Origin: an uncultured Verrucomicrobiae bacterium
Lineage (GTDB): Bacteria; Verrucomicrobiota; Verrucomicrobiia; Limisphaerales; Palsa-1400
Reading direction: 5' to 3'
NCBI GenBank assembly: GCA_963702845.1
Contig: OY969763.1
Location: 2,016,001-2,080,000, forward strand
Length of the DNA stretch: 64,000 nucleotides
Below the pieces are notes generated by a model. It made no database searches. It saw only the letters and a list, made by a program, of their open reading frames with translations, and was not told the origin of the DNA. Both the position numbers and the translations under genes were made by a program. Below, one piece after another: positions 1 to 64,000 of the stretch; position 1 is the first letter of the stretch; every line of letters starts with the position of its first letter.

Positions 1-2
1 AC

Positions 3-998
3 ATCGAAAAATCTTTTGCCGGTTTCCCGCGCAGTTACCCGTATTACGGCGATGACGCGATGGCGTATTCGCCCGCAGGATTTTTGTGGGACAATGCTCT
101 CGCCCATGGAAAAACCTTTCGCGACTATGGCGAGTTCACGCGCGATGACGCAATCTGGACCGATCGCAAACGACGCGACGGCCCGCATTTCCTCGATTGC
201 TATCGCGATTTCGTCAAAGGCGCTGGCGCAGTGACGCTCAGTAGCCATGCAACCGTTCCATCTCTCGAACCACACCTTTGCACCAACACCACAGGGTTTA
301 AACTCAACGTCCCGGATGTCTGGCGTGCCCGCATCTTTATTAATGAACTGAAGCAGTTTGAAAAAAACGATAGTCTCCCCGAATTGATGATTTTCCTGCT
401 GCCGAGTGATCACACTGCCGGCACAAAATCACGATCGCCAACGCCTGCTGCGAAGGTTGCTGATAACGATCTGGCGTTCGGTCAAATCGTCGAGGCGATC
501 AGTCATAGTAAATATTGGAAGGATACGTGCATCTTCGCGATTGAGGATGATCCGCAGATGGGTTTTGATCACGTTAGCAGCTATCGCACGACTGCCTATG
601 TTGCGAGCGCGTTTACGAAGCGTCATGCCGTGGTTCACGCACCTTACAACCAAACGAGTCTCGTCCGTACGATCGAGTTGATGCTCGGTTTGCCGCCAAT
701 GAATCAGCTCGATGCGACGGCGACGCCGATGTCCGAGTGTTTCACGGAGCAACCGGACCTCACGCCGTTCCAGCATGTCCGCAACAATATTCCGTTGGAT
801 CAGATGAATCCTGAACCGCACGCCATCAATGACGCGACGCAACGCAAATACGCGATTGCGTCAAATAAGTTGCCGTTGGATGACGCGGATGAATGCCCGG
901 AAGATTTGTTTAATCGTATTTTGTGGAATGCGCAGCGAGGGAATGAGCCGTATCCGGCTTGGGCGGTGAGTGTGACGAAAAAGACGGCGCGCGATTAA
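3..998 (+). CDS. 5'-truncated phosphoesterase / alkaline-phosphatase-superfamily protein (C-terminal part, of the type usually fused to a YncE/YVTN beta-propeller)
   Basis: The frame is open from position 3 (IEKSFAGFPRSYPYYGDDAM...). Motifs LPSDHT, ADNDLAFGQIVEAISHS and EDDPQMGFDHV are typical of this family. Confidence 0.7.
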   Translation: MEKSFAGFPRSYPYYGDDAMAYSPAGFLWDNALAHGKTFRDYGEFTRDDAIWTDRKRRDGPHFLDCYRDFVKGAGAVTLSSHATVPSLEPHLCTNTTGFKLNVPDVWRARIFINELKQFEKNDSLPELMIFLLPSDHTAGTKSRSPTPAAKVADNDLAFGQIVEAISHSKYWKDTCIFAIEDDPQMGFDHVSSYRTTAYVASAFTKRHAVVHAPYNQTSLVRTIELMLGLPPMNQLDATATPMSECFTEQPDLTPFQHVRNNIPLDQMNPEPHAINDATQRKYAIASNKLPLDDADECPEDLFNRILWNAQRGNEPYPAWAVSVTKKTARD

Positions 999-1016
999 AA
1001 TCGGGCGCGGCTTTTT
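978..1016 (+). terminator. Possible intrinsic (perhaps bidirectional) terminator between convergent genes
   Basis: Imperfect GC-rich stem gcgcgcgatt/aatcgggcgc, flanked by an A-tract and a T-tract. Confidence 0.3.
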
Positions 1017-1046
1017 ACCTCAAACGAAATGGCGTATCGACGTTGC

Positions 1047-1070
1047 TGCGGACGTGGACGTCCGCACTCC
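1047..1070 (-). repeat. REP-like hairpin (GGAG + TGCGGACGT-cc-ACGTCCGCA)
   Basis: Perfect 9-bp inverted repeat at 1047-1066, directly after the aldehyde dehydrogenase stop and preceded by GGAG on the minus strand. Confidence 0.5.
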
Positions 1071-1072
1071 GG

Positions 1073-2611
1073 CTACACGGTGAATTTGATGCCTTGGGCG
1101 AGCGGGAGTTGCGATGAGTAATTGACCGTCGCAGTTTGGCGGCGCATGTAAATTTTCCAGGAATCGCTGCCGCTTTCGCGACCGCCACCGGTTTCTTTTT
1201 CGCCACCAAAAGCGCCGCCGATTTCTGCGCCACTCGTCCCGATGTTTACGTTGGCGATACCACAATCGCTGCCACGGGATGACAGGAACAGCTCGGCTTC
1301 GCGAACGTCGTTTGTGAAGATGGCTGAGCTTAGGCCTTGTGGGACATCGTTGTTCCACTCGATGGCTTGATCGAATTTGGTGTAGGGAATGATGTAGAGA
1401 ATGGGCGCGAAGGTTTCTTCCTTCACGACTTCAGCGTGCGGCGGAGCTTTCGCGAGGCAGGGCGACACGTATTGGCCGCCGGGATAATTTTTGCCGGTGA
1501 GCTTTTGGCCGCCATAGAGGACCTCGCCGCCTTCTTGCTTCAAACGCGCGATGGCGTTTTGCATGGCTTCGACAGAGTTCTTGTTGATGAGCGGTCCCAT
1601 GAGCGTGCCTTTTTGCATCGGGTTGCCGATGGGCACTTGTTTATAGGCGCGGAGCAAACGAGCGGTGAGTTCTTTTTCGACCGATTGATGGACGAGGATA
1701 CGGCGGGTACTGGTGCAGCGTTGACCGGCGGTGCCGACAGAGCCGAAGACAATGCCGCGAGTCGCCAAATCCATGTCAGCGGTCGGAGCGACGATGATGG
1801 CGTTGTTGCCGCCGAGTTCCAAGAGCACGCGGCCGAAGCGTCCCTGGACCGTTTGGCCGATGGAGCGGCCCATGGCCGTTGAACCGGTTGCGGAAATAAG
1901 CGGGATGCGTTTGTCGGCGCACATGGGTTCGCCGATTTCTTTGCGATTGCCCATGGCCAAGCAGAAGATCGCGGGATCAACGTCGTTGGCGAGGCAAACG
2001 CGTTCGGCGATTTTGATGCACGCGATGGCGGTTAAAGGGGTTTGTTCAGACGGTTTCCAAATGGTGGAATCGCCGCACACGGCCGCCAAGGCGCTGTTCC
2101 AGGCCCACACAGCAACAGGGAAATTGAAGGCGGTAATGATGCCGACGATGCCGAGCGGATGCCATTGCTCCATCATGCGGTGTTGCGGGCGTTCGGAGGC
2201 GATGGTCAGGCCATAGAGTTGGCGGGAAAGGCCGACGGCGAAATCGCAGATGTCGATCATTTCCTGCACTTCACCCTCGCCTTCGGCAAGGATCTTGCCA
2301 GCTTCGAGCGTGACGAGTTTGCCGAGGTCGCTCTTGGCTTCGCGCAAGGCATTGCCGAGTTGGCGGATGAGTTCGCCGCGTTTTGGCGCAGGGACGTTTT
2401 GCCATTGTTGAAAAGCTTTTTGCGCACGCGTGACCACTTTTTGGTAATCGTCGGCTGTGCCTGTCTTAATCTTCGCGATGACTTTGCCGTCGATGGGCGA
2501 AACGCTTTCGAGGACACGGCCACTACCGCCCCATTCGCCCCAGAACACGCCGGGGTTGGTGGCCTGCAGGCCGAGCTTTTTCAACAATGCAGTGGTCAGA
2601 GATTTTTCCAT
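1073..2611 (-). CDS. pcd: Aldehyde dehydrogenase family 7 (piperideine-6-carboxylate / alpha-aminoadipic semialdehyde dehydrogenase)
   Basis: ITAFNFP, ATGST, LLELGGNN, TAGQRCT (catalytic Cys), ETFAPI, GTSGAEIGGAFGGEKETGGGRESGSD. Same-strand neighbour of lat. Confidence 0.88.
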   Translation of the reverse strand: MEKSLTTALLKKLGLQATNPGVFWGEWGGSGRVLESVSPIDGKVIAKIKTGTADDYQKVVTRAQKAFQQWQNVPAPKRGELIRQLGNALREAKSDLGKLVTLEAGKILAEGEGEVQEMIDICDFAVGLSRQLYGLTIASERPQHRMMEQWHPLGIVGIITAFNFPVAVWAWNSALAAVCGDSTIWKPSEQTPLTAIACIKIAERVCLANDVDPAIFCLAMGNRKEIGEPMCADKRIPLISATGSTAMGRSIGQTVQGRFGRVLLELGGNNAIIVAPTADMDLATRGIVFGSVGTAGQRCTSTRRILVHQSVEKELTARLLRAYKQVPIGNPMQKGTLMGPLINKNSVEAMQNAIARLKQEGGEVLYGGQKLTGKNYPGGQYVSPCLAKAPPHAEVVKEETFAPILYIIPYTKFDQAIEWNNDVPQGLSSAIFTNDVREAELFLSSRGSDCGIANVNIGTSGAEIGGAFGGEKETGGGRESGSDSWKIYMRRQTATVNYSSQLPLAQGIKFTV

Positions 2612-2620
2612 AAGTTGAAA

Positions 2621-2899
2621 TTAAAGATTTTCGAGTTTCTTTAGTTCCATGGCGAGCAACTCATAAATTATCGAACGCTTTTCAATGTAATCACACCGAA
2701 TTACGTCGCCATCGTATCGAAACACGACTCGATATCCTTTCACTCGCAAGCGCCAATAACCAGTAAATTCGCCCTGCAGAGGCTTGATATCTCCTCTTCC
2801 ATTGGGGAGTTGTTTGATGGCAGAGGCTAGGGCGTGTTTTGGCTCTGGGGCCAGCGCTTTCAGGAAATCGCGCACTGGGGTCGATAGCTCAACTTTCAT
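2621..2899 (-). CDS. Type II toxin, RelE/ParE superfamily
   Basis: 92 aa; GDIKPLQG..GYWRLRVKGYRVVF; overlaps the antitoxin stop. Confidence 0.85.
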   Translation of the reverse strand: MKVELSTPVRDFLKALAPEPKHALASAIKQLPNGRGDIKPLQGEFTGYWRLRVKGYRVVFRYDGDVIRCDYIEKRSIIYELLAMELKKLENL

Positions 2900-3137
2900 T
2901 GAGCGATTCGAGCGAGTGATATTTCATTTTGCCTGCGCGCGCGGCGCGGATTGCTTTAACGGCGTCTGGATTGGACATCAATTCCAATGACTCGACGAGA
3001 GATTCCAACTGCTCCTTTGACACGAGATAGGCGACCTTTTCGTCACGCCGGGTGATCGCGACGACGTGATCTTCGGCTTCTTTCAAAATACGTGGCAGGG
3101 AAGCCTGCGCCTTCGAGACTGAATACGTATTTTTCAT
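2889..3137 (-). CDS. Type II antitoxin, Phd/YefM family
   Basis: 82 aa; YSVSKAQASLPRIL...VAITRRDEKVAYLVS...ESLELMSNP; directly upstream of the RelE-like toxin. Confidence 0.85.
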   Translation of the reverse strand: MKNTYSVSKAQASLPRILKEAEDHVVAITRRDEKVAYLVSKEQLESLVESLELMSNPDAVKAIRAARAGKMKYHSLESLNES

Positions 3138-3173
3138 GAAAAGTTACATAGCATGAAAAATTCAACTTGTAAA
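3129..3173 (-). promoter_or_regulatory. TA promoter and operator (probable leaderless mRNA)
   Basis: Minus strand TTTACA-17 nt-(TGc)TATGTA, 7 nt before the ATG. A 10-bp inverted repeat ATTTTTCATG/CATGAAAAAT (3129-3138/3152-3161) and the palindrome TTTTCATGAAAA cover the start codon. Confidence 0.55.
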
Positions 3174-3181
3174 GGAAGGTG

Positions 3182-4172
3182 CTACTTCAGCATCAATGAC
3201 GCTAACGAGAAATAGAACAACAGAGAAAATATGTCGGTGAGGGCAAGGGTGATTGGGCCGGCAGCGATCTTGGGATCGAGTTTCAAGGCATGCAGGGCGG
3301 TTGGGATGCTGATTCCAAAAGTACCACGCGGCAAGGAATGAGAACACGATCGTGCAGCCCACGACGAGGCCGGCCATAACAGTGCCGCGCCATAGCCACA
3401 CAATAAAAAAAACGACCGTGCCGCTCGCGAGCCCAAGCAGAAACCCGACGGAAACTTCGCGGCCAAGTGCGCCAAAATACCAGCGCCACGTTGGAGTTTT
3501 AGCATGGAGAGCTTGAATGGATAACGAGACCGATTGGATGCTAACGCTTTCGCAAAGGCCAAGGACCAAAGCTAGAAAGAACGTTACGATGACGACTTTG
3601 GACAGCGTCATTTCGAATGCTCCCGAAATAAGCGCGCAGAGCACACCGCTGGTGATGGTTGCCAGGAGCCACGGGAATCGGTGACTGAACGCTTTTAAAG
3701 GCGACGCACCGTGCAATTGTGAGATACGAAAACCAATGGTTTCGAACACGTCATCGACTCGCTCGCGTTCCGCCAAATCGAACACTTCTTCCGTGAACAA
3801 ACCAACATCGAGGGTGCCGAGGAGTCGGTGTTGATCGTCGACGACCGGGAAGGCGAGGAATTTGTATAACACGAAGAACTCGCAGGCTTCGGCCAGAGTG
3901 GCTGTGTGCGGAATCGTTACGATACGGCGCACCGTGATTTCGGAGATTGGCTGTTCTAACGGCGCAACGAGTAAGCGCCGCGTTGGCAAAACACCAATGA
4001 GTTTTCCGGTGCTGTCGACGACGTAAAAGTAAACGATCGCTTCAGAAGGCTTTTGCGTCCTGATCGCAGCGAGCGCCTGGCCGGCAGTCATGTCGTGGCG
4101 CAACAGCGCGAAGCCCTTGCGCAAATATGGCAACACCGGCTCGTCGAGATGCTGTGGCTTGCCGTTGGTCAC
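3182..4172 (-). CDS. mgtE: MgtE-family magnesium transporter (CBS pair + membrane domain); one apparent +1 frameshift near 3325
   Basis: CBS domains (YFYVVD...LIGV; FPVVDD), RFPWLL. The C-terminal LKLDPKIAAGPITLALTD motif lies in the adjacent frame ending at 3182. Confidence 0.8.
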
Positions 4173-4199
4173 TATTTCTTTTTGTAAGTTCCAGACGGT

Positions 4200-5561
4200 T
4201 TATCCGCCCATTTTTCGGCACTGCTCATCAATCAACCCGATAGCCTTCTCAATCACATCTTGCGTGATGTTTAAGGCTGGACGCAAACGAATGGAGCGTT
4301 CGCCGCAGCGCAGGACCAACAGACCGACTTCGTACGCCCCGGTCCAGAAACGATTTCGCATTTCGGCAGTTGGCATCGTGAAGGACACCAATAAGCCACG
4401 GCTGCGAATCGCTTGAATCATGGGATGCTTTTTCGCGAGCCGCTGTAGTTCGCTGGTGAAAAAGTCGCCCATCTTGCGCGCGTTCTCCGGCAAATTTTCA
4501 CGTTCGTAAATGTGAAGGAAATGCGTCGAGCGGACGTAGTCGCAGAAATTGCCGCCCCAAGTGGAATTAATTCGACTCGGCGTGCGGAATACATTCTCCG
4601 GGACTTCGTCGAGACGAGGGCCGGCAATGATGCCGCATACCTGCGCTTTTTTGCCGAAGGCCATGATGTCCGGAGGCACATCGAAATGTTGCCAGCACCA
4701 ATGTTTGCCGGTCACGCCCATGCCGACTTGCACTTCGTCGTAAATCAACAAGATGTCACTTTCATCACAGATGTCGCGCAGCTTCTGCAACCATTCGCGA
4801 CGGAAATGATTATCGCCGCCTTCGCCCTGGATGGGTTCAATAATGATCGCGGCGATGTCGTGACCTTTTTGTTTGATGACGTCGCGAATCTGCGCTTCGG
4901 CTTCTTTTTCCTTTTGCACGACGTTCGGAAGCTGTTCTGCTTCCGGCAAGGTATGGTCAATGCACGGGGTGAGAATACGCGGCCACGGGAACTTTGCGAA
5001 ATAATCAGTCTTGCGCGGATCGGTGTTCGTCAGACTCATCGTGTAACCGCTGCGACCATGGAACGCGCGCTGGAAATGGATGATCTCCGTGCCGCGTTCA
5101 CCTCGACCAGCTGCGATGCTTTTGCGAACTTTCCAATCCATCGCCGCCTTCAATGCGTTCTCGACTGCGAGCGCGCCACCGTCGATGAAAAAGTAACGGT
5201 TCAACGGCAGAGCAGGGACGACGCGCGCGAACGTATCGACGAACGTGGCAAATTGAACGGAGTAAACGTCGGCGCTGGCAACCTTGATCTTTGCTGCGTT
5301 GAGTAAATCAGCTTTGACGTCCGGGTTGTCGAAATGGGGATGATTGAATCCCACCGGCATGGACGCATAAAACGAATACATGTCGATGAATTCGCGGCCA
5401 GTCGGTGCGTCGACGAGAATTGATCCGTGGCTGCGCTCGAGGTCGATGACTATTTTGAAGCCGTCGACGAGAATATGTTGCTCGAGATGAGCTACTGCGT
5501 TTTGCGGAGTTATTTTATCCGCTTTGGCCGGAGGTCGATTTGTTTTGTGCGTGCTAATCAT
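4200..5561 (-). CDS. lat: L-lysine 6-transaminase (class III PLP aminotransferase)
   Basis: FFIDGGALAVENALKAA, AFHGRSGYTMSLTNT, EPIQGEGGD, DEVQ, AFGKK, RINSTWGGN. Start placed at the ATG at 5561 because the longer ORF overlaps dop. Confidence 0.9.
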   Translation of the reverse strand: MISTHKTNRPPAKADKITPQNAVAHLEQHILVDGFKIVIDLERSHGSILVDAPTGREFIDMYSFYASMPVGFNHPHFDNPDVKADLLNAAKIKVASADVYSVQFATFVDTFARVVPALPLNRYFFIDGGALAVENALKAAMDWKVRKSIAAGRGERGTEIIHFQRAFHGRSGYTMSLTNTDPRKTDYFAKFPWPRILTPCIDHTLPEAEQLPNVVQKEKEAEAQIRDVIKQKGHDIAAIIIEPIQGEGGDNHFRREWLQKLRDICDESDILLIYDEVQVGMGVTGKHWCWQHFDVPPDIMAFGKKAQVCGIIAGPRLDEVPENVFRTPSRINSTWGGNFCDYVRSTHFLHIYERENLPENARKMGDFFTSELQRLAKKHPMIQAIRSRGLLVSFTMPTAEMRNRFWTGAYEVGLLVLRCGERSIRLRPALNITQDVIEKAIGLIDEQCRKMGG

Positions 5562-5691
5562 AAGGATCGGAAGATTCAACTTAGAATTGCACAACGAGCC
5601 TTTCAAGAAAATAGGGCGCAGCATGAATCGCTGAACCGCTCGGAGCGCGGACAATGATGTCGACGAGAGTACGAACGTGACGCGCGTTCCG

Positions 5692-7224
5692 CTAGACCAT
5701 TGCCGGTTCGGCGATCTTCTGCAGGTCGTCCGGTGTCTTTGCTGCATCAACAACCTGTGCAAAGGCGGCCAATTCTTCCGGCGTAAAGACGTTGAGCAAC
5801 GAAATTTTCAGTGGGCCACTGCTGCCTTGCAAGGTGACGTGGTCCCATTGCGCCGATACGACGTATTGCGAGAATTTCTGAATACACCGGCCACGGATGT
5901 ATGCGCGAGTCGTGCGCGGCGGTTCGGCAATTGCGCGTCGCACCAAACCTTCGTCCGGAATACCTTGCATCTGGCCGGCTTGTTCGAGCGCATAGTAAAG
6001 GCCCTGGTCTCGATCGAGGCGATGATATTCCAAGTCCAGACTTTGCAACCACGGATCCGTTGGACTCAGGTTTTGCGAGCTCTGAAATTGGCGAACGAGC
6101 GCAAGTTTTGCAACCCAATCGAGGCGATCCTTGCAGCGCATGGGATCGGCTTCAAGGTCTGTTAAAACTTTGTTCCAATCTGCGACCATTTTTATTTTCG
6201 CCGGATCGGTCAGATCACACAAATCGTTGACCGCATCCCAGTATTCGCGCTGAATCTGTAATGCGTTGGTGCAGCGATTATCATGCAGGCGCACTTCCCA
6301 TTGGAATTTCGAATCGCGCGAGATGCTCATCAACGATTGCAGGGGCTCGCTGAGGATTGGATAAACTCGCTTTGGATTACGCGCCAATGCTTCGAGAACC
6401 AGCGCGGTTGTTCCAATCTTCAGACGTGTCGCAAAAGGTGACATGTTGGCGTCGCCAAGAATGACGTGGAACCGACGGAAAAGAGTCGGATTGGCGTGTG
6501 GTTCATCACGCGTATTTACGATCGGACGCCGCTGCATTGTGTCGACGCTCTGCAGCTCGCTGAAGAAATCGCTTCGCTGCGAGATTTGGAATCCGGGCGC
6601 TAAGAATTTGTCTTCTTCCTCATAGGCAAACTTTCCAGCGCCGGCGATGATTTGCCGCGTTACGAGAAATGCCTGGATACCGCGAGCGAGTTTTTCCCAC
6701 GGCAAAGCCCGGGGAAGTAAATAATTCTCGTGGCAACCATAGCTGTGGCCGCGAAAATCAGTGTTGTTCTTATACAGCCTGACGGCAGACCCACGTTCTT
6801 CGGAGAGCTTTTGTCCGCAACGCATCAGGATGCGTTCACCGGCACGGTCATGGGCGACGAGTTCGTCGACGCTATTGCATTCCGGTGTGCAATATTCCGG
6901 ATGCGCATGGTCGTTGTAATAGCGGGCGCCGTTGCCGAGAACCAGGTCGCTCTTTATTTCCACGAACGTCAGCTCACGCTGCGCGTCCTGGGCGAAATAA
7001 TAGGTCTCGTCAACGTCCTGCCGTAATTCCTCCACGTGAAACCCACGCATATCTGCGTGAGGATCCTCACAATCGTAATCCCACCGCATGAGCACACCGG
7101 ACTTGGTTGCACTGCGCACCAACGCCATTGATTCGGCGACAACGTCTAAATTGTCCTCGTTGTCCCGTGCGATCCCGATTTCGGTTTCAGTCCCAAATTG
7201 GATTATCATTTTCTCTCTCTGCAT
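5692..7224 (-). CDS. dop: Dop-like deamidase/depupylase of the Pup/UBact system
   Basis: GTETEIGI, Dop-loop-like WDYDCEDPHADMRGF, NGARYYNDHAHPEY, YKNNTDFRGHSYGCHENY, NTRDEPHA, RRFHVILGDAN. Confidence 0.85.
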   Translation of the reverse strand: MQREKMIIQFGTETEIGIARDNEDNLDVVAESMALVRSATKSGVLMRWDYDCEDPHADMRGFHVEELRQDVDETYYFAQDAQRELTFVEIKSDLVLGNGARYYNDHAHPEYCTPECNSVDELVAHDRAGERILMRCGQKLSEERGSAVRLYKNNTDFRGHSYGCHENYLLPRALPWEKLARGIQAFLVTRQIIAGAGKFAYEEEDKFLAPGFQISQRSDFFSELQSVDTMQRRPIVNTRDEPHANPTLFRRFHVILGDANMSPFATRLKIGTTALVLEALARNPKRVYPILSEPLQSLMSISRDSKFQWEVRLHDNRCTNALQIQREYWDAVNDLCDLTDPAKIKMVADWNKVLTDLEADPMRCKDRLDWVAKLALVRQFQSSQNLSPTDPWLQSLDLEYHRLDRDQGLYYALEQAGQMQGIPDEGLVRRAIAEPPRTTRAYIRGRCIQKFSQYVVSAQWDHVTLQGSSGPLKISLLNVFTPEELAAFAQVVDAAKTPDDLQKIAEPAMV

Positions 7225-7260
7225 AGGACTCCCTCAATCGCTCTCACGTTCATTATATTC

Positions 7261-7275
7261 GCATTACTTGTGCCA
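7261..7275 (-). promoter_or_regulatory. Candidate sigma-54 (-24/-12) promoter for dop
   Basis: Minus strand TGGCACAAGTAATGC (GG-N10-GC), about 36 nt upstream of the dop ATG and its GAGGGAG RBS. Confidence 0.45.
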
Positions 7276-7360
7276 CACTGCGCGTTGGCGCGCTGCGGCA
7301 ACACTTCTTGCGATCACGAACCTGGAATATTTTCTAGCGTGCACGGTCTCCTTAAAATGT

Positions 7361-9070
7361 TCAGATGATTCCGGTGCCGAGCTCATCCTTTTTGAGGGGA
7401 CGAATCGGTCCGAGTCGAATCACGTTGTCGGGATCAAAATCTGTCAGCTTCAACCAATCTTCGGTGATGTCCGTCGGCGGGAAGAGATCGTTCTCGCTGT
7501 ATTCCTTCTTCATCGCGAGGATCAGGTCGTCGCGCGTAATCGTCGTGTCCTGTTTGGTCTCGATTGCGCGTTTGATCGCGAGACTCTTGGCACGTTCGAC
7601 AACCGCGGCAATGATCGCGCCGCTGGCGAGATCGCCACGATAGAGGAAGTCTTTTCTGCCACTGCGATAAACAATCTCCAGAAATTGATTTTCTGCGTTA
7701 TGTGAATAATGCGCTTCTGTAATTACCTTAGCCAACTCTTCGCGAGGTTCGGCCAATGGCAAGGTGTCCTTGAGATAAATCTCGTAAATCTTCTGCGCGC
7801 CTTCTTTGTTTGGGCGGTTGACCTTGATCTTTCGATCAATACGGCCCGGGCGCAGGATTGCGGGATCGATCAGATCAGCGCGGTTGGACGCGAGGATGAC
7901 CACCACGTTGGTGAGCGGTTCGATGCCGTCCATTTCCGTGCAGAACATCGGCACGACGGTGCTAAGTATATTGTTATACCGACCGGCGCGCCGTGTTCCT
8001 AGAATCGATTCAGCTTCGTCGATGAAAAGGAAGGCCAGATGGCCATCGGCCGCGCGTTCGCGACACTGAGCAAACAGGTCACGAACCTGACGCTCCGATT
8101 CACCGACCCACATGTTTAAAATTTCAGGGCCTTTGACGTGGAGGAAGAACTCAGGCCGATCAATGCCGGTTTCTGTCTTGATTTGTTGGCGCAGATTGAA
8201 CGCGGTGGCTTTGCCGAGCAGCGTCTTGCCACAGCCGGGAGGCCCGTGTAAGAGGAAGCCTTTTGGCACCGTGTGTTCAAACTTTTTGAACAAGGCGCGA
8301 TGCAAGAACGGCATTTCGATGGTGTCGCGAATTGCCTGAACGGCTTCGTCCTGTCCACCAATGGAAGACCACGGAATTTCGTTCACCGTTTCAAGGGCGC
8401 GTTCGATGCGTTTGCCAATGCCGATCACTTCGAGAGCAACGCGTTGGTTGGCGTCGAGGCGAATTTCCATGCCGGGCTTGAGCTTTTCCTTGGCGAGCAA
8501 CGAAGAACGGAGCAACACCGAACTGATCAAACCGGATTCCTGGCCGATGCGCAGACGTCCGCCAGAAAGTAGTTCATCAATGCGGACAATGGGACCGTTG
8601 CGCTCAAAGCCAAGCCCTTGCACGACGGCGAACGCTTCATTCAACAAGACGCGTTGGCCGACTTGCAAACTGGACAGCGGAATTTGCGGGTCGATGCGAC
8701 AGACGTAATCCGTGCCACCTACGCAGACGTGCGCTTTGTCGGGCTCGATGGGCATAAGAAATGTGCCGACTCGAAAAGCGGGTGAACGCAATTTTTCTAT
8801 GATGGCGTCCATTTTCTCGATGGTCTGGCGCGCCTGGTCGTTTACCTCTTCGATGTCCGCAACGCGGTCGCGGAGGTAAATCATGTCCATGATGGAACTG
8901 TGGCGCGGCGGCAACTTGCCAACGATCATGTCAACGAGCTGCAACGCAGATAACTGATCCATCTGGTCGCGGCTGAGGACATCGGGCGAACTCAAGGGAC
9001 TATCGGAACTTTCGCTGGGGGACTTCTGGCCGGAAGCGGAACCTGCCGGCCTCTTCTTCGATTCTGCCAT
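7361..9070 (-). CDS. arc: Proteasome-associated AAA+ ATPase (ARC/Mpa family)
   Basis: N-terminal coiled coil, two OB-like segments (GQRVLLNEA), Walker A GPPGCGKT, pore loop KGPEILNMWVGESER, Walker B FIDEAES, SRH ASNRADLIDPAILRPGRID. Confidence 0.9.
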   Translation of the reverse strand: MAESKKRPAGSASGQKSPSESSDSPLSSPDVLSRDQMDQLSALQLVDMIVGKLPPRHSSIMDMIYLRDRVADIEEVNDQARQTIEKMDAIIEKLRSPAFRVGTFLMPIEPDKAHVCVGGTDYVCRIDPQIPLSSLQVGQRVLLNEAFAVVQGLGFERNGPIVRIDELLSGGRLRIGQESGLISSVLLRSSLLAKEKLKPGMEIRLDANQRVALEVIGIGKRIERALETVNEIPWSSIGGQDEAVQAIRDTIEMPFLHRALFKKFEHTVPKGFLLHGPPGCGKTLLGKATAFNLRQQIKTETGIDRPEFFLHVKGPEILNMWVGESERQVRDLFAQCRERAADGHLAFLFIDEAESILGTRRAGRYNNILSTVVPMFCTEMDGIEPLTNVVVILASNRADLIDPAILRPGRIDRKIKVNRPNKEGAQKIYEIYLKDTLPLAEPREELAKVITEAHYSHNAENQFLEIVYRSGRKDFLYRGDLASGAIIAAVVERAKSLAIKRAIETKQDTTITRDDLILAMKKEYSENDLFPPTDITEDWLKLTDFDPDNVIRLGPIRPLKKDELGTGII

Positions 9071-9106
9071 GTTAGTAAGGTATCCCTTTGAAAAAACTTT
9101 TTCAAA
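9071..9106 (-). promoter_or_regulatory. arc promoter with overlapping palindromic operator
   Basis: Minus strand TTGAAA-17 nt-TACCTT, 6 nt before the ATG. Perfect inverted repeat TTTGAAAAA-ac-TTTTTCAAA at 9087-9106. Confidence 0.45.
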
Positions 9107-9208
9107 TGGCAGCGGCCTTTTTACGAAAATATTTCCGGGCGAAACCGGCTGATTATCCTGTCAAAGTTTTGTGCATGTGTTACCTTTATCAGTCTTCCCC
9201 CGTGACGA

Positions 9209-10237
9209 ATGAAACCTCTCCTCGAAATCACTGAGCGTGGACTCCATTGTTCAACCGGTGGTTTTTTCGTGGATCCATGGGGGCCGGTGGACTGCGCCGT
9301 CATTACACACGCACACAGCGATCATGCCCGGTGGGGCTCTCGGATTTATCTAACCGCCGAGCCTGGACGAGAGATTTTGCGCCGGCGATTGGGGTCGAAC
9401 GTCATCATCGAAACACTTGGTTACGGGCAAGTGACTACACGGAATGGCGTGAAGGTGTCGCTGCACCCGACTGGACACATATTGGGTTCTGCTCAGGTGC
9501 GTATCGAATATCAAGGCGAAGTGTGGGTTGTCAGCGGCGATTACAAAACTGAGGACGACGGAATGATCGCATCGTTTGAGCCGATCCGATGCAACACGTT
9601 CATCACGGAGTCAACATTTGGCCTTCCCATTTACCGGTGGCGACCGCAGGCGGAAATTTATTCGGATATAAATGAGTGGTGGCGCACCAATCAATCGCAC
9701 CGTCGCACGAGCGTCATTTTTGGTTATTCGCTCGGCAAAGCACAGCGTATTCTAGCGGGATTGAATGGCAGCATCGGGCCGATCTACGTGCACGGAGCTA
9801 TCGCTGCATTTCTTCCAGCTTACGAAGCGGCTGGGGTTCGCTTTCCAAATGTCGAACTCGCTCTCGGTTCAAAGATTCGTTCTGAACAAGGACAGGCGAT
9901 TATTCTCGCGCCTCCTTCAGCGGACAACACGCCCTGGCTTCGAAAGTTCGGGGATGTTTCCACCGCATTTGCTTCGGGGTGGATGCAGGTTCGTGGAACG
10001 CGGCGCAGGCGCTCTCTCGACCGTGGTTTTGTTCTGTCCGATCACGCGGATTGGGAAGGCTTGATTGCGAGCATTCGGGCGACCGGTGCCGAGCGGATAC
10101 TCGTGACGCACGGGTATGCCGATGTTCTCGCGCGTTGGCTGCGCGAAAACGGGTGGCAGGCAGAAGCCGTTCGAACGAAGTTTACGAGTGAAGTGGAGGA
10201 AGATGTGGAAGAGTTGCCACCAATCGAATCGGCGTGA
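9209..10237 (+). CDS. Ligase-associated DNA damage response exonuclease (MBL/beta-CASP fold)
   Basis: THAHSDH, GHILGSAQ, SGDYK, ITESTFGLP, YSLGKAQR, LSDHADW; translationally coupled to the ligase. Confidence 0.88.
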   Translation: MKPLLEITERGLHCSTGGFFVDPWGPVDCAVITHAHSDHARWGSRIYLTAEPGREILRRRLGSNVIIETLGYGQVTTRNGVKVSLHPTGHILGSAQVRIEYQGEVWVVSGDYKTEDDGMIASFEPIRCNTFITESTFGLPIYRWRPQAEIYSDINEWWRTNQSHRRTSVIFGYSLGKAQRILAGLNGSIGPIYVHGAIAAFLPAYEAAGVRFPNVELALGSKIRSEQGQAIILAPPSADNTPWLRKFGDVSTAFASGWMQVRGTRRRRSLDRGFVLSDHADWEGLIASIRATGAERILVTHGYADVLARWLRENGWQAEAVRTKFTSEVEEDVEELPPIESA

Positions 10238-11835
10238 AACGCTTCACCCAATTATATTGCGAGTTGGACCAGACGACGCGGACGAACGATAAACTTGCCG
10301 TGTTGGAGCGCTATTTTTCTGAAGCCCCGCCCGAAGATGCCGCGTGGGCGCTCCACTTTCTCGCCGGGCGCAAAGTTCCAAGCATTGTTTCCAGCCGACT
10401 GCTCGGCCAATGGGTCGCTGAGGAAACGAAACTGCCGGATTGGCTTATTGGTGAATGTTACGACGCAGTAGGGGATCTTGCCGAAACTCTCTCTTTGCTC
10501 CTGCCCACGACCAATATCGACACGCATCTGCCGTCGCTCCATCAATTGGTGGAGAATAGAGTGCTGGACTTGCACAAGATGCCCGAAGAATGGCGGCGCG
10601 AAGTGCTCGTCAAAACTTGGCGCGAGCTCAATTCGAACGAACGATTTCTTTTCAACAAACTTATCACTGGCGCATTTCGGGTTGGTGTTGCTCGGACGTT
10701 GGTTGTTCGCGCTTTGGCGAACGTCGCGAAGGTTTCGCCCGCCGTTATGGCGCATCGAATCATGGGAAGTTGGAAACCAACGACGGAAGATTTCCAACAA
10801 CTGCTGCGACCACAGCAAACCGACCAGAAAGAACCCGGCCAACCTTACCCATTTTATTTAGCGTCGCCGTTGCAAGATCCACCCGAGTCGCTGGGCAACG
10901 TTGCCGATTGGTTGGCGGAATGGAAATGGGACGGCATTCGCGCGCAGCTCATCCGACGGCAGGGCCAAATTATTTTGTGGTCGCGCGGTGAAGAGATGGT
11001 GGCTGAGCGATTTCCCGAGTTGGTCGAAGCTGCCAGATGCCTGCGCGACGGCACGGTGCTCGATGGCGAGATTCTCGCGTGGCGTGACGAATTGCCACTT
11101 CGGTTCGGTGTCTTGCAACATCGCATTGGACGAAAAGATGTAAGCGCAAACATTCGCGAAGAGGCTCCGGTCGTGTTTCAAGCGTTCGATGTTTTGGAAT
11201 GGAACGGCGAAGACATTCGCGAGAAACCGTTGTCCGAGCGCAGGGCGATTCTCGAGTCACTCTTCCAAGATATTTCCCGCGGATTGCCATTCCGGCTTTC
11301 GCAGCGAATCGATGCACGTTCTTGGGAAGATCTGGCAACCTTGCAATCTCAAGCGCGCGCGCGAGCGGTCGAGGGCATTATGCTAAAGCGTTGGTCTTCA
11401 CCATACCAGGTCGGCCGGCCACGTGGCGATTGGTGGAAGTGGAAGATTGATCCATACCTGATCGACGCCGTGTTGATCTATGCGCAACCAGGTTCAGGCC
11501 GCCGTGCCAGCCTCTTCACGGATTACACGTTTGGTGTGTGGGATAATGGTCAGTTGGTTCCGGTCGCCAAGGCGTATTCTGGATTGAGCGACGATGAAAT
11601 TCGACAAGTGGACGCATTCGTTCGGCGCAATACTTCTGAGAAGTTTGGGCCGGTTCGCATCGTTAAACCCGAACTGGTATTCGAGCTCGCTTTTGAAGCG
11701 CTCCAGGAATCGACGCGCCACAAAGCAGGAATCGCACTACGCTTTCCGCGAATCAACCGCTGGCGTCGTGACAAAAAAGCTGAAGACGCGGAAACGCTTC
11801 AAACGGTCCGCGATCTGCTGAAAGCCGCAAAGTAG
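10234..11835 (+). CDS. ATP-dependent DNA ligase
   Basis: Motif I EWKWDGIR, LDGEI, AFD, EGIMLK, WWKWK, ALRFPRI. Confidence 0.92.
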   Translation: MKRFTQLYCELDQTTRTNDKLAVLERYFSEAPPEDAAWALHFLAGRKVPSIVSSRLLGQWVAEETKLPDWLIGECYDAVGDLAETLSLLLPTTNIDTHLPSLHQLVENRVLDLHKMPEEWRREVLVKTWRELNSNERFLFNKLITGAFRVGVARTLVVRALANVAKVSPAVMAHRIMGSWKPTTEDFQQLLRPQQTDQKEPGQPYPFYLASPLQDPPESLGNVADWLAEWKWDGIRAQLIRRQGQIILWSRGEEMVAERFPELVEAARCLRDGTVLDGEILAWRDELPLRFGVLQHRIGRKDVSANIREEAPVVFQAFDVLEWNGEDIREKPLSERRAILESLFQDISRGLPFRLSQRIDARSWEDLATLQSQARARAVEGIMLKRWSSPYQVGRPRGDWWKWKIDPYLIDAVLIYAQPGSGRRASLFTDYTFGVWDNGQLVPVAKAYSGLSDDEIRQVDAFVRRNTSEKFGPVRIVKPELVFELAFEALQESTRHKAGIALRFPRINRWRRDKKAEDAETLQTVRDLLKAAK

Positions 11836-11879
11836 CTGAGGTGCTTGCGCCGCAGCAACGAGTGCTGTGCTGCCGACCC

Positions 11880-13010
11880 TTAACCGACGATCTTCGACAG
11901 CAATTCGTCGTTGGTCTTGTGCTTCTTCAGCGCAGCGATCAACGTTTCCATCGCTTCGATCGGGTTCAAGTCCACCATCATGCGGCGCAACTTGCGGATC
12001 GAGTCGATATTCTTTGCCGCGAAAAGTTTTTCCTCTTTGCGCGTGCCGCTCTTCGGGATGTCGATTGCAGGGAACAAGCGACGTTCCGACAGCTTGCGGT
12101 CGAGGATCAATTCCATGTTACCCGTGCCTTTGAACTCCTGGAAAATGAGCTCGTCCATGCGGGAACCAGTGTCGACCAGCGCTGTGGCGATGATTGTCAG
12201 CGAACCGCCTTCTTCAATTTTGCGCGCGGATGCGAACATCTTGCGCGGAATTTCCAAAGCGCGCGCATCGACGCCGCCGGTCATGGTCCGACCGCTGCCG
12301 CCATGCACGCTGTTGTAAGCGCGAGCGACGCGAGTGATCGAATCCAGCAATACGAAAACGTCCTTGCCGCTTTCAACCATGCGACGGCAGCGCTCAATCA
12401 TGAAGCGCGATAAACGCACATGCGTTTCGAGATCCTGGTCGTTCGATGAAGCAACCACTTCGGCTTTCACCGAGCGTTGAAAATCAGTGACTTCTTCCGG
12501 GCGCTCGTCGATCAGCAGCACCATCACGTAAACTTCCGGATGGTTCGTCGACACGGCGTTGGCAATTTGCTTAAGAATCGTGGTCTTACCGGTGCGAGGC
12601 GGCGCAACAATCAAACCGCGCGTGCCTTTGCCGATGGGAGTGACCAGGTCGATAATGCGCGTTTCGAGCAAATCAGGTGACGTTTCCAGACTGATCTTCT
12701 CAATCGGATCAATCGTGGTGAGGTTCTCAAACCGCACCGACCGGGTATATTCGTCAAACGTCAGGCCGTTGACCTTTGCGACGGTGCGAAGCTGCGGGCT
12801 ATTACCGCGATGAGGCGGTTGGGTTTCACCCTCAACGAGGCACCCTTCGCGCAGGAAATTGCGCTTGATAGTATCCGGCGTGACAAAAATGTCGGAAGGC
12901 TTTGGATGATAGTTGTTTTCCTTTGTCCGCAAGAACCCGAAACCCTTTTCAGAAATTTCGAGAAAACCCGACCCGTAGTCGGTGACAGTGGCGCTAGGCG
13001 CTTGATTCAT
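11880..13010 (-). CDS. rho: Transcription termination factor Rho (short form, 376 aa)
   Basis: GFGFLR (RNP1-like), DIFV, P-loop APPRTGKT, LIDERPEEVTD, LDSITR, EFKGTGNME. Confidence 0.95.
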   Translation of the reverse strand: MNQAPSATVTDYGSGFLEISEKGFGFLRTKENNYHPKPSDIFVTPDTIKRNFLREGCLVEGETQPPHRGNSPQLRTVAKVNGLTFDEYTRSVRFENLTTIDPIEKISLETSPDLLETRIIDLVTPIGKGTRGLIVAPPRTGKTTILKQIANAVSTNHPEVYVMVLLIDERPEEVTDFQRSVKAEVVASSNDQDLETHVRLSRFMIERCRRMVESGKDVFVLLDSITRVARAYNSVHGGSGRTMTGGVDARALEIPRKMFASARKIEEGGSLTIIATALVDTGSRMDELIFQEFKGTGNMELILDRKLSERRLFPAIDIPKSGTRKEEKLFAAKNIDSIRKLRRMMVDLNPIEAMETLIAALKKHKTNDELLSKIVG

Positions 13011-13273
13011 AATGTGTGTTTTAAAGAAGGCCTTCCTGAATGAACCCGAAAATCGTTCTTTTTAAGAAATAAAGAATTTTGGGAAAACCGTCTGCGCCAT
13101 CGAAAACCGATAACCTGCGCTATCCGGTCAGACCTTCAACTTAAGCATATTTACGATACGCCCAGCCGATTGCAACAGTTATTTTAGGGGCAAAACTGGT
13201 GACGTTTCGTAGGGGATTGTCGCAAAACATGCTGCACTTCAGGTCTATCTGTGCTTATCTCAACGCACCTGTG

Positions 13274-14503
13274 ATGCGAAGCATCCTCATTCTCATCGTT
13301 TGTGCGCAGATCGCTTCGGCTGCGGATTGGCCTCAGTGGCTTGGGCCGACCCACGATTGTCACGCCGCCGCAGGGTCGGCAGAGATCAATCGACTTTCAT
13401 CCGAACCCAAGGTGCTCTGGCGCAAATCAATCGGTGGCGGTTTCTCGTCGCCTGTAATTGCTGCCGGCAAAGTCGTTTACTTCGACGAAGATGACACCAA
13501 TGAAGTCGCTCACGCGATTGAAGCGAGCACCGGCAAAGAGATTTGGCGCACGCCGATCGGCGACGTTTACCGCGATGAATGGTCCGCCGGTCCGCGCAGC
13601 ACACCTATAATCGATGCCGACCGCGTCTACGTTCAGTCCTGCAAAGGCGAATTTCGTTGTCTCGAATTTTCAACCGGTCACGTGCAATGGGGTTTTAGCT
13701 TCGAACATGATTACGGGGTGAAATTCGTCGGCAGTCGCGCGCGCGAAGGCACCGCTGCACGCCGTGGTAACAACGGAACCGGCATTGTCGACGGCGACGC
13801 CGTGCTTGTCCCGGTTGGCAGCACCGATAACGCTACCATCGTCTGTTTCGACAAAAAGACCGGTAAACGATTATGGCGAAGCGGATCCGACGAAGCCGCC
13901 TATTCGTCACTTCAGGTCGCCATCATTGCTGGAGTTCGTCAGGTCATTTTGCTCGATGCCGATGCTCTCATCGGCGTTGCGCGAACAGACGGCAAACTTC
14001 TCTGGCGCGTACTGCTCCACACCGACGCCAAACGCCACGCCGCCACACCAGTGATCCACGGTGACACCGTCATCGTCAACTCCCACACCATCGGCCTAGT
14101 CGCCATCCGTATCCAAAAAACCGCTACCGGCTTCGAACCCAAACGTGAATGGACCAACCCGAGCCTACAGATCAATCTCTCAACCCCCGTTCTCGTCGAC
14201 GGCCATCTCTATTCCCAAGGTCCCTTGCGCAACTTCATTTGTGCCGACGCCCGCACTGGCAAACTGGAATGGGAAGCACCCGGTTTCGGCAAAGAAAATT
14301 CCTCGACCATTGCCATCGGCAAAAACCTCCTCACTCTGACCGACACCGGCGAACTCGTTCTGGTTGCCGCAAATCCAAACGCCTACAAAGAACTTGGCCG
14401 CCAACAAGTCTGCGGCAAAAACTGGAACTTCCCGGCCTATGCCGACGGTAAACTCTACGTCCGGGATTCGCGCGAGTTGCTCTGCTTGGACATAGGTAGG
14501 TAA
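13274..14503 (+). CDS. Secreted PQQ-binding-like beta-propeller protein
   Basis: Signal-like N-terminus then ADWPQWLGP, repeated W...SP/TP..G..W blades, and a PAYADGKLYVR C-terminus. Confidence 0.8.
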   Translation: MRSILILIVCAQIASAADWPQWLGPTHDCHAAAGSAEINRLSSEPKVLWRKSIGGGFSSPVIAAGKVVYFDEDDTNEVAHAIEASTGKEIWRTPIGDVYRDEWSAGPRSTPIIDADRVYVQSCKGEFRCLEFSTGHVQWGFSFEHDYGVKFVGSRAREGTAARRGNNGTGIVDGDAVLVPVGSTDNATIVCFDKKTGKRLWRSGSDEAAYSSLQVAIIAGVRQVILLDADALIGVARTDGKLLWRVLLHTDAKRHAATPVIHGDTVIVNSHTIGLVAIRIQKTATGFEPKREWTNPSLQINLSTPVLVDGHLYSQGPLRNFICADARTGKLEWEAPGFGKENSSTIAIGKNLLTLTDTGELVLVAANPNAYKELGRQQVCGKNWNFPAYADGKLYVRDSRELLCLDIGR

Positions 14504-14568
14504 TCTCAGGGTTGATTCGCGATAGGTCTGCGGTTGACAGACTTCTGCTCCTATCAGATTCTGCCTGT

Positions 14569-14880
14569 ATGGACCTCTTTGTTTCTTTGGCGCTCCTTCT
14601 CGCGCTGGCCGTTCTGTTTCTGGCGATGCAGCGCGAGCGGATCGCGGATGCAGTGGCTTACCGGAAAGCCGTGGCCTTCTTTATTGCGGCAATCGTTGTG
14701 CACAACCCGCTAATGGAAATCATCGGCATGATTCCGCGCAGCTTTTTTGCGGTATTCGCTGCATTCGCTCGCGTCATCGGTTACGTCCTTTTACTGATTA
14801 GTTTCTATGCCGTCTGTCGTTCGTGTGGTGCGCCGCTGAATCCTCCAGGTGAACAGCCAGCACCTCTTGTTGCGCGATAA
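14569..14880 (+). CDS. Small hypothetical membrane protein (3 hydrophobic segments)
   Basis: Hydrophobic ORF filling the gap between two + strand genes. Confidence 0.5.
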   Translation: MDLFVSLALLLALAVLFLAMQRERIADAVAYRKAVAFFIAAIVVHNPLMEIIGMIPRSFFAVFAAFARVIGYVLLLISFYAVCRSCGAPLNPPGEQPAPLVAR

Positions 14881-14895
14881 TCTGAGACTTCCGAT

Positions 14896-15579
14896 TTGAG
14901 TGCGAATCCTTCAGCCGACCACTACGCGGGCGATGCCGGTCGCGTTTACCACGAAAAAAAGCGTGGCATTCCCGATGTGGCATTGCCGTGGGTGTCTCAA
15001 CATCGTGCGAAAAAAATCGCGCCTTACGTCAAGTCGAGTGATGTCGTATTCGAATATGGTGTCGGATGGGGTTGGAATCTGGCAGCGCTCAATTGCAGTC
15101 GCAAAATTGGATTCGATGTTTCGGAACTGCTCCGCGAAAAAGTTGCAGGGCAGGGGATTGAATTCATTTCATCACCCAGTCAATTCGCGCCCGCGTCAGC
15201 CGACGTCATCATCTGCCACCATACGTTGGAACACGTAATCGATCCACCGCGCGCGCTCGCCGAAATGAAAACCGCCCTCAAACGCGGCGGCAAACTGCTG
15301 CTTTTCGTCCCCTTCGAACGCGAGTCCAGGTACACCCGTTGCGACCCCGCCGAACCGAACCACCATCTCTATTCCTGGAATGCTCAAACCCTCGGCAACC
15401 TCGTCCAACAATGCGGGTTTAAAGTCTTGGAAGCGCACATTGCGCCATTCGGCTACGACCGATTTTCAGCCGTTTGGTCGCATCGAGTCAAACTTGGCGC
15501 ATTTGGCTTCCGCCTAATCCGGTCCTTCGCTCACATCGCCAAACCAGCCTTCGAAGTCCGCCTCGTCTGCACCCGGTAG
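14896..15579 (+). CDS. Class I SAM-dependent methyltransferase
   Basis: VFEYGVGWG (motif I), ADVIICHHTLEHV, LKRGGKL. Confidence 0.8.
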   Translation: MSANPSADHYAGDAGRVYHEKKRGIPDVALPWVSQHRAKKIAPYVKSSDVVFEYGVGWGWNLAALNCSRKIGFDVSELLREKVAGQGIEFISSPSQFAPASADVIICHHTLEHVIDPPRALAEMKTALKRGGKLLLFVPFERESRYTRCDPAEPNHHLYSWNAQTLGNLVQQCGFKVLEAHIAPFGYDRFSAVWSHRVKLGAFGFRLIRSFAHIAKPAFEVRLVCTR

Positions 15580-15600
15580 GGCGAGGCTCCCGCCGAGCCC
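15576..15600 (+). repeat. GTAG-type REP-like hairpin
   Basis: GTAGGGCGAGGCTCCCGCCGAGCCC overlapping the stop codon; stem GGCTC/GAGCC. Confidence 0.45.
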
Positions 15601-15659
15601 TTCACGCCGATTGAATTCCTAAGAAATCCTGTCGTCTATTCTACAGAGTCGCGAAACCT

Positions 15660-16025
15660 ATGAAAAAGCTACTACTCCTCGCAATGGTAATGGTGAGCTG
15701 GAACATCTCCGCTCAAAGCATTGTCTTCGAGTCACCTATCTACGACGGCGTGGTCATCGTTGCCGGAGCCGAACCCGCGCCACAACCATGCCTGACAGCG
15801 CCCGTGGTTTACGACACTCCTGTCGTTTACAATGCGCCGGTTCAATATAACGCCCCGGTCGTTTACAACGCGCCTGTGGTCTACAACATCGTCATTCCGG
15901 CACCTGAAACCTGCGGCAACGATTTCGGTGGCATGACGATCAAAGTCTACCCGCGCCGCAATGGCTACGCCCGTTGTAACAGCAACATAACCATTATCGG
16001 CCGCGGCAGTGCTCTGATCCGTTAG
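15660..16025 (+). CDS. Small secreted hypothetical protein with five (A/T)PV(V/Q)Y(N/D) repeats
   Basis: Signal peptide MKKLLLLAMV...SAQ; 18-bp tandem units at 15798-15887 with synonymous variation. Confidence 0.65.
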   Translation: MKKLLLLAMVMVSWNISAQSIVFESPIYDGVVIVAGAEPAPQPCLTAPVVYDTPVVYNAPVQYNAPVVYNAPVVYNIVIPAPETCGNDFGGMTIKVYPRRNGYARCNSNITIIGRGSALIR

Positions 16026-16030
16026 CGCAG

Positions 16031-16079
16031 GTATCGCAGGTCTCCAAACCTGCCGTATCGCCGATTTCCAAATCGGCAG
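16031..16079 (+). repeat. Double-hairpin REP-like element (GTATC-hairpin x2), intergenic copy
   Basis: GCAGGT/ACCTGC and GCCGATTT/AAATCGGC stems; 44/49 nt identical to 40838-40886. Confidence 0.75.
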
Positions 16080-16118
16080 CCGTGAAATAGCGATTGCGGC
16101 AAACAGTAGAGCCGCATC

Positions 16119-17090
16119 TTATTTTCCCATCCGCATCCGCTTTTCCAATTCCTCCGCTGCCTCTTCAAACCGCGCATACTTAAACTGAAATCCATCCCGC
16201 AGCAATCTCCCCGGAACAACCCTCCGACTCTTCAACATCAACTCCGTTTCCGTCCGCATAAAAAACGCGCCGATCTCCATCATCCAGCCCGTCGCCGGTA
16301 ATCCAAACGGCACGCCGCAGAACCGACGCAGCGCTCGCATCATATCCCGATTCGTAATCGGATTCGGCGCAGCAACGTTAATCCCGCCCGTCACATCGTG
16401 TGTAAGCACCCATTCAATCGCGTGACAAAAATCCTCGTGATGAATCCAAGAAACATATTGCCGCCCGCCCGCGAGCGCGCCGCCGAGCCCGCGTTTCACC
16501 AGGCTGCGCAACACCGGAAAAACCGACCCCGGTTCATCGAACAACACCATTGAAATCCGCAGCGCCGCCTGACGCGTCTTTGGCGTGGGCGCTTCGAAAA
16601 ACGCCTTCTCCCACGCCATTGCGACCTCCACCGAAAACTCATCCTTCGCATCCGCCGTCGCCGCCATCTCGGCATCCTCATCCATTGGTTTATCAATGGA
16701 ATGTTTGTAGATAGTCGCCGTGCTTGCATTTAGCCAAACGCTCGGCGGATTCGCGCAACGACCAATCGCTTCACCAACTGCCTTCGTGGACAAAACGCGC
16801 GACTCAAGAATGTCGCGCCGATTCTTCGCATTATACCGACAATTAACCGATCGCCCCGTGAGATTAATCACCGCAAACGCCCCATCGATTTCTCGCACCC
16901 ACTCGCCGACAGTGCGCGCATCCCATTGCAGAACTTTAACTTTCTTTGCGCTCTCTGCGTTCTTTGCGGTTACATAATTTTCCGGCGACCTGCTCAGCAC
17001 CACGATTTCATAACCTTTCACGCCGAGATACTGTGCCAGCATCCGCCCAAGCAACCCACTGCCACCCGCCAACACGATCCGTTTGTTCAT
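16119..17090 (-). CDS. TIGR01777-family NAD(P)-dependent epimerase/oxidoreductase
   Basis: LAGGSGLLG, INLTGRSVNCR, SRV, NASTATIY, SWIH, KSRRVVP. Confidence 0.85.
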   Translation of the reverse strand: MNKRIVLAGGSGLLGRMLAQYLGVKGYEIVVLSRSPENYVTAKNAESAKKVKVLQWDARTVGEWVREIDGAFAVINLTGRSVNCRYNAKNRRDILESRVLSTKAVGEAIGRCANPPSVWLNASTATIYKHSIDKPMDEDAEMAATADAKDEFSVEVAMAWEKAFFEAPTPKTRQAALRISMVLFDEPGSVFPVLRSLVKRGLGGALAGGRQYVSWIHHEDFCHAIEWVLTHDVTGGINVAAPNPITNRDMMRALRRFCGVPFGLPATGWMMEIGAFFMRTETELMLKSRRVVPGRLLRDGFQFKYARFEEAAEELEKRMRMGK

Positions 17091-17291
17091 AAATGATTTC
17101 GAAAGATCGCAACCAACAGAGCCGCGCGCGTCAGCAAGCGGTTTACGGCACATTGCCTCCCTTGTAATCGTCCTTCGTCCTCGATTCCTTTCCCACCCCC
17201 ACGATTCGCGATCGTTCGACTCTCATCCTTCGTTTCCTTCGTTCCCTTCTGTTTCAAAACTTCACCGCAAATATCTCTGCTAATTCTCATA

Positions 17292-17825
17292 TTAACCTCC
17301 GGTTTTGCCGGCCAACTTCATCACCCTGTCGCCGAGCTTCATGAACTGACGCACACCCGCAATCGGCAACTTGCGGATTTGGTCATACCAGGTCGACGTC
17401 GCCTCGAAGAACTCCAGCAACGCGTCCAGGCGCTCCTTCGTATACTTGTCATCCTTGGAATCCGCCGCCTCTACCGCGCATTCCCGCAACATCGCGAGCG
17501 TTGGGTCCATCTCCCGTTTCTTGCGCTCATCCATCACAATGCGAAACATCTCCCACACATCCTTGAGCGATTCATAATGATCCCGTCGATCGCCCAACAC
17601 ATGAACAGTCCGCACGATGCCCCAGCCCTCCAATTCGCGCAGGCTCGTGCTGACATTCGACCGCGCCACGCCGAGTGTGTTTGCGATGATTTCAGCATCG
17701 ATTGGAGCAGGGGAGACATAGAGCAGCGCATGGATTTGCGCGACCGTCCGATTGATCCCCCACTGCGCCCCCATCTTGCCCCAGTGAAGAATGAATTTTC
17801 GCTGAACCGGTGTGAGAGTATTCAT
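17292..17825 (-). CDS. GbsR/MarR-family transcriptional regulator
   Basis: FILHWGKMGAQWGINRTVAQIHALL, HTH LGVARSNVSTSLREL, GDRRDHY. Confidence 0.85.
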   Translation of the reverse strand: MNTLTPVQRKFILHWGKMGAQWGINRTVAQIHALLYVSPAPIDAEIIANTLGVARSNVSTSLRELEGWGIVRTVHVLGDRRDHYESLKDVWEMFRIVMDERKKREMDPTLAMLRECAVEAADSKDDKYTKERLDALLEFFEATSTWYDQIRKLPIAGVRQFMKLGDRVMKLAGKTGG

Positions 17826-17829
17826 GCAA

Positions 17830-17880
17830 TTCTGTTATTTCTGTCTGAACAGAATATAACGAAACTGCATGCTTTGTCAA
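17830..17880 (-). promoter_or_regulatory. Promoter and probable autoregulatory operator of the GbsR-like regulator
   Basis: Minus strand TTGACA-16 nt-TATATT. Palindrome TTCTGT-ctga-ACAGAA at 17839-17854 plus an extra TTCTGT half-site at 17830-17835. Confidence 0.55.
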
Positions 17881-17902
17881 TAATCACTTATTCCGGTTGC
17901 AG

Positions 17903-18000
17903 TTTGAAAAAAGAAACTTTTTCTTCCTGGTGCCCTGTGGCCGCATTGGGCACGGATCGGCACTACTTGGCCGCACTTTTCCGTAAAAATATTTTTTACA
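17903..18000. repeat. Dispersed ~100-bp non-coding element, copy 1
   Basis: Aligns end to end with 38631-38738 (tggccgcatt.ggcac..., cgcacttttccg.aaaaatattttt.aca). Confidence 0.75.
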
Positions 18001-18198
18001 ACATGGCTCTCCTGCCATTTGTCCTGCGCCCACCAAGGTATTGTTTTTGGCCTGCCCGAACAAGGTGTGGCGGATGGCGACTGCCGTTGACTGGTATGTC
18101 TTGCGTGTAAAAGTAGAAACATTTCCTTCACGGTGGCCGCGTGCAAACGCCAGTTTGCTTCGGCGCCTGCGGCAGGTATAACTGACGAGGAGAAACGC

Positions 18199-19281
18199 AT
18201 GATCAATATCGCTATCATAGGCTGTGGCCAAATTGCGCTGGCAAATCATTTGCCGGGACTGGCCCTCTGTCCCGAGGCCAAGGTCATCGCACTTTGCGAT
18301 ACCAATCCAGAAGTGCTCGAACGCGCTCGTCAACAAACCGGTGTCAACACCGTCTCGACTGATTACCGCGAAATCGTCACCCGCGACGACGTTGATGCCG
18401 TCATCATCGCGACGCCGAATTTCACCCACGCCGAAATTTCTATCGCCGCCGCCAAAGCCGGCAAGCACATCCTTTGCGAAAAACCGCTCGCCATGAATAT
18501 GAGCGAAACGTGGAAAATGTACGATGCTGCGAAGAAAGCAAAAGTGCGCCACATGACCGCGTTCACTTACCGGTTCGTTCCAGCCATGCGCTACATGACG
18601 CATCTGGTGAAACAGGGCGCAGTCGGCAAACCGTATCATTTCCGAAGCTGCCGTTTGCAGGACTGGGGCACGCGTCCGCTTGGTTGGCGGCAGGTCGAGA
18701 GATTGTCGGGAACCGGCGAACTCGGGGACATGCTGACGCATCGCATTGATTATGCGCAGATGATGATGGGCCACTTCGAACGCGTCGTCGCCGACATGCG
18801 CAAGTTTCACGAAACCCGCGGCGGCAAACCTTCCGAACTGGAAGATTGGGTCGGCGTTCTGGCCGAAATGGAAAACAACGCCACGGGCATGCTCGAAAGC
18901 AGCAAAGTCGCCAGCGGACGTGGCGAAGGCGCGCGCAGCCAGGATTATTGTGAAATCAACGGCAGCGAAGGTTCGCTCGTATTTCAATTAAGCAAACCCT
19001 TCGAACTGCAAGTTGGAAAGCTCGGCCAACCCGGACTCGAAACCGTCGCTGTGCCTGACGAGTTTTTAAAATGGCCCAAGTCACCGCGCGATCCGAGAGC
19101 AGGGGATCCGCTGGTCACGTTCCGCTACGACCAGGACGTCGAATTCATCAGCGCGATTCTCGAGAACCGCGAATGCGTCCCCAGCTTCCGCGAAGGTCTG
19201 CAAGTGCAAGCCGTGATGGACTCGATCCAGATCTCTGTCCGCAAACGGAAATGGGTCGATGTCGTTCGGGTCGCAACGTAG
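18199..19281 (+). CDS. Gfo/Idh/MocA-family oxidoreductase
   Basis: IIGCGQIA, IATPN, CEKPLA, GELGDMLTHRID; GAGGAG RBS before the ATG at 18199. Confidence 0.88.
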   Translation: MINIAIIGCGQIALANHLPGLALCPEAKVIALCDTNPEVLERARQQTGVNTVSTDYREIVTRDDVDAVIIATPNFTHAEISIAAAKAGKHILCEKPLAMNMSETWKMYDAAKKAKVRHMTAFTYRFVPAMRYMTHLVKQGAVGKPYHFRSCRLQDWGTRPLGWRQVERLSGTGELGDMLTHRIDYAQMMMGHFERVVADMRKFHETRGGKPSELEDWVGVLAEMENNATGMLESSKVASGRGEGARSQDYCEINGSEGSLVFQLSKPFELQVGKLGQPGLETVAVPDEFLKWPKSPRDPRAGDPLVTFRYDQDVEFISAILENRECVPSFREGLQVQAVMDSIQISVRKRKWVDVVRVAT

Positions 19282-19369
19282 CCGCTGCGGTAACGAGTCA
19301 CTCAAAAGAACTATTGAAACAGAACGAAGAAGTTTCTAAGGTGCAGCCGCAAAATTCGTCCAAACAACT

Positions 19370-20502
19370 ATGAAACCAATTTGGTTGACCATCAGTGCAG
19401 TCGCCCTCATGAGCGCCCTCGTCTTCACCGGCTGTAATCAAGGCGGTGGCGACACAATCAAAGTCGGCGAATTTGCTTCGCTTACTGGAAAAGAAGCGAC
19501 CTTCGGCCAGATGTCTCATCACGGCACCGAATTGGCCATCAACGAACTGAACGCCAAAGGCGGCGTGCTCGGCAGAAAATTCGAGCTGATCACCGAAGAC
19601 AATCAATCCAAGCCTGGCGAGTCCAAGACGATTGCGATCAAATTGATTTCACGCGACAAAGTCATTTGCGTGCTCGGTGAAGTTGCGTCGGGGCGCTCTC
19701 TTGAAGCAGCGCCGATTTGTCAGGCGAACAAAATCCCGCAAATTTCGCCGTCATCGACCAACCCCAAAGTCACCGAAATGGGCGATTACATTTTCCGCGT
19801 CTGCTTCATTGATCCATTCCAGGGCACGGTCATGGCGAAGTTTGCCAAAGACACTTTGAAGGCAAAGAACGTGGCAGTGCTCACCGATGTCGCGTCTCCC
19901 TACAGCGTCGGCCTCGCGACCTACTTCAAAGAGACCTTCGTGAAAAACGGCGGCATGATTGTCATGGAGCAAAAATACAGCGGCGGCGATAAAGACTTCA
20001 AAGCTCAGCTCACCGCTCTGAAGGGCGTCACCCCCGAAGCCATTTTCATTCCTGGTTATTATACTGACGTGGGCTTGATCGCACGCCAGGCGCGTGACCT
20101 AGGCATTACTGTTCCGCTCTTCGGCGGAGACGGTTGGGAATCGGCCAAGTTGGTTGAAATTGGCGGCCCCGCGATCGACGGCGCGTATTTCTCAACGCAC
20201 TTCTCACCTGAAGAAAAGAGCCCGGTGATTGAGGATTTTGTGGCAAAGTTCAAAAAAGCCTACAATGAAGCCCCCGACGCCATGGCCGCTCTCGGCTACG
20301 ACTCCGCGATGCTTCTCGCCGATGCCATCAAACGCTGCGGCACCACTGAGGAGCCGAAGCTGCGTGATGCCCTCGCGTCGACGAAAGATTTCCCCGCCAT
20401 TAGTGGCAGCATCACCATCGACAAAGACCGCAACGCGACAAAGCCCGCGGTCATCCTTCAGGTGAAAGACGGCACATTCAAATTCGTCGAAACGATCAAC
20501 CC

Positions 20503-20506
<4 letters not shown>
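19370..20506 (+). CDS. livJ: Branched-chain amino acid ABC transporter substrate-binding lipoprotein
   Basis: Lipobox-like FTGC, IKVG..SLTG, GGVLGRK, FRVCFIDPFQG, GGDGW, ALGYD. Confidence 0.85.
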
Positions 20507-21393
<887 letters not shown>

Positions 21394-21395
21394 CG

Positions 21396-22376
21396 ATGAG
21401 TCAACCCGCGCGATCAACCAACCCGTTTTTGCGCTGGCCAAAGATGCTGCTGCTGTGCGCTATCGCAGCGAGCTTTGTCTTGTGGTGGTTTTCAAATCAC
21501 CTGAACCCATACTTCTCGGACATCCTCCTCAAGATCGGCATCAACATTACGTTGGCCGTCAGCCTCAATCTCATCAACGGCTACACCGGTCAATTCTCAC
21601 TCGGCCACGCCGGATTTATGGCGGTGGGCGCGTACACGTCGGCAGCGGTCACCATGTTCGTTGGCCCGCACGTCATCGGCCCAAACCCGTCAACGGCGCT
21701 GTCGATGGTATGGTTCGTTCTCGCGCTTTACATCGGTGGTTTGGTTGCGGCGGTTGCCGGGATATTGGTCGGGGCACCATCGCTCCGGTTGAAAGGTGAT
21801 TATCTCGCGATTGTGACACTTGGGTTCGGCGAAATCATTCGTGTCATCTTCCGCAACATCGACTCATTGGGCGGCGCTTTAGGACTGAATGGAATTCCGC
21901 CGTACACGAATCTGTTCTGGGTTTTCGGCACTGCCGCCATTTGCACATACGTGGTGCTTTCGCTCGTTCACTCAACTTACGGGCGAGGATTCATCGCGGT
22001 ACACGACGACGAAGTGGCCGCCGAAGCGATGGGCATCAACACGACGCGTTACAAGATTGTCGCGTTTGTGATTGGTGCATTCTTCGCCGGACTCGCCGGT
22101 GGTCTTTATGGCCACTACACGCTTTCGATCGATCCCAAAGGATTCGACTTCATGCGTTCGATTGAAATCGTCGTGATGGTCATTCTCGGCGGAATGGGCA
22201 ACACCGTCGGAGTGATTGCGGCTGCGGTATTGCTGACGCTCTTGCCTGAAGTGCTGCGACCAATCGCGCAGTATCGCATGATCATGTATTCGTTCCTGCT
22301 TATCGTTTTCATGCTCACGCGTCCACAAGGTCTGTTCACGTGGCGACGCAAAGCAAAACCAACTCTGACCGCGTGA
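21396..22376 (+). CDS. livM: Branched-chain amino acid ABC transporter permease
   Basis: SLNLINGYTGQFSLGHAGF, LRLKGDYLAIVTLGFGEI, VILGGMG. Confidence 0.9.
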   Translation: MSQPARSTNPFLRWPKMLLLCAIAASFVLWWFSNHLNPYFSDILLKIGINITLAVSLNLINGYTGQFSLGHAGFMAVGAYTSAAVTMFVGPHVIGPNPSTALSMVWFVLALYIGGLVAAVAGILVGAPSLRLKGDYLAIVTLGFGEIIRVIFRNIDSLGGALGLNGIPPYTNLFWVFGTAAICTYVVLSLVHSTYGRGFIAVHDDEVAAEAMGINTTRYKIVAFVIGAFFAGLAGGLYGHYTLSIDPKGFDFMRSIEIVVMVILGGMGNTVGVIAAAVLLTLLPEVLRPIAQYRMIMYSFLLIVFMLTRPQGLFTWRRKAKPTLTA

Positions 22377-23137
22377 GTGCGCCGCTGCTCAGTCTTGAAC
22401 ATTGCACGATTCGCTTCGGCGGATTGACGGCTGTTTCTGACTTGAACGTCCAGATCGGTGAAAATGATTTGGTCGGTTTGATTGGGCCCAACGGCGCGGG
22501 TAAGACAACCGTGTTCAATTTCATCACTGGCGTCTATCAACCGACGGAGGGGCGCATCCAATTCGCTGGGGAAGATATCGTTGGCCAAGCGCCGTTCGAA
22601 ATAACGAAGAGAGGCATTGCTCGCACGTTTCAGAACATCCGCCTGTTCCCATCACTCTCCGTTTACGACAACGTGCGCGTCGCCTTTCGTTTGCACATCA
22701 AACACGGCGTCGTCCAAGCAATGTGGCGCGGTGCAGTGTTGGAACGAGAAGAGCAGGGGATCGAAGCGCAAGTGATGGAGATGCTCGATATTTTTAAGCT
22801 CGGCAAATTTCGCGATGTTCCAGCGAAGGGCCTGCCATACGGCGACCAAAGACGCCTTGAGATTGTCCGCGCACTCGCGACGAGGCCAAAGCTGCTGTTG
22901 CTCGATGAACCGGCTGCCGGCATGAACCCGACCGAGAAAGTCGAGTTGATGAAATTGATCCGGTTTGTGGAAGAGAAATACAAAATCTCAGTACTGTTGG
23001 TCGAACACGACATGCAGGTCGTGATGGGTATTTGCCGACGCATCATCGTGCTCGATCACGGTGTGCTGATCGCCGAAGGCACCCCCGAAGAGGTGCGTGC
23101 GAATCCAAAAGTGATTGAGGCCTATTTGGGCCAGTAA
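22373..23137 (+). CDS. livG: Branched-chain amino acid ABC transporter ATP-binding protein
   Basis: GPNGAGKTT, RTFQNIRLF, LPYGDQRRLEI, LLDEPAAG, VEHDM; GTG start overlapping the livM stop. Confidence 0.9.
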   Translation: MSAPLLSLEHCTIRFGGLTAVSDLNVQIGENDLVGLIGPNGAGKTTVFNFITGVYQPTEGRIQFAGEDIVGQAPFEITKRGIARTFQNIRLFPSLSVYDNVRVAFRLHIKHGVVQAMWRGAVLEREEQGIEAQVMEMLDIFKLGKFRDVPAKGLPYGDQRRLEIVRALATRPKLLLLDEPAAGMNPTEKVELMKLIRFVEEKYKISVLLVEHDMQVVMGICRRIIVLDHGVLIAEGTPEEVRANPKVIEAYLGQ

Positions 23138-23146
23138 TTTCCGACG

Positions 23147-23851
23147 ATGCTCCAGGTTAAAAATCTTAGAGTGAACTACGGCGCGATCAACGCGCTGCAC
23201 GGCATTTCGCTGGAAGTGAAGCAAGGCGACATCGTCACGCTCATTGGCGCGAATGGAGCAGGGAAGACGACGACGCTTAAGGCAATTTCGGGATTGTTAA
23301 AAGTTGATGGCGAAGTTCTTTACAACGGCCGCAACGTCGCCAACTGCAAGCCGCACGAGTTGGTCCCGATGGGGATGGCTCATGTGCCGGAAGGCCGAAT
23401 GGTCTTCGCGAATTTGACGGTCTGGGAGAATCTACAAATGGGCGCTTACCTGCAGCGCGACAAGCGCGCGATTGAAGAAGAGCGTGCGTTTGTCTTCAGC
23501 ATCTTTCCGCGTCTAGCCGAGCGCCAGAAGCAGATTGCCGGAACGCTTTCTGGCGGTGAACAACAGATGCTCGCCATTGGGCGCGCGTTGATGAGCCGGC
23601 CGAAATTCTTGATGCTCGACGAGCCGTCTTTAGGGATTGCGCCGATTCTCGTTAAAACAATTTTCGAAAAAATCGTTGAGATAAATCAAAACCAGGGAAT
23701 CACAATTTTGTTGGTGGAGCAGAACGCCAATCTCGCGTTAGAGGTTTCACGCTATGGCTACGTGCTCGAAACCGGGCGAATCATCCTGCAGGATTCCTCG
23801 GCGGCACTCCGCCAAAACCCGAAGGTCAAAAGCGCCTATCTCGGTGGGTAA
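23147..23851 (+). CDS. livF: Branched-chain amino acid ABC transporter ATP-binding protein
   Basis: GANGAGKTT, VPEGR, LSGGEQQMLAIGRALM, LDEPSLG, VEQNA. Confidence 0.92.
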   Translation: MLQVKNLRVNYGAINALHGISLEVKQGDIVTLIGANGAGKTTTLKAISGLLKVDGEVLYNGRNVANCKPHELVPMGMAHVPEGRMVFANLTVWENLQMGAYLQRDKRAIEEERAFVFSIFPRLAERQKQIAGTLSGGEQQMLAIGRALMSRPKFLMLDEPSLGIAPILVKTIFEKIVEINQNQGITILLVEQNANLALEVSRYGYVLETGRIILQDSSAALRQNPKVKSAYLGG

Positions 23852-23908
23852 TTTGCGCTTGATTACAGAACACTTGCCACAAGCGCTCCTCGCCGTCATA
23901 TTCGCAAT

Positions 23909-24661
23909 ATGAGCTTCGACATTTCCGGCATCCTGGATCAATGGGATTACGAGCCGGGCAAGGTGGTCGTCAGAAAATTCAAAGCTAAAGACGGCACCGA
24001 AAAGCTCCAACTCCGCGTCGACCTGGGATTACTCCAGATGAACGCCCATGGCCGACCTGACGGCAAGCATCCGTTTGGCAAGGAGTCCCTTCTCGAACAT
24101 TACGAATCGCAGCTCGAAAAATTCAAGCAGGAGAACGAAGGCGACGAGAAAGGATTTCAACTCAAGCCTGAGGACATTTCGAAGCTGCAACAAGAGGCGA
24201 TTCAGTATCACCATCGCTACATTTGTTTGTTTCAACTTGAGGACTTCGAAGCGGTTATTCGCGATGCGGAACGCAATTTGAAGGTTTTTGATTTCGCGCA
24301 GAAGTATGCGACGTCCGACGATTTTGCGTGGGCGCTGCAACAGTTCCGTCCGCAACTGCTCATGATGCGGGTGCGCGCCAGAGGTGCGACGGCGCTGAAA
24401 GAGGACAAATACGACGAAGTCATTCGTATCGTCGAGACTGGGTTGGAGGAAATCCGCCAGTTTTATCGCGACCAGGAACGGCATGATCTCCTCGATCAAA
24501 GCGGCGAAATCATTTCGCTCGAGGCATGGCTGGAAGAAATTCGCGCCAAGCGCCCGCTCAGTCCGCGTGAGAAACTGGAGAACGCTTTGGACGAAGCGGT
24601 CAAGAACGAGGATTACGAAAAGGCGGCTCAAGTGCGCGACGCTCTCAAAAATCTGAAATAA
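23909..24661 (+). CDS. UvrB/UvrC (UVR) motif-containing protein
   Basis: LQLRVDLGLLQM...GRPDG N-terminal region; C-terminal LDEAVKNEDYEKAAQVRD UVR motif. Confidence 0.75.
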   Translation: MSFDISGILDQWDYEPGKVVVRKFKAKDGTEKLQLRVDLGLLQMNAHGRPDGKHPFGKESLLEHYESQLEKFKQENEGDEKGFQLKPEDISKLQQEAIQYHHRYICLFQLEDFEAVIRDAERNLKVFDFAQKYATSDDFAWALQQFRPQLLMMRVRARGATALKEDKYDEVIRIVETGLEEIRQFYRDQERHDLLDQSGEIISLEAWLEEIRAKRPLSPREKLENALDEAVKNEDYEKAAQVRDALKNLK

Positions 24662-24665
24662 CTAT

Positions 24666-25113
24666 ATGGCTCTTGCTGAAACACTCGCCCAGGAAATCAA
24701 ATCCGCGATGTTCGCGAAGGACGCCGATCGTCTGAGCACATTGCGTATGCTCAAGTCCGCAATGGGTTACGCCGCAGATCGAGAAAAAAACGGATACATT
24801 GGGTGAAGGCGATGCCGTGTCAATCGTTCAGAAGGAAGTCAAAAAGCGCCGCGACTCAATCGAGCAATTTGAAAAAGGCGGCCGCCCCGAACTCGCTGAA
24901 AAGGAGAAGAAGGAAATCGTCATCCTGGAAGGGTTTCTTCCGAAGGCGTTGAGCGCTGAAGAACTTGAGCAGCTTGTCAAAGCGACCATCACCGAAGTTG
25001 GTGCGACCGGCAAGAAAGACATGGGCGCCGTTATCAAAGCTGTTCAGGCCAAAGCGGCGGGACGCGCAGACGGTAAATCGATCAGCGGCCTTGTTGGCAA
25101 GCTCCTGCCTTAA
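24666..25113 (+). CDS. GatB/YqeY domain protein; apparent +1 frameshift near 24772
   Basis: MALAETLAQEIKSAMFAKDADRLSTLRMLKSA continues in the next frame as KEVKKRRDSIEQF...KDMGAVIK...GRADG. Confidence 0.8.
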
Positions 25114-25116
25114 TTA

Positions 25117-25557
25117 TCACTTGGGATAAATTTGGTACAGAATTACGTAGACCAATACACCTGTAACGGATACGTACATCCACAACGGCAACGTCCATTT
25201 GGCAATTCTTCGGTGAAGCTCATCCTGTCGTTTGAGCCCGCGTTTTAGACTCACGATAACTAGAGGCACAATAACGACAGCGAGGATCGTATGGCTCAAT
25301 AGAAGTGCGAGGTAGTAAATCCGAAGGGACTTTGGGCCTTTAAATGTAGTTGGCCCTTGATGCAATACATACCCGAGATAGGTGTGGTAGGTCAGGTAAC
25401 AAATCAAAAATAGCACCGACGTGGAAAACGCCGCAATCATGCAGTTACGATGCGACTGGATTCTCTTCTGCTTAATCTGGACGTAGCCGATGGTGAGAAA
25501 AATTGCGCTCAATCCATTAAGCGTCGCATTGACCGCAGGCAAATCGTGAATGGTCAT
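25117..25557 (-). CDS. DUF420 family membrane protein (oxidase-assembly associated)
   Basis: LPAVNATLNG, HRNCM, FLICYLTYH, HRRIAKWTLPLWMYVSVTGV. Confidence 0.85.
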   Translation of the reverse strand: MTIHDLPAVNATLNGLSAIFLTIGYVQIKQKRIQSHRNCMIAAFSTSVLFLICYLTYHTYLGYVLHQGPTTFKGPKSLRIYYLALLLSHTILAVVIVPLVIVSLKRGLKRQDELHRRIAKWTLPLWMYVSVTGVLVYVILYQIYPK

Positions 25558-26175
25558 TATTTTTCTCGTTCCAGTGTTTTGACTGCGGAGAGGATTTCGG
25601 GTGTTGATTGCGGATCGTCACCGTCAAAATAACCGCGGACACGACCGAGTCGGTCCACGAGAACGAATTTAGTGCTGTGGATGAACAAATCGTTTGGATT
25701 TTCGCGTTCTGCCGGAGGGGTTTCCTGGACTGCCAATTTCAAACCGTCGACTGAGACGGTGTTGAGAACGCGTTTGTCGCCAGTCAGGAACAGCCAGTTG
25801 TCTGACTTGGAATAATTGCCAGCATACTTCTTCAATACCTCAGGACTGTCATGGGTTGGATCTGTCGTTAAAGAAACAAGTTTAACGTCGTGCGGCAGTT
25901 TGGCCTGGAGTTCTTTCATGTGCGCACTCATGCGCAGGCATTGGCTGGGGCAATGTGTGAAGATCACATCGGCAATCCAAATCTGGCCGCGTAGAGAATC
26001 GAGCGTGACGGCGTTGCCGGTCTGGTTTGTGAGTGTGAACTGCGGGATGTCGTTGTAGACGGGCAGGGGTTTCGTGTTTGACCTGCGAGACGACATAGGC
26101 AACGAATATGGCTGCAATGACAATTCCAAGCCCTCCCCAAACTGCATACTGGATTTTAGAGCCGGAATTAGTCAT
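25557..26175 (-). CDS. SCO1/SenC copper chaperone; apparent +1 frameshift near 26085
   Basis: The membrane anchor MTNSGSKIQYAVWGGLGIVIAAIFVAY is in one frame; FTHCPSQC (CxxxC), DPTHD and HSTKFVLVD are in the next. Confidence 0.82.
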
Positions 26176-26193
26176 CAAGGGCAGGCGGCAAGA

Positions 26194-27120
26194 TTACTCG
26201 TAGCCGCCTGAAGACTGGGCTGCGCTTTGGCTATTGCCGGCCAGCCACTTCTCGTATTCGGCTTCGGTTACGACGTTAATAGTGCCTTTCATGCTGTAGT
26301 GACCGTTGCCACAGAGCTGGGCGCAGTTGATCCAAAACTCTTTTTTCTGTCCCGTTACTGCTGGTTGGAACCACGCCGGAAAGTTCATTCCCGGGATTGC
26401 ATCCTGGGTCACGCGCATCGGTTTGCACGCAAAACAATGAATCACGTCGCGCGAACTGATGTGGACGAGGATCGGGCGGCCTTCGGGGACGTAAATATCA
26501 TTCTTGACGATGAAGTTGCCCTTAGACTTGGGATCTTTCATGTCGAGGCTGACGTTGCCGGAGTTCAAATCGAGGGATCCAAAACCGTCAGCACCAGGAT
26601 ACCAGGCATTCCAAAGGAATTGCTGGCCGATGACACGAATGACAACGGTGTTCTTGTCCTTTTCATTTGGAAACGTCTGGACTGCGTGCGCCCACAACGG
26701 GATAGCCAAACCAATCAGCAACACGCCTTCAACGAGGGCTACCAGTCCCTCGACATAGGTCGAGATGTGGCTTTTCACACCTGTATAATCGGCGACGGGA
26801 TTGACGTTGCGACGAAAGCGGAACAGGACATAGCCGAAATATCCAACCCACCCAACGAACAGCACTGCCATTAAACCATGAATCGCCTTGTTCAACGTAT
26901 CAATGCCGCCACCCTGCATCGAATGGTTTTCTATGGCGTGCATGGGATTGATCGAAAAAATCGCCGTGGCGGGCAGGAACAGGATTTGCAGAATCGGATT
27001 TCCATGCTGGCCCGCTGCATAATTATAGGCCAATCCGGCGACGAGATAGATCGCGAAAGCGAGCGAGTAAATCGCCCATCGGATGAAGCCGGAATTCGGA
27101 TTCGAAGTTGGTTTGTTCAT
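26194..27120 (-). CDS. coxB: Cytochrome c oxidase subunit II (no cytochrome c fusion)
   Basis: VIGQQFLW, SRDVIH, QDAIPG, CuA motif CAQLCGNGHYSM. Confidence 0.88.
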   Translation of the reverse strand: MNKPTSNPNSGFIRWAIYSLAFAIYLVAGLAYNYAAGQHGNPILQILFLPATAIFSINPMHAIENHSMQGGGIDTLNKAIHGLMAVLFVGWVGYFGYVLFRFRRNVNPVADYTGVKSHISTYVEGLVALVEGVLLIGLAIPLWAHAVQTFPNEKDKNTVVIRVIGQQFLWNAWYPGADGFGSLDLNSGNVSLDMKDPKSKGNFIVKNDIYVPEGRPILVHISSRDVIHCFACKPMRVTQDAIPGMNFPAWFQPAVTGQKKEFWINCAQLCGNGHYSMKGTINVVTEAEYEKWLAGNSQSAAQSSGGYE

Positions 27121-27123
27121 TGA

Positions 27124-27396
27124 TTAAATTGTAGGTTGAGCGACCGGTTCAGCGTCGGGCAGTTGTGACGCGCGGCGAACGAGGTAAAATGCAAAACTTG
27201 CCGCGCCGACGAGGACAAAAACAATCACGCCAAGCAGCGTAAAAATTCCAGCGTTCATCCCTTGGGCCATCTCGGAATCGTTTTTTCCGCCTGCACACGC
27301 GGCGCAAGCGAATAAGGATGGGGCGATCGCGAGAAATGCGAAGGTCAAAACCAATTTGATCACAGCCTTGCTACGAATGGTATAATTCGAGGTCAT
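27124..27396 (-). CDS. Small membrane protein with CxxC in the cox operon
   Basis: Signal-like segment, FACAAC, then a TM helix; start overlaps the upstream stop. Confidence 0.6.
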   Translation of the reverse strand: MTSNYTIRSKAVIKLVLTFAFLAIAPSLFACAACAGGKNDSEMAQGMNAGIFTLLGVIVFVLVGAASFAFYLVRRASQLPDAEPVAQPTI

Positions 27397-27599
27397 AGAT
27401 AGCTGATCTGTTTCAGTTTGCGCATCACCGATTTGCCGTACCAAATCAGGCCGACACCCACAACCGCGGCGGCAATCGCTCCGAGTAAATTCCCAACAGC
27501 CTTCGTGACGAAATAGTTGTTCAGCAGCCAGCCTGCGAAAAAGAACACGACTAGAGTTGAAACTGTAACGAAAACGAGATGGAAGGCTTTGAGTGACAT
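27393..27599 (-). CDS. Small two-TM membrane protein in the cox operon
   Basis: MSLKAFHLVF..., 68 aa, coupled to both neighbours. Confidence 0.6.
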   Translation of the reverse strand: MSLKAFHLVFVTVSTLVVFFFAGWLLNNYFVTKAVGNLLGAIAAAVVGVGLIWYGKSVMRKLKQISYL

Positions 27600-27982
27600 T
27601 ATTGGATATGGATGAGGTTGCCGCGTTCCATGGACCAGATCGTCAGATACATCAAGGCCGCAAAGAAAAACACTGTGAACGCCAACACCGAATAAATCAT
27701 TTTCTTTTCAGAAATGAGATGCATGAAAAAGCCGGCGACGAGAAAACCTTTGGCACAGGCGATGATGAGAGCGACGATGACATTCCAGTTCAAATCTTTG
27801 CCCGGTAAAACTTTGGCGAAATCGATGAACGCAGCCCAGACGGTCAGGCCCGTACCGACCATCAACGCGACGCCAATCAGGAGATAACGGTTAACGTGTT
27901 TACGAATTTCTTCCGCAGAATGTTCGTGATCGTCGTGGGCGGCGGAATGTTGTGCGTGTTGCATAGAGTGAGAGTGACTCAT
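27599..27982 (-). CDS. Cytochrome c oxidase subunit IV family protein, His-rich N-terminus
   Basis: IACAKGFLVAGFFMHL motif; directly follows subunit III. Confidence 0.82.
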   Translation of the reverse strand: MSHSHSMQHAQHSAAHDDHEHSAEEIRKHVNRYLLIGVALMVGTGLTVWAAFIDFAKVLPGKDLNWNVIVALIIACAKGFLVAGFFMHLISEKKMIYSVLAFTVFFFAALMYLTIWSMERGNLIHIQ

Positions 27983-27987
27983 GTTGT

Positions 27988-28845
27988 TTACAAAAGATAG
28001 AGGACGGGGAACAGGAAGATCCAAACCAGGTCAACCAAGTGCCAGAACAATCCGGACACTTCGACGCGATTCGTATATTGAACCGGATCCTTTCGCCAAA
28101 CACTGGCCAAGGGTCCCCAAATCATGAAGATGACCAATGCGCCGCCGACGACGTGCAAGGCGTGCAGGCCGGTCAGGATGAAGTAGATTGCAGTGTAAGT
28201 GTTGTGCCACGGACCGTAGTTGCTGAAGGTTTTGACTTCCGATGCAGCGAAATGTCCTTCGGGAAGTTCTTCAGCTTCTTTGGCTTCTTTCGAAAGCGGC
28301 GCTGGGCCTTCCATCAAGTCTGCATGGTTTTTTACGATGTGCGCATGTTCGATGAAAATCTCACCTTTTCCCGTCGGGTCCGACAGCTTGAAAGGAATCC
28401 ACCAGGGAACATTTACACCAGTTTTTTCGGTCTCTTCGCGATTGAGATGGCCGTCAAAGATTCTGCCGTCCTTCAATTGGAATTCGTAGTGGTGAAATTT
28501 GTCGCGATATTCAAACGACTTGATGCCCATGAACATGAGCGCGCAGAGCAACGTAATCGATTGAAACATTTGATAACGTTTGAAGTTACCCATCTTCAAC
28601 GAAGCCCAGGCAAGGACCACCGTGACTGACGAGGCAATCAGCACGATCGTATTAGTCATGCCGAGCAACACATTGAGCCAGTGAATCGGCCACGTGCCCG
28701 GGGCCGCTCCGACGCGTAACAGGATGTAGGACGAGAAGAGCGCTCCGAAGAGCATCACTTCCGATGCCAGAAACAGCCAAATGCCGACTTTGGCGTTGTA
28801 TAGACCGGTATCCGGCCGGGGTTTAACTGCGTACGGGATTTCCAT
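27988..28845 (-). CDS. coxC: Cytochrome c oxidase subunit III
   Basis: GIWLFLASEVMLFGALF, NTIVLIASS, YFILTGLHALHV, WHLVDLVWIFLFPVLY; long soluble insertion between helices. Confidence 0.9.
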   Translation of the reverse strand: MEIPYAVKPRPDTGLYNAKVGIWLFLASEVMLFGALFSSYILLRVGAAPGTWPIHWLNVLLGMTNTIVLIASSVTVVLAWASLKMGNFKRYQMFQSITLLCALMFMGIKSFEYRDKFHHYEFQLKDGRIFDGHLNREETEKTGVNVPWWIPFKLSDPTGKGEIFIEHAHIVKNHADLMEGPAPLSKEAKEAEELPEGHFAASEVKTFSNYGPWHNTYTAIYFILTGLHALHVVGGALVIFMIWGPLASVWRKDPVQYTNRVEVSGLFWHLVDLVWIFLFPVLYLL

Positions 28846-30719
28846 GTGATGAAGTTTGTTTTTCGGGCTCGTTCTGAGGAGTGTAATCGGTTACGTGGCC
28901 AGGCACGCTGTATTCGTAAGGACCACGGAACACTTCAACTTCCTTATCAAAGTTGCCGTGTGGCGGCGGAGTCGGCGTCTGCCATTCCAATGTCGTCGCT
29001 CCCCACGGGTTGTCGTTAGTGATCTTCTTACCGTTGTTGATGCTCCAGAAGAAATTGAAGATGAACGGAATTTGCGCCAGGCCGAGGCACCAGGCCGCGA
29101 TGGAAACGTTCTTGTTCAAGTCGATGACCCATTTGCTCAAACCGATGATGTCGCCGGCTGCAGAATAGGTCACGCCACCGTCATACAGACGGCGGGACAT
29201 GCCTTCCATGCCTTGAATGAACATCGGCATGAAGATCAGGTTCATGAAAATGAACGAGAGCACAAAGTGAACGCGGCCCCAGGTTTCGCTCATGAAACGC
29301 CCCGTTATTTTTGGATACCAATAATATATGCCGGCAAAAAGACCGAAGATCGTTCCTGGCGCTACGACGTAGTGGAAGTGCGCGATGACATAATAAGTGT
29401 CGTGCAAATGAATGTCGCTGGCGTTAAAGCCAAGTGGCAATCCAGTTAGACCGCCAATTCCGAACATCGGCAGAAAGGCCAGTGCGAACAGCATCGGCGT
29501 GTTGAATCGTATCGAACCGCCCCACAAGCGAAATGAAGAGCGCCGTCAAAATGATGACGGACGGAATCGAAATCATCATCGTGGTGGTTTGGAAGAACGT
29601 CGCAATGCGCGTTCCCATGCCGGTCATATACATGTGGTGCGCCCAGACGATGAACGACAGAAAACCGATGACCAACGAAGCGTAAACCATCGAGCGATAA
29701 CCCCAGATTGGTTTGCGCGTGTTGTTAGCGATGACTTCAGTAACGATACCCATCGCCGGGAGAATCAAAACGTACACTTCAGGATGTCCGAGGAACCAGA
29801 ACAAGTGCTGCCACAGCAATGGGCTGCCACCACCGCTGACGGGCAGGGCCTGTCCGGAAACAACCAAGCCGGTCGGCAGGAAGAAGCTCGTGCCGAGAAG
29901 ATTGTCGGCGAGTTGCAGAACACCGGCGGCTTCGAGCGGCGGAAACGCGAGCAACAAGAGGAACGCCGTCACGAACTGCGCCCACACGAAAAACGGTAGA
30001 CGCATCCAAGTGAGCCCCTTTGCGCGTAATTGGATAATCGTGGTAATGAAGTTAACGGCACCGAGTAGTGACGATGTAATCAGGAACACCATGCCGATAA
30101 TCCAGAAAGTTTGTCCGTTTGGAACGTGCGGATCAGCGACTGTCGCAAGCGGTGAGTAAGACGTCCAACCGGATTTGGCTGCACCGCCGGGAATGAAAAA
30201 GCTCGCGAGCATGATAACGCCACCAACGAAATAGAATTGGTAGCTGACCATGTTTACGCGCGGGAAGGTCATATCAGGCGCGCCGATTTGGAGCGGGGTG
30301 ACGAAATTACCGAAGGCGCCGAACGCCAAAGGCACAATCGCGAGGAACACCATGATCGTTCCATGCATTGCACCAAACGAATTGTACAGGTCAGGCATCA
30401 TGACGCCGGGTTGTTTTGACAGCGGCTCAATGCCAACCATTCCAGGGCCGAGAATTTTGTAGAGCCATTTGCCGACGACTGGCATGGCTTGGCCGGGATA
30501 CGCCAATTGCCAACGCATCATCATCATGAGCACGAAGCCCAAAAACAAAAAGAGCAGGGCAGTAATGCCGTATTGCACGCCGATGACTTTGTGGTCGGTG
30601 GAGAAGATGTACTTGCGCCAGAAACCTAACTCTTCGTGGTGAGCATCGTGGCCATGTCCATGATCGTGATCATGACCATGGTCGTGCGTATGACTATGTG
30701 CAGATTGTGCAGAGTCCAT
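28823..30719 (-). CDS. coxA: Cytochrome c oxidase subunit I (A1 type); apparent +1 frameshift near 29529
   Basis: STDHKVIG, MHGTIM, WFLGHPEVY and WAHHM are in the first frame; HDTYYVIAHFHY and MSRR are in the next. Confidence 0.92.
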
Positions 30720-30821
30720 GTTAATTATTTTTCGATTTCAAAAATCTTATCAACCGCATTTGGCGCAACGGGCGTCAATATATGTAAAAAGAAGCTTCAT
30801 CTGGCAACGACTTTCTCTCGT

Positions 30822-31760
30822 TTAACGCGTTTTATCTAAAACCATTAACCCTAGTAATAATGGTAAGTAGAGAATAGACGCGTAAAACAGCGCCCGCGCT
30901 CGTGCGACCGACAATTCGCGCGAGAAACGAAATGCATACCAAAGAAACACGCCACCGAGAATTAGTGCACCACCTAAATATAAAGGTCCGACCAAGTGAA
31001 AAACGAAAGGGCACAGGCTGATGGGCAACAGTCCAAGCGTGTGGCTCAAAGCCTGACGGCCAGTGCGTTCACCGGTCGGATCGAGAACCGGCAACATCGC
31101 GAATCCGGCGCGAGCGTATTCTTCCCGATACATCCACGCAATTGCCAGGAAGTGCGGCAACTGCCAGAAGAACAAAATGGCAAACAACGCCCAACCGTCG
31201 TTAGTAATTTCACCACGCGCGGCGGTCCAACCCATCAATGGTGGCAGCGCGCCCGGTATCGCGCCAATCGCCGTGTTCAGAGTGGTGACACGTTTGAGCG
31301 GCGTATACACGAACAAATAACTGCACAACGTCGCCGCGCCGAGCACTGCAGTAATTAAATTCACTGCGAACGCTAAATAAATAAGACCCGCTGCAGAACA
31401 AGCTGCGCCGATAACAAGTGCGGTGTCGGGCGTCATGTGTCCGCTTGGAATCGGACGTGACGCCGTGCGTTTCATTTTCGCGTCGTGCTCCCGTTCCAGT
31501 AATTGATTCAACGCAGCGGCCCCGGCAGCAACCATTGCCGTCGCGACAACCGCGTGCAGCATCAACAGATAATTAATCGGACCACGAGAGCCCACGTAAA
31601 ATCCGACGAGTGTCGTGAGCAGGACGAGGAAGGTGAGACGGGCTTTAAACAGATCGCTGAGCAGCGCGCCAAGTGATTTCTCAGTCGTAACAGAGGTAGT
31701 GACGCGAGTTTCCGTAGGAATCGCGGGGGCAGCAGCGATGGTAGTTGCCGTCACTTTCAT
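30822..31760 (-). CDS. ctaB: Protoheme IX farnesyltransferase (heme O synthase)
   Basis: LFKARL, LNQLLEREHDAKMKRTASRP, YTPLKR, GAIPGALPPLMGW, WQLPHF. Confidence 0.92.
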   Translation of the reverse strand: MKVTATTIAAAPAIPTETRVTTSVTTEKSLGALLSDLFKARLTFLVLLTTLVGFYVGSRGPINYLLMLHAVVATAMVAAGAAALNQLLEREHDAKMKRTASRPIPSGHMTPDTALVIGAACSAAGLIYLAFAVNLITAVLGAATLCSYLFVYTPLKRVTTLNTAIGAIPGALPPLMGWTAARGEITNDGWALFAILFFWQLPHFLAIAWMYREEYARAGFAMLPVLDPTGERTGRQALSHTLGLLPISLCPFVFHLVGPLYLGGALILGGVFLWYAFRFSRELSVARARALFYASILYLPLLLGLMVLDKTR

Positions 31761-31761
31761 G

Positions 31762-32994
31762 TCACGTTGTCGAATGCGAAATTCCGAAACTGTTTTCGAT
31801 GGGAACTGCGCAGACTTTTCGGTCCGCGTTGGCTGTTAGCATCCGAAACGCCACTATCGTTAACAACGTCCCGGAAAGCAAGCTCAGCGCGCCCAACGCG
31901 ACATGTGTTGTCGCAATATCAGCAGATTTTCCAGTCCAGATCGTTGCCGCACCCAGGAGCGCCTGACAGCAAATCAATACAACCCACGCACACGACCAAC
32001 GCGTCAGAAGATTTTGCCAGCCGAATGTTCGCAACGTGCGAACGAAGCACGTGACGACACAAACAACAATCGCCAACGCAACGATGCGGTGCACCATTTG
32101 CAAAACGATCTGCGCCGGCGTGATAAACCCGTAAGCTTCTGAAGCGAGCCGCGTCTGGTTGTAGTGCGCCACTGAATCAGCGTCGGTCGCCGGCCACCAT
32201 TTGCCGTAGGCGAGCGGGAAATCTGGAATGGCGAGGCCCGCGTGTTGATGGCGCATCGTGGCGCCGAGAATTAACTGCGCCAAAATCAGAATTGTCGTGA
32301 CCGCATATAAGACCTTCACCGAACTCGCCACACTGCTGGACTGAAGTCTCTTCCAGAAATTTGTCTGGAATAACGCGATTGCAGAAACGAGGCAGAAAAA
32401 CATTTGCGCGAGTGTCGCGTGAAAGATACCCAGTTCATCTTTCATTTCGGTAACACGCAAACCGCCGAGCACGCCTTGAATAACGACTGCGAAGAACGCA
32501 ATCACCCCAAGCGTGCGCATCCATTTTGGGGAAGGTTCACAACGCGGCCAGACGAAGCTCGCAACCACGCCGATTAAACCGATCGCCGCGAGCAACAGGT
32601 CTTCTGACAACCTGGCCGGACGAGCGATGGCGGCGCCAATTCCAGCAATTAAAAAGATCGCGCTGATCACGCGTAGGAATTTGCGCGACTTATATCCATA
32701 CAGCCACAGGGCCAGAATGCTCGTCAGCAACCCGACTCCGGACGCGATCAGCCGATGGCTGTGCTCATAGAAAATCCCTCCGACCCATTTGCTGATCGGA
32801 AAGAAAAACATGTTGTAGCCATAGGTGTTCGGCCAATCGGGGACGGCCATGCCCGCACCGTGGCTCGTGACTAATCCTCCAACCCACACGAGCGCGAAAG
32901 TCATGACCGCAGTCAAAAGCGAAAACACGCGCAAAGGCGTGTTCACACTTCTCGGGCTTGCGTCCGAGGGATGATTTGAGACGGAATCGGACAC
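31762..32994 (-). CDS. ctaA: COX15/CtaA family heme A synthase
   Basis: GGLVTSHGAGMAVPDWP, EHSHR, QGVLGGLRV, IFHATLAQ, MVHR, TTHV. Confidence 0.82.
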   Translation of the reverse strand: MSDSVSNHPSDASPRSVNTPLRVFSLLTAVMTFALVWVGGLVTSHGAGMAVPDWPNTYGYNMFFFPISKWVGGIFYEHSHRLIASGVGLLTSILALWLYGYKSRKFLRVISAIFLIAGIGAAIARPARLSEDLLLAAIGLIGVVASFVWPRCEPSPKWMRTLGVIAFFAVVIQGVLGGLRVTEMKDELGIFHATLAQMFFCLVSAIALFQTNFWKRLQSSSVASSVKVLYAVTTILILAQLILGATMRHQHAGLAIPDFPLAYGKWWPATDADSVAHYNQTRLASEAYGFITPAQIVLQMVHRIVALAIVVCVVTCFVRTLRTFGWQNLLTRWSCAWVVLICCQALLGAATIWTGKSADIATTHVALGALSLLSGTLLTIVAFRMLTANADRKVCAVPIENSFGISHSTT

Positions 32995-33000
32995 TAGCTC

Positions 33001-33711
33001 TTACTTCGGAACTTCAACGGTGAAATCGGCAGTGACCGGTGCGCCTTCGACCTTAACGGTCTTGGTTTCGCCGGGCTTGGTGCCGTGTGCCTTCAGGTGA
33101 TAAGCCGTCAGGGTGTAATCACCAGGAGGAACATTCTTGATCGTAAATTTGCCATTTTCATCAGTGATGGCGAAATACGGATTATCCACAACGCCAACAT
33201 AGGCCAGCATCCAGTCATGCACGTCGCACTTCACTTTAACGAGCACTTGCGGATGGCTGAACTTGCGCTCGTCAGTCTGACCTTGGAGCGGTTGTGCAAA
33301 ATTGAATTCTTCGCTCGACTCCTTCGGCAACGCATGGACGTTGTGCATGATTGCGTCGGAGTTCTTGATTTGAATCGGCTGATTCACCATCGCCCCGACG
33401 ATATACGGCTGATACATGCAGCTGGTTTGATTGAGTACAACGGGCGTGGTCGGAGCGTCGAACTTTTTGCCTTCCGCGCCTTTGGAGATATAAACGAAAA
33501 CGTTCGCCAATCCGCCGTCGCTCGAAACGACATAGCGCCGAGTGCTCGCAGGCGTCGTATGGAACGCGCCGCAATTCTGGTCGAACTTAATCGGAGTTTC
33601 AGGTGGCGGCGTGCCTTTGAGAGTGATTTTACCAGTGATATCGCCTGCGTAGCTCGATGCAGCTGCGACCGTCAATGCAAGTGCCGTCAGTGAAGCGGAA
33701 AGTTTATTCAT
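33001..33711 (-). CDS. Secreted cupredoxin-like / carboxypeptidase-regulatory-like domain protein
   Basis: Signal peptide; NSDAIMHNVH and KCDVHDWM (His...Cys-x2-His-x2-Met); C-terminal G.F.I.NVPPG.Y domain. Confidence 0.72.
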   Translation of the reverse strand: MNKLSASLTALALTVAAASSYAGDITGKITLKGTPPPETPIKFDQNCGAFHTTPASTRRYVVSSDGGLANVFVYISKGAEGKKFDAPTTPVVLNQTSCMYQPYIVGAMVNQPIQIKNSDAIMHNVHALPKESSEEFNFAQPLQGQTDERKFSHPQVLVKVKCDVHDWMLAYVGVVDNPYFAITDENGKFTIKNVPPGDYTLTAYHLKAHGTKPGETKTVKVEGAPVTADFTVEVPK

Positions 33712-33773
33712 AGTGTATTCAATATCTGAATAATTGTTAAAAACTAGCATCGTGCTAAGTGAGTGCAAGAACT

Positions 33774-33791
33774 TTGTGAAACTTTTCACAA
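33774..33791. promoter_or_regulatory. Perfect palindromic TF site TTGTGAA-actt-TTCACAA (Rex box consensus; also fits CRP/FNR-family TGTGA-N6-TCACA)
   Basis: Lies 62 nt upstream of the first gene of the cytochrome oxidase operon, next to a TTGCAC -35-like hexamer. Confidence 0.65.
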
Positions 33792-33800
33792 GCAGTTCGC

Positions 33801-34388
33801 TTACTCGGGAAGATTAGCAATAAAACTATCCTGCGTGCGCCAATATCGGATAAGTCGGATGCGCTTGGGTTCGGTGCTGTGCGCGAGCAGATCAACGTGC
33901 GGATTCGTTCGCGACTTCGCATGCGTAGAGATCGTAAATCGTGCGATGTGCTGCTCATTTTCCATGCTGCCAACGGCAGTCATCGTGCGTGAGACTAGTT
34001 CGTCCAAAGAGCCTGTTTGGAAAGGATGGATGTTGTTTTCGCCGGGAGCACCGTGCGGCTTTTCAGCGAATCCCATGGTTCCATAACATCCCATCACAGC
34101 TTCTTCTGTTGTCGCCAGCGGCACAGAAGAAAGAATGTCATGCAAAATTGCCGGAATGTCCGCGGGTAAATAAGTAACTACATCTTCATGTCCCATCGCT
34201 ACCTCTTGCTCGACTGGTTCCGCCGCAGCTTGATTAGACCGCGACAAACCGCTTGGACGCGACTCTGTTCGCGGGCGATTTGCGACAATAAAACCCACGG
34301 CCGCAGTCAAACCGACTGCAACCATCACGATGGCGAAAGCAAACATGGATGTGACAATAGGGGAGCGGATTACGCTCTCGCAACGCAA
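33801..34388 (-). CDS. Hypothetical protein with N-terminal TM segment (start uncertain)
   Basis: Longest ORF in the gap; hydrophobic N-terminus; no recognised motif. Confidence 0.45.
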   Translation of the reverse strand: MRCESVIRSPIVTSMFAFAIVMVAVGLTAAVGFIVANRPRTESRPSGLSRSNQAAAEPVEQEVAMGHEDVVTYLPADIPAILHDILSSVPLATTEEAVMGCYGTMGFAEKPHGAPGENNIHPFQTGSLDELVSRTMTAVGSMENEQHIARFTISTHAKSRTNPHVDLLAHSTEPKRIRLIRYWRTQDSFIANLPE

Positions 34389-34484
34389 AACTCTACGATG
34401 ATGACTTCGTTAGGCGTCGAGTTCGCTTCCAGGAGATTTGTTGATTCCGGGCGTTGATCAGGCAACTTGGTAGCGACCCGCAAA

Positions 34485-34841
34485 ATGAAATGTTTCAAAC
34501 ATCCCGTCGAAGCCCTTGGCGTTTGTGCTCATTGCGGCCGAGGAGTTTGTGCTGGTTGCGTGACGGATTTGAACGGCGCGCGCCTGGTCTGCTCCAATGC
34601 TTGCGCCGAAACCTTGGGACGGAATGAGAAAGCGCTCGAACTAATTTTGCAAAAGAGTCTGCAGACTGCAAAAGCCAGCGCGTTTTACTGTTACCTATGC
34701 GCCGCACTTTCCTTCGGTGCAGCGATTGCCGCCTATTACACCGCGCCAGTCCCGTTTCTCATTTGGTTTGCCGCCGGATGTGGTGCGGTGCTGCTGACTG
34801 CTGGGATTTGGTATAGCCGCGTCGCCCGTCGACAGCCATAA
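34485..34841 (+). CDS. Small membrane protein with N-terminal Zn-finger-like (B-box-like) Cys cluster
   Basis: MKCFKH...CAHCGRGVCAGC...CSNAC followed by two TM helices. Confidence 0.6.
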   Translation: MKCFKHPVEALGVCAHCGRGVCAGCVTDLNGARLVCSNACAETLGRNEKALELILQKSLQTAKASAFYCYLCAALSFGAAIAAYYTAPVPFLIWFAAGCGAVLLTAGIWYSRVARRQP

Positions 34842-34864
34842 CATCACACGTGCTTAGGACCTAA

Positions 34865-36298
34865 TCAAAGCGTGCTCTGCACCTTCCGTCGCGCGATGCG
34901 CCCCGTGGACTCGGTCAGCAAATTAATCCACATCTGCGCTTCCTTGGAACCGGCATCAAATGGATTTAACATGTGCAACGAGTTCCCGCCTTCCGCCCCA
35001 ATGATTTCCCAATCAATGTAGTAGGAGCAGCCTTCGTTTTTCAGTAACTGCATGGCTTGGGAACGAACGGCCGCACGGGTGTTAACCGGGGCGGCTAAGG
35101 TCGCTTCGTTGATTTCCTTCTGCGTCAACTGCCACGGCTTTGGCGTATTAGCGAGCGACAGGCCGAGGCTGCGTGCCGGGTCGACCTGGTGGAATTCGAG
35201 GTCCTGGCTCTTTAGCCAAGGATGGTTCCACGCGATTTTTTCCTGTTCGCAAAATTGTTGGAGCAGCCAGCGCTTGGTGATCCAGTCCACTTTGCCGACG
35301 AGCGTTTCCGGCTTCGTCGCGAGTGCCTGCAATACCTCACCCCAGATTTGGATGAGATCGTCCGTTTCCTGGTCGCGGCCTTTCAATTCCGACTTCGCGG
35401 CGGCGTGGTATTCCATCAACAAATGAACCGCATCCGCGCAACGCCCATCGGAGAGCTGAACCAGCCACGGGCCTTCAGGTTGATGCGATAAATTGCGGAA
35501 CGCGACAACCGCATCGGCCAAAACAATCTTCGGCACAGCATTCAACTCCAACAAATCGAGAACAATCGAAGTGGTGCCCACTTTCAGCAAAAGCGATGTT
35601 GGCAGAACGTTGGTGTCGCCGTGCAGCAGATGCAGTCGGCGATACTTGCGCGCATCGGCCAGAGGTTCGTCACGCGTGTTGATGATGGCGCGATTGAATT
35701 GCACCCACTCGAACAAATCGTTGTTGATGTAGTCAGCGCGCTGCGACATCTGGAACACGTTGTCCATGCCGGGACGCGCAAGTTCCCCGCGAGTTTCGGC
35801 AGCCATCGTTGCACCAACACGACCCGCGCTGACGTAAAGCATGCGTAACGTCAGGAAAGCGAGTAGGGAATGGACGTTCGTTTCCGTCAATGGCGCGCTG
35901 CGGCGGACGAGATAATTTTCATGGCATCCGAACGTCGCGCCGGAGTAGTGATCGATGTTGTTGCGAATGAAATTAATTTCGCGCTCAAGCCGCATCGATT
36001 TGAGCGCGTTCATCAAAATCGTATCACCGGCCTGGTCGTAGCGGAGGATATCAACGAGGCTCAGACATTCAGGTGTGCAATACTCCAGATGGCCCATGTC
36101 GATGTAGCAGCGGCCGCCGTTAAAAAGAAAACCGCCGTTCCCGGCGGGTTCATCCCAATCACGTTGGTGAACGTCGATCAGTCCATAGCGTTGGTCGCGG
36201 AAAACCCAATCGCGCACCCGAGTGATTGCGCTGGGCGTTCCCGGAAAATCATTCGTTAAACAACCGTATTCGGTCTCAAGACCAACGATGCGATTCAT
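34865..36298 (-). CDS. pafA: PafA-like Pup/UBact-protein ligase
   Basis: RIVGLETEYG, FLFNGGRCYIDMGHLEY, RNNID..GATFGCHENY, NTRDEPLAD..YRRLHLLHGD, VDWITKRWL; no Dop loop; follows prcA. Confidence 0.85.
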   Translation of the reverse strand: MNRIVGLETEYGCLTNDFPGTPSAITRVRDWVFRDQRYGLIDVHQRDWDEPAGNGGFLFNGGRCYIDMGHLEYCTPECLSLVDILRYDQAGDTILMNALKSMRLEREINFIRNNIDHYSGATFGCHENYLVRRSAPLTETNVHSLLAFLTLRMLYVSAGRVGATMAAETRGELARPGMDNVFQMSQRADYINNDLFEWVQFNRAIINTRDEPLADARKYRRLHLLHGDTNVLPTSLLLKVGTTSIVLDLLELNAVPKIVLADAVVAFRNLSHQPEGPWLVQLSDGRCADAVHLLMEYHAAAKSELKGRDQETDDLIQIWGEVLQALATKPETLVGKVDWITKRWLLQQFCEQEKIAWNHPWLKSQDLEFHQVDPARSLGLSLANTPKPWQLTQKEINEATLAAPVNTRAAVRSQAMQLLKNEGCSYYIDWEIIGAEGGNSLHMLNPFDAGSKEAQMWINLLTESTGRIARRKVQSTL

Positions 36299-36350
36299 AC
36301 TACCTATCCAGAAAATCTAAAAACTCACGCTAAAGTGCTGCTTCTCTTCA

Positions 36351-36381
36351 CTTCAGCCTTCAGCATTCATACTTTAGCCTT
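36351..36381. repeat. Degenerate 7-bp tandem repeat in the prcA-pafA spacer
   Basis: cttcagc|cttcagc|attcata|ctttagc|ctt. Confidence 0.5.
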
Positions 36382-36384
36382 ATT

Positions 36385-37125
36385 TCATAACCCCAACTCA
36401 GCCGCGCCCTGCGCCTGATACCGCGCCGCTCGCGCACCTTCTCGTGCCAACCAGCCAACTTCGACAACGCGGCCTTTTACAACCTCACGCCAACCCGCTT
36501 TTCGTTCCTGCTCGCTCGGCATTTTGTCGTCGAAATGTTTGTTCTCAACCAACATCCACCACGCCTGCATCAGGACTTCGGCAATTTGTTTACGATCCGT
36601 GACATTTTTGAAATTCTCATTCAACCATTTTTGCGCTGAGGCTTCACCCTCGGGCGTCGACGCCGCAGTGACGATCCCGCCAATCTGCATTTGAAATGAA
36701 CCATCGAAATGCAATCGGAACAACAGATCTTTGGCGGGCTCGTTGCCTAATTCGACCAGCAGCAATTCCACGAGAAACGGTGCGCTGTAAATTTGTTCGA
36801 AATTCGTTTTAAGCTGCGGGCTGAGTCCGAAGCTGATCAGTCGTCGCAGGCTGACATCTTCCGGCGCGCGGGTGAAAGCTTCCATGTGCGCGGCGTCGAT
36901 CGCCGCCTGGCGAATTTTCTCGATGTCCGCTGGATGGCCAAGGCCGGCGAGGCCGTGGCGGTCGAACAGCTCGAATACTTTTGATTGCCCGCTGCCGACG
37001 CCTACCAAAAGTATCCCGTCAGGCAAGCTGGCGGCAAAAACCGGCGCACCGCCCTTGAGCTGTTCGCGGACGTAATCACGGCGATTCGCGACCGCCTCTA
37101 ACCACCGATATGGTTCCTCTGTCAT
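36385..37125 (-). CDS. prcA: 20S proteasome alpha subunit
   Basis: EEPYRW...RRDYVREQL, SKVFELFDR, LRRLISFGLSPQLK; located between prcB and pafA. Confidence 0.8.
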   Translation of the reverse strand: MTEEPYRWLEAVANRRDYVREQLKGGAPVFAASLPDGILLVGVGSGQSKVFELFDRHGLAGLGHPADIEKIRQAAIDAAHMEAFTRAPEDVSLRRLISFGLSPQLKTNFEQIYSAPFLVELLLVELGNEPAKDLLFRLHFDGSFQMQIGGIVTAASTPEGEASAQKWLNENFKNVTDRKQIAEVLMQAWWMLVENKHFDDKMPSEQERKAGWREVVKGRVVEVGWLAREGARAARYQAQGAAELGL

Positions 37126-37167
37126 GATTTCTTTGTTTGTAGGAGAGAGGTAACGAGTCTCTAATCT

Positions 37168-37941
37168 CTACACGCCTAAAAATTCCTTCTGTTTCGCGTC
37201 CGCAATCGTTTCAACACCGTTTTCAGTCAGCAACTTCAACGTCGCAAACGTGTCACTCGCTGGATTGACGCCGCCAGTAGCAGAGTCGAACTCCGAAGCT
37301 GTCATCAACAGCCTCAAAGCAAATTTCACGGCCTCCTTGGTATTCATCTGCGAAGGTTTCGGTTTGCCGTAATTTTCTTCGAAGCTCAGGATGCTGCGAA
37401 TGGTGCCGGATCCAGAACCCGACGCCGCATAGCCAACAGCCTGGAACTGCGCCCCGAGCGGATCGTAGAAGAAAATACGCGGTTGGGCAGGGGAGACCGT
37501 GTGGTCCACGCCTGCGAACAACGGCACAACAATCCCAACCCCTTGCATCGTCATCGGAAGATTTTCGCGCAAAAGTCGGGCAAGAGCACGCACCCGCGCC
37601 GGCAAACTCAGCGGTTGCAGCTGGCTGCGTCGATAATACTCAAAAGACGTCTGCAACGTCCGCGCCATTTCGAAGGCCGTGGCCGGCACCCCGGCAATGG
37701 CGAGCAAAGACGTCGAATCAATCTCGATGATTTTATCAACGCGATCAGTGACAATCACGTTTCCAGCCGTGGCACGACGATCCCCGGCCATCAACACGCC
37801 ATCGGCACAGTGGAATGCGAAAACCGTGGTTGCCTGGGTTTGAACGGGAGCTGCCGCCGAAGATTCAACTCTGGACGGCGACACTCCTTGTGTCTTAAGC
37901 AGTGCGAAGAAATCGCCTGCAATAGCGTAACTGTGACTCAT
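37168..37941 (-). CDS. prcB: 20S proteasome beta subunit (Ntn hydrolase, 37-aa propeptide)
   Basis: A-TTVFAF...AGDRRATAG...DK gives Thr1, Asp17 and Lys33; ASGSG; FDSATGG. Confidence 0.9.
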   Translation of the reverse strand: MSHSYAIAGDFFALLKTQGVSPSRVESSAAAPVQTQATTVFAFHCADGVLMAGDRRATAGNVIVTDRVDKIIEIDSTSLLAIAGVPATAFEMARTLQTSFEYYRRSQLQPLSLPARVRALARLLRENLPMTMQGVGIVVPLFAGVDHTVSPAQPRIFFYDPLGAQFQAVGYAASGSGSGTIRSILSFEENYGKPKPSQMNTKEAVKFALRLLMTASEFDSATGGVNPASDTFATLKLLTENGVETIADAKQKEFLGV

Positions 37942-38108
37942 TGGCCAGTGCGTTGGCGGTATCGTTTCGCCTGGTCGGGATCGACCTTGCGCATGCGTTT
38001 GAGCAATTCTTCAGTATTGGGTTTCTCTACTTTGGGAGCGCTGGGCCCCTCACCGCCGCCACCGCCACTCGGGGCGACCGGGCGATTTTTTTGAGCTTGG
38101 TCAGGCAT
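37938..38108 (-). CDS. ubact: UBact, ubiquitin/Pup-like modifier protein (56 aa; not in the ORF track)
   Basis: Translated by hand: MPDQAQKNRPVAPSGGGGGEGPSAPKVEKPNTEELLKRMRKVDPDQAKRYRQRTGQ*. The stop overlaps the prcB start (ATGA). The C-terminal R[T/S]G[E/Q] is the UBact signature. Confidence 0.92.
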   Translation of the reverse strand: MPDQAQKNRPVAPSGGGGGEGPSAPKVEKPNTEELLKRMRKVDPDQAKRYRQRTGQ

Positions 38109-38296
38109 AATATTTAGCTTCTAAATTTTTCCCTAAACGCCTTTCACTAAAGTTCGCAGAAATTCAAAAGAGTTCAAGAGCCCTCTATCAAATATACATA
38201 TACGGAACCGTTGATATAAAAGGATATAGGTGCCCACCCTGTACGCCCCATGAAGGATTAAAACCCCCGTCTGCCCGCTCGGACGGTTCGCCCACC

Positions 38297-38340
38297 GAAA
38301 CGCGCCAGCGTCTTGGACTGCGCCAGCCCTATGTCGCTTT
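38297..38340 (+). repeat. Degenerate REP-like element
   Basis: cgcgccagcgtcttggactgcgccagccctatgtcgcttt; GC-rich with imperfect self-complementarity; single copy in the window. Confidence 0.25.
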
Positions 38341-38424
38341 TGCCCCATGACCGATCCTGTCTGAGCGGCGATTCTGGGGGCGACGACCAAATCGTCACGG
38401 TCCTTAACGAGGTGCTTACATGCA

Positions 38425-38453
38425 TTGACACATTAGCTACTTCACAATATACT
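38425..38453 (+). promoter_or_regulatory. Near-consensus sigma-70 promoter
   Basis: TTGACA-17 nt-TATACT, pointing toward smc but about 630 nt upstream of it. Confidence 0.7.
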
Positions 38454-38459
38454 GCCCTG

Positions 38460-38585
38460 CTTCGGCACGTGTGTGTCGATTAACTAATGAACAGAAAGGC
38501 CAACAATGCAGCTAACCGTGAGGCCAAGTGGGGCCAAGCGCAACTTCGCAGCCGCAAATGCGGGGAAAGTTGCGAAATTGGCCTC
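38460..38585 (+). ncRNA. Candidate structured RNA or 5' leader downstream of the 38425 promoter
   Basis: 5' hairpin TCGGCAC/GTGTCGA and a nested stem GAGGCCAA/TTGGCCTC, CGCAACTT/AAGTTGCG, CCGC/GCGG. Confidence 0.35.
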
Positions 38586-38590
38586 CAATG

Positions 38591-38738
38591 TAAATACCGG
38601 TTGGTATCGACTTGTACCGGTCAGTATCGATTTAAAAAAAGAAATATTTTGTTCCTGCCACCCTCTGGCCGCATTAGGCACGAAATGGCACTCTTTGGCA
38701 CAGCTTGGTCGCACTTTTCCGCAAAAATATTTTTCACA
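38591..38738. repeat. Dispersed ~100-bp element, copy 2, preceded by four 10-bp-phased TAYCGR units
   Basis: 38631-38738 aligns with 17903-18000; GGCAC recurs every 10 bp; taccgg/tatcga/taccgg/tatcga at 10-bp spacing in 38591-38630. Confidence 0.75.
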
Positions 38739-39081
38739 GTTGAGCCCCCCTGACATTTGCAAGGAGCCCCGGTGCCAAACATCCTTTAAATGTTTGACTC
38801 CGGTAGCAGCTTCAGCTAGTCTCGCCTCCGCAGTTCGGCCAGTGCCGATCGACCAGGAGGATCTACGACCCAAGCGCGGAAATCAGTTTCGCCACAGTTG
38901 CATACCCATAGCAACCGGCTCGCCTCTTTTTGCCTATTTCAGTCCCTTGCGGGTTTTGTGCCGTTTTACGGCCAAATATGGACGTTTTCGTCCATTGCTG
39001 GTGGACAGCAATTTTCAAACCACAAGATGTGGTGTTTTTGTCTTTACACACTCGCACCAAACTTTATAACTACGCCAAACC

Positions 39082-42000
39082 ATGTATCTGAAGAATTTAA
39101 CGGTTTTAGGGTTTAAGTCCTTCGCGGACAAGACTTCCCTGAACTTTCAGCCGGGTGTAACCGCCATCGTAGGCCCCAATGGCTGCGGTAAGAGCAACGT
39201 CTCGGACGCTATTAGATGGGTACTCGGCGAACAATCGGCCAAAGCTTTGCGCGGCGGCGAAATGGCCGACGTCATCTTTAACGGCACCGACAGTCGCAAG
39301 CCTCTCAGCATGGCCGAAGTGTCCCTGACCCTCGGCGGCGTCGACGCAGAACACCTTCAAGCCGCCGGTGTGGAGATTGCCTATGATGAAGTGACTTTGA
39401 CCCGGCGCGTATTCCGCGATGGCGGCTCCGAATACTTCATCAACAAAACCCCGTGCCGCCTCAAAGACGTTCAGCAACTGTTCATGGGCACCGGCGTTGG
39501 CCGCACCAGTTACAGCATCATGGCGCAGGGCAACATCACCCAGATCCTGTCCAGCAAACCGGAAGATCGCCGGCTGATTTTCGAAGAAGCCGCCGGCATC
39601 ACCAAATTTAAGGCGCAGAAAAAAGAGGCCATGCGCAAGCTCGAGTATACCGAGCAAAATCTGTTGCGCGTCCAGGACCTCATTAGAGAAGTGAAACGCC
39701 AGATCGGCTCGCTGCAACGTCAGGCCGGCAAGGCGCGTCGTTACAAGCAGATCATGGGCGACCTCCAGCACCTCGATACGCAACTTGCCCGTCATCAACT
39801 CGACGTCTTGCAGGGCGACATTCGTGAGCGCAATGAACGCACGGAACAGTTGCGCGAGCAAGATCGAAGGCTTGAGCCAAAGCGTGTTAACCGGCGAAAC
39901 CGAAATCGCCCAATTGCGCGAACGGCTATCCGAACTCGAACAAGAAATCAGCCAGGCCCAACAGCAAGGTTTGCAGCTCAAGAGCGAAGCAGATCGTAAC
40001 GAGAGCCGGATTCATTTTAACGAAGAGCGTTTGCGCGAGTTGGAGCAACAAAATGCGCAAGCGACGACTGAGATCTCGCAGGCTGACGAGCGCAAGCTCG
40101 CCGCTGAACAGGAATTAACACAAGTCACAGAACGCCTCGCCATCTCTGCCGAGACACTGAAGGAGTTGCAAGCAACCCTGGAATCGCGCCGCCAGGCGTT
40201 GGTTGCGGTTGAATCGGAAGCCCGCGCCCAACAGGAAACGCTCAGGCGCGTGCAGCAGGAGGCCTTGCAAGCAGGGCAACAACTCGCGCGCGTGCGCAAT
40301 GAAATCACCGCGCTCGATTTGCAGAAGGAAGGCAACGCGGTTCGGCTACAGAAACTTTCGGCTGAAAAGGTCCAACTCGAGCAGGAACGCGTCGGCCTGG
40401 AAGAACGCCTCAAAGAATTTTCCGCAAATTTCGAAGTCGAAATGCTCAATGCGCAGACGCATCGCGGAACGGTGCAGGAACGCGAGCAGCGCCTGAAACA
40501 AATCGATCAGGAACTCAATTCAGCCAATCGCCAGCTTCAAGACCTTCTCCGTCTGCAGGCCGAAAAACGTTCCCGCTTGAACGTTCTCGAACAACTGCAA
40601 AACGACCACGAAGGTTTCTCCAGCGGTGCTCTGTCCGCGCTGCGCAACGCCCAGCAAGTTCTAGGTTCGCTCGCTGACAAAATCCGCGTTCCGAATGATT
40701 ACGTCGTCGCCATCGAATCCGCCCTCGGCCATCACCTCCAATTGGTCCTGACCCAGGCCCCGGAATCCGCCCAGCAAATCATCGACGACCTGCGCAACGG
40801 CAAAAAAGGCCGCGCCAGCATCGCCGCTGTCGACCTCGTATCGCAGGTCTCCGAACCTGCTGTATCGCCGGTTTCCAAACCGGCTGACGGTGCGCCTTTC
40901 CCAACCGGCTCAGCATTGGCATTAGACGTGGTAGAATGCGACGATCCCATTCGCCCTCTACTGGCACGTCTGCTCGGCAACACTTTAATCGTCGCACGAC
41001 CTGTCCGCGGCAACTGCTGCCTGGAAACAAACCAACGGCGCATTCAATTTCGTCACCCGCACTGGTGACCTGCTCAACAGCAGTGGCATCTTCACCGGTG
41101 GTGCCGGCGGCAACGACAAAGCTTCCGCCTCAATTCTCGGTCGAAAAAATCAAATCGCCGAATTGCAGACCGCTGCCAACACCTTGCAAGAGCAAGTCAA
41201 TGACGCCAGCAAAACCAAAGGTGCGTTGCTGAGCGAACAGACCCAGTTGCAAGCCAGCCTGCACGAAGCGAAGACCGAACTGCACACGCAGGAAGTGGCC
41301 ATCGCTACTCGTAAAGGCGAGTTCAACGCCCTGCAGAATTCTCAGCGCGTCCTCGAGCAAAAAGTGCAGACGGTGGTTTACGAAATCACCAGCCTCGCCG
41401 CACAAGAGGAAGAAGGTTTGCGCAAGCGCCAGGGAATGGCCGACCGCGTCGGGGCTTTGGAAGAGCAGGAGCGCACCGCCCTCGAAGCAGTCCAGAATTT
41501 GACCGCTGCCCTTGAAGGCTTGCGTCAGCAACGCGACGCCGCAACCACGGCGATGACTGAAACCAAAGTCGCCTATGCTTCCGAAGAACAGCTTTTAGCG
41601 TCGCTGCGAAATCAGCAAAAACCGCTGGAGTCGCGCATCACAGAACTCGCGCACCTCGCAGAGCAGCGACGCAATGAAATTCGCGCCTTCATCGACCGCA
41701 AGGCGCAAGCAGACCGTGAAAACATTCAGTCGCGCCACGCGATTGAAGCGTTGCAACAACAGCGCGAACAGGTGAACAACCAGGTCGCCGATTTGATTGC
41801 GAATAAAGATACGCAGGAGGAACAGATCGGAACCGCAGAGGAAGCGCTACGCGAACAACGCCGTTGCCTGACTGAATATCAGCAGCAACGCGGAACCATC
41901 GAGGTCGAACTCGCGCAGAAGAACATGGCCGCGCAAAATCTGCGCGACCGCATGCAGGAAAAATACCAGATCAATCTGGATGAGGTGCGCAGCGAGTGCA

Positions 42001-42863
42001 TCACGATCACCATCGCCGACGAAGGCCAGCCACGCGTAAGCACGATGTCGCCCGAAGAAATGGCGGCCACCGGTGCGGCGACCGATTGGGATGCCATTTC
42101 GCAACAGGTCGCCGAGTTGCAAAAGAAGCTCGACGAAATGGGCCCGGTAAACCTCGTCGCCATCGACGAATACGAAGAAACCGAGCAGCGCTATCAATTC
42201 CTGACCAAGCAAAACGACGACCTCGTCCAGGCCAAGGTTCAGCTCAGCGAAGTCATCAACCGCATCAACGTCCAGACCCGCGAGATGTTCGTGGAAACAT
42301 TCGAGAAGATTCGGACGAACTTCCGCTCAATGTTCACGGAAATCTTCAGCGGCGGTAAAGCGGACCTGATCCTGCACACCGATGGCGATGTGCTCGAAAG
42401 CGGCATCGACATCGTTGCCCGCCCGCCCGGCAAACAGCTGCAAACGATTTCGTTGCTGTCCGGTGGTGAACAAACTATGACCGCCGTCGCGCTGTTGTTC
42501 TCCATCTATCAGGTCAAGCCCAGCCCGTTCTGCGTGCTGGACGAATTGGACGCGCCGCTCGACGAATCGAACGTCGGTCGCTTCATCAAAGTGTTGCAAC
42601 GATTCCTTGTGCACTCGCAATTCGTCATCATCACCCACAACAAGCGCACAATCTCAATGGCAGACGTGCTCTACGGCGTCACGATGCAGGAGCACGGCGT
42701 GAGCAAGATCGTCGGCGTGAAATTCCACAAATCCGAAGAACCGAAGCCACTGGAGCAATTGACCGATCGCAAACTCGCGCCCGGCGAAGCCCCAGGTGAA
42801 ACTTCAGCTCCGCAGCCCGAAGCTGCGCCGCCGCAGTCGCCCGAAGCGGTCATGGCAAAGTAG
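39082..42863 (+). CDS. smc: Chromosome segregation protein SMC; two apparent +1 frameshifts (near 39858 and 40995)
   Basis: GFKSF, Walker A GPNGCGKSN, coiled coils, hinge (ALGHHLQ..GRA), signature LSGGE, Walker B LDELDAPLD, ITHNK, spread over three frames. Confidence 0.93.
40838..40886 (+). repeat. Double-hairpin REP-like element translated in frame inside smc
   Basis: 44/49 identical to 16031-16079, with a compensatory A-T to G-C pair; encodes VSQVSEPA-VSPVSKPA. Confidence 0.75.
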
Positions 42864-42886
42864 TCCAACGCGCTTGACCGTAGTGC

Positions 42887-43828
42887 ATGAAATGGGGTAT
42901 TAAAGAGAACGAGATGGGTTTGTTTCCTTGCACTTCGTTGACGCGCTTGAGCGCCGTTTTTCTCACGGCTGTTCTGGGGTTCTGTGCGGTCGAATCGCGC
43001 GCAACGAAAATCGAATTTTCCGTCCCCACGTCAGAAGTCGAAGTTCCGGATTTGCAAAAGGAAATCAAGCAAGACGCGAAATCCGCTTTAAAATCGGAAG
43101 TGTCTTTCAAAGGCGCCGTGAATATTCCTCAGATGGCTGCACCAATTATGGCCGCGCCATCCGACAGTCGTGAGCGCGATCCGTTTTCGACCCCAGACAA
43201 GGATAAGGATAGGGACAAGGATAAGCAGAATCGCTACGGCAGAAGTTCTCAATCGGTTTCATCCGACGATGCGGAATTAGCGAAGAGGAATGCGATGATG
43301 GCCGAGCAAATCAAAGCGGCAAAACCGCTGGAGCAGTTGCGCAGTGAGGATTCGCTTTCCAGTTCGTCATGGCAAGTGAACCGCCGGGTATCCGAACGCG
43401 ATTCGGAAACGATTTCCAGTTCGCGCGAGAAATCGATTGGTTGGTCGACCTTGTTCAAAGAAGCGCAAGACGAACGTGATCGCAGACAACAAACAGCGCG
43501 CATGAACGACTTTCGCGCCCTGTATGGCACGCCCAATTCCATCGCGCCGATTGGAACACCGGCTCCGAATTCAGATCCGGTAAAAGATTCACTTTGGCAC
43601 GAACCCGGCATTAATTCTCATGACGGTCGGACAGAGTTGATGTCGCGTCGCGACGACCCGCAATACAACCAGCAGTTACCAGGTTCTCGCGGGAGCGGTG
43701 ATACATTTGATCCGGGTCCGGCACGTTCGGAATCGCGAGAAAGTCAGGTTGCGCCGGTGCGCCAATTTGAACAGCATCGCGGTGTTCTTGAAATGCCGCA
43801 AAGGCCCGGCGATATACTCAACCGGTGA
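42887..43828 (+). CDS. Hypothetical, probably secreted, low-complexity protein (start uncertain)
   Basis: Signal-like segment; polar/charged composition with DKDKDRDKDK. Confidence 0.55.
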   Translation: MKWGIKENEMGLFPCTSLTRLSAVFLTAVLGFCAVESRATKIEFSVPTSEVEVPDLQKEIKQDAKSALKSEVSFKGAVNIPQMAAPIMAAPSDSRERDPFSTPDKDKDRDKDKQNRYGRSSQSVSSDDAELAKRNAMMAEQIKAAKPLEQLRSEDSLSSSSWQVNRRVSERDSETISSSREKSIGWSTLFKEAQDERDRRQQTARMNDFRALYGTPNSIAPIGTPAPNSDPVKDSLWHEPGINSHDGRTELMSRRDDPQYNQQLPGSRGSGDTFDPGPARSESRESQVAPVRQFEQHRGVLEMPQRPGDILNR

Positions 43829-45007
43829 TCAGAGCCGAATGAATATTTTGCGGCGGTAGAGGAAGCGGACGACGCAAAACATCAAAGCCAGCGCCACAAC
43901 AGCGCGGACAAAATCCCCACTGTGCGACAGGTGCGAGTCGAAAAACTGCTGCACTTCGCCACCGACAAATCTGCCAGCAAGCTTGCGGAACCCAAACGCT
44001 GCTGAGACGAGATAGATGGTGATCGCATTGCTCCCAATCCAGACAAACGGAATCGCCCACTTCTGAATCTTCCAAATCTCGATCACCTGATAAAACACCC
44101 CGAGGAGAATGGCGCTGTAACCGCACGCAACGAGCACATAGGTCGATGTCCAAAGCATTTTAATGATCGGGAAAAATTGGCCCCACGAATAGCCAATCAC
44201 CAGACTGAGCAGCCCGGCACCAATCAACCAGATGGACTTTCGGGTGTCTGTGACCCGCGAATCGGTGATGAGCAGTCCCGCAAAAACGCCGAACAAACAA
44301 TTGGCGACGCTCGGAATCGTGCTGAGGATTGTGCCTTCAAATTTGTTCCCTGGCAGGAAATGCTGATCGATCCAATAGGCGAGATTCAGCCCATGCTCGA
44401 ACGACGGATGATCGACTCCCGGCATCGGAACGAATCGCAAAAGCGCCCAGTATCCCACCAAGCACGCGGCCGAAATGATTGCGAGCGCCTTTGGTCGGAA
44501 GAAACAAAACAGCAACGCGGCAAATAGGTAAGCGGTGCCGATTCGTTGGAGAACTCCGGCCAACCAAAATCCTCCGTAGCCCCACGCCATATATAGAACT
44601 CCAAAAAATACCAGCAGTGTGGAACGCATGATAATCCGACCGATGGTTGCGGCTCGGCCCCGTTCTTCGAGCATTCGCGGAACGGAGAACACGATGGAGA
44701 TTCCGACCATGAAAACGAACAATGGAAAAATCAGATCGTAAAAGTGAAAACCCACCCAATCGACGGGACCCGCCTCTGCCGCGACGACCTTTGGCTCGTC
44801 TGCGGCGTGTTCCATCTGGTCGAACAGGGTGCGCGTTACGACGTTGTCGCTGATTTTATGCAATGAACGAATTAGCTGATCACCCCCGACAATCCAGAAC
44901 ATGTCGAATCCGCGTAGCGCGTCGAGTGAGAGCAAACGCGCGCGGGCAGGGTGAACCGGAGTCGCAGCAGTGGCGACGGGGATGGTCTGGACCGGCTCAG
45001 GGTTCAT
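43829..45007 (-). CDS. HGSNAT/NagX-like membrane acyltransferase
   Basis: RLLSLDALRGFDM, YDLIFPLFVFMVG, GVLQRIG, EGTILSTIP, PIIKMLWTST, GSNAI. Confidence 0.82.
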   Translation of the reverse strand: MNPEPVQTIPVATAATPVHPARARLLSLDALRGFDMFWIVGGDQLIRSLHKISDNVVTRTLFDQMEHAADEPKVVAAEAGPVDWVGFHFYDLIFPLFVFMVGISIVFSVPRMLEERGRAATIGRIIMRSTLLVFFGVLYMAWGYGGFWLAGVLQRIGTAYLFAALLFCFFRPKALAIISAACLVGYWALLRFVPMPGVDHPSFEHGLNLAYWIDQHFLPGNKFEGTILSTIPSVANCLFGVFAGLLITDSRVTDTRKSIWLIGAGLLSLVIGYSWGQFFPIIKMLWTSTYVLVACGYSAILLGVFYQVIEIWKIQKWAIPFVWIGSNAITIYLVSAAFGFRKLAGRFVGGEVQQFFDSHLSHSGDFVRAVVALALMFCVVRFLYRRKIFIRL

Positions 45008-45053
45008 AAACCTGAGTGTAGGCGGAATGCTTGCGAACGCGCAACGACGGCGT

Positions 45054-45998
45054 TCAATGCCGTTTACGCGAACTCATTGCGGCGAGCTGTTTGTAAGCGT
45101 TTTCGTCTGATTGCAAATACGATTCCGGCAAGTAAAACGAAAAACCACGTGTGCTTCGTGTGCTCAAATCAGTAGCGTATTGTTCCAGAGTAACTTTGTG
45201 GTTCTCGCCTTCGCCGGTGAAAGTGGCGATCGTCGGATGGACACGGCCGATGGGCCAACCGGTTTCCTTGACGTAGAAATCGATGCACAAGCTCGGTTGG
45301 TAAACAGCATACGAATTCCAATAAGCTTGAGGCATTGCGTCCCAGCCGGCCTGTATCCACGGCTGCATATCGAGTGCAATGCGGCCTTCACTGGAGAGGG
45401 CGCGGGGGATTTTTGAAACGCCGGCGGCAACGGCGGCTTTTGTAAATGCGTCCACGTAAATGCGGTTCAGAGTAGGGGTTGGATCTGTGGGATTGTAAGA
45501 CTGATAACCGTCTTCGCAATCGGCGATGTAGAATTCGCCGTGGTATTTGGCAGTCAGATTCGCGCCAAGAACGGCGTCGGCCTGAACGATTGGAATTGCG
45601 GCATCGACGGCAGCTTTTTTGCCGTGTTCACCGACTCCGCGAGGGCAGCCCCAAAAACCGACTTTAAAACCAGCAGCTCTCCAGCGGTCCGCCCAACCTT
45701 TTTTGATCGCGTCGATGTTATCGTCGCGTTTATTGCCGGTATTATCGATCTGGAGCGCAATCCATTTCACGCCTGACTTTTTCATCTTATCACCAAAATG
45801 ATCAACCGGCATCGCGTCGGCTGAAGCAACTAAGACACCGGTTTCATCGAAGATGGAATTGCCCGGAAGACGCGACGGGTCCGCATTGGTGGGTTGCGGC
45901 GTCTTTGCTTTCGGTTGAGTGGTCGTTGCGTGCGACTGCACGGCGATTCCAATTGCGAGAATGGATATAAGAAGGGGTAATGGGCAGATGCGCGTCAT
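45054..45998 (-). CDS. Secreted hypothetical protein, possibly a glycoside-hydrolase-like TIM barrel
   Basis: Signal peptide; alternating beta/alpha pattern (GVKWIALQI, GFKVGFWG, FYIADCE, AMPQAYW). The fold call is inference. Confidence 0.5.
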   Translation of the reverse strand: MTRICPLPLLISILAIGIAVQSHATTTQPKAKTPQPTNADPSRLPGNSIFDETGVLVASADAMPVDHFGDKMKKSGVKWIALQIDNTGNKRDDNIDAIKKGWADRWRAAGFKVGFWGCPRGVGEHGKKAAVDAAIPIVQADAVLGANLTAKYHGEFYIADCEDGYQSYNPTDPTPTLNRIYVDAFTKAAVAAGVSKIPRALSSEGRIALDMQPWIQAGWDAMPQAYWNSYAVYQPSLCIDFYVKETGWPIGRVHPTIATFTGEGENHKVTLEQYATDLSTRSTRGFSFYLPESYLQSDENAYKQLAAMSSRKRH

Positions 45999-46099
45999 GG
46001 GTTGTTGATGTTCCGCTGTAACATTGTTGCAGATTCAGACGACGCAAGGGTTTTTGGAATTCAATCGCAGTCACTGATTATGACCTGGATCAACAATAT

Positions 46100-46132
46100 A
46101 AAAAAGCCGCGGACCGATTGCGGTCCGCGGCT
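46100..46132 (-). terminator. Rho-independent terminator of the Calx-beta gene
   Basis: 12-bp perfect stem AGCCGCGGACCG-attg-CGGTCCGCGGCT followed by a U-tract on the minus strand, 15 nt after the stop. Confidence 0.85.
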
Positions 46133-46147
46133 GGAAGACTTCTGAAA

Positions 46148-49069
46148 CTATTGAAGGTTTTCGCGGAAACTGCCGATGATATCGATAAATCCACCGGGCA
46201 CGTTATCGGTGTCTTCGCGAGCGTGAAAATTGAAACGACCGCTCATGCGATGATTTGCCAGATCGATGCCGTCGATTGTGACAGTGCCATAGGTACCAAC
46301 GGTGTCGGAGCCGTTGCCGACCGCATACGAATGGCTGCCGGATAGGCCGCCGTTAATCAGAGCTACCACACCGTGCGACCCTGTGTTGTCCATCGAAACG
46401 ATCCCCAGTTGGAGTGGGTTAACAACAACGGTAAACAGGTGGCTGATAGTCGCTATTCCACTACCGCTTGTCCATGAGCCATTAATCGTAACCCCGGTGC
46501 CGGTTTTCGCGCCAATCACCGAACTTGCGATAGCCGTGAACGCAGCACCACCCACGGTGCCCTTCATCATTGTCGCACCTAAAACTGGCACTGCATTTGG
46601 ATCAGGCTTGTTGGCGATACTGAGCACAGAGGTGCCTTGCGTTCCAATGGTTCCGCCATTGGAAGGGCTGGTCAGGAACAAATTCACGGTTTCGGTAGCT
46701 TCGGTTGTGATGTCCTGGATGAGGCCGACTGTGATCGTCTTGCTGGTTTCAGTTGCTCCGAACGTCAGCGTTTGGGTGGCGTTGCTGTAATCGACGCCGC
46801 TGGTGGCTGTGCCGCCAGTCATCGTGAATTGAACGGTGATGCCGCTCGCGTTTCCGCCGGTGCGTTTCACCATGATGCTGGCGGTGCCGCCTTCCGTGCC
46901 GCTGTAAGTGGCTGCGGAAAAGCTAAAACTACCGGCGACATCGTCATCAGTGATCGTGACGGTGGAGGCGGTGACTTTGCCAAGCTGAACGCCAGACGGA
47001 TTAGACAATTGCACGGAGAAGTTTTCGTTCCCTTCAACGATGGTGTCCTTCAACAGAGGAATCGTGATGGTTTTCGAAGTAAGACCGGCAGTGAACTGCA
47101 GCGTGCCAGACGTCGTAGTGTAATCCGAACCGGCGACGGCTGAACCATTCACGGTGGAGTAGGCGACCGATGCTGCGCTCGTCACAGGACCGGTGCGAAC
47201 GACTTTGACGATGACTGACGCGCTGGATTCGCTGACGACGTAAGCAGCAGTGTCGAATGCGATGCTCGGTTCATCATCAAGGATGGTGATCGTTGCTTGC
47301 GCAATGCTGCCAATGGTACCGCCGCCGCCAGCGTGAGAGAGCGCGATGATGAACTGACGATTACCGTCATGCAGTGCGTTGTCGATGATCGGAATTGTTA
47401 TGGTTTTGGTGGTTTCTTTGGCATCGAACGTCAAAATGCCATTGCCGGCAACGTAATCGGTGCCGGCAATGGCGGTGCCATCGGCGGTTGAGAAACCAAT
47501 CGTTACAGCACTGGCTGTGCCGCCGGTTCGGCTTGCTTTAACGACAAGATTCGTTCCTTTTTCGGAGACAGAATAGGTGGCTGCCGAGAGCGCCATCGAG
47601 CCTGCGAGATCGTCGCTAGTGATATTGACCGTTGCCATGTAATTGGAGCCTAGAATTGCGGGCGCAGTGATATTCTGGAGGTAGACGTAGAATGCCTCGG
47701 GCAATTCGGAAAGGGTGTCGTTGAGGATAGGTATGGTAATGGTTTGGGAAGTTTTTGCGGGAGCGAACACCAAAGTTCCATTTGTCGATGTATAGTCTGA
47801 GCCCGCGTTGGCGGCGCCGTCGGCTGTGTAGAAATCGAGCGAGACCGCGCCCGTGCTGCCGCCTGTGCGCGAAATAGTGAGGGTAACCGATTTGCCGGTT
47901 TCGGTCGCGGTATTGACCACTTTGCTGAATTGGAAAGTTCCGGCTGCAACAGATTCGTTTTCCTTAATCGTCACAACAGCATCACTGCGCACGCCGAGAA
48001 CCGCTCCGCCGGTGACGTTCGACAAATGAACGTTCAGTGTCTTGTTTGAGTTGAGCATCGAGTTGTCGACAATGGCGACATAACCAGTCGCAATGTTTTC
48101 GCCGTCGTTGAAGGTCACAGTGTTAACGAGCCCGGTGTAATCAATTCCGCCTACGGCTGTGCCATCAGAGGTGGAGAAATAAACCGAGACAGAACCCGAG
48201 GTCCCACTGCGCGTTACCGTGATCGGAACAACTCCCGCGCCTTCACTAAACAAATAGCTGCTCGCGCTGAATTCAATGCGTCCATTGGCCGGCGGCGCTG
48301 TTTGCGTGACTACAGGAAATTGCGTTTGTTTAAAATATCCGGCGACCCCAGTAACGTGCGGATAAGCGTTCGTGTTCAACACGGTGCGTTTGAAAAAGCT
48401 GGCGCGGCCTTTGTAAGTATTTCCCCAACTTAGCATGTTTGCTGGCATCACAGCCGCTGTCGCCATGCCGTTCAGCGCGTCTGGTTCCAGGACGAACGGC
48501 GTCGAAAACACCCTGCTCCCGTCTGCATCCGTCACGTCGACGATCACGACGTCGTTTGTTGTTCCACCAGTAAAAGCATCCCACGTGAAAGTGAACGGTT
48601 GATCGGCTTCAATGGTTTGAGCGTCGGTCCAGTTGGCCACGCGCGGCGTTGGCGGATAAGCGTCAGGCGCGAGCGGAAGCACCGGGTGCACCGTGCCGTC
48701 ATTCGCGCCGGCAATCGTAAACGTGTAATTGCCCGAGGCGAAGGCGCGGTCGAGCAAGGTCTTGTTCGTGAATTGTCGTTCTGCAACAAAACCGCTGTCG
48801 AGATTAGACAGTGTTTGGGATGTAGCGTTCGGCGCTTTGACGCTGGCGCTTGTCACGCTGCTAGATGCTGTTGGATCGACGCTCGTCGAAAAGCGAAACG
48901 GAAGGTCGTTTGTGAACGATTGCGCTGCGGCTGCGTTTGTTTGAGTAAACTTTTGACCTTTGGCGACAAAATAATTGTCAACGTCGGCCGCCGCAGCGTT
49001 AATTGTTGGAAGAGCGGCGAAAGTCAGAGAGATGATTACAGTGATTGGGAGCGCTTTTTTGAGAAACAT
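46148..49069 (-). CDS. Large secreted protein with five Calx-beta repeats
   Basis: Signal peptide MFLKKALPIT...AAAA; five repeats of the F..Y.V.E...TV.R.G...V.F.T.DGTA..G.DY...L.F...T.K.I.I.I.DD pattern. Confidence 0.85.
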   Translation of the reverse strand: MFLKKALPITVIISLTFAALPTINAAAADVDNYFVAKGQKFTQTNAAAAQSFTNDLPFRFSTSVDPTASSSVTSASVKAPNATSQTLSNLDSGFVAERQFTNKTLLDRAFASGNYTFTIAGANDGTVHPVLPLAPDAYPPTPRVANWTDAQTIEADQPFTFTWDAFTGGTTNDVVIVDVTDADGSRVFSTPFVLEPDALNGMATAAVMPANMLSWGNTYKGRASFFKRTVLNTNAYPHVTGVAGYFKQTQFPVVTQTAPPANGRIEFSASSYLFSEGAGVVPITVTRSGTSGSVSVYFSTSDGTAVGGIDYTGLVNTVTFNDGENIATGYVAIVDNSMLNSNKTLNVHLSNVTGGAVLGVRSDAVVTIKENESVAAGTFQFSKVVNTATETGKSVTLTISRTGGSTGAVSLDFYTADGAANAGSDYTSTNGTLVFAPAKTSQTITIPILNDTLSELPEAFYVYLQNITAPAILGSNYMATVNITSDDLAGSMALSAATYSVSEKGTNLVVKASRTGGTASAVTIGFSTADGTAIAGTDYVAGNGILTFDAKETTKTITIPIIDNALHDGNRQFIIALSHAGGGGTIGSIAQATITILDDEPSIAFDTAAYVVSESSASVIVKVVRTGPVTSAASVAYSTVNGSAVAGSDYTTTSGTLQFTAGLTSKTITIPLLKDTIVEGNENFSVQLSNPSGVQLGKVTASTVTITDDDVAGSFSFSAATYSGTEGGTASIMVKRTGGNASGITVQFTMTGGTATSGVDYSNATQTLTFGATETSKTITVGLIQDITTEATETVNLFLTSPSNGGTIGTQGTSVLSIANKPDPNAVPVLGATMMKGTVGGAAFTAIASSVIGAKTGTGVTINGSWTSGSGIATISHLFTVVVNPLQLGIVSMDNTGSHGVVALINGGLSGSHSYAVGNGSDTVGTYGTVTIDGIDLANHRMSGRFNFHAREDTDNVPGGFIDIIGSFRENLQ

Positions 49070-49184
49070 GGTTGGATTTAGCTTTGGTTGCCGCGCGACA
49101 GTGCCGATGCTTTTAGCTGCTGTCAATCAAAGACGTCGACTTTTTGGGTTGGCGTAAAACACATGTTGCGAGCTTGTCTGGACA

Positions 49185-50214
49185 GTGACAGATTCATCCA
49201 CTGTGTCAGCAGCTAACATTTTGATCGATTCAAGCCAGTTTCCAGAACAGGTCCGTAGCGACTTGCTGGGCTCGTTGCGCTCGCGTCAAATCAATCACAA
49301 GTTTCACTACGATTCATATAAGCAGGCGCAAAAGTGGCTGGCGTTGCACGAGGCTTATTCACCGGCGCGGAACGATGTCGATTGCCTGCGCATTTATGGC
49401 GATGCCTTTCGTAGGGCAATTCACCGCATAAGCGGAAACGTTCACGTCATCGGTTTAGGTTGTGGCGGAGGACAGAAAGAAGCGGCGCTGTTGAAACTGT
49501 TGAAGGAACGTGGTTGTGAGGTCGCGTATTCCCCGAGTGATGTAAGCGTGGCGTTGGTGCTTACCGCTCGAGCGAACGCCTCTGGTCTCGTCGATGATAC
49601 GCAATGTTGGCCGGTAGTTTGTGACCTGGCGCAGTCGATGGATATGGAAAAGTTGTTTGCTCGAAACAGCTCCGATGCTCCTCGCGTGATTACATTTTTC
49701 GGGATGATTCCCAATTTCGAGCCGGATGTAATCTTGCCAAAGTTGCGTTTGTTGTTGCGGGCTGAGGACACCTTGCTGTTTAGCGCGAATCTCGCGCCCG
49801 GCAGAGATTACGCTGAAGGCGTGCGAAAAATCCTTCCGCAGTACGATAATAAGTTAACGAAGGATTGGTTGGTGACGTTGCTGTTGGATTTGGGCATCGA
49901 GCAGAGAGATGGCGATGTCGTGTTTTCGATCGAGGACACGAACGAACGGTCACAAACGTCTGGTTGCGGATTTTGTTTTTAGTAATGCGCGCGAGATTCG
50001 ACTCGGGAACGACCGGTTTGCGTTCAAAACAGGCGACAGAGTGCGGTTGTTTTTCTCGTATCGATATCAACCGGCGCACATTGTTGCGCTATTGGAAGGC
50101 CAGGGAATTGAGGTGCTTGATCAGTGGGTAACGGTATCACAAGAAGAAGGGGTGTTTTTGTGCCGGTTGTCAGACGGCGCGCGCGGAGCAACGCGCCTAC
50201 CTAGAAGGCTTTAA
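49185..50214 (+). CDS. Divergent EgtD-like (Methyltransf_33) SAM methyltransferase; apparent frameshift near 49942
   Basis: KFHYD, IGLGCGGGQK, DVS, FFGMIPNF, QYDN. The C-terminus (GDRVRLFFSYRY) is in the next frame after a GAAC duplication. Confidence 0.65.
50175..50200 (-). repeat. GTAG-type REP-like hairpin
   Basis: Minus strand GTAGGCGCGTTGCTCCGCGCGCGCCG, with a GGCGCG/CGCGCC stem, directly after the DHPS-like stop. Confidence 0.45.
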
Positions 50215-51088
50215 GCGTGTCCAATACGGCGCGAGTGCGGGGGACTTCGTGAGTTCGAAATAAATCAGTTTTCCCTAGGGCTGCGAGCACGGCAAAGAAT
50301 GGTTCTGCGCAGCGCACTTCTTCACGGAAATATTCGAATGCATGCGGCAAGGCGTGACAGACCGGATAGCCAAGTGAGCGCAGACGGAAGGTGTTCAGGA
50401 ACACGTTCATTTGATGGCGCACGCGAACGGCGCTGTCCTGGAGGTTGCGGTAGTAGAAGCCGAGGCCGGGGTCGATGAAGATTTTTTTGACTCCGCACTT
50501 TTCGGCTAGTTCGATCTGTCGCGAAAAATACTCGTGCATCATCTCAGTGGAATCTGCAGAGAAATCAAAATCGGCGACTTCGCGGACGTTTGCGCCTTGC
50601 ACGTAGCAGATAATGACTGCGGCGTCGTGTGCGGCGGTCATGCGATAAATTTCATCAGAGTCGAGGGAGCCGGTCAGGTTGATCACGTCGGCGCCTAGTT
50701 CAAGACAGGTGCGTGCCACTTCCGGTTGATACGTTTCGATGGAGACGAGGTGTTTGCCGGCCTTGAGCTGTTTTAGGACCGGGAGGAGTTTGCTTTGTTG
50801 TAAGGCGGAATCGAGTCGCGCAGCGTGGGAGAGGGTGGACTCGGCACCGACGTCGATGATTTGTGAGCCTTGCGCACGCATCGTGTCCGCACGTTGCGCG
50901 GAAGATTCGGTGGTCAGGCAGACGCTTTCGCGATACCAGGAGTCCGGAGACAGGTTGACGACACCCATGATCGCCGGTTGGGAGTTGAACGCGAATGGCT
51001 GGTTGCCGATGGAGAACTCTCGGACGCGGGCGGCAGCCGCGGTGCGGTTTTTCTCGAGTAGATCAGCGAGGTATTCGAGCGTCAGCAT
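50201..51088 (-). CDS. folP: Dihydropteroate synthase-like (pterin-binding TIM barrel) protein, divergent
   Basis: IMGVVNLSPDS, IIDVGAEST, IDPGLGF, FRTHEV; lacks the SRK motif. Confidence 0.65.
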   Translation of the reverse strand: MLTLEYLADLLEKNRTAAAARVREFSIGNQPFAFNSQPAIMGVVNLSPDSWYRESVCLTTESSAQRADTMRAQGSQIIDVGAESTLSHAARLDSALQQSKLLPVLKQLKAGKHLVSIETYQPEVARTCLELGADVINLTGSLDSDEIYRMTAAHDAAVIICYVQGANVREVADFDFSADSTEMMHEYFSRQIELAEKCGVKKIFIDPGLGFYYRNLQDSAVRVRHQMNVFLNTFRLRSLGYPVCHALPHAFEYFREEVRCAEPFFAVLAALGKTDLFRTHEVPRTRAVLDTLKAF

Positions 51089-51098
51089 GGAAATTATT

Positions 51099-51134
51099 TA
51101 ACCGCAAAGAACGCATAGATACAAAGAATAGAAA
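51099..51134 (+). repeat. Short purine-rich dispersed repeat (TAACCGCAAAGAACGCA...)
   Basis: 17 nt identical to the minus-strand sequence at 16955-16971, inside the TIGR01777 gene. Confidence 0.55.
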
Positions 51135-51172
51135 GTGCATTCTGTCTGCGCTCAATCTATCTCTCTGGCGAA

Positions 51173-52585
51173 TTAATGTTTTGCGTTTGCCGTTTGCCAG
51201 CCGCCGCCGAGAGCGCGGTAAAGTTGGACGGCGGCGAGGTATTGGTTGAGGCGGTTCTGCAACAGGGCGCGTTCGGTGGGGAAAAGCTGTTGCTGCTGCT
51301 GCAGAACTTCGTAGTAGTTGGATTTGCCGAGGCGATAGCGTTCCAATGCAAGGCGCAGGGCTTCTTTGTAGGCGTCCACGGCACGAGCCTGGGCGACGGC
51401 GGCTTCCGCGGATTTTTGACGAGCGATCAAGGAGTTTGAGACATCCTGAAAGGCGCGCACGATTGTGTATTGATATTGCACAGCGGCCTGGTTGCGGATG
51501 TCTAGCGTCTCCCGATGACGAGCTCGCAAGCGGCCCCCCTGGAAAATCGGGCCGGTCACGCTCGCGCCCACGGACCATGCGAAACCTGCGCCGCCGGTGA
51601 ATGAAGACAAGTTCGTGCTGGCTTGTCCGATCAAACTGGTGAGATTTAGATTTGGGAAGAAATCGGCGACAGCGACGCCGACCTGGGCGTTGGCGGCACG
51701 GAGTTGAAATTCAGCGGTGCGAATGTCGGGGCGACGTTCAAGCAATGAGGACGGGAGGCCGGGGGGAACTTCTGGAGGTGCTTCAGCGTTCCAATTTGAA
51801 GTGCGAGCGATCGGGCCGGGGTTTTGGCCGATGAGAACACTAATAAGATTTTCTTCGAAAAAGATTTGTTGTTCGAGTGCGGGAATCAACGCGGCGTTGG
51901 CATCGAGCAGCGCTTGCGCGGCCATAGTCTCAAGTTTTGTTCCGATGCCGCCAGTCAGACGTCGAGTGAAAATGCGCGCGCTCTCCGCAAATGAATTCGT
52001 CGTGTCGCGGGCAATTTGAAGATCGCGGTCAAGAGCAACGAGTTGAAGGTAATTTGCCGCAACCTGGGCGATCAGTGAGACCGTGATGTCGTGGCGCGCC
52101 TCGTCGGTGGCGAGGTATTGTGCGCGCGCTTCTTCGGTCAGGCGGCGAACACGTCCCCAGACGTCGATTTCCCACGAGAGGTTGGCGTCGGCACCAAGAA
52201 AGCCGACGGTGTGCGCGGTTGGCGTGATGGAATTGCCGACTCCAATAGCATTCTTACCTTTGGCGGCCGCGCCGATGTAATTGATTTGCGGGAAAAGACC
52301 GGCGCGATTTTCGGCGATGATTTCGCGCGCCTGCTCAACTCGTGCGACAGCGATGCGCAAGTCGTAGTTATTGGTGAGCGCGATGCAGATGAGATGTTGC
52401 AGTTGCTCGTCGTGGAACACTTTCCACCACGGCAGATCGCCGAAGGAGTTGGTGACGGTTTCGGTTGAACCGCGAAATGTTGCCGGAGTGTTAACCTTCG
52501 GACGTTTGTAATCAGGACCGACGGCACAACCCCCAATGAGTAGCAACGCGAACAGGAACTGGATATAGCGGGATTTCATCTTCAA
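51173..52585 (-). CDS. RND efflux outer membrane factor lipoprotein (NodT/OprM family)
   Basis: Lipobox GGC-AVGPDYKRP, WEIDVWGRVRR, LLERRPDI, LYRALGGGW. Confidence 0.9.
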   Translation of the reverse strand: MKMKSRYIQFLFALLLIGGCAVGPDYKRPKVNTPATFRGSTETVTNSFGDLPWWKVFHDEQLQHLICIALTNNYDLRIAVARVEQAREIIAENRAGLFPQINYIGAAAKGKNAIGVGNSITPTAHTVGFLGADANLSWEIDVWGRVRRLTEEARAQYLATDEARHDITVSLIAQVAANYLQLVALDRDLQIARDTTNSFAESARIFTRRLTGGIGTKLETMAAQALLDANAALIPALEQQIFFEENLISVLIGQNPGPIARTSNWNAEAPPEVPPGLPSSLLERRPDIRTAEFQLRAANAQVGVAVADFFPNLNLTSLIGQASTNLSSFTGGAGFAWSVGASVTGPIFQGGRLRARHRETLDIRNQAAVQYQYTIVRAFQDVSNSLIARQKSAEAAVAQARAVDAYKEALRLALERYRLGKSNYYEVLQQQQQLFPTERALLQNRLNQYLAAVQLYRALGGGWQTANAKH

Positions 52586-52589
52586 GGTC

Positions 52590-55500
52590 TTAATCTACGG
52601 GTTTTTGCGTGCCGGCTCGTTTATGGCGGACGCGAGCCACAATTTTTTCCACGGCAGCAAACGTTACCGGAACCAGCAGGGTGTCGACAAGTGTCGCCCC
52701 TAACATTCCGCCGATGACAACGGTGCCGAGGGTTTTACGGGAAATAGCGCCGGAACCGGAGGCCAACCACAAGGGCATACAACCCAAAATGAATGCCAAC
52801 GACGTCATCAAAATTGGCCGCAAGCGGATGCGCGCACCCTCTAACGCGGCGTGGAAAACATCTTTGCCACGTTGCTCGTACTCGGTTTTCGCAAAGGAGA
52901 CGATCAGGATGGCGTTTTTCGCAGCGAGACCGATCAGCATGACCAAGCCGATCTGCGCATAAATATTGTTTTGGAAGTCGCGGATCGTCAGCGCCAGGAA
53001 TGCACCGAGGATGGCGGTGGGCGTTCCGAGCAGAACGCTGAAGGGCAGGGACCAGCTTTCAAATTGTGCCGCGAGAATCAGGAACACACAGGCAAGGGAA
53101 AGCGTGAATACCTGCCACGTCTTGACGCCTTCGGCAGCTTGCTTTTCCTGGAAGGACATGCCGAAGTAGCCGAAGCCCATGTCTTGAGGCATGGTTTGCG
53201 CGAAGACTTTTTCGAGTTCATCGTTGGCTTGTTGAGAGCTAATGCCCGAGGCCGCCGTTCCGTTGATTTGAGCGACCGGAAATTCGTTGAAGTGCATGAT
53301 GAACTCAGGACCAAACTTGCGTTGAACTGTGGCGAAGGCGGACAACGGCACGCTTTGGCCATTGTTATTGCGGACGTAGAAGAACCGAATGTCGTCCGGG
53401 CTGCGTCGATATTCGTCTTCAGCTTCAACATAGACCTGCCATTGGCGGCCGAAGCGGTTGAAGTAGTTAACGAAGGCGCCACCGAGGTATGCTTGTAACG
53501 TTCGATAAACCTCGCTCAGCGGCACGCCTTGCTTGAGCGCTTTGTCGCGGTCCACTTTGACATACAACTGCGGCACACTCGGGAGAAATGTCGTGCTGAG
53601 ACCGGTAAGAATATTGGTGTGCTTTTTGGCTTCAGCCATGAACTTGTCGAGATTCTGTTTCAGATAAGTTAAATCCTGCCGGCCAGATTTATCTTCGAGC
53701 ATGAACGTAAAACCGCCTGATGTTCCGACGCCGGGAATGGCTGGTGGCGAAAATGCGAAGGCTTGTGCTTCGGGAAGTTTGCCGAGTTCGGTTTTAATTT
53801 TATCGCGGATGGCAGAATATTGTTCTTCAGGCTTCGTGCGTTCGCCCCACGGCTGGAGGGTGACAAAGAAGAAGCAATTATAAGTCGCCTGCACCTGGCT
53901 CAGGAGACTGAAACCTTCGACCGTTGTGACGTAGCGGACACCTGGAATCTTCTGGATGATGTTCTCGATTTGTTTTGCGACGGCGTCGGTGCGCTCCAAT
54001 GAAGCGGCCTGCGGGAGGGTTGCCATTGCGAAGGCGTAGCCTTGATCTTCTTCAGGGACGAAGGCCTTGGGCAATCGTGAGCCCATAAAGACTGCCACGC
54101 CGCCGATCATCAAAAGAAAAATCAACGCGATGGTTGTCTTGCGCACGAGCGCGCCACTGACGCGCATGTATTCGTGCTGGGTGCGATCGAACACCCGGTT
54201 GAACCAATCGTAGAATTTTTGCAACGGTTTCGGCGCTTTGTATTCGCCGTGTTGGCGCAGCAACATGGCCGCAAGCGCCGGGCTCAAGGACATGGCGTTG
54301 AAGGCGGAGAGAAAAACCGAAATCACGATCGTCATCGCGAATTGTTGGTAAAGGCGGCCGGTGATGCCTGCAATAAACACCGTAGGAATAAAGACGGCAG
54401 CGAGAATCAGCGCCAGCGCGACCACCGGTCCGGCGACCTCGTGCATCGCGCAAAGTGCCGCTTCCTTTGAATCCATGCCAGCGTCGATGTGACGTTGGGT
54501 TGCTTCGACAACAACAATGGCGTCATCGACGACCAGACCGATGGCGAGCACCAGCCCGAAGAGCGACAAGGTGTTGATTGAAAAACCGAATAACGGGAAG
54601 AATGCGAACGTTCCGATGAGCGCGACTGGAATGGCGAGCAGGGGAATAATGGACGCGCGCCAGCCTTGCAGGAAGACGAAGACGACGATCACGACGAGGA
54701 CGAGCGCAATCCAAAACGTCTTCATGATTTCGTCCACACCGGCTGAAACGGCTTTCGTTGTGTCCAGCGATACGACGTACTCAAGATCGGACGGAAACGC
54801 TTTTTTGAGTTGATCCATCAACTTGGTCACTTCTTTGGCATCGTCGAGAGCGTTGGAGCCGGGCAATTGATAAATCGCCAACACCGCGGATGGGCGACCA
54901 TTGATTTTGCCAACGATACTATAAGTCTGTGATCCAAGCTCAATGCGCGCGACGTCTTTCAAACGCACCATCGAACCATCGGGATTGGCGCGCACGACAA
55001 TGTTGCCGAACTCCTCTTCCGTGACGAGACGGCTTTGCGCAGTGACCGTGTATGTGAATTCTTGTCCTTTCGGTGTTGGTGGGCCGCCGATTTGACCGGC
55101 GGGATTGACCGTGTTCTGCGCGTTAACGGCGTTGATGATGTCACTAACTGTGATGTTAAGCTTGGCCAGGTGGTCTGGCTTGACCCAATAACGCATTGCA
55201 TACTGTCCTGCTCCGAAGACGAACACATCCGAGATGCCTTTCAATTGTAGAACTCGATCAACGATGTTGATGTAAGCGTAATTGGCCAAAAACGTTCCGT
55301 CATGCGTTCCGTTCGGCGAAAGCAAACCAACGAGCATTAATGGGCTGGTCGGCGACTTGCGAAGTTGTGCGCCGAAATTGCGAACGTCGGCGGGTAGAGT
55401 TGGCTCTGCTTGATTGTAACGCAACTGCGTCAACATCTGGTCAATGTTCGGATCGCTTTTGACGTCGAAGTTCACGCCCATGCGCATCTGACCGTTGTTC

Positions 55501-55748
55501 GCGCTGATTGTGTACATGTAGTTCAAACCCTCGACACCGGCCATTTGCTCCTCAATCGGAGTGGCAACAGATTCGGCGAGCGTTTGCGCGTCAGCGCCCG
55601 GATAAGTTGTCGTCAGGCGCATTTCCGGCGGGACGATTTGCGGGAACTGCGCGACTGGCAACGTGAACATCGAAATGCCGCCGATGATCACCATGAGAAT
55701 GGCGATGACCATCGCGACAATCGGACGATTAATGAAGAAGCGATACAT
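52590..55748 (-). CDS. RND efflux permease (HAE1, AcrB/MexB family)
   Basis: FFINRPIVA, GLVVDDAIVVVE, GLAAKNAILIV, RLRPILMTSLAF. Confidence 0.95.
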   Translation of the reverse strand: MYRFFINRPIVAMVIAILMVIIGGISMFTLPVAQFPQIVPPEMRLTTTYPGADAQTLAESVATPIEEQMAGVEGLNYMYTISANNGQMRMGVNFDVKSDPNIDQMLTQLRYNQAEPTLPADVRNFGAQLRKSPTSPLMLVGLLSPNGTHDGTFLANYAYINIVDRVLQLKGISDVFVFGAGQYAMRYWVKPDHLAKLNITVSDIINAVNAQNTVNPAGQIGGPPTPKGQEFTYTVTAQSRLVTEEEFGNIVVRANPDGSMVRLKDVARIELGSQTYSIVGKINGRPSAVLAIYQLPGSNALDDAKEVTKLMDQLKKAFPSDLEYVVSLDTTKAVSAGVDEIMKTFWIALVLVVIVVFVFLQGWRASIIPLLAIPVALIGTFAFFPLFGFSINTLSLFGLVLAIGLVVDDAIVVVEATQRHIDAGMDSKEAALCAMHEVAGPVVALALILAAVFIPTVFIAGITGRLYQQFAMTIVISVFLSAFNAMSLSPALAAMLLRQHGEYKAPKPLQKFYDWFNRVFDRTQHEYMRVSGALVRKTTIALIFLLMIGGVAVFMGSRLPKAFVPEEDQGYAFAMATLPQAASLERTDAVAKQIENIIQKIPGVRYVTTVEGFSLLSQVQATYNCFFFVTLQPWGERTKPEEQYSAIRDKIKTELGKLPEAQAFAFSPPAIPGVGTSGGFTFMLEDKSGRQDLTYLKQNLDKFMAEAKKHTNILTGLSTTFLPSVPQLYVKVDRDKALKQGVPLSEVYRTLQAYLGGAFVNYFNRFGRQWQVYVEAEDEYRRSPDDIRFFYVRNNNGQSVPLSAFATVQRKFGPEFIMHFNEFPVAQINGTAASGISSQQANDELEKVFAQTMPQDMGFGYFGMSFQEKQAAEGVKTWQVFTLSLACVFLILAAQFESWSLPFSVLLGTPTAILGAFLALTIRDFQNNIYAQIGLVMLIGLAAKNAILIVSFAKTEYEQRGKDVFHAALEGARIRLRPILMTSLAFILGCMPLWLASGSGAISRKTLGTVVIGGMLGATLVDTLLVPVTFAAVEKIVARVRHKRAGTQKPVD

Positions 55749-56906
55749 CTACTTTGTTGCCTGATTGGCGGCTGGTTGGTCCGCAGTGCTGTTCGAAACG
55801 AACGGCTCTGGGTTAACGACTGTTCCTTCCTTCGCTTTATCAACACCCTCAACAACGAGACGTTCGCCGGGTGCGAGGCCTTGCTCGACGACAATATTGC
55901 TTCCTATCGCTTCTCGGGCAGTAACTGGCTTCACATGGGCTTTGTTATCGTCACCGATGACAGAGACCTGGACTGTGCCTTGCAGCTCAGTTATGGCACG
56001 TTGTGGAATCAGGAAGACGTTGGTTCTGATTTGCGTTTGAGCGCGAATGCGAGCGTACTGGCCGGGACGCAGCAGGAGATTCGGGTTAGGGAAGAGCCCG
56101 CCGATTTGCAAGGTTCCGGTTGTTGGATTTACAGAGCGATCAGCGATGTAGAACTTGCCCTTGTATGGAAATACGGAATTGTCGCTTAGGATTAGCTGCA
56201 AGGGCAATTGATTGGTGTCGGCGTTTTCCGAATCAAGAAAACGGCGCCAATACTCCAAATACGATCGTTCGTTGACGGGGAAGTATACGCGGATGGGATT
56301 AATCGAAGAAGCTATGGTGAGCGCGTTGGCGTTCGGTCCGACAAGGTCGCCGATCTGCGAGAGAGCAAATCCAGCGATGCCGTTAATAGGCGATGTGATT
56401 TTTGTGAAACTAAGGTTGAGTTCGGCATTGGTAACCGCGGCACGGTCGGCTTTGACTTGAGCCATGGCGGCGAGATTAGCCTGGATTGCATTGTCGAGGT
56501 CCTCCTGGCTGACGGCCTGCTCTTTGGCCAGTGGCGTGTAACGTTGCACATCCAGTTCCGTTTTATGCAATTCCGCCTCGTCTTGCGCGAGTTTGGCTTC
56601 CGCTTGTCCAAGGACTGCCTGGAACGGACGAGGATCAATTTCAAAAAGCAACTGACCCTTCTGAACCACTGTGCCTTCTTTGTAATTTTGCGAAAGCAGA
56701 TAGCCGGATACCTGAGCGCGGATTTGGGCATTGACGGCTCCGTCAAGTGTGCCAATCCATTCCTGCGTGATGGCTACATTCGTTGGCGAAACGGTGATGA
56801 ACTGCACGACTGCCGGAGCGGGAGGTGGTGGTTGTTTCTTACTACAGCCGGAGAGAACTGCGAATGCTGCCGCCACAACAATCCCAGCGAAGAATTTCGT
56901 ATTCAA
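55749..56906 (-). CDS. RND efflux periplasmic adaptor (MFP) lipoprotein
   Basis: Lipobox LSGC, IRAQVSGYL, LFEIDPRPF, TKITSPING, LLRPGQY. Confidence 0.92.
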   Translation of the reverse strand: MNTKFFAGIVVAAAFAVLSGCSKKQPPPPAPAVVQFITVSPTNVAITQEWIGTLDGAVNAQIRAQVSGYLLSQNYKEGTVVQKGQLLFEIDPRPFQAVLGQAEAKLAQDEAELHKTELDVQRYTPLAKEQAVSQEDLDNAIQANLAAMAQVKADRAAVTNAELNLSFTKITSPINGIAGFALSQIGDLVGPNANALTIASSINPIRVYFPVNERSYLEYWRRFLDSENADTNQLPLQLILSDNSVFPYKGKFYIADRSVNPTTGTLQIGGLFPNPNLLLRPGQYARIRAQTQIRTNVFLIPQRAITELQGTVQVSVIGDDNKAHVKPVTAREAIGSNIVVEQGLAPGERLVVEGVDKAKEGTVVNPEPFVSNSTADQPAANQATK

Positions 56907-56997
56907 AACACCAATTTTCTTTGTGGATGAAAAATGTCAACTCCAAGTTGATTTAAAAATTTCCACAACTGACTGCCGTCGAGGTAAATGAGGGAAG

Positions 56998-57074
56998 TGG
57001 CGCGCCCGGCGCGATTCGAACGCGCGACCCTCTGCTTAGAAGGCAGATGCTCTATCCAACTGAGCTACGGGCGC
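56998..57074 (-). tRNA. tRNA-Arg (anticodon TCT)
   Basis: GCGCCCG-TAGCTCAGTTGGATAGAGC-A-TCTGC-CTTCTAA-GCAGA...GTTCGAATC...CGGGCGC-G-CCA; 77 nt. Confidence 0.97.
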
Positions 57075-57196
57075 AACAACGCTTTGTGAAAAGCGGATTC
57101 ACTATGCGCTTTTTCGTCGGAAAGGCAAATCTACAAAAGTTGTAGGTACCTAAGCTACAAGAATACAGCTATTTCAATTACTCGTCTGCAATTTAG

Positions 57197-57226
57197 TTGA
57201 CGGTGTAAAAATTTAGTCTCATAACT
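57197..57226 (+). promoter_or_regulatory. Candidate sigma-70 promoter of the lectin-peptidase gene
   Basis: TTGACG-17 nt-CATAAC. Confidence 0.35.
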
Positions 57227-57264
57227 CTCACGTCCCCCCGAAAACCGCAGAAAACAAAACCATT

Positions 57265-58977
57265 ATGAAAAGTTACGTACTCTACCAATCGTATAAATCA
57301 CTCACCTCGTCAAAAATCTGGCAAAAATTATTCGTCGCAGGCGTTTTCGCTTTCGGCGTTTTGTCTACTCACGCAGCGTGCGGACACGCCGATAATTTTT
57401 CACACTCATACCCGGCCTATGACGCGACGTGGTCGCAAGATGACTGTGAACAGTATGCCGCCAGCGGCATCGGGCATTGTTACAATTTTGGCGGCGATGC
57501 CGGGTGGGGTGGCTCGATCGAAGGTGTCGATTGTTCCGCGTATTGCTCCCGTGTATGGGCTATTCCAGGCCATATCGGCCAAACGGTTACTGGTGCGCAT
57601 CCTTACAGCACTTATTCGTGGTATCCAAATGACGGTTCAATACCCACTCCGCCTGCGCACACTCACTTCGTAACCGTAAACAGCATCCAAGATATTCAGC
57701 CGTACGATTGCTTCGTTGTGAACGCGAACTTCGGCAATCTCGGAATTCATCACATGGGTCTGATCGAAAGCATCGACTATGAGGGTGGCGTTATTTATAC
57801 GCGCGAAGCCAATTGTTCCACTCAACCCACCAGCGGATGCGACGGCCCAGACGGCATCCACGACAAGGCATGGAACTATTCAACGCTCCTGGGAGGCGGT
57901 GCAGCCCGCATCATTCGCCGCAACGATTGGGGCGCGAGCACGAATAAATCCACCGTGGGTCCGATCGCCAGGAATTCAAACGGCGCACTGGATATGTTTG
58001 GCATCGGTAGCGATACCGCCGTCTGGCACGACGTTCAGGCAGGTCCCAACGGGAGTTGGAATGGATGGGCCACCCTGAATCAAACAGGTTCTGTTCCCGG
58101 TTGTGCCGCCACACGGAATCTGGACGGCCGTCTCGAAGTCTACGCCGTTGGTTCCGGCAAGAATGTCATGCGCAAAAATCAAACGGCCGTCGGTGGTAGT
58201 TGGAGTTCCTGGTCCAGCCTCGGTGGAACCGGCACGACCAATTTGCAAGTGATCACCAACCTCGATGGACGCATCGAACTGTTCGGCATCGGCACCAATG
58301 GCGATGTCTGGCACACCTGGCAATCGTCCGCCAACGGTAGTTTTGTCGGTAGTTGGTTCGATCGCGTTGGCAAGAAGATTAACCCAGGTTATGTCGTGGC
58401 CATGAATGCCGACGGAACGTTGGAGCTTTTCGGCGTCGCGAGCGATACGCACGTCTGGCACAACTATCAGACTAATGCCGGCAGCGGTTGGAAAGGGTGG
58501 TCTGATTTAGGCGGCACGAGTATGAACGCGCGCCTGGCTGTCGCAAAAGACGAAGACGGTCGCCTGGAAGTATTTGCCATCGGCAGCAACTCCGATATCT
58601 GGGTAAATTTCCAAACATCGCCGGGAGGAAGTTATAGCGGATGGTTTGACTTGGGCGGCAATGGAACCAAAGCCGGGTTTGTCGTTGGAATCAACGCCAC
58701 TGGTCGGCTTGAGATGTTTGGCGTGGGCAGCAATTCAGATCTCTGGCATTCGATCCAGACTACCCCCGGTGGTGGTTGGACACCGTGGAGGGACATGGGG
58801 CAAGCCGGTTTAAACCGTCAACTGCTGCTCGGTAACAATGCCGATGGCCGGTTGCAAGTCTTCGGCATTGGCTCCAACGGTCACGTCATGTCGAACTTCC
58901 AACTCACTCCTGGCGGGTCATGGTTCGGTTGGCTCGACATGGCTGGCGCGGGCACGAAGTTTTATTACGGGCAGTAG
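57265..58977 (+). CDS. Secreted protein: NlpC/P60-like Cys-His domain + seven-bladed PLL-type lectin beta-propeller
   Basis: Signal peptide; GVDCSAYCSRVW and HHMGLI; seven repeats of N.DGRLE.FG.GS...VWH..Q...G.W.GW..LGG. Confidence 0.72.
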   Translation: MKSYVLYQSYKSLTSSKIWQKLFVAGVFAFGVLSTHAACGHADNFSHSYPAYDATWSQDDCEQYAASGIGHCYNFGGDAGWGGSIEGVDCSAYCSRVWAIPGHIGQTVTGAHPYSTYSWYPNDGSIPTPPAHTHFVTVNSIQDIQPYDCFVVNANFGNLGIHHMGLIESIDYEGGVIYTREANCSTQPTSGCDGPDGIHDKAWNYSTLLGGGAARIIRRNDWGASTNKSTVGPIARNSNGALDMFGIGSDTAVWHDVQAGPNGSWNGWATLNQTGSVPGCAATRNLDGRLEVYAVGSGKNVMRKNQTAVGGSWSSWSSLGGTGTTNLQVITNLDGRIELFGIGTNGDVWHTWQSSANGSFVGSWFDRVGKKINPGYVVAMNADGTLELFGVASDTHVWHNYQTNAGSGWKGWSDLGGTSMNARLAVAKDEDGRLEVFAIGSNSDIWVNFQTSPGGSYSGWFDLGGNGTKAGFVVGINATGRLEMFGVGSNSDLWHSIQTTPGGGWTPWRDMGQAGLNRQLLLGNNADGRLQVFGIGSNGHVMSNFQLTPGGSWFGWLDMAGAGTKFYYGQ

Positions 58978-58999
58978 AATCAAACTGCCTCTGGTTTTG

Positions 59000-59043
59000 C
59001 CGGCGCTGCGCTGAAGAGAGAAAAGCTTTTCAGTCAGCGCCGG
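59000..59043. terminator. Stem-loop downstream of the lectin gene (possible terminator or repeat)
   Basis: CCGGCGCTG/CAGCGCCGG outer stem with an inner CTGAA/TTCAG. Confidence 0.35.
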
Positions 59044-59211
59044 TATGAGCCCTCTCTGGCTTCAGGTTGTTGCATAAATATCTTAAGGCGTGGCTTGGGA
59101 ATATATGAGTGCATGAAGCGATTTGCCACCTATAAGCCTTAAGGGGTTTGACTATCTTTTTTTTTACCTTTCCAAGAGTAACGTCGCTAGTGAGGGGGCG
59201 GGCACTAGCAT

Positions 59212-60908
59212 ATGGAATGGTTGGTTCAAACATTGCGGCAGTATCCGGAAATTGCGATTTTTCTCGCGCTGGCGGTCGGGTTTTGGATTGGGAATCTCAA
59301 GTTTGGCTCGTTTAGTCTTGGGGTTGTTACGAGTGTTTTGCTTGCGGGGGTTTTGATTGGACAACTTAAAATTCAAATCTCGCCGAATGTAAAATCGACA
59401 TTTTTTCTGATGTTCCTGTTCGCCGTAGGTTACGGGGTCGGCCCGCAATTTTTTCGAGGTCTCAAAAGTGGTGGGTTAAAACAGGTGTTATTTGCAGTGA
59501 TACTGGTCTTTTGTTGTCTGCTGACCGCTGTGCTCATGGGCAAGGTCCTGGGTTACGATGCCGGGTCGACGGCTGGGCTTCTTTCCGGAGCCTGCACCAT
59601 TTCGGCTGTGTTGGGTGTTGCGTCAGACACGATCAATCAATTGGCGATAACGCCGAGAACAAAAAACGCAATTGATCGACAACATGCCGGTTGCGTACGC
59701 CGTCACCTATTTGTTTGGCACGGCTGGTTCAGCGTGGATATTGGCTTCGCTGGGGCCAAAAATCTTGCGTGTTGATTTGCCGAAAGCATGCAAGGAATAC
59801 GAAGAAAAGATGGGCGGTATGGCACCGGACGATGGCATCGGCGTCGGCTTACACAGAGTGGCTGGTGCGTGCTTACAGGGTCAGCGGTGCAAGCGAGGTT
59901 CGGGACAAAACGGTTGAGGCAATCGAGGAGAGCTTCCGTCCGGATCGTGTGTTTATCGGTCGAATACGCCATGGAGAGCACATTACTGACGCAGAGCCTG
60001 CATCAGTGATTGCCGAAGGTGATGTTGTTGCGGTTGCGGCGCGTCGCAGCGTGCTGTTGCCGATCGAGCACCTTTTTGGAAAGGAAGTTGATGATCGCGA
60101 ATTGATGGATGTTGCCACGGAAACGTTGGACGTGGTCATAACACGCAAGGAGATTGTCGGTCGCACCATCAAAGAGATTGCCGGCTCGGACAAGATGCGG
60201 GAACACGGACGTTGCGTGTTTGCAAAAAAAATCATGCGTGGTGGGATCGAAATGCCCTTGCACCCGAATACAACCATTGACCGGGGCGATGTGGTCACGC
60301 TTGTGGGCGCACATAAGGATGTGGAGAACGCTGTCACGTTGCTTGGCTATGCAGATCGTACCACGGATAAAACCGACATGACGTTCATGGGCCTGGGAAT
60401 TGTGATTGGAGCATTGATTGGTGCTATCACACTTCACGTCGGGAAAATTCCTTTAAGCCTGAGTACTAGCGGAGGTGCGTTGTTTGCGGGACTCGTTTGC
60501 GGTTGGTTGCGTTCGGTTAATCGTGCCTTCGGGCAAATTCCGGCGCCTGCGTTGTGGGTCTTCAATAATGTCGGGCTGTGCGGCTTCATCGCGGTTGTTG
60601 GAATCACTGCCGGTCCGGGCTTTGTCGCTGGACTGAAAAGCAATGGCCTCACGCTTTTGCTCGCGGGCATCGTGGTTACGACGGTGCCGTTTATCGTTGG
60701 TTTGTTGATCGGTAAATATTTTTTCAAATTTCATCCCGCGATAAATCTGGGAGCTTGCGCTGGAGCGCGCACGACCACCGCAGCATTGGGGGCCATCGAG
60801 GAAGCAGCGCAAAGCAAAGTGCCGGCGTTGGGTTACACCGTTCCGTACGCCGTTGGAAATACGCTCCTGATTATCTGGGGCGTGGTGATCGTGATTATTA
60901 TGAAATGA
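59212..60908 (+). CDS. aspT: AspT/YidE/YbjL family antiporter; two apparent +1 frameshifts (near 59655 and 59833)
   Basis: [23 protein letters not shown], two TrkA_C segments, [19 protein letters not shown], across three frames. Confidence 0.82.
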
Positions 60909-60923
60909 TTTTTGGGAGGATTT

Positions 60924-62357
60924 ATGAAATCGATACAAAGTTACCTGGGCGCACCGACGAAGAAACGAACCGCCGGAAAACCGCGCGTGCAGAAGCACTT
61001 TAATGTTCCGTCGGGTCTTCTCGACCAGTTCAATCTCGAGATTCCGGAAGAATTTCCAGAGCACTCGATCAATCCGCGAGCTGCGATGAACATCGTGAAC
61101 AGCGAGTCGTGGACCGACGCCAATCCGATGCTCAACTTGTCATCCTTCGTGACGACGTTTCATGAACCTGAAGAAGCCGAGGTGGCCAAGCAGAACATCA
61201 TGAAGAATTACATCGACCATGACATGTACCCGCAGGTCTTCGCGATGGAGAAGAAGATGGTCAAATGGCTGCATCATCTTTGGAATGGGCCGAAGAATGT
61301 TGAGCCATACGGGACGGCAACGATTGGGTCGTCGGAGGCCTGCATGCTCGCCGGTTTGGCGCATAAATGGAATTGGCGTGAAGCGAGAAAGAAGGCAAAG
61401 AAAGACTTCAGCAAGCCAAACATGGTCACAGGCGGCAACGTGCAAATCGTTTGGAAAAAGTTTCTGAAGTATTTCGATGTTGAACCACGAATCGCGCCGC
61501 TCGAGGTCGATAACTACCGACTGACGACAAAGCATCTCGAAAAGCTTGTGGATGAGAACACGATTTGTGTCGTGGCGATCGCGGGCCAGACGTTCACCGG
61601 CGAGGACGACGACATCCAGGAAATTCACGATTGGCTGGATAAATATGAGAAGCGAACGGGGATCAACATTCCGATGCACATTGATGGAGCTTCGGGGGCG
61701 TTTGTAAATCCATTCCTATATCCAGATTACAAATGGGATTTTCGTTTGCCGCGCGTGCAATCAATTAATGCTTCCGGACACAAATTCGGTCTCACGCCTC
61801 CCGGTCTCGGTTGGATTGTGTTCAAGGAACGCAAAATCTTTAATGAGGATCTGGTATTTTATGTGAACTATCTCGGTGGCGAACACCCGACGGCGACTTT
61901 AAATTTCAGCCGTAACGCGATGCAGATCGCGGTGCAGTATTATCTGTTCTTACGTCTCGGACGGGAGGGATACACCGCGATCATGGAGCACGCGGTCAAT
62001 AATGCGGAGAGGCTGCGTGAACAACTGGTTGAGAGCGGCTACTTCAACATCATGAACAAAACGCAACGCATTCCAGTGGTGGCGTTGACGCTAAAACCGC
62101 AGTTCAAAAATTTCAGCGAATACGATGTGTCTTCAAAAGTTCGTGAGCGCGGTTGGGTGTTATCTGCTTACACGATGCCGCCGAATGCGGAAGAAGTGCG
62201 CTCGTTGCGCATTGTCGTTCGGCCTCATCTCAATCGAAATGTCGTCGATATGCTTGCCAAAGATATCATCGAGGCTTGCGATTTTCTCAAGCGATTTGGC
62301 GGACACGTGCACCCGCCGCACCTGCATCCGGCCGGTCGGGTAACCACGAAGTGTTGA
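60924..62357 (+). CDS. gadB: Glutamate decarboxylase-like group II PLP decarboxylase
   Basis: NLSSFVTT, KNYIDHDMYP, TIGSSEACML, HIDGASG, SINASGHKFGL (PLP Lys), TLNFSR; GGAGGA RBS before the ATG at 60924. Confidence 0.85.
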   Translation: MKSIQSYLGAPTKKRTAGKPRVQKHFNVPSGLLDQFNLEIPEEFPEHSINPRAAMNIVNSESWTDANPMLNLSSFVTTFHEPEEAEVAKQNIMKNYIDHDMYPQVFAMEKKMVKWLHHLWNGPKNVEPYGTATIGSSEACMLAGLAHKWNWREARKKAKKDFSKPNMVTGGNVQIVWKKFLKYFDVEPRIAPLEVDNYRLTTKHLEKLVDENTICVVAIAGQTFTGEDDDIQEIHDWLDKYEKRTGINIPMHIDGASGAFVNPFLYPDYKWDFRLPRVQSINASGHKFGLTPPGLGWIVFKERKIFNEDLVFYVNYLGGEHPTATLNFSRNAMQIAVQYYLFLRLGREGYTAIMEHAVNNAERLREQLVESGYFNIMNKTQRIPVVALTLKPQFKNFSEYDVSSKVRERGWVLSAYTMPPNAEEVRSLRIVVRPHLNRNVVDMLAKDIIEACDFLKRFGGHVHPPHLHPAGRVTTKC

Positions 62358-62402
62358 TTTGGGGAACAAGCGAAACGTAACTAATGTGGGAGGAGGAGGA
62401 AT

Positions 62403-64000
62403 ATGGAGTGGATCAGGCAAATCTTTAAGGCAGCCCCGGAACTGGCGCTTTTTATCGCGCTGTTCCTGGGCCACGCCATCGGACGATTCAAGTTCAAAAA
62501 CTTTAGTCTCGGGGGTGTCGCTGGATCGTTGTTGGTGGCGTTGGTTATCGGGCAAATCGGAATCGATCTGCCGGAGGCCTTGAAGGCGGTGTGTTTCGCT
62601 CTTTTTATTTATTCCGTGGGGTTTCAGAGCGGTCCCGAGTTTTTCGGCCGTCTCGACCGATCCTCATTGAAGCTGGTCATGTCGTCGGTGTTTCAATGTG
62701 TCGTTGCGTTGATTTCAATTTTAGTCATCGCGAAAATCTGCGGCTTCAACAAAGGGTATGCTGTCGGAATGGGGGCAGGTGCATTGACGCAAACGGCGAT
62801 GATGGGCACGGCAGGTGACGCACTAAACAGGTTGGGATTATCTGCCGCCGACACGACAAATCTCACGAGCGAAATGGCGGTCGCGTTCGCCATTACGTAT
62901 GTATTCGGCACAGTTGGTGTGATCGTTTTTCTGCGCAGCATCGCCCCGCGGTTGATGGGGACGGATGTTAAGAAAGCGGCGAGAGAGCTTGAAGCAGAAC
63001 TGTCCGAGGGTGGAGAGGTGAAACGGCCAGGTTACATATCACCGTTTGTCCCGGTGGTTGCGCGGGCGTTTGTGGTCAAACAGGCGGCGAGCAAGACCAT
63101 TGCGGAAATCTCGCAGCGCCTCGAGCGGGCATCGGTCGAGCGAATTCTTCGCGATAATACGGTCATCGAAGTGAAGCCAGACTTCGTTCTGAAGCCGGAA
63201 GATATTGTAGCAGTTACCGGGCGTCTGGCCTCGGTCGTTGCTGCGGGAGACTTCATCGGGCCAGAGGTGGAGAACAAAGAAGCGCTGTCTTTTTCGATCG
63301 AGGTGACAAACGTTGTTGTAACCAATAAGCACATCATCGGAAAGACGTTGGGCGAGATTCGAGAAAACATTGGGACCAGGGATGTCGAAGCTGTTTACCT
63401 GGTCAGCATCAAACGCCAGGGTTTAGCGCTGCCCATTTTACTCCATACGGTAGTGCGAAGAGGTGACGTCGCGCAGCTGGCCGGGCGCCCTGGTGAGGTG
63501 CATAAGGCGGCTGACCTGATCGGTCGCTCAGAGCCGACCGGAGCAAAAAGCGACCTCGCTTACCATGCTCTTGGCATTGTCGTCGGAATTTTGGTTGGGC
63601 TGATTACGATCACTGTGGGCGGCATCCCGATAACATTGGGTATAGGAGGCGGCGTATTGGTGGTGGGACTTTGTTTCGGTTGGTTCCACGCACGGTATCC
63701 GGTGTTTGGGACGCTGCCGCAGGCGGCGCAGTGGATTCTGTCGGAGTTCGGATTGAGTGCGTTCGCCGCGATAATTGGACTCACCGCTGGGCCCAAAGCT
63801 CTCGCGGCTATTCAACAGCAAGGGCTGATCCTGCTTGTCGCGGGAGTAGTTCTGACTTTGGTCCCAATTGTTGCCACCCTCTACTTTGGCCGGTTCGTGC
63901 TCAAGCTGCATCCAGTCGTTTTACTTGGAGCGCTCTCAGGAGGACAAACGGTTGCTGCGTCGCTTGAATGCGGTGAATGAGGCGACTGACAGCATGACTC
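62403..64000 (+). CDS. aspT: Second AspT/YidE/YbjL family antiporter, 3'-truncated; apparent +1 frameshift near 63963
   Basis: FIYSVGFQSGPEFF, AFAITYVFG, TrkA_C domains. The next frame continues ..LNAVNEATDSMT to the window edge. Confidence 0.8.

Follow-up and report, generated by a model that had tools for sequence, protein, structure and literature searches.

A UBact-proteasome gene set in a Limisphaerales-like verrucomicrobium, with an ARC tail devoid of the penultimate tyrosine

The window analysed here comprises 64,000 nucleotides of contig OY969763.1 (assembly GCA_963702845.1, positions 2,016,001 to 2,080,000) from an uncultured Verrucomicrobiae bacterium. It harbours genes for a UBact tag, two enzymes of the Pup-ligase type, a proteasomal ATPase and a 20S core, arranged in two groups on the minus strand (coordinates are those of the window).

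37938..38108, minus strand: ubact, a basic 56-aa tag ending in RTGQ (ORF inspection, UBact profile matches)
37168..37941, minus strand: prcB, 257 aa, 20S beta subunit with a 37-aa propeptide, Thr1 being T38 (profile match, alignment)
36385..37125, minus strand: prcA, 246 aa, divergent 20S alpha subunit (profile match, predicted fold, alignment)
34865..36298, minus strand: PafA-like enzyme, 477 aa, Pup-ligase family, putative UBact ligase (profile, residues, predicted structure)
38191..38220, minus strand: candidate sigma-70-like promoter (9/12), approximately 80 nt upstream of ubact, weak and not above chance
7361..9070, minus strand: arc/mpa, proteasomal AAA+ unfoldase with OB domains (PF17758, PF16450 and PF00004 matches)
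7364..7375, minus strand: ARC C-terminus TGII, replacing GQYL and lacking the penultimate Tyr (sequence, same-genus genome G001)
5692..7224, minus strand: dop, deamidase/de-tagging enzyme with a Dop loop and a DHAH motif (profile, alignment)

The ubact ORF spans 171 nt from an ATG at position 38108 and codes for 56 residues with the C-terminus RYRQRTGQ, as read in the initial annotation. Its proposed membership of the UBact family, distinct from Pup, is confirmed by profile searches: the protein scores 87.1 bits with NF033388 (cut-off 35) and 86.2 bits with PF20513 (cut-off 27.8), both UBact models, whereas the Pup models PF05639 and TIGR03687 yield zero matches and the GG[EQ] end is absent. 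No PF05639 match was found anywhere in this genome by profile search. The RYRQRTGQ terminus is present in all 25 UBact matches from the 41 genomes examined. The 145 distinct tag tails that we counted all fit the R[ST]G[EQ] pattern (RTGQ 82, RTGE 38, RSGE 14 and RSGQ 11), reportedly the motif of the UBact paper of Lehmann et al. 2017, with a terminal Gln in 93 and a terminal Glu in 52. UBact is basic, with a pI of 10.1 versus 4.2 for Nonomuraea Pup, and the mean charge of its last 30 residues is +4.4 (110 tails), versus -9 and -5 in two Pups. Many UBact relatives are annotated as 'hypothetical protein' in the databases.

The TGA of ubact overlaps the ATG of prcB (ATGA), and the minus-strand order continues with prcB (37941-37168), prcA (37125-36385) and the PafA-like enzyme gene (36298-34865), in agreement with the operon first described. 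Scans for sigma-70-like promoters (4 sites found versus 2.4 +/- 1.6 expected) and for terminators gave results not above chance. The initial annotation had also announced a complete tag, ligase, deamidase, ATPase and 20S set. This holds for gene content, as ubact, prcB, prcA, the PafA-like gene, dop and arc each occur in single copy in the genome, but dop lies outside the ubact operon: arc-dop shares the strand but begins a second group 26 kb further downstream, and the six genes do not form one contiguous cluster. Arc-dop is separated from ubact-prcB-prcA-pafA throughout this verrucomicrobial family, by 1.4 Mb on one contig in genome G017, and the 26-kb proximity in the window is therefore incidental. 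Contiguous arc-dop-ubact-prcB-prcA-ligase loci occur in other families. Relatives seldom, if at all, have the window's intervening or flanking genes next to either half, and we therefore claim no additional partner gene.

Among the 41 genomes, UBact was found in 25, and the Pup-ligase family and ARC in 26 each, in the same genomes; none of them was found in the other 15. One of the 41 carries ARC and Dop only. ARC and prcAB co-occur across the genomes examined. In viral contigs we found no match to the UBact pattern and confirmed no Dop or PafA relative; the single match, in a 'phage' record, belongs to a locus of actinobacterial type and probably stems from the host.

The beta subunit retains the catalytic residues named in PMC4792962, with D54, K70, G84, S176 and D219 corresponding to Asp17, Lys33, Gly47, Ser129 and Asp166; these and Thr1 are each conserved in 62 of the 62 beta subunits compared. 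The residue that precedes Thr1 is Ala rather than the Gly(-1) named in that paper, as in 61 of the 62. This Ala is common to most verrucomicrobial loci, and Gly is mostly retained in remoter UBact loci. Ala(-1) is unlikely to mark a dead beta subunit, given the invariance of all catalytic residues.

Taken together, the gene content, the profile matches, the joint occurrence across genomes and the residue patterns lead us to infer an intact UBact-proteasome system that would work like the Pup-proteasome pathway, including ARC docking without a Tyr, and we give this reading a probability of approximately 0.8. Dop would deamidate UBact, turning its terminal Gln into Glu before ligation, as initially suggested. 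The 34865-36298 enzyme would then phosphorylate the gamma-carboxylate of UBact with ATP and link the tag to substrate lysines. A TGE remnant on lysine, proposed earlier as the signature of conjugation, would be right by analogy, with a calculated mass of +287.11 Da. The mildly acidic coiled coil of ARC (mean charge -3.5 over 58 UBact-type coils, versus -1, -1 and 0 in a control of only three coils from Tyr-tailed ARCs) may bind the basic tag, after which ARC would unfold the substrate and thread it into the 20S core, with Dop also stripping and recycling the tag. The Dop protein scores 445.1 bits on its own model (TIGR03688, below the cut-off of 492.3) and 341 on PafA. Its gene is kept in 31 of 36 loci longer than 3 kb with a Glu-ended tag. 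The alternation between Gln and Glu at the tag ends would be expected if Glu were the active form.

The docking of ARC on the alpha ring would depart from the mycobacterial model. ARC scores 421.5 bits on the Mpa/ARC model TIGR03689, below its cut-off of 504.75. Among the ARC tails of UBact-type loci, we compared 80 distinct ones: none has a penultimate Tyr, and 78 end with Ile or Val, as do 8% of the long ORFs of this genome. A sequencing error was rejected as the origin of the Tyr-free tail, because the ARC of a same-genus genome (G001) ends identically. The tail is not special to Verrucomicrobiota either, since loci at 45-58% ARC identity share its type. Ile-ended tails are also found outside the UBact clade (P0098, P0044, P0028 and P0112), and a Nitrospirota ARC inside this clade ends with RTIE.

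The alpha subunit prcA, at 16.8 bits, is below its Pfam cut-off of 22.4, but its predicted structure has the alpha fold (TM 0.76 to a solved bacterial alpha subunit). It retains K49 and D141, and Q22, G25 and L118 occupy the positions of M. tuberculosis Gly23, Arg26 and Glu119. We compared 123 UBact-type alpha subunits with 120 actinobacterial ones, the latter all close to Nonomuraea. The Lys52 position (prcA Lys49) is Lys in 123/123 and 120/120, respectively, and the Asp144 position is Asp in 122/123 and 120/120. By contrast, the other three positions, invariant in the 120 actinobacterial sequences, are changed in the UBact type: Arg26 is kept in 3 of 123, Glu119 in none (Leu, Ile, Met or Val in 122) and Gly23 in none (Gln in 111, Arg in 10). 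According to PMC9599533, the Tyr of the M. tuberculosis activator touches Arg26 and Glu119, and the carboxylate touches Lys52. ARC might thus dock without a Tyr, its free carboxylate, which follows two mostly beta-branched residues, pairing with Lys49 in a pocket where the Arg and Glu that contact Tyr are no longer present and a hydrophobic side chain has been acquired. On these sequence patterns, we lean slightly towards a separate, Tyr-independent activator-20S code in UBact systems, in which an Ile/Val ARC tail would enter a pocket remodelled at three positions (Gly23, Arg26 and Glu119). In M. tuberculosis, beta processing is influenced by Glu119 as well (PMC9599533), and the change of this residue may therefore concern assembly. 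In quick trees, the tail and pocket changes fall on one deep branch of the ARC tree, indicating a single event and not repeated co-evolution. We found no paper on the alpha-pocket change of UBact systems in the literature searched.

Tagging might also proceed as proposed with the ARC tail playing no part in docking; ARC would then contact the core through its beta-grasp only or through some adaptor, or serve mainly as an unfoldase, the conserved tail and Lys49 having other uses. The Tyr motif described as needed for mycobacterial gate opening is indeed missing, Mpa makes a second contact through a beta-grasp hairpin, and tail residues -3 and -4 vary. However, the terminal Ile/Val is retained from 45% to 100% ARC identity while the preceding linker varies, Lys49 is invariant, and ARC accompanies prcAB. 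Furthermore, this genome, whose assembly is 89.8% complete, has no match to Bpa, although the Bpa control matched nowhere, and no ORF of at least 120 aa ending with G[QH]Y[LF]. We consider tail-free docking unlikely.

We propose the 34865-36298 protein as the UBact ligase from its sequence features, although it falls below both curated cut-offs, scoring 278.7 bits with the model of Dop and 263.3 bits with that of PafA (TIGR03686, cut-off 551.3). With residue positions taken from Table 1 of PMC7947786, its F33, F57 and D429 correspond to PafA Phe34, Phe47 and Asp418, and the Dop loop is absent. Across 18 such PafA-like enzymes, F34 is found in 17 and F47 in 18, and the Asp418 position is Asp in 12, Asn in 5 and Glu in 1. 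The three deepest members retain the DVGSH insertion of PafA, and 10 of the 18 have His174. The alpha-loop motif is of its own kind, WVQ versus ATT in PafA, with V199 and Q200 at the positions of Thr183 and Thr184, which are substituted in 18/18; loss of these threonines slows PafA (PMC7947786). This loop is predicted to be non-helical, with pLDDT <50 at residues 199-201. The label 'PafA-like ligase' of the initial annotation would fit the Pup-ligase family, the PafA-type residues and the lack of a Dop loop, but the alpha-loop matches neither PafA nor Dop. In phylogenies, PafA orthology obtained 59% of bootstraps versus 41% without an outgroup and 19% versus 81% with one long outgroup, and neither topology was rejected (p-AU 0.47). 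We rejected an origin of these enzymes from actinobacterial Dop, as the tree joining them with it alone had a p-AU of 0.029. The putative ligase may have arisen by a duplication of its own, not from PafA.

A direct route, in which this enzyme would ligate Gln-ended UBact by transamidation and Dop would only de-tag, without priming, appears improbable. An engineered Dop-to-PafA hybrid took Pup-Gln directly (PMC7947786), the enzyme combines a Dop-like DMGH spacing with PafA-type residues, and Gln-ended tags predominate in our collection. Nevertheless, the hybrid required a Dop loop (PMC7947786), which is absent here, Met takes the place of the Dop His after the catalytic Asp in 87 of 88 relatives, and over a third of the tags end with Glu.

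Still less probable is that the protein acts as another hydrolase, or as a partner without activity, and that UBact serves as a free, unconjugated adaptor. Dop does outscore PafA both by HMM and by predicted fold (Z 46.4, rmsd 2.6 over 427 aligned residues, versus a poorer Z 41.6, rmsd 3.3 over 435), and both alpha-loop threonines are gone. Yet the ATP and metal motifs are invariant over 88-90 relatives, the G[EQ] tag end is invariant, the enzyme occupies the pafA slot of the operon, and its grouping with actinobacterial Dop alone was rejected, as noted above. Lastly, the small ORF, short and of low complexity as it is, can hardly be a chance reading frame, which is refuted by its conservation (HMM E-value 7e-25 as UBact; 733 synonymous versus 165 non-synonymous codon differences from 35 distinct same-length relatives) and by the ATGA coupling kept in 97 of 112 close loci.

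If UBact systems do have a separate docking code, UBact and Pup proteasomes would be unable to substitute for each other, and the two highly dissimilar proteasome copies that PMC3511204 reports in Leptospirillum ferrooxidans might be insulated from one another in this way. If the proposed docking holds, nature would offer a case that breaks the rule of 20S gate opening through a penultimate Tyr of the proteasomal ATPase, with specific tail and pocket residues as candidates. The locus offers a clean six-gene set for UBact biochemistry, which appears untested in the literature searched; in it, we found no experiment on covalent UBact-lysine conjugation.

Relative to the actinobacterial Pup-proteasome (Pup, PafA, Dop, Mpa/ARC and PrcBA; PDB 4BJR, 4B0R and 7PXA), the verrucomicrobial system shares homologous enzymes, ATPase and 20S core, the G[EQ] tag end, the beta catalytic residues, the Dop loop of Dop, and alpha Lys52 and Asp144. 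It differs by a basic tag without Pup-model match, an ARC tail that reads TGII instead of GQYL, replacements of alpha Gly23, Arg26 and Glu119, a different alpha-loop devoid of both threonines in the PafA-like enzyme, and Ala(-1) in the beta subunit. The UBact-proteasome locus of Gram-negative phyla was reportedly described by Lehmann et al. in 2017 (doi 10.1016/j.bbrc.2017.01.037). Verrucomicrobial Pup-like loci were already present in PMC2588565. The tag family, the R[ST]G[EQ] end, the six genes and the order ubact-prcB-prcA-ligase are the same here as in UBact-proteasome loci, and only the layout differs from that of the contiguous ones, arc-dop being detached as in the rest of its family. 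The system is an already described and catalogued one, to which this locus adds one more genome and the tail-pocket change a modest addition.

The initial annotation described a 56-residue ORF with a RYRQRTGQ end, coupled to prcB and heading a UBact-type operon. Reading the sequence bore this out, with the following features.

38108-37938, minus strand: ubact, 56 residues, C-terminus RYRQRTGQ
downstream of ubact, in that order: 20S beta subunit, alpha subunit and Pup-ligase-family genes
37828-37833, minus strand: beta processing site, with Ala-Thr replacing Gly-Thr
7361-9070, same strand as the ubact operon, 26 kb further: ARC ATPase
5692-7224, same strand as the ubact operon, 26 kb further: Dop-like gene

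In profile searches, the ubact product scored far above the cut-off of both curated UBact models and gave no match to Pup models, which places it in the UBact rather than the Pup family, as proposed. The gene set announced for the window (tag, ligase-family protein, Dop, ATPase and 20S core) is all present, and each gene is single-copy in the 6.03-Mb genome. The small ORF is clearly under selection, since codon differences among 35 distinct close loci comprise 733 synonymous and 165 non-synonymous changes. Its stop codon and the start codon of prcB overlap in the sequence ATGA, an arrangement found in 97 of 112 close loci and only 10 of 63 distant ones. Distinct tag tails end in Gln (93/145) or Glu (52/145), a split that fits Glu being the conjugated form.

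The nearest named loci (ligase 96-97% identity) belong to Verrucomicrobiota, and the next ones include Limisphaerales and Pedosphaera. A survey of 41 genomes, the window's own and those of 40 relatives, recovered UBact from 25 of them, and Pup-ligase-family genes and ARC from 26 each; they co-occur in the same genomes, except for one with ARC and Dop only. The system is patchy across the phylum, as only 11 of 401 genomes in an even draw matched. Full arc-dop-ubact-prcB-prcA-ligase clusters are common elsewhere, and dop lies directly upstream of ubact in three of four UBact-bearing relatives from other families. It was found in the compared stretch upstream of ubact in none of the 20 same-family relatives with UBact (two of them cut by contig ends), and in one relative (G017) the two halves lie 1.4 Mb apart on one contig. 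It is therefore incidental that the window contains both halves.

The 5692-7224 protein carries both the Dop loop and a DHAH motif, and a solved Dop is its closest relative of known structure. The 34865-36298 protein, annotated as a PafA-like ligase, lacks the Dop loop and carries the PafA-type Phe34, Phe47 and Asp418 at diagnostic positions taken from PMC7947786. These residues and the gene position support the label; against it, the protein scores below cut-off with the PafA model (263.3 bits) as with the Dop model (278.7 bits), and all 18 UBact-locus ligases have other residues in place of both PafA alpha-loop threonines. His174 is kept in 10 of these 18, and the PafA insertion after the catalytic Asp in the three deepest. 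The predicted structure superposes on Dop somewhat better than on PafA, and its alpha-loop is non-helical, with low confidence there. With just two actinobacterial references per enzyme, a tree test rejected grouping with actinobacterial Dop (p-AU 0.029) and left two topologies (p-AU 0.47): bootstraps pair the ligase with PafA in 594/1000 and with UBact-Dop in 406/1000, a balance reversed (187 versus 813) by adding one long outgroup. From gene position and shared indels, we read the protein as a diverged ligase.

In the beta subunit, Thr1, Asp17, Lys33, Gly47, Ser129 and Asp166 are kept in 62/62 distinct sequences, and position -1 is Ala in 61/62, unlike the Gly(-1) of eukaryotic subunits (PMC4792962). 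Over all loci, Ala(-1) occurs in 71/71 at >=60% identity and 40/43 at 50-60%; below 50% we counted Gly in 13, Ala in 5 and Ser in 5. Some verrucomicrobial loci from small genomes (L268-L272, L275) have Ser(-1). The alpha subunit falls below the Pfam cut-off, and its confidently predicted fold (pLDDT 92.5) matches experimental structures of bacterial alpha subunits (TM 0.76).

In mycobacteria, Mpa and Bpa/PafE open the gate through a C-terminal GQYL: its Tyr touches Arg26 and Glu119 of the alpha subunit, its carboxylate pairs with Lys52, and its backbone touches Asp144 (PMC8755798, PMC12288473 and PMC9599533). The window's ARC ends in TGII instead. Of 80 distinct ARC tails, collected at genome loci and in a metagenome pattern scan yielding at least 120 loci, 61 come from a locus that also holds ubact. 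Not one of the 80 has Tyr as its penultimate residue, and the last residue is Ile or Val in 78; the other two are out-of-frame pieces (loci L028 and L133). A Nonomuraea control ends in GQYL. In a quick ARC tree, with one short row dropped, 17 UBact-linked and 18 Tyr-tailed sequences fall on opposite sides of one branch (SH-aLRT 100). Ile-ended tails also occur outside the UBact clade, and one RTIE tail inside it.

With positions numbered by a profile alignment to PrcA of M. tuberculosis, UBact-type alpha subunits retain the pocket Lys in 123/123 and the Asp in 122/123. Arg occurs at position 26 in 3/123; position 119 is never Glu (0/123) and is hydrophobic in 122/123. Position Gly23, which presumably lines the tyrosine site, is Gln or Arg in 121/123. 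All five pocket residues are kept in 120/120 actinobacterial controls, which are close kin of one another. Such a residue pattern would be expected of a rebuilt pocket that receives a tail without tyrosine. Several points temper this reading: besides the Ile-ended and RTIE tails and the close kinship of the controls, the tail and pocket changes amount to one evolutionary event, and Glu119 also matters for beta processing (PMC9599533).

Further features lie around these genes.

38425-38453, plus strand: near-consensus sigma-70-like site (11/12), facing smc and divergent from ubact
11880-13010, minus strand: short Rho-like gene (376 aa)
1073-5762, minus strand: L-lysine 6-transaminase immediately following dop; mgtE and piperideine-6-carboxylate dehydrogenase come next

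The transaminase and dehydrogenase form a pair for lysine catabolism; in the relatives' loci compared, these genes were not seen as neighbours of dop. Rho-like homologues lie near the operon in three other loci (L083-L085), and a gene that reads as glycine-decarboxylase-like from its sequence adjoins ubact in 13 (including L047, L048 and L053-L056). Compared with an intact relative, smc (39082-42863, plus) is spread over three frames; coxA (29424-30719), mgtE (3162-4172) and a permease (59212-60908) also look frameshifted. These breaks are probably assembly indel errors. A same-family genome holds a second, very divergent module (L064, G005:C1:218000-232000) with an ATPase ending in NQPA and two Pup-ligase paralogues flanking a small ORF ending in GGQ; no 20S genes were found within the stretch examined. 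Another extra paralogue lies on G001:C535, a contig of a relative. A record filed as bacteriophage (L147, MT835496.1) carries an actinobacterial-type arc-dop-pup-pafA locus and is probably host DNA.

Genes and residue patterns are observed directly, and we infer all reaction steps from the Pup pathway. Most likely, Dop would turn UBact-Gln into UBact-Glu, which the ligase would join to lysines using ATP; ARC would capture the basic tag and unfold the substrate, its Ile/Val tail docking on alpha Lys49, the 20S core would degrade the substrate, and Dop would recycle the tag.

The name UBact reportedly comes from Lehmann 2017. The literature searched yielded neither UBact biochemistry nor any mention of the ARC tail, alpha pocket or Ala(-1); Lehmann 2017 may mention the tail. 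Passages of PMC11354881, PMC3511204, PMC4254994 and PMC11947121 mention none of these, and a search of the available text of PMC7203096 gave nothing. Pup-like tags together with proteasome genes were described in Verrucomicrobia (PMC2588565), and 20S subunits forming a separate Gram-negative cluster in PMC5666114. The UBact-proteasome system here is real and intact, one more member of an already known system; the tail-pocket reading, if shown, would add interest beyond it.
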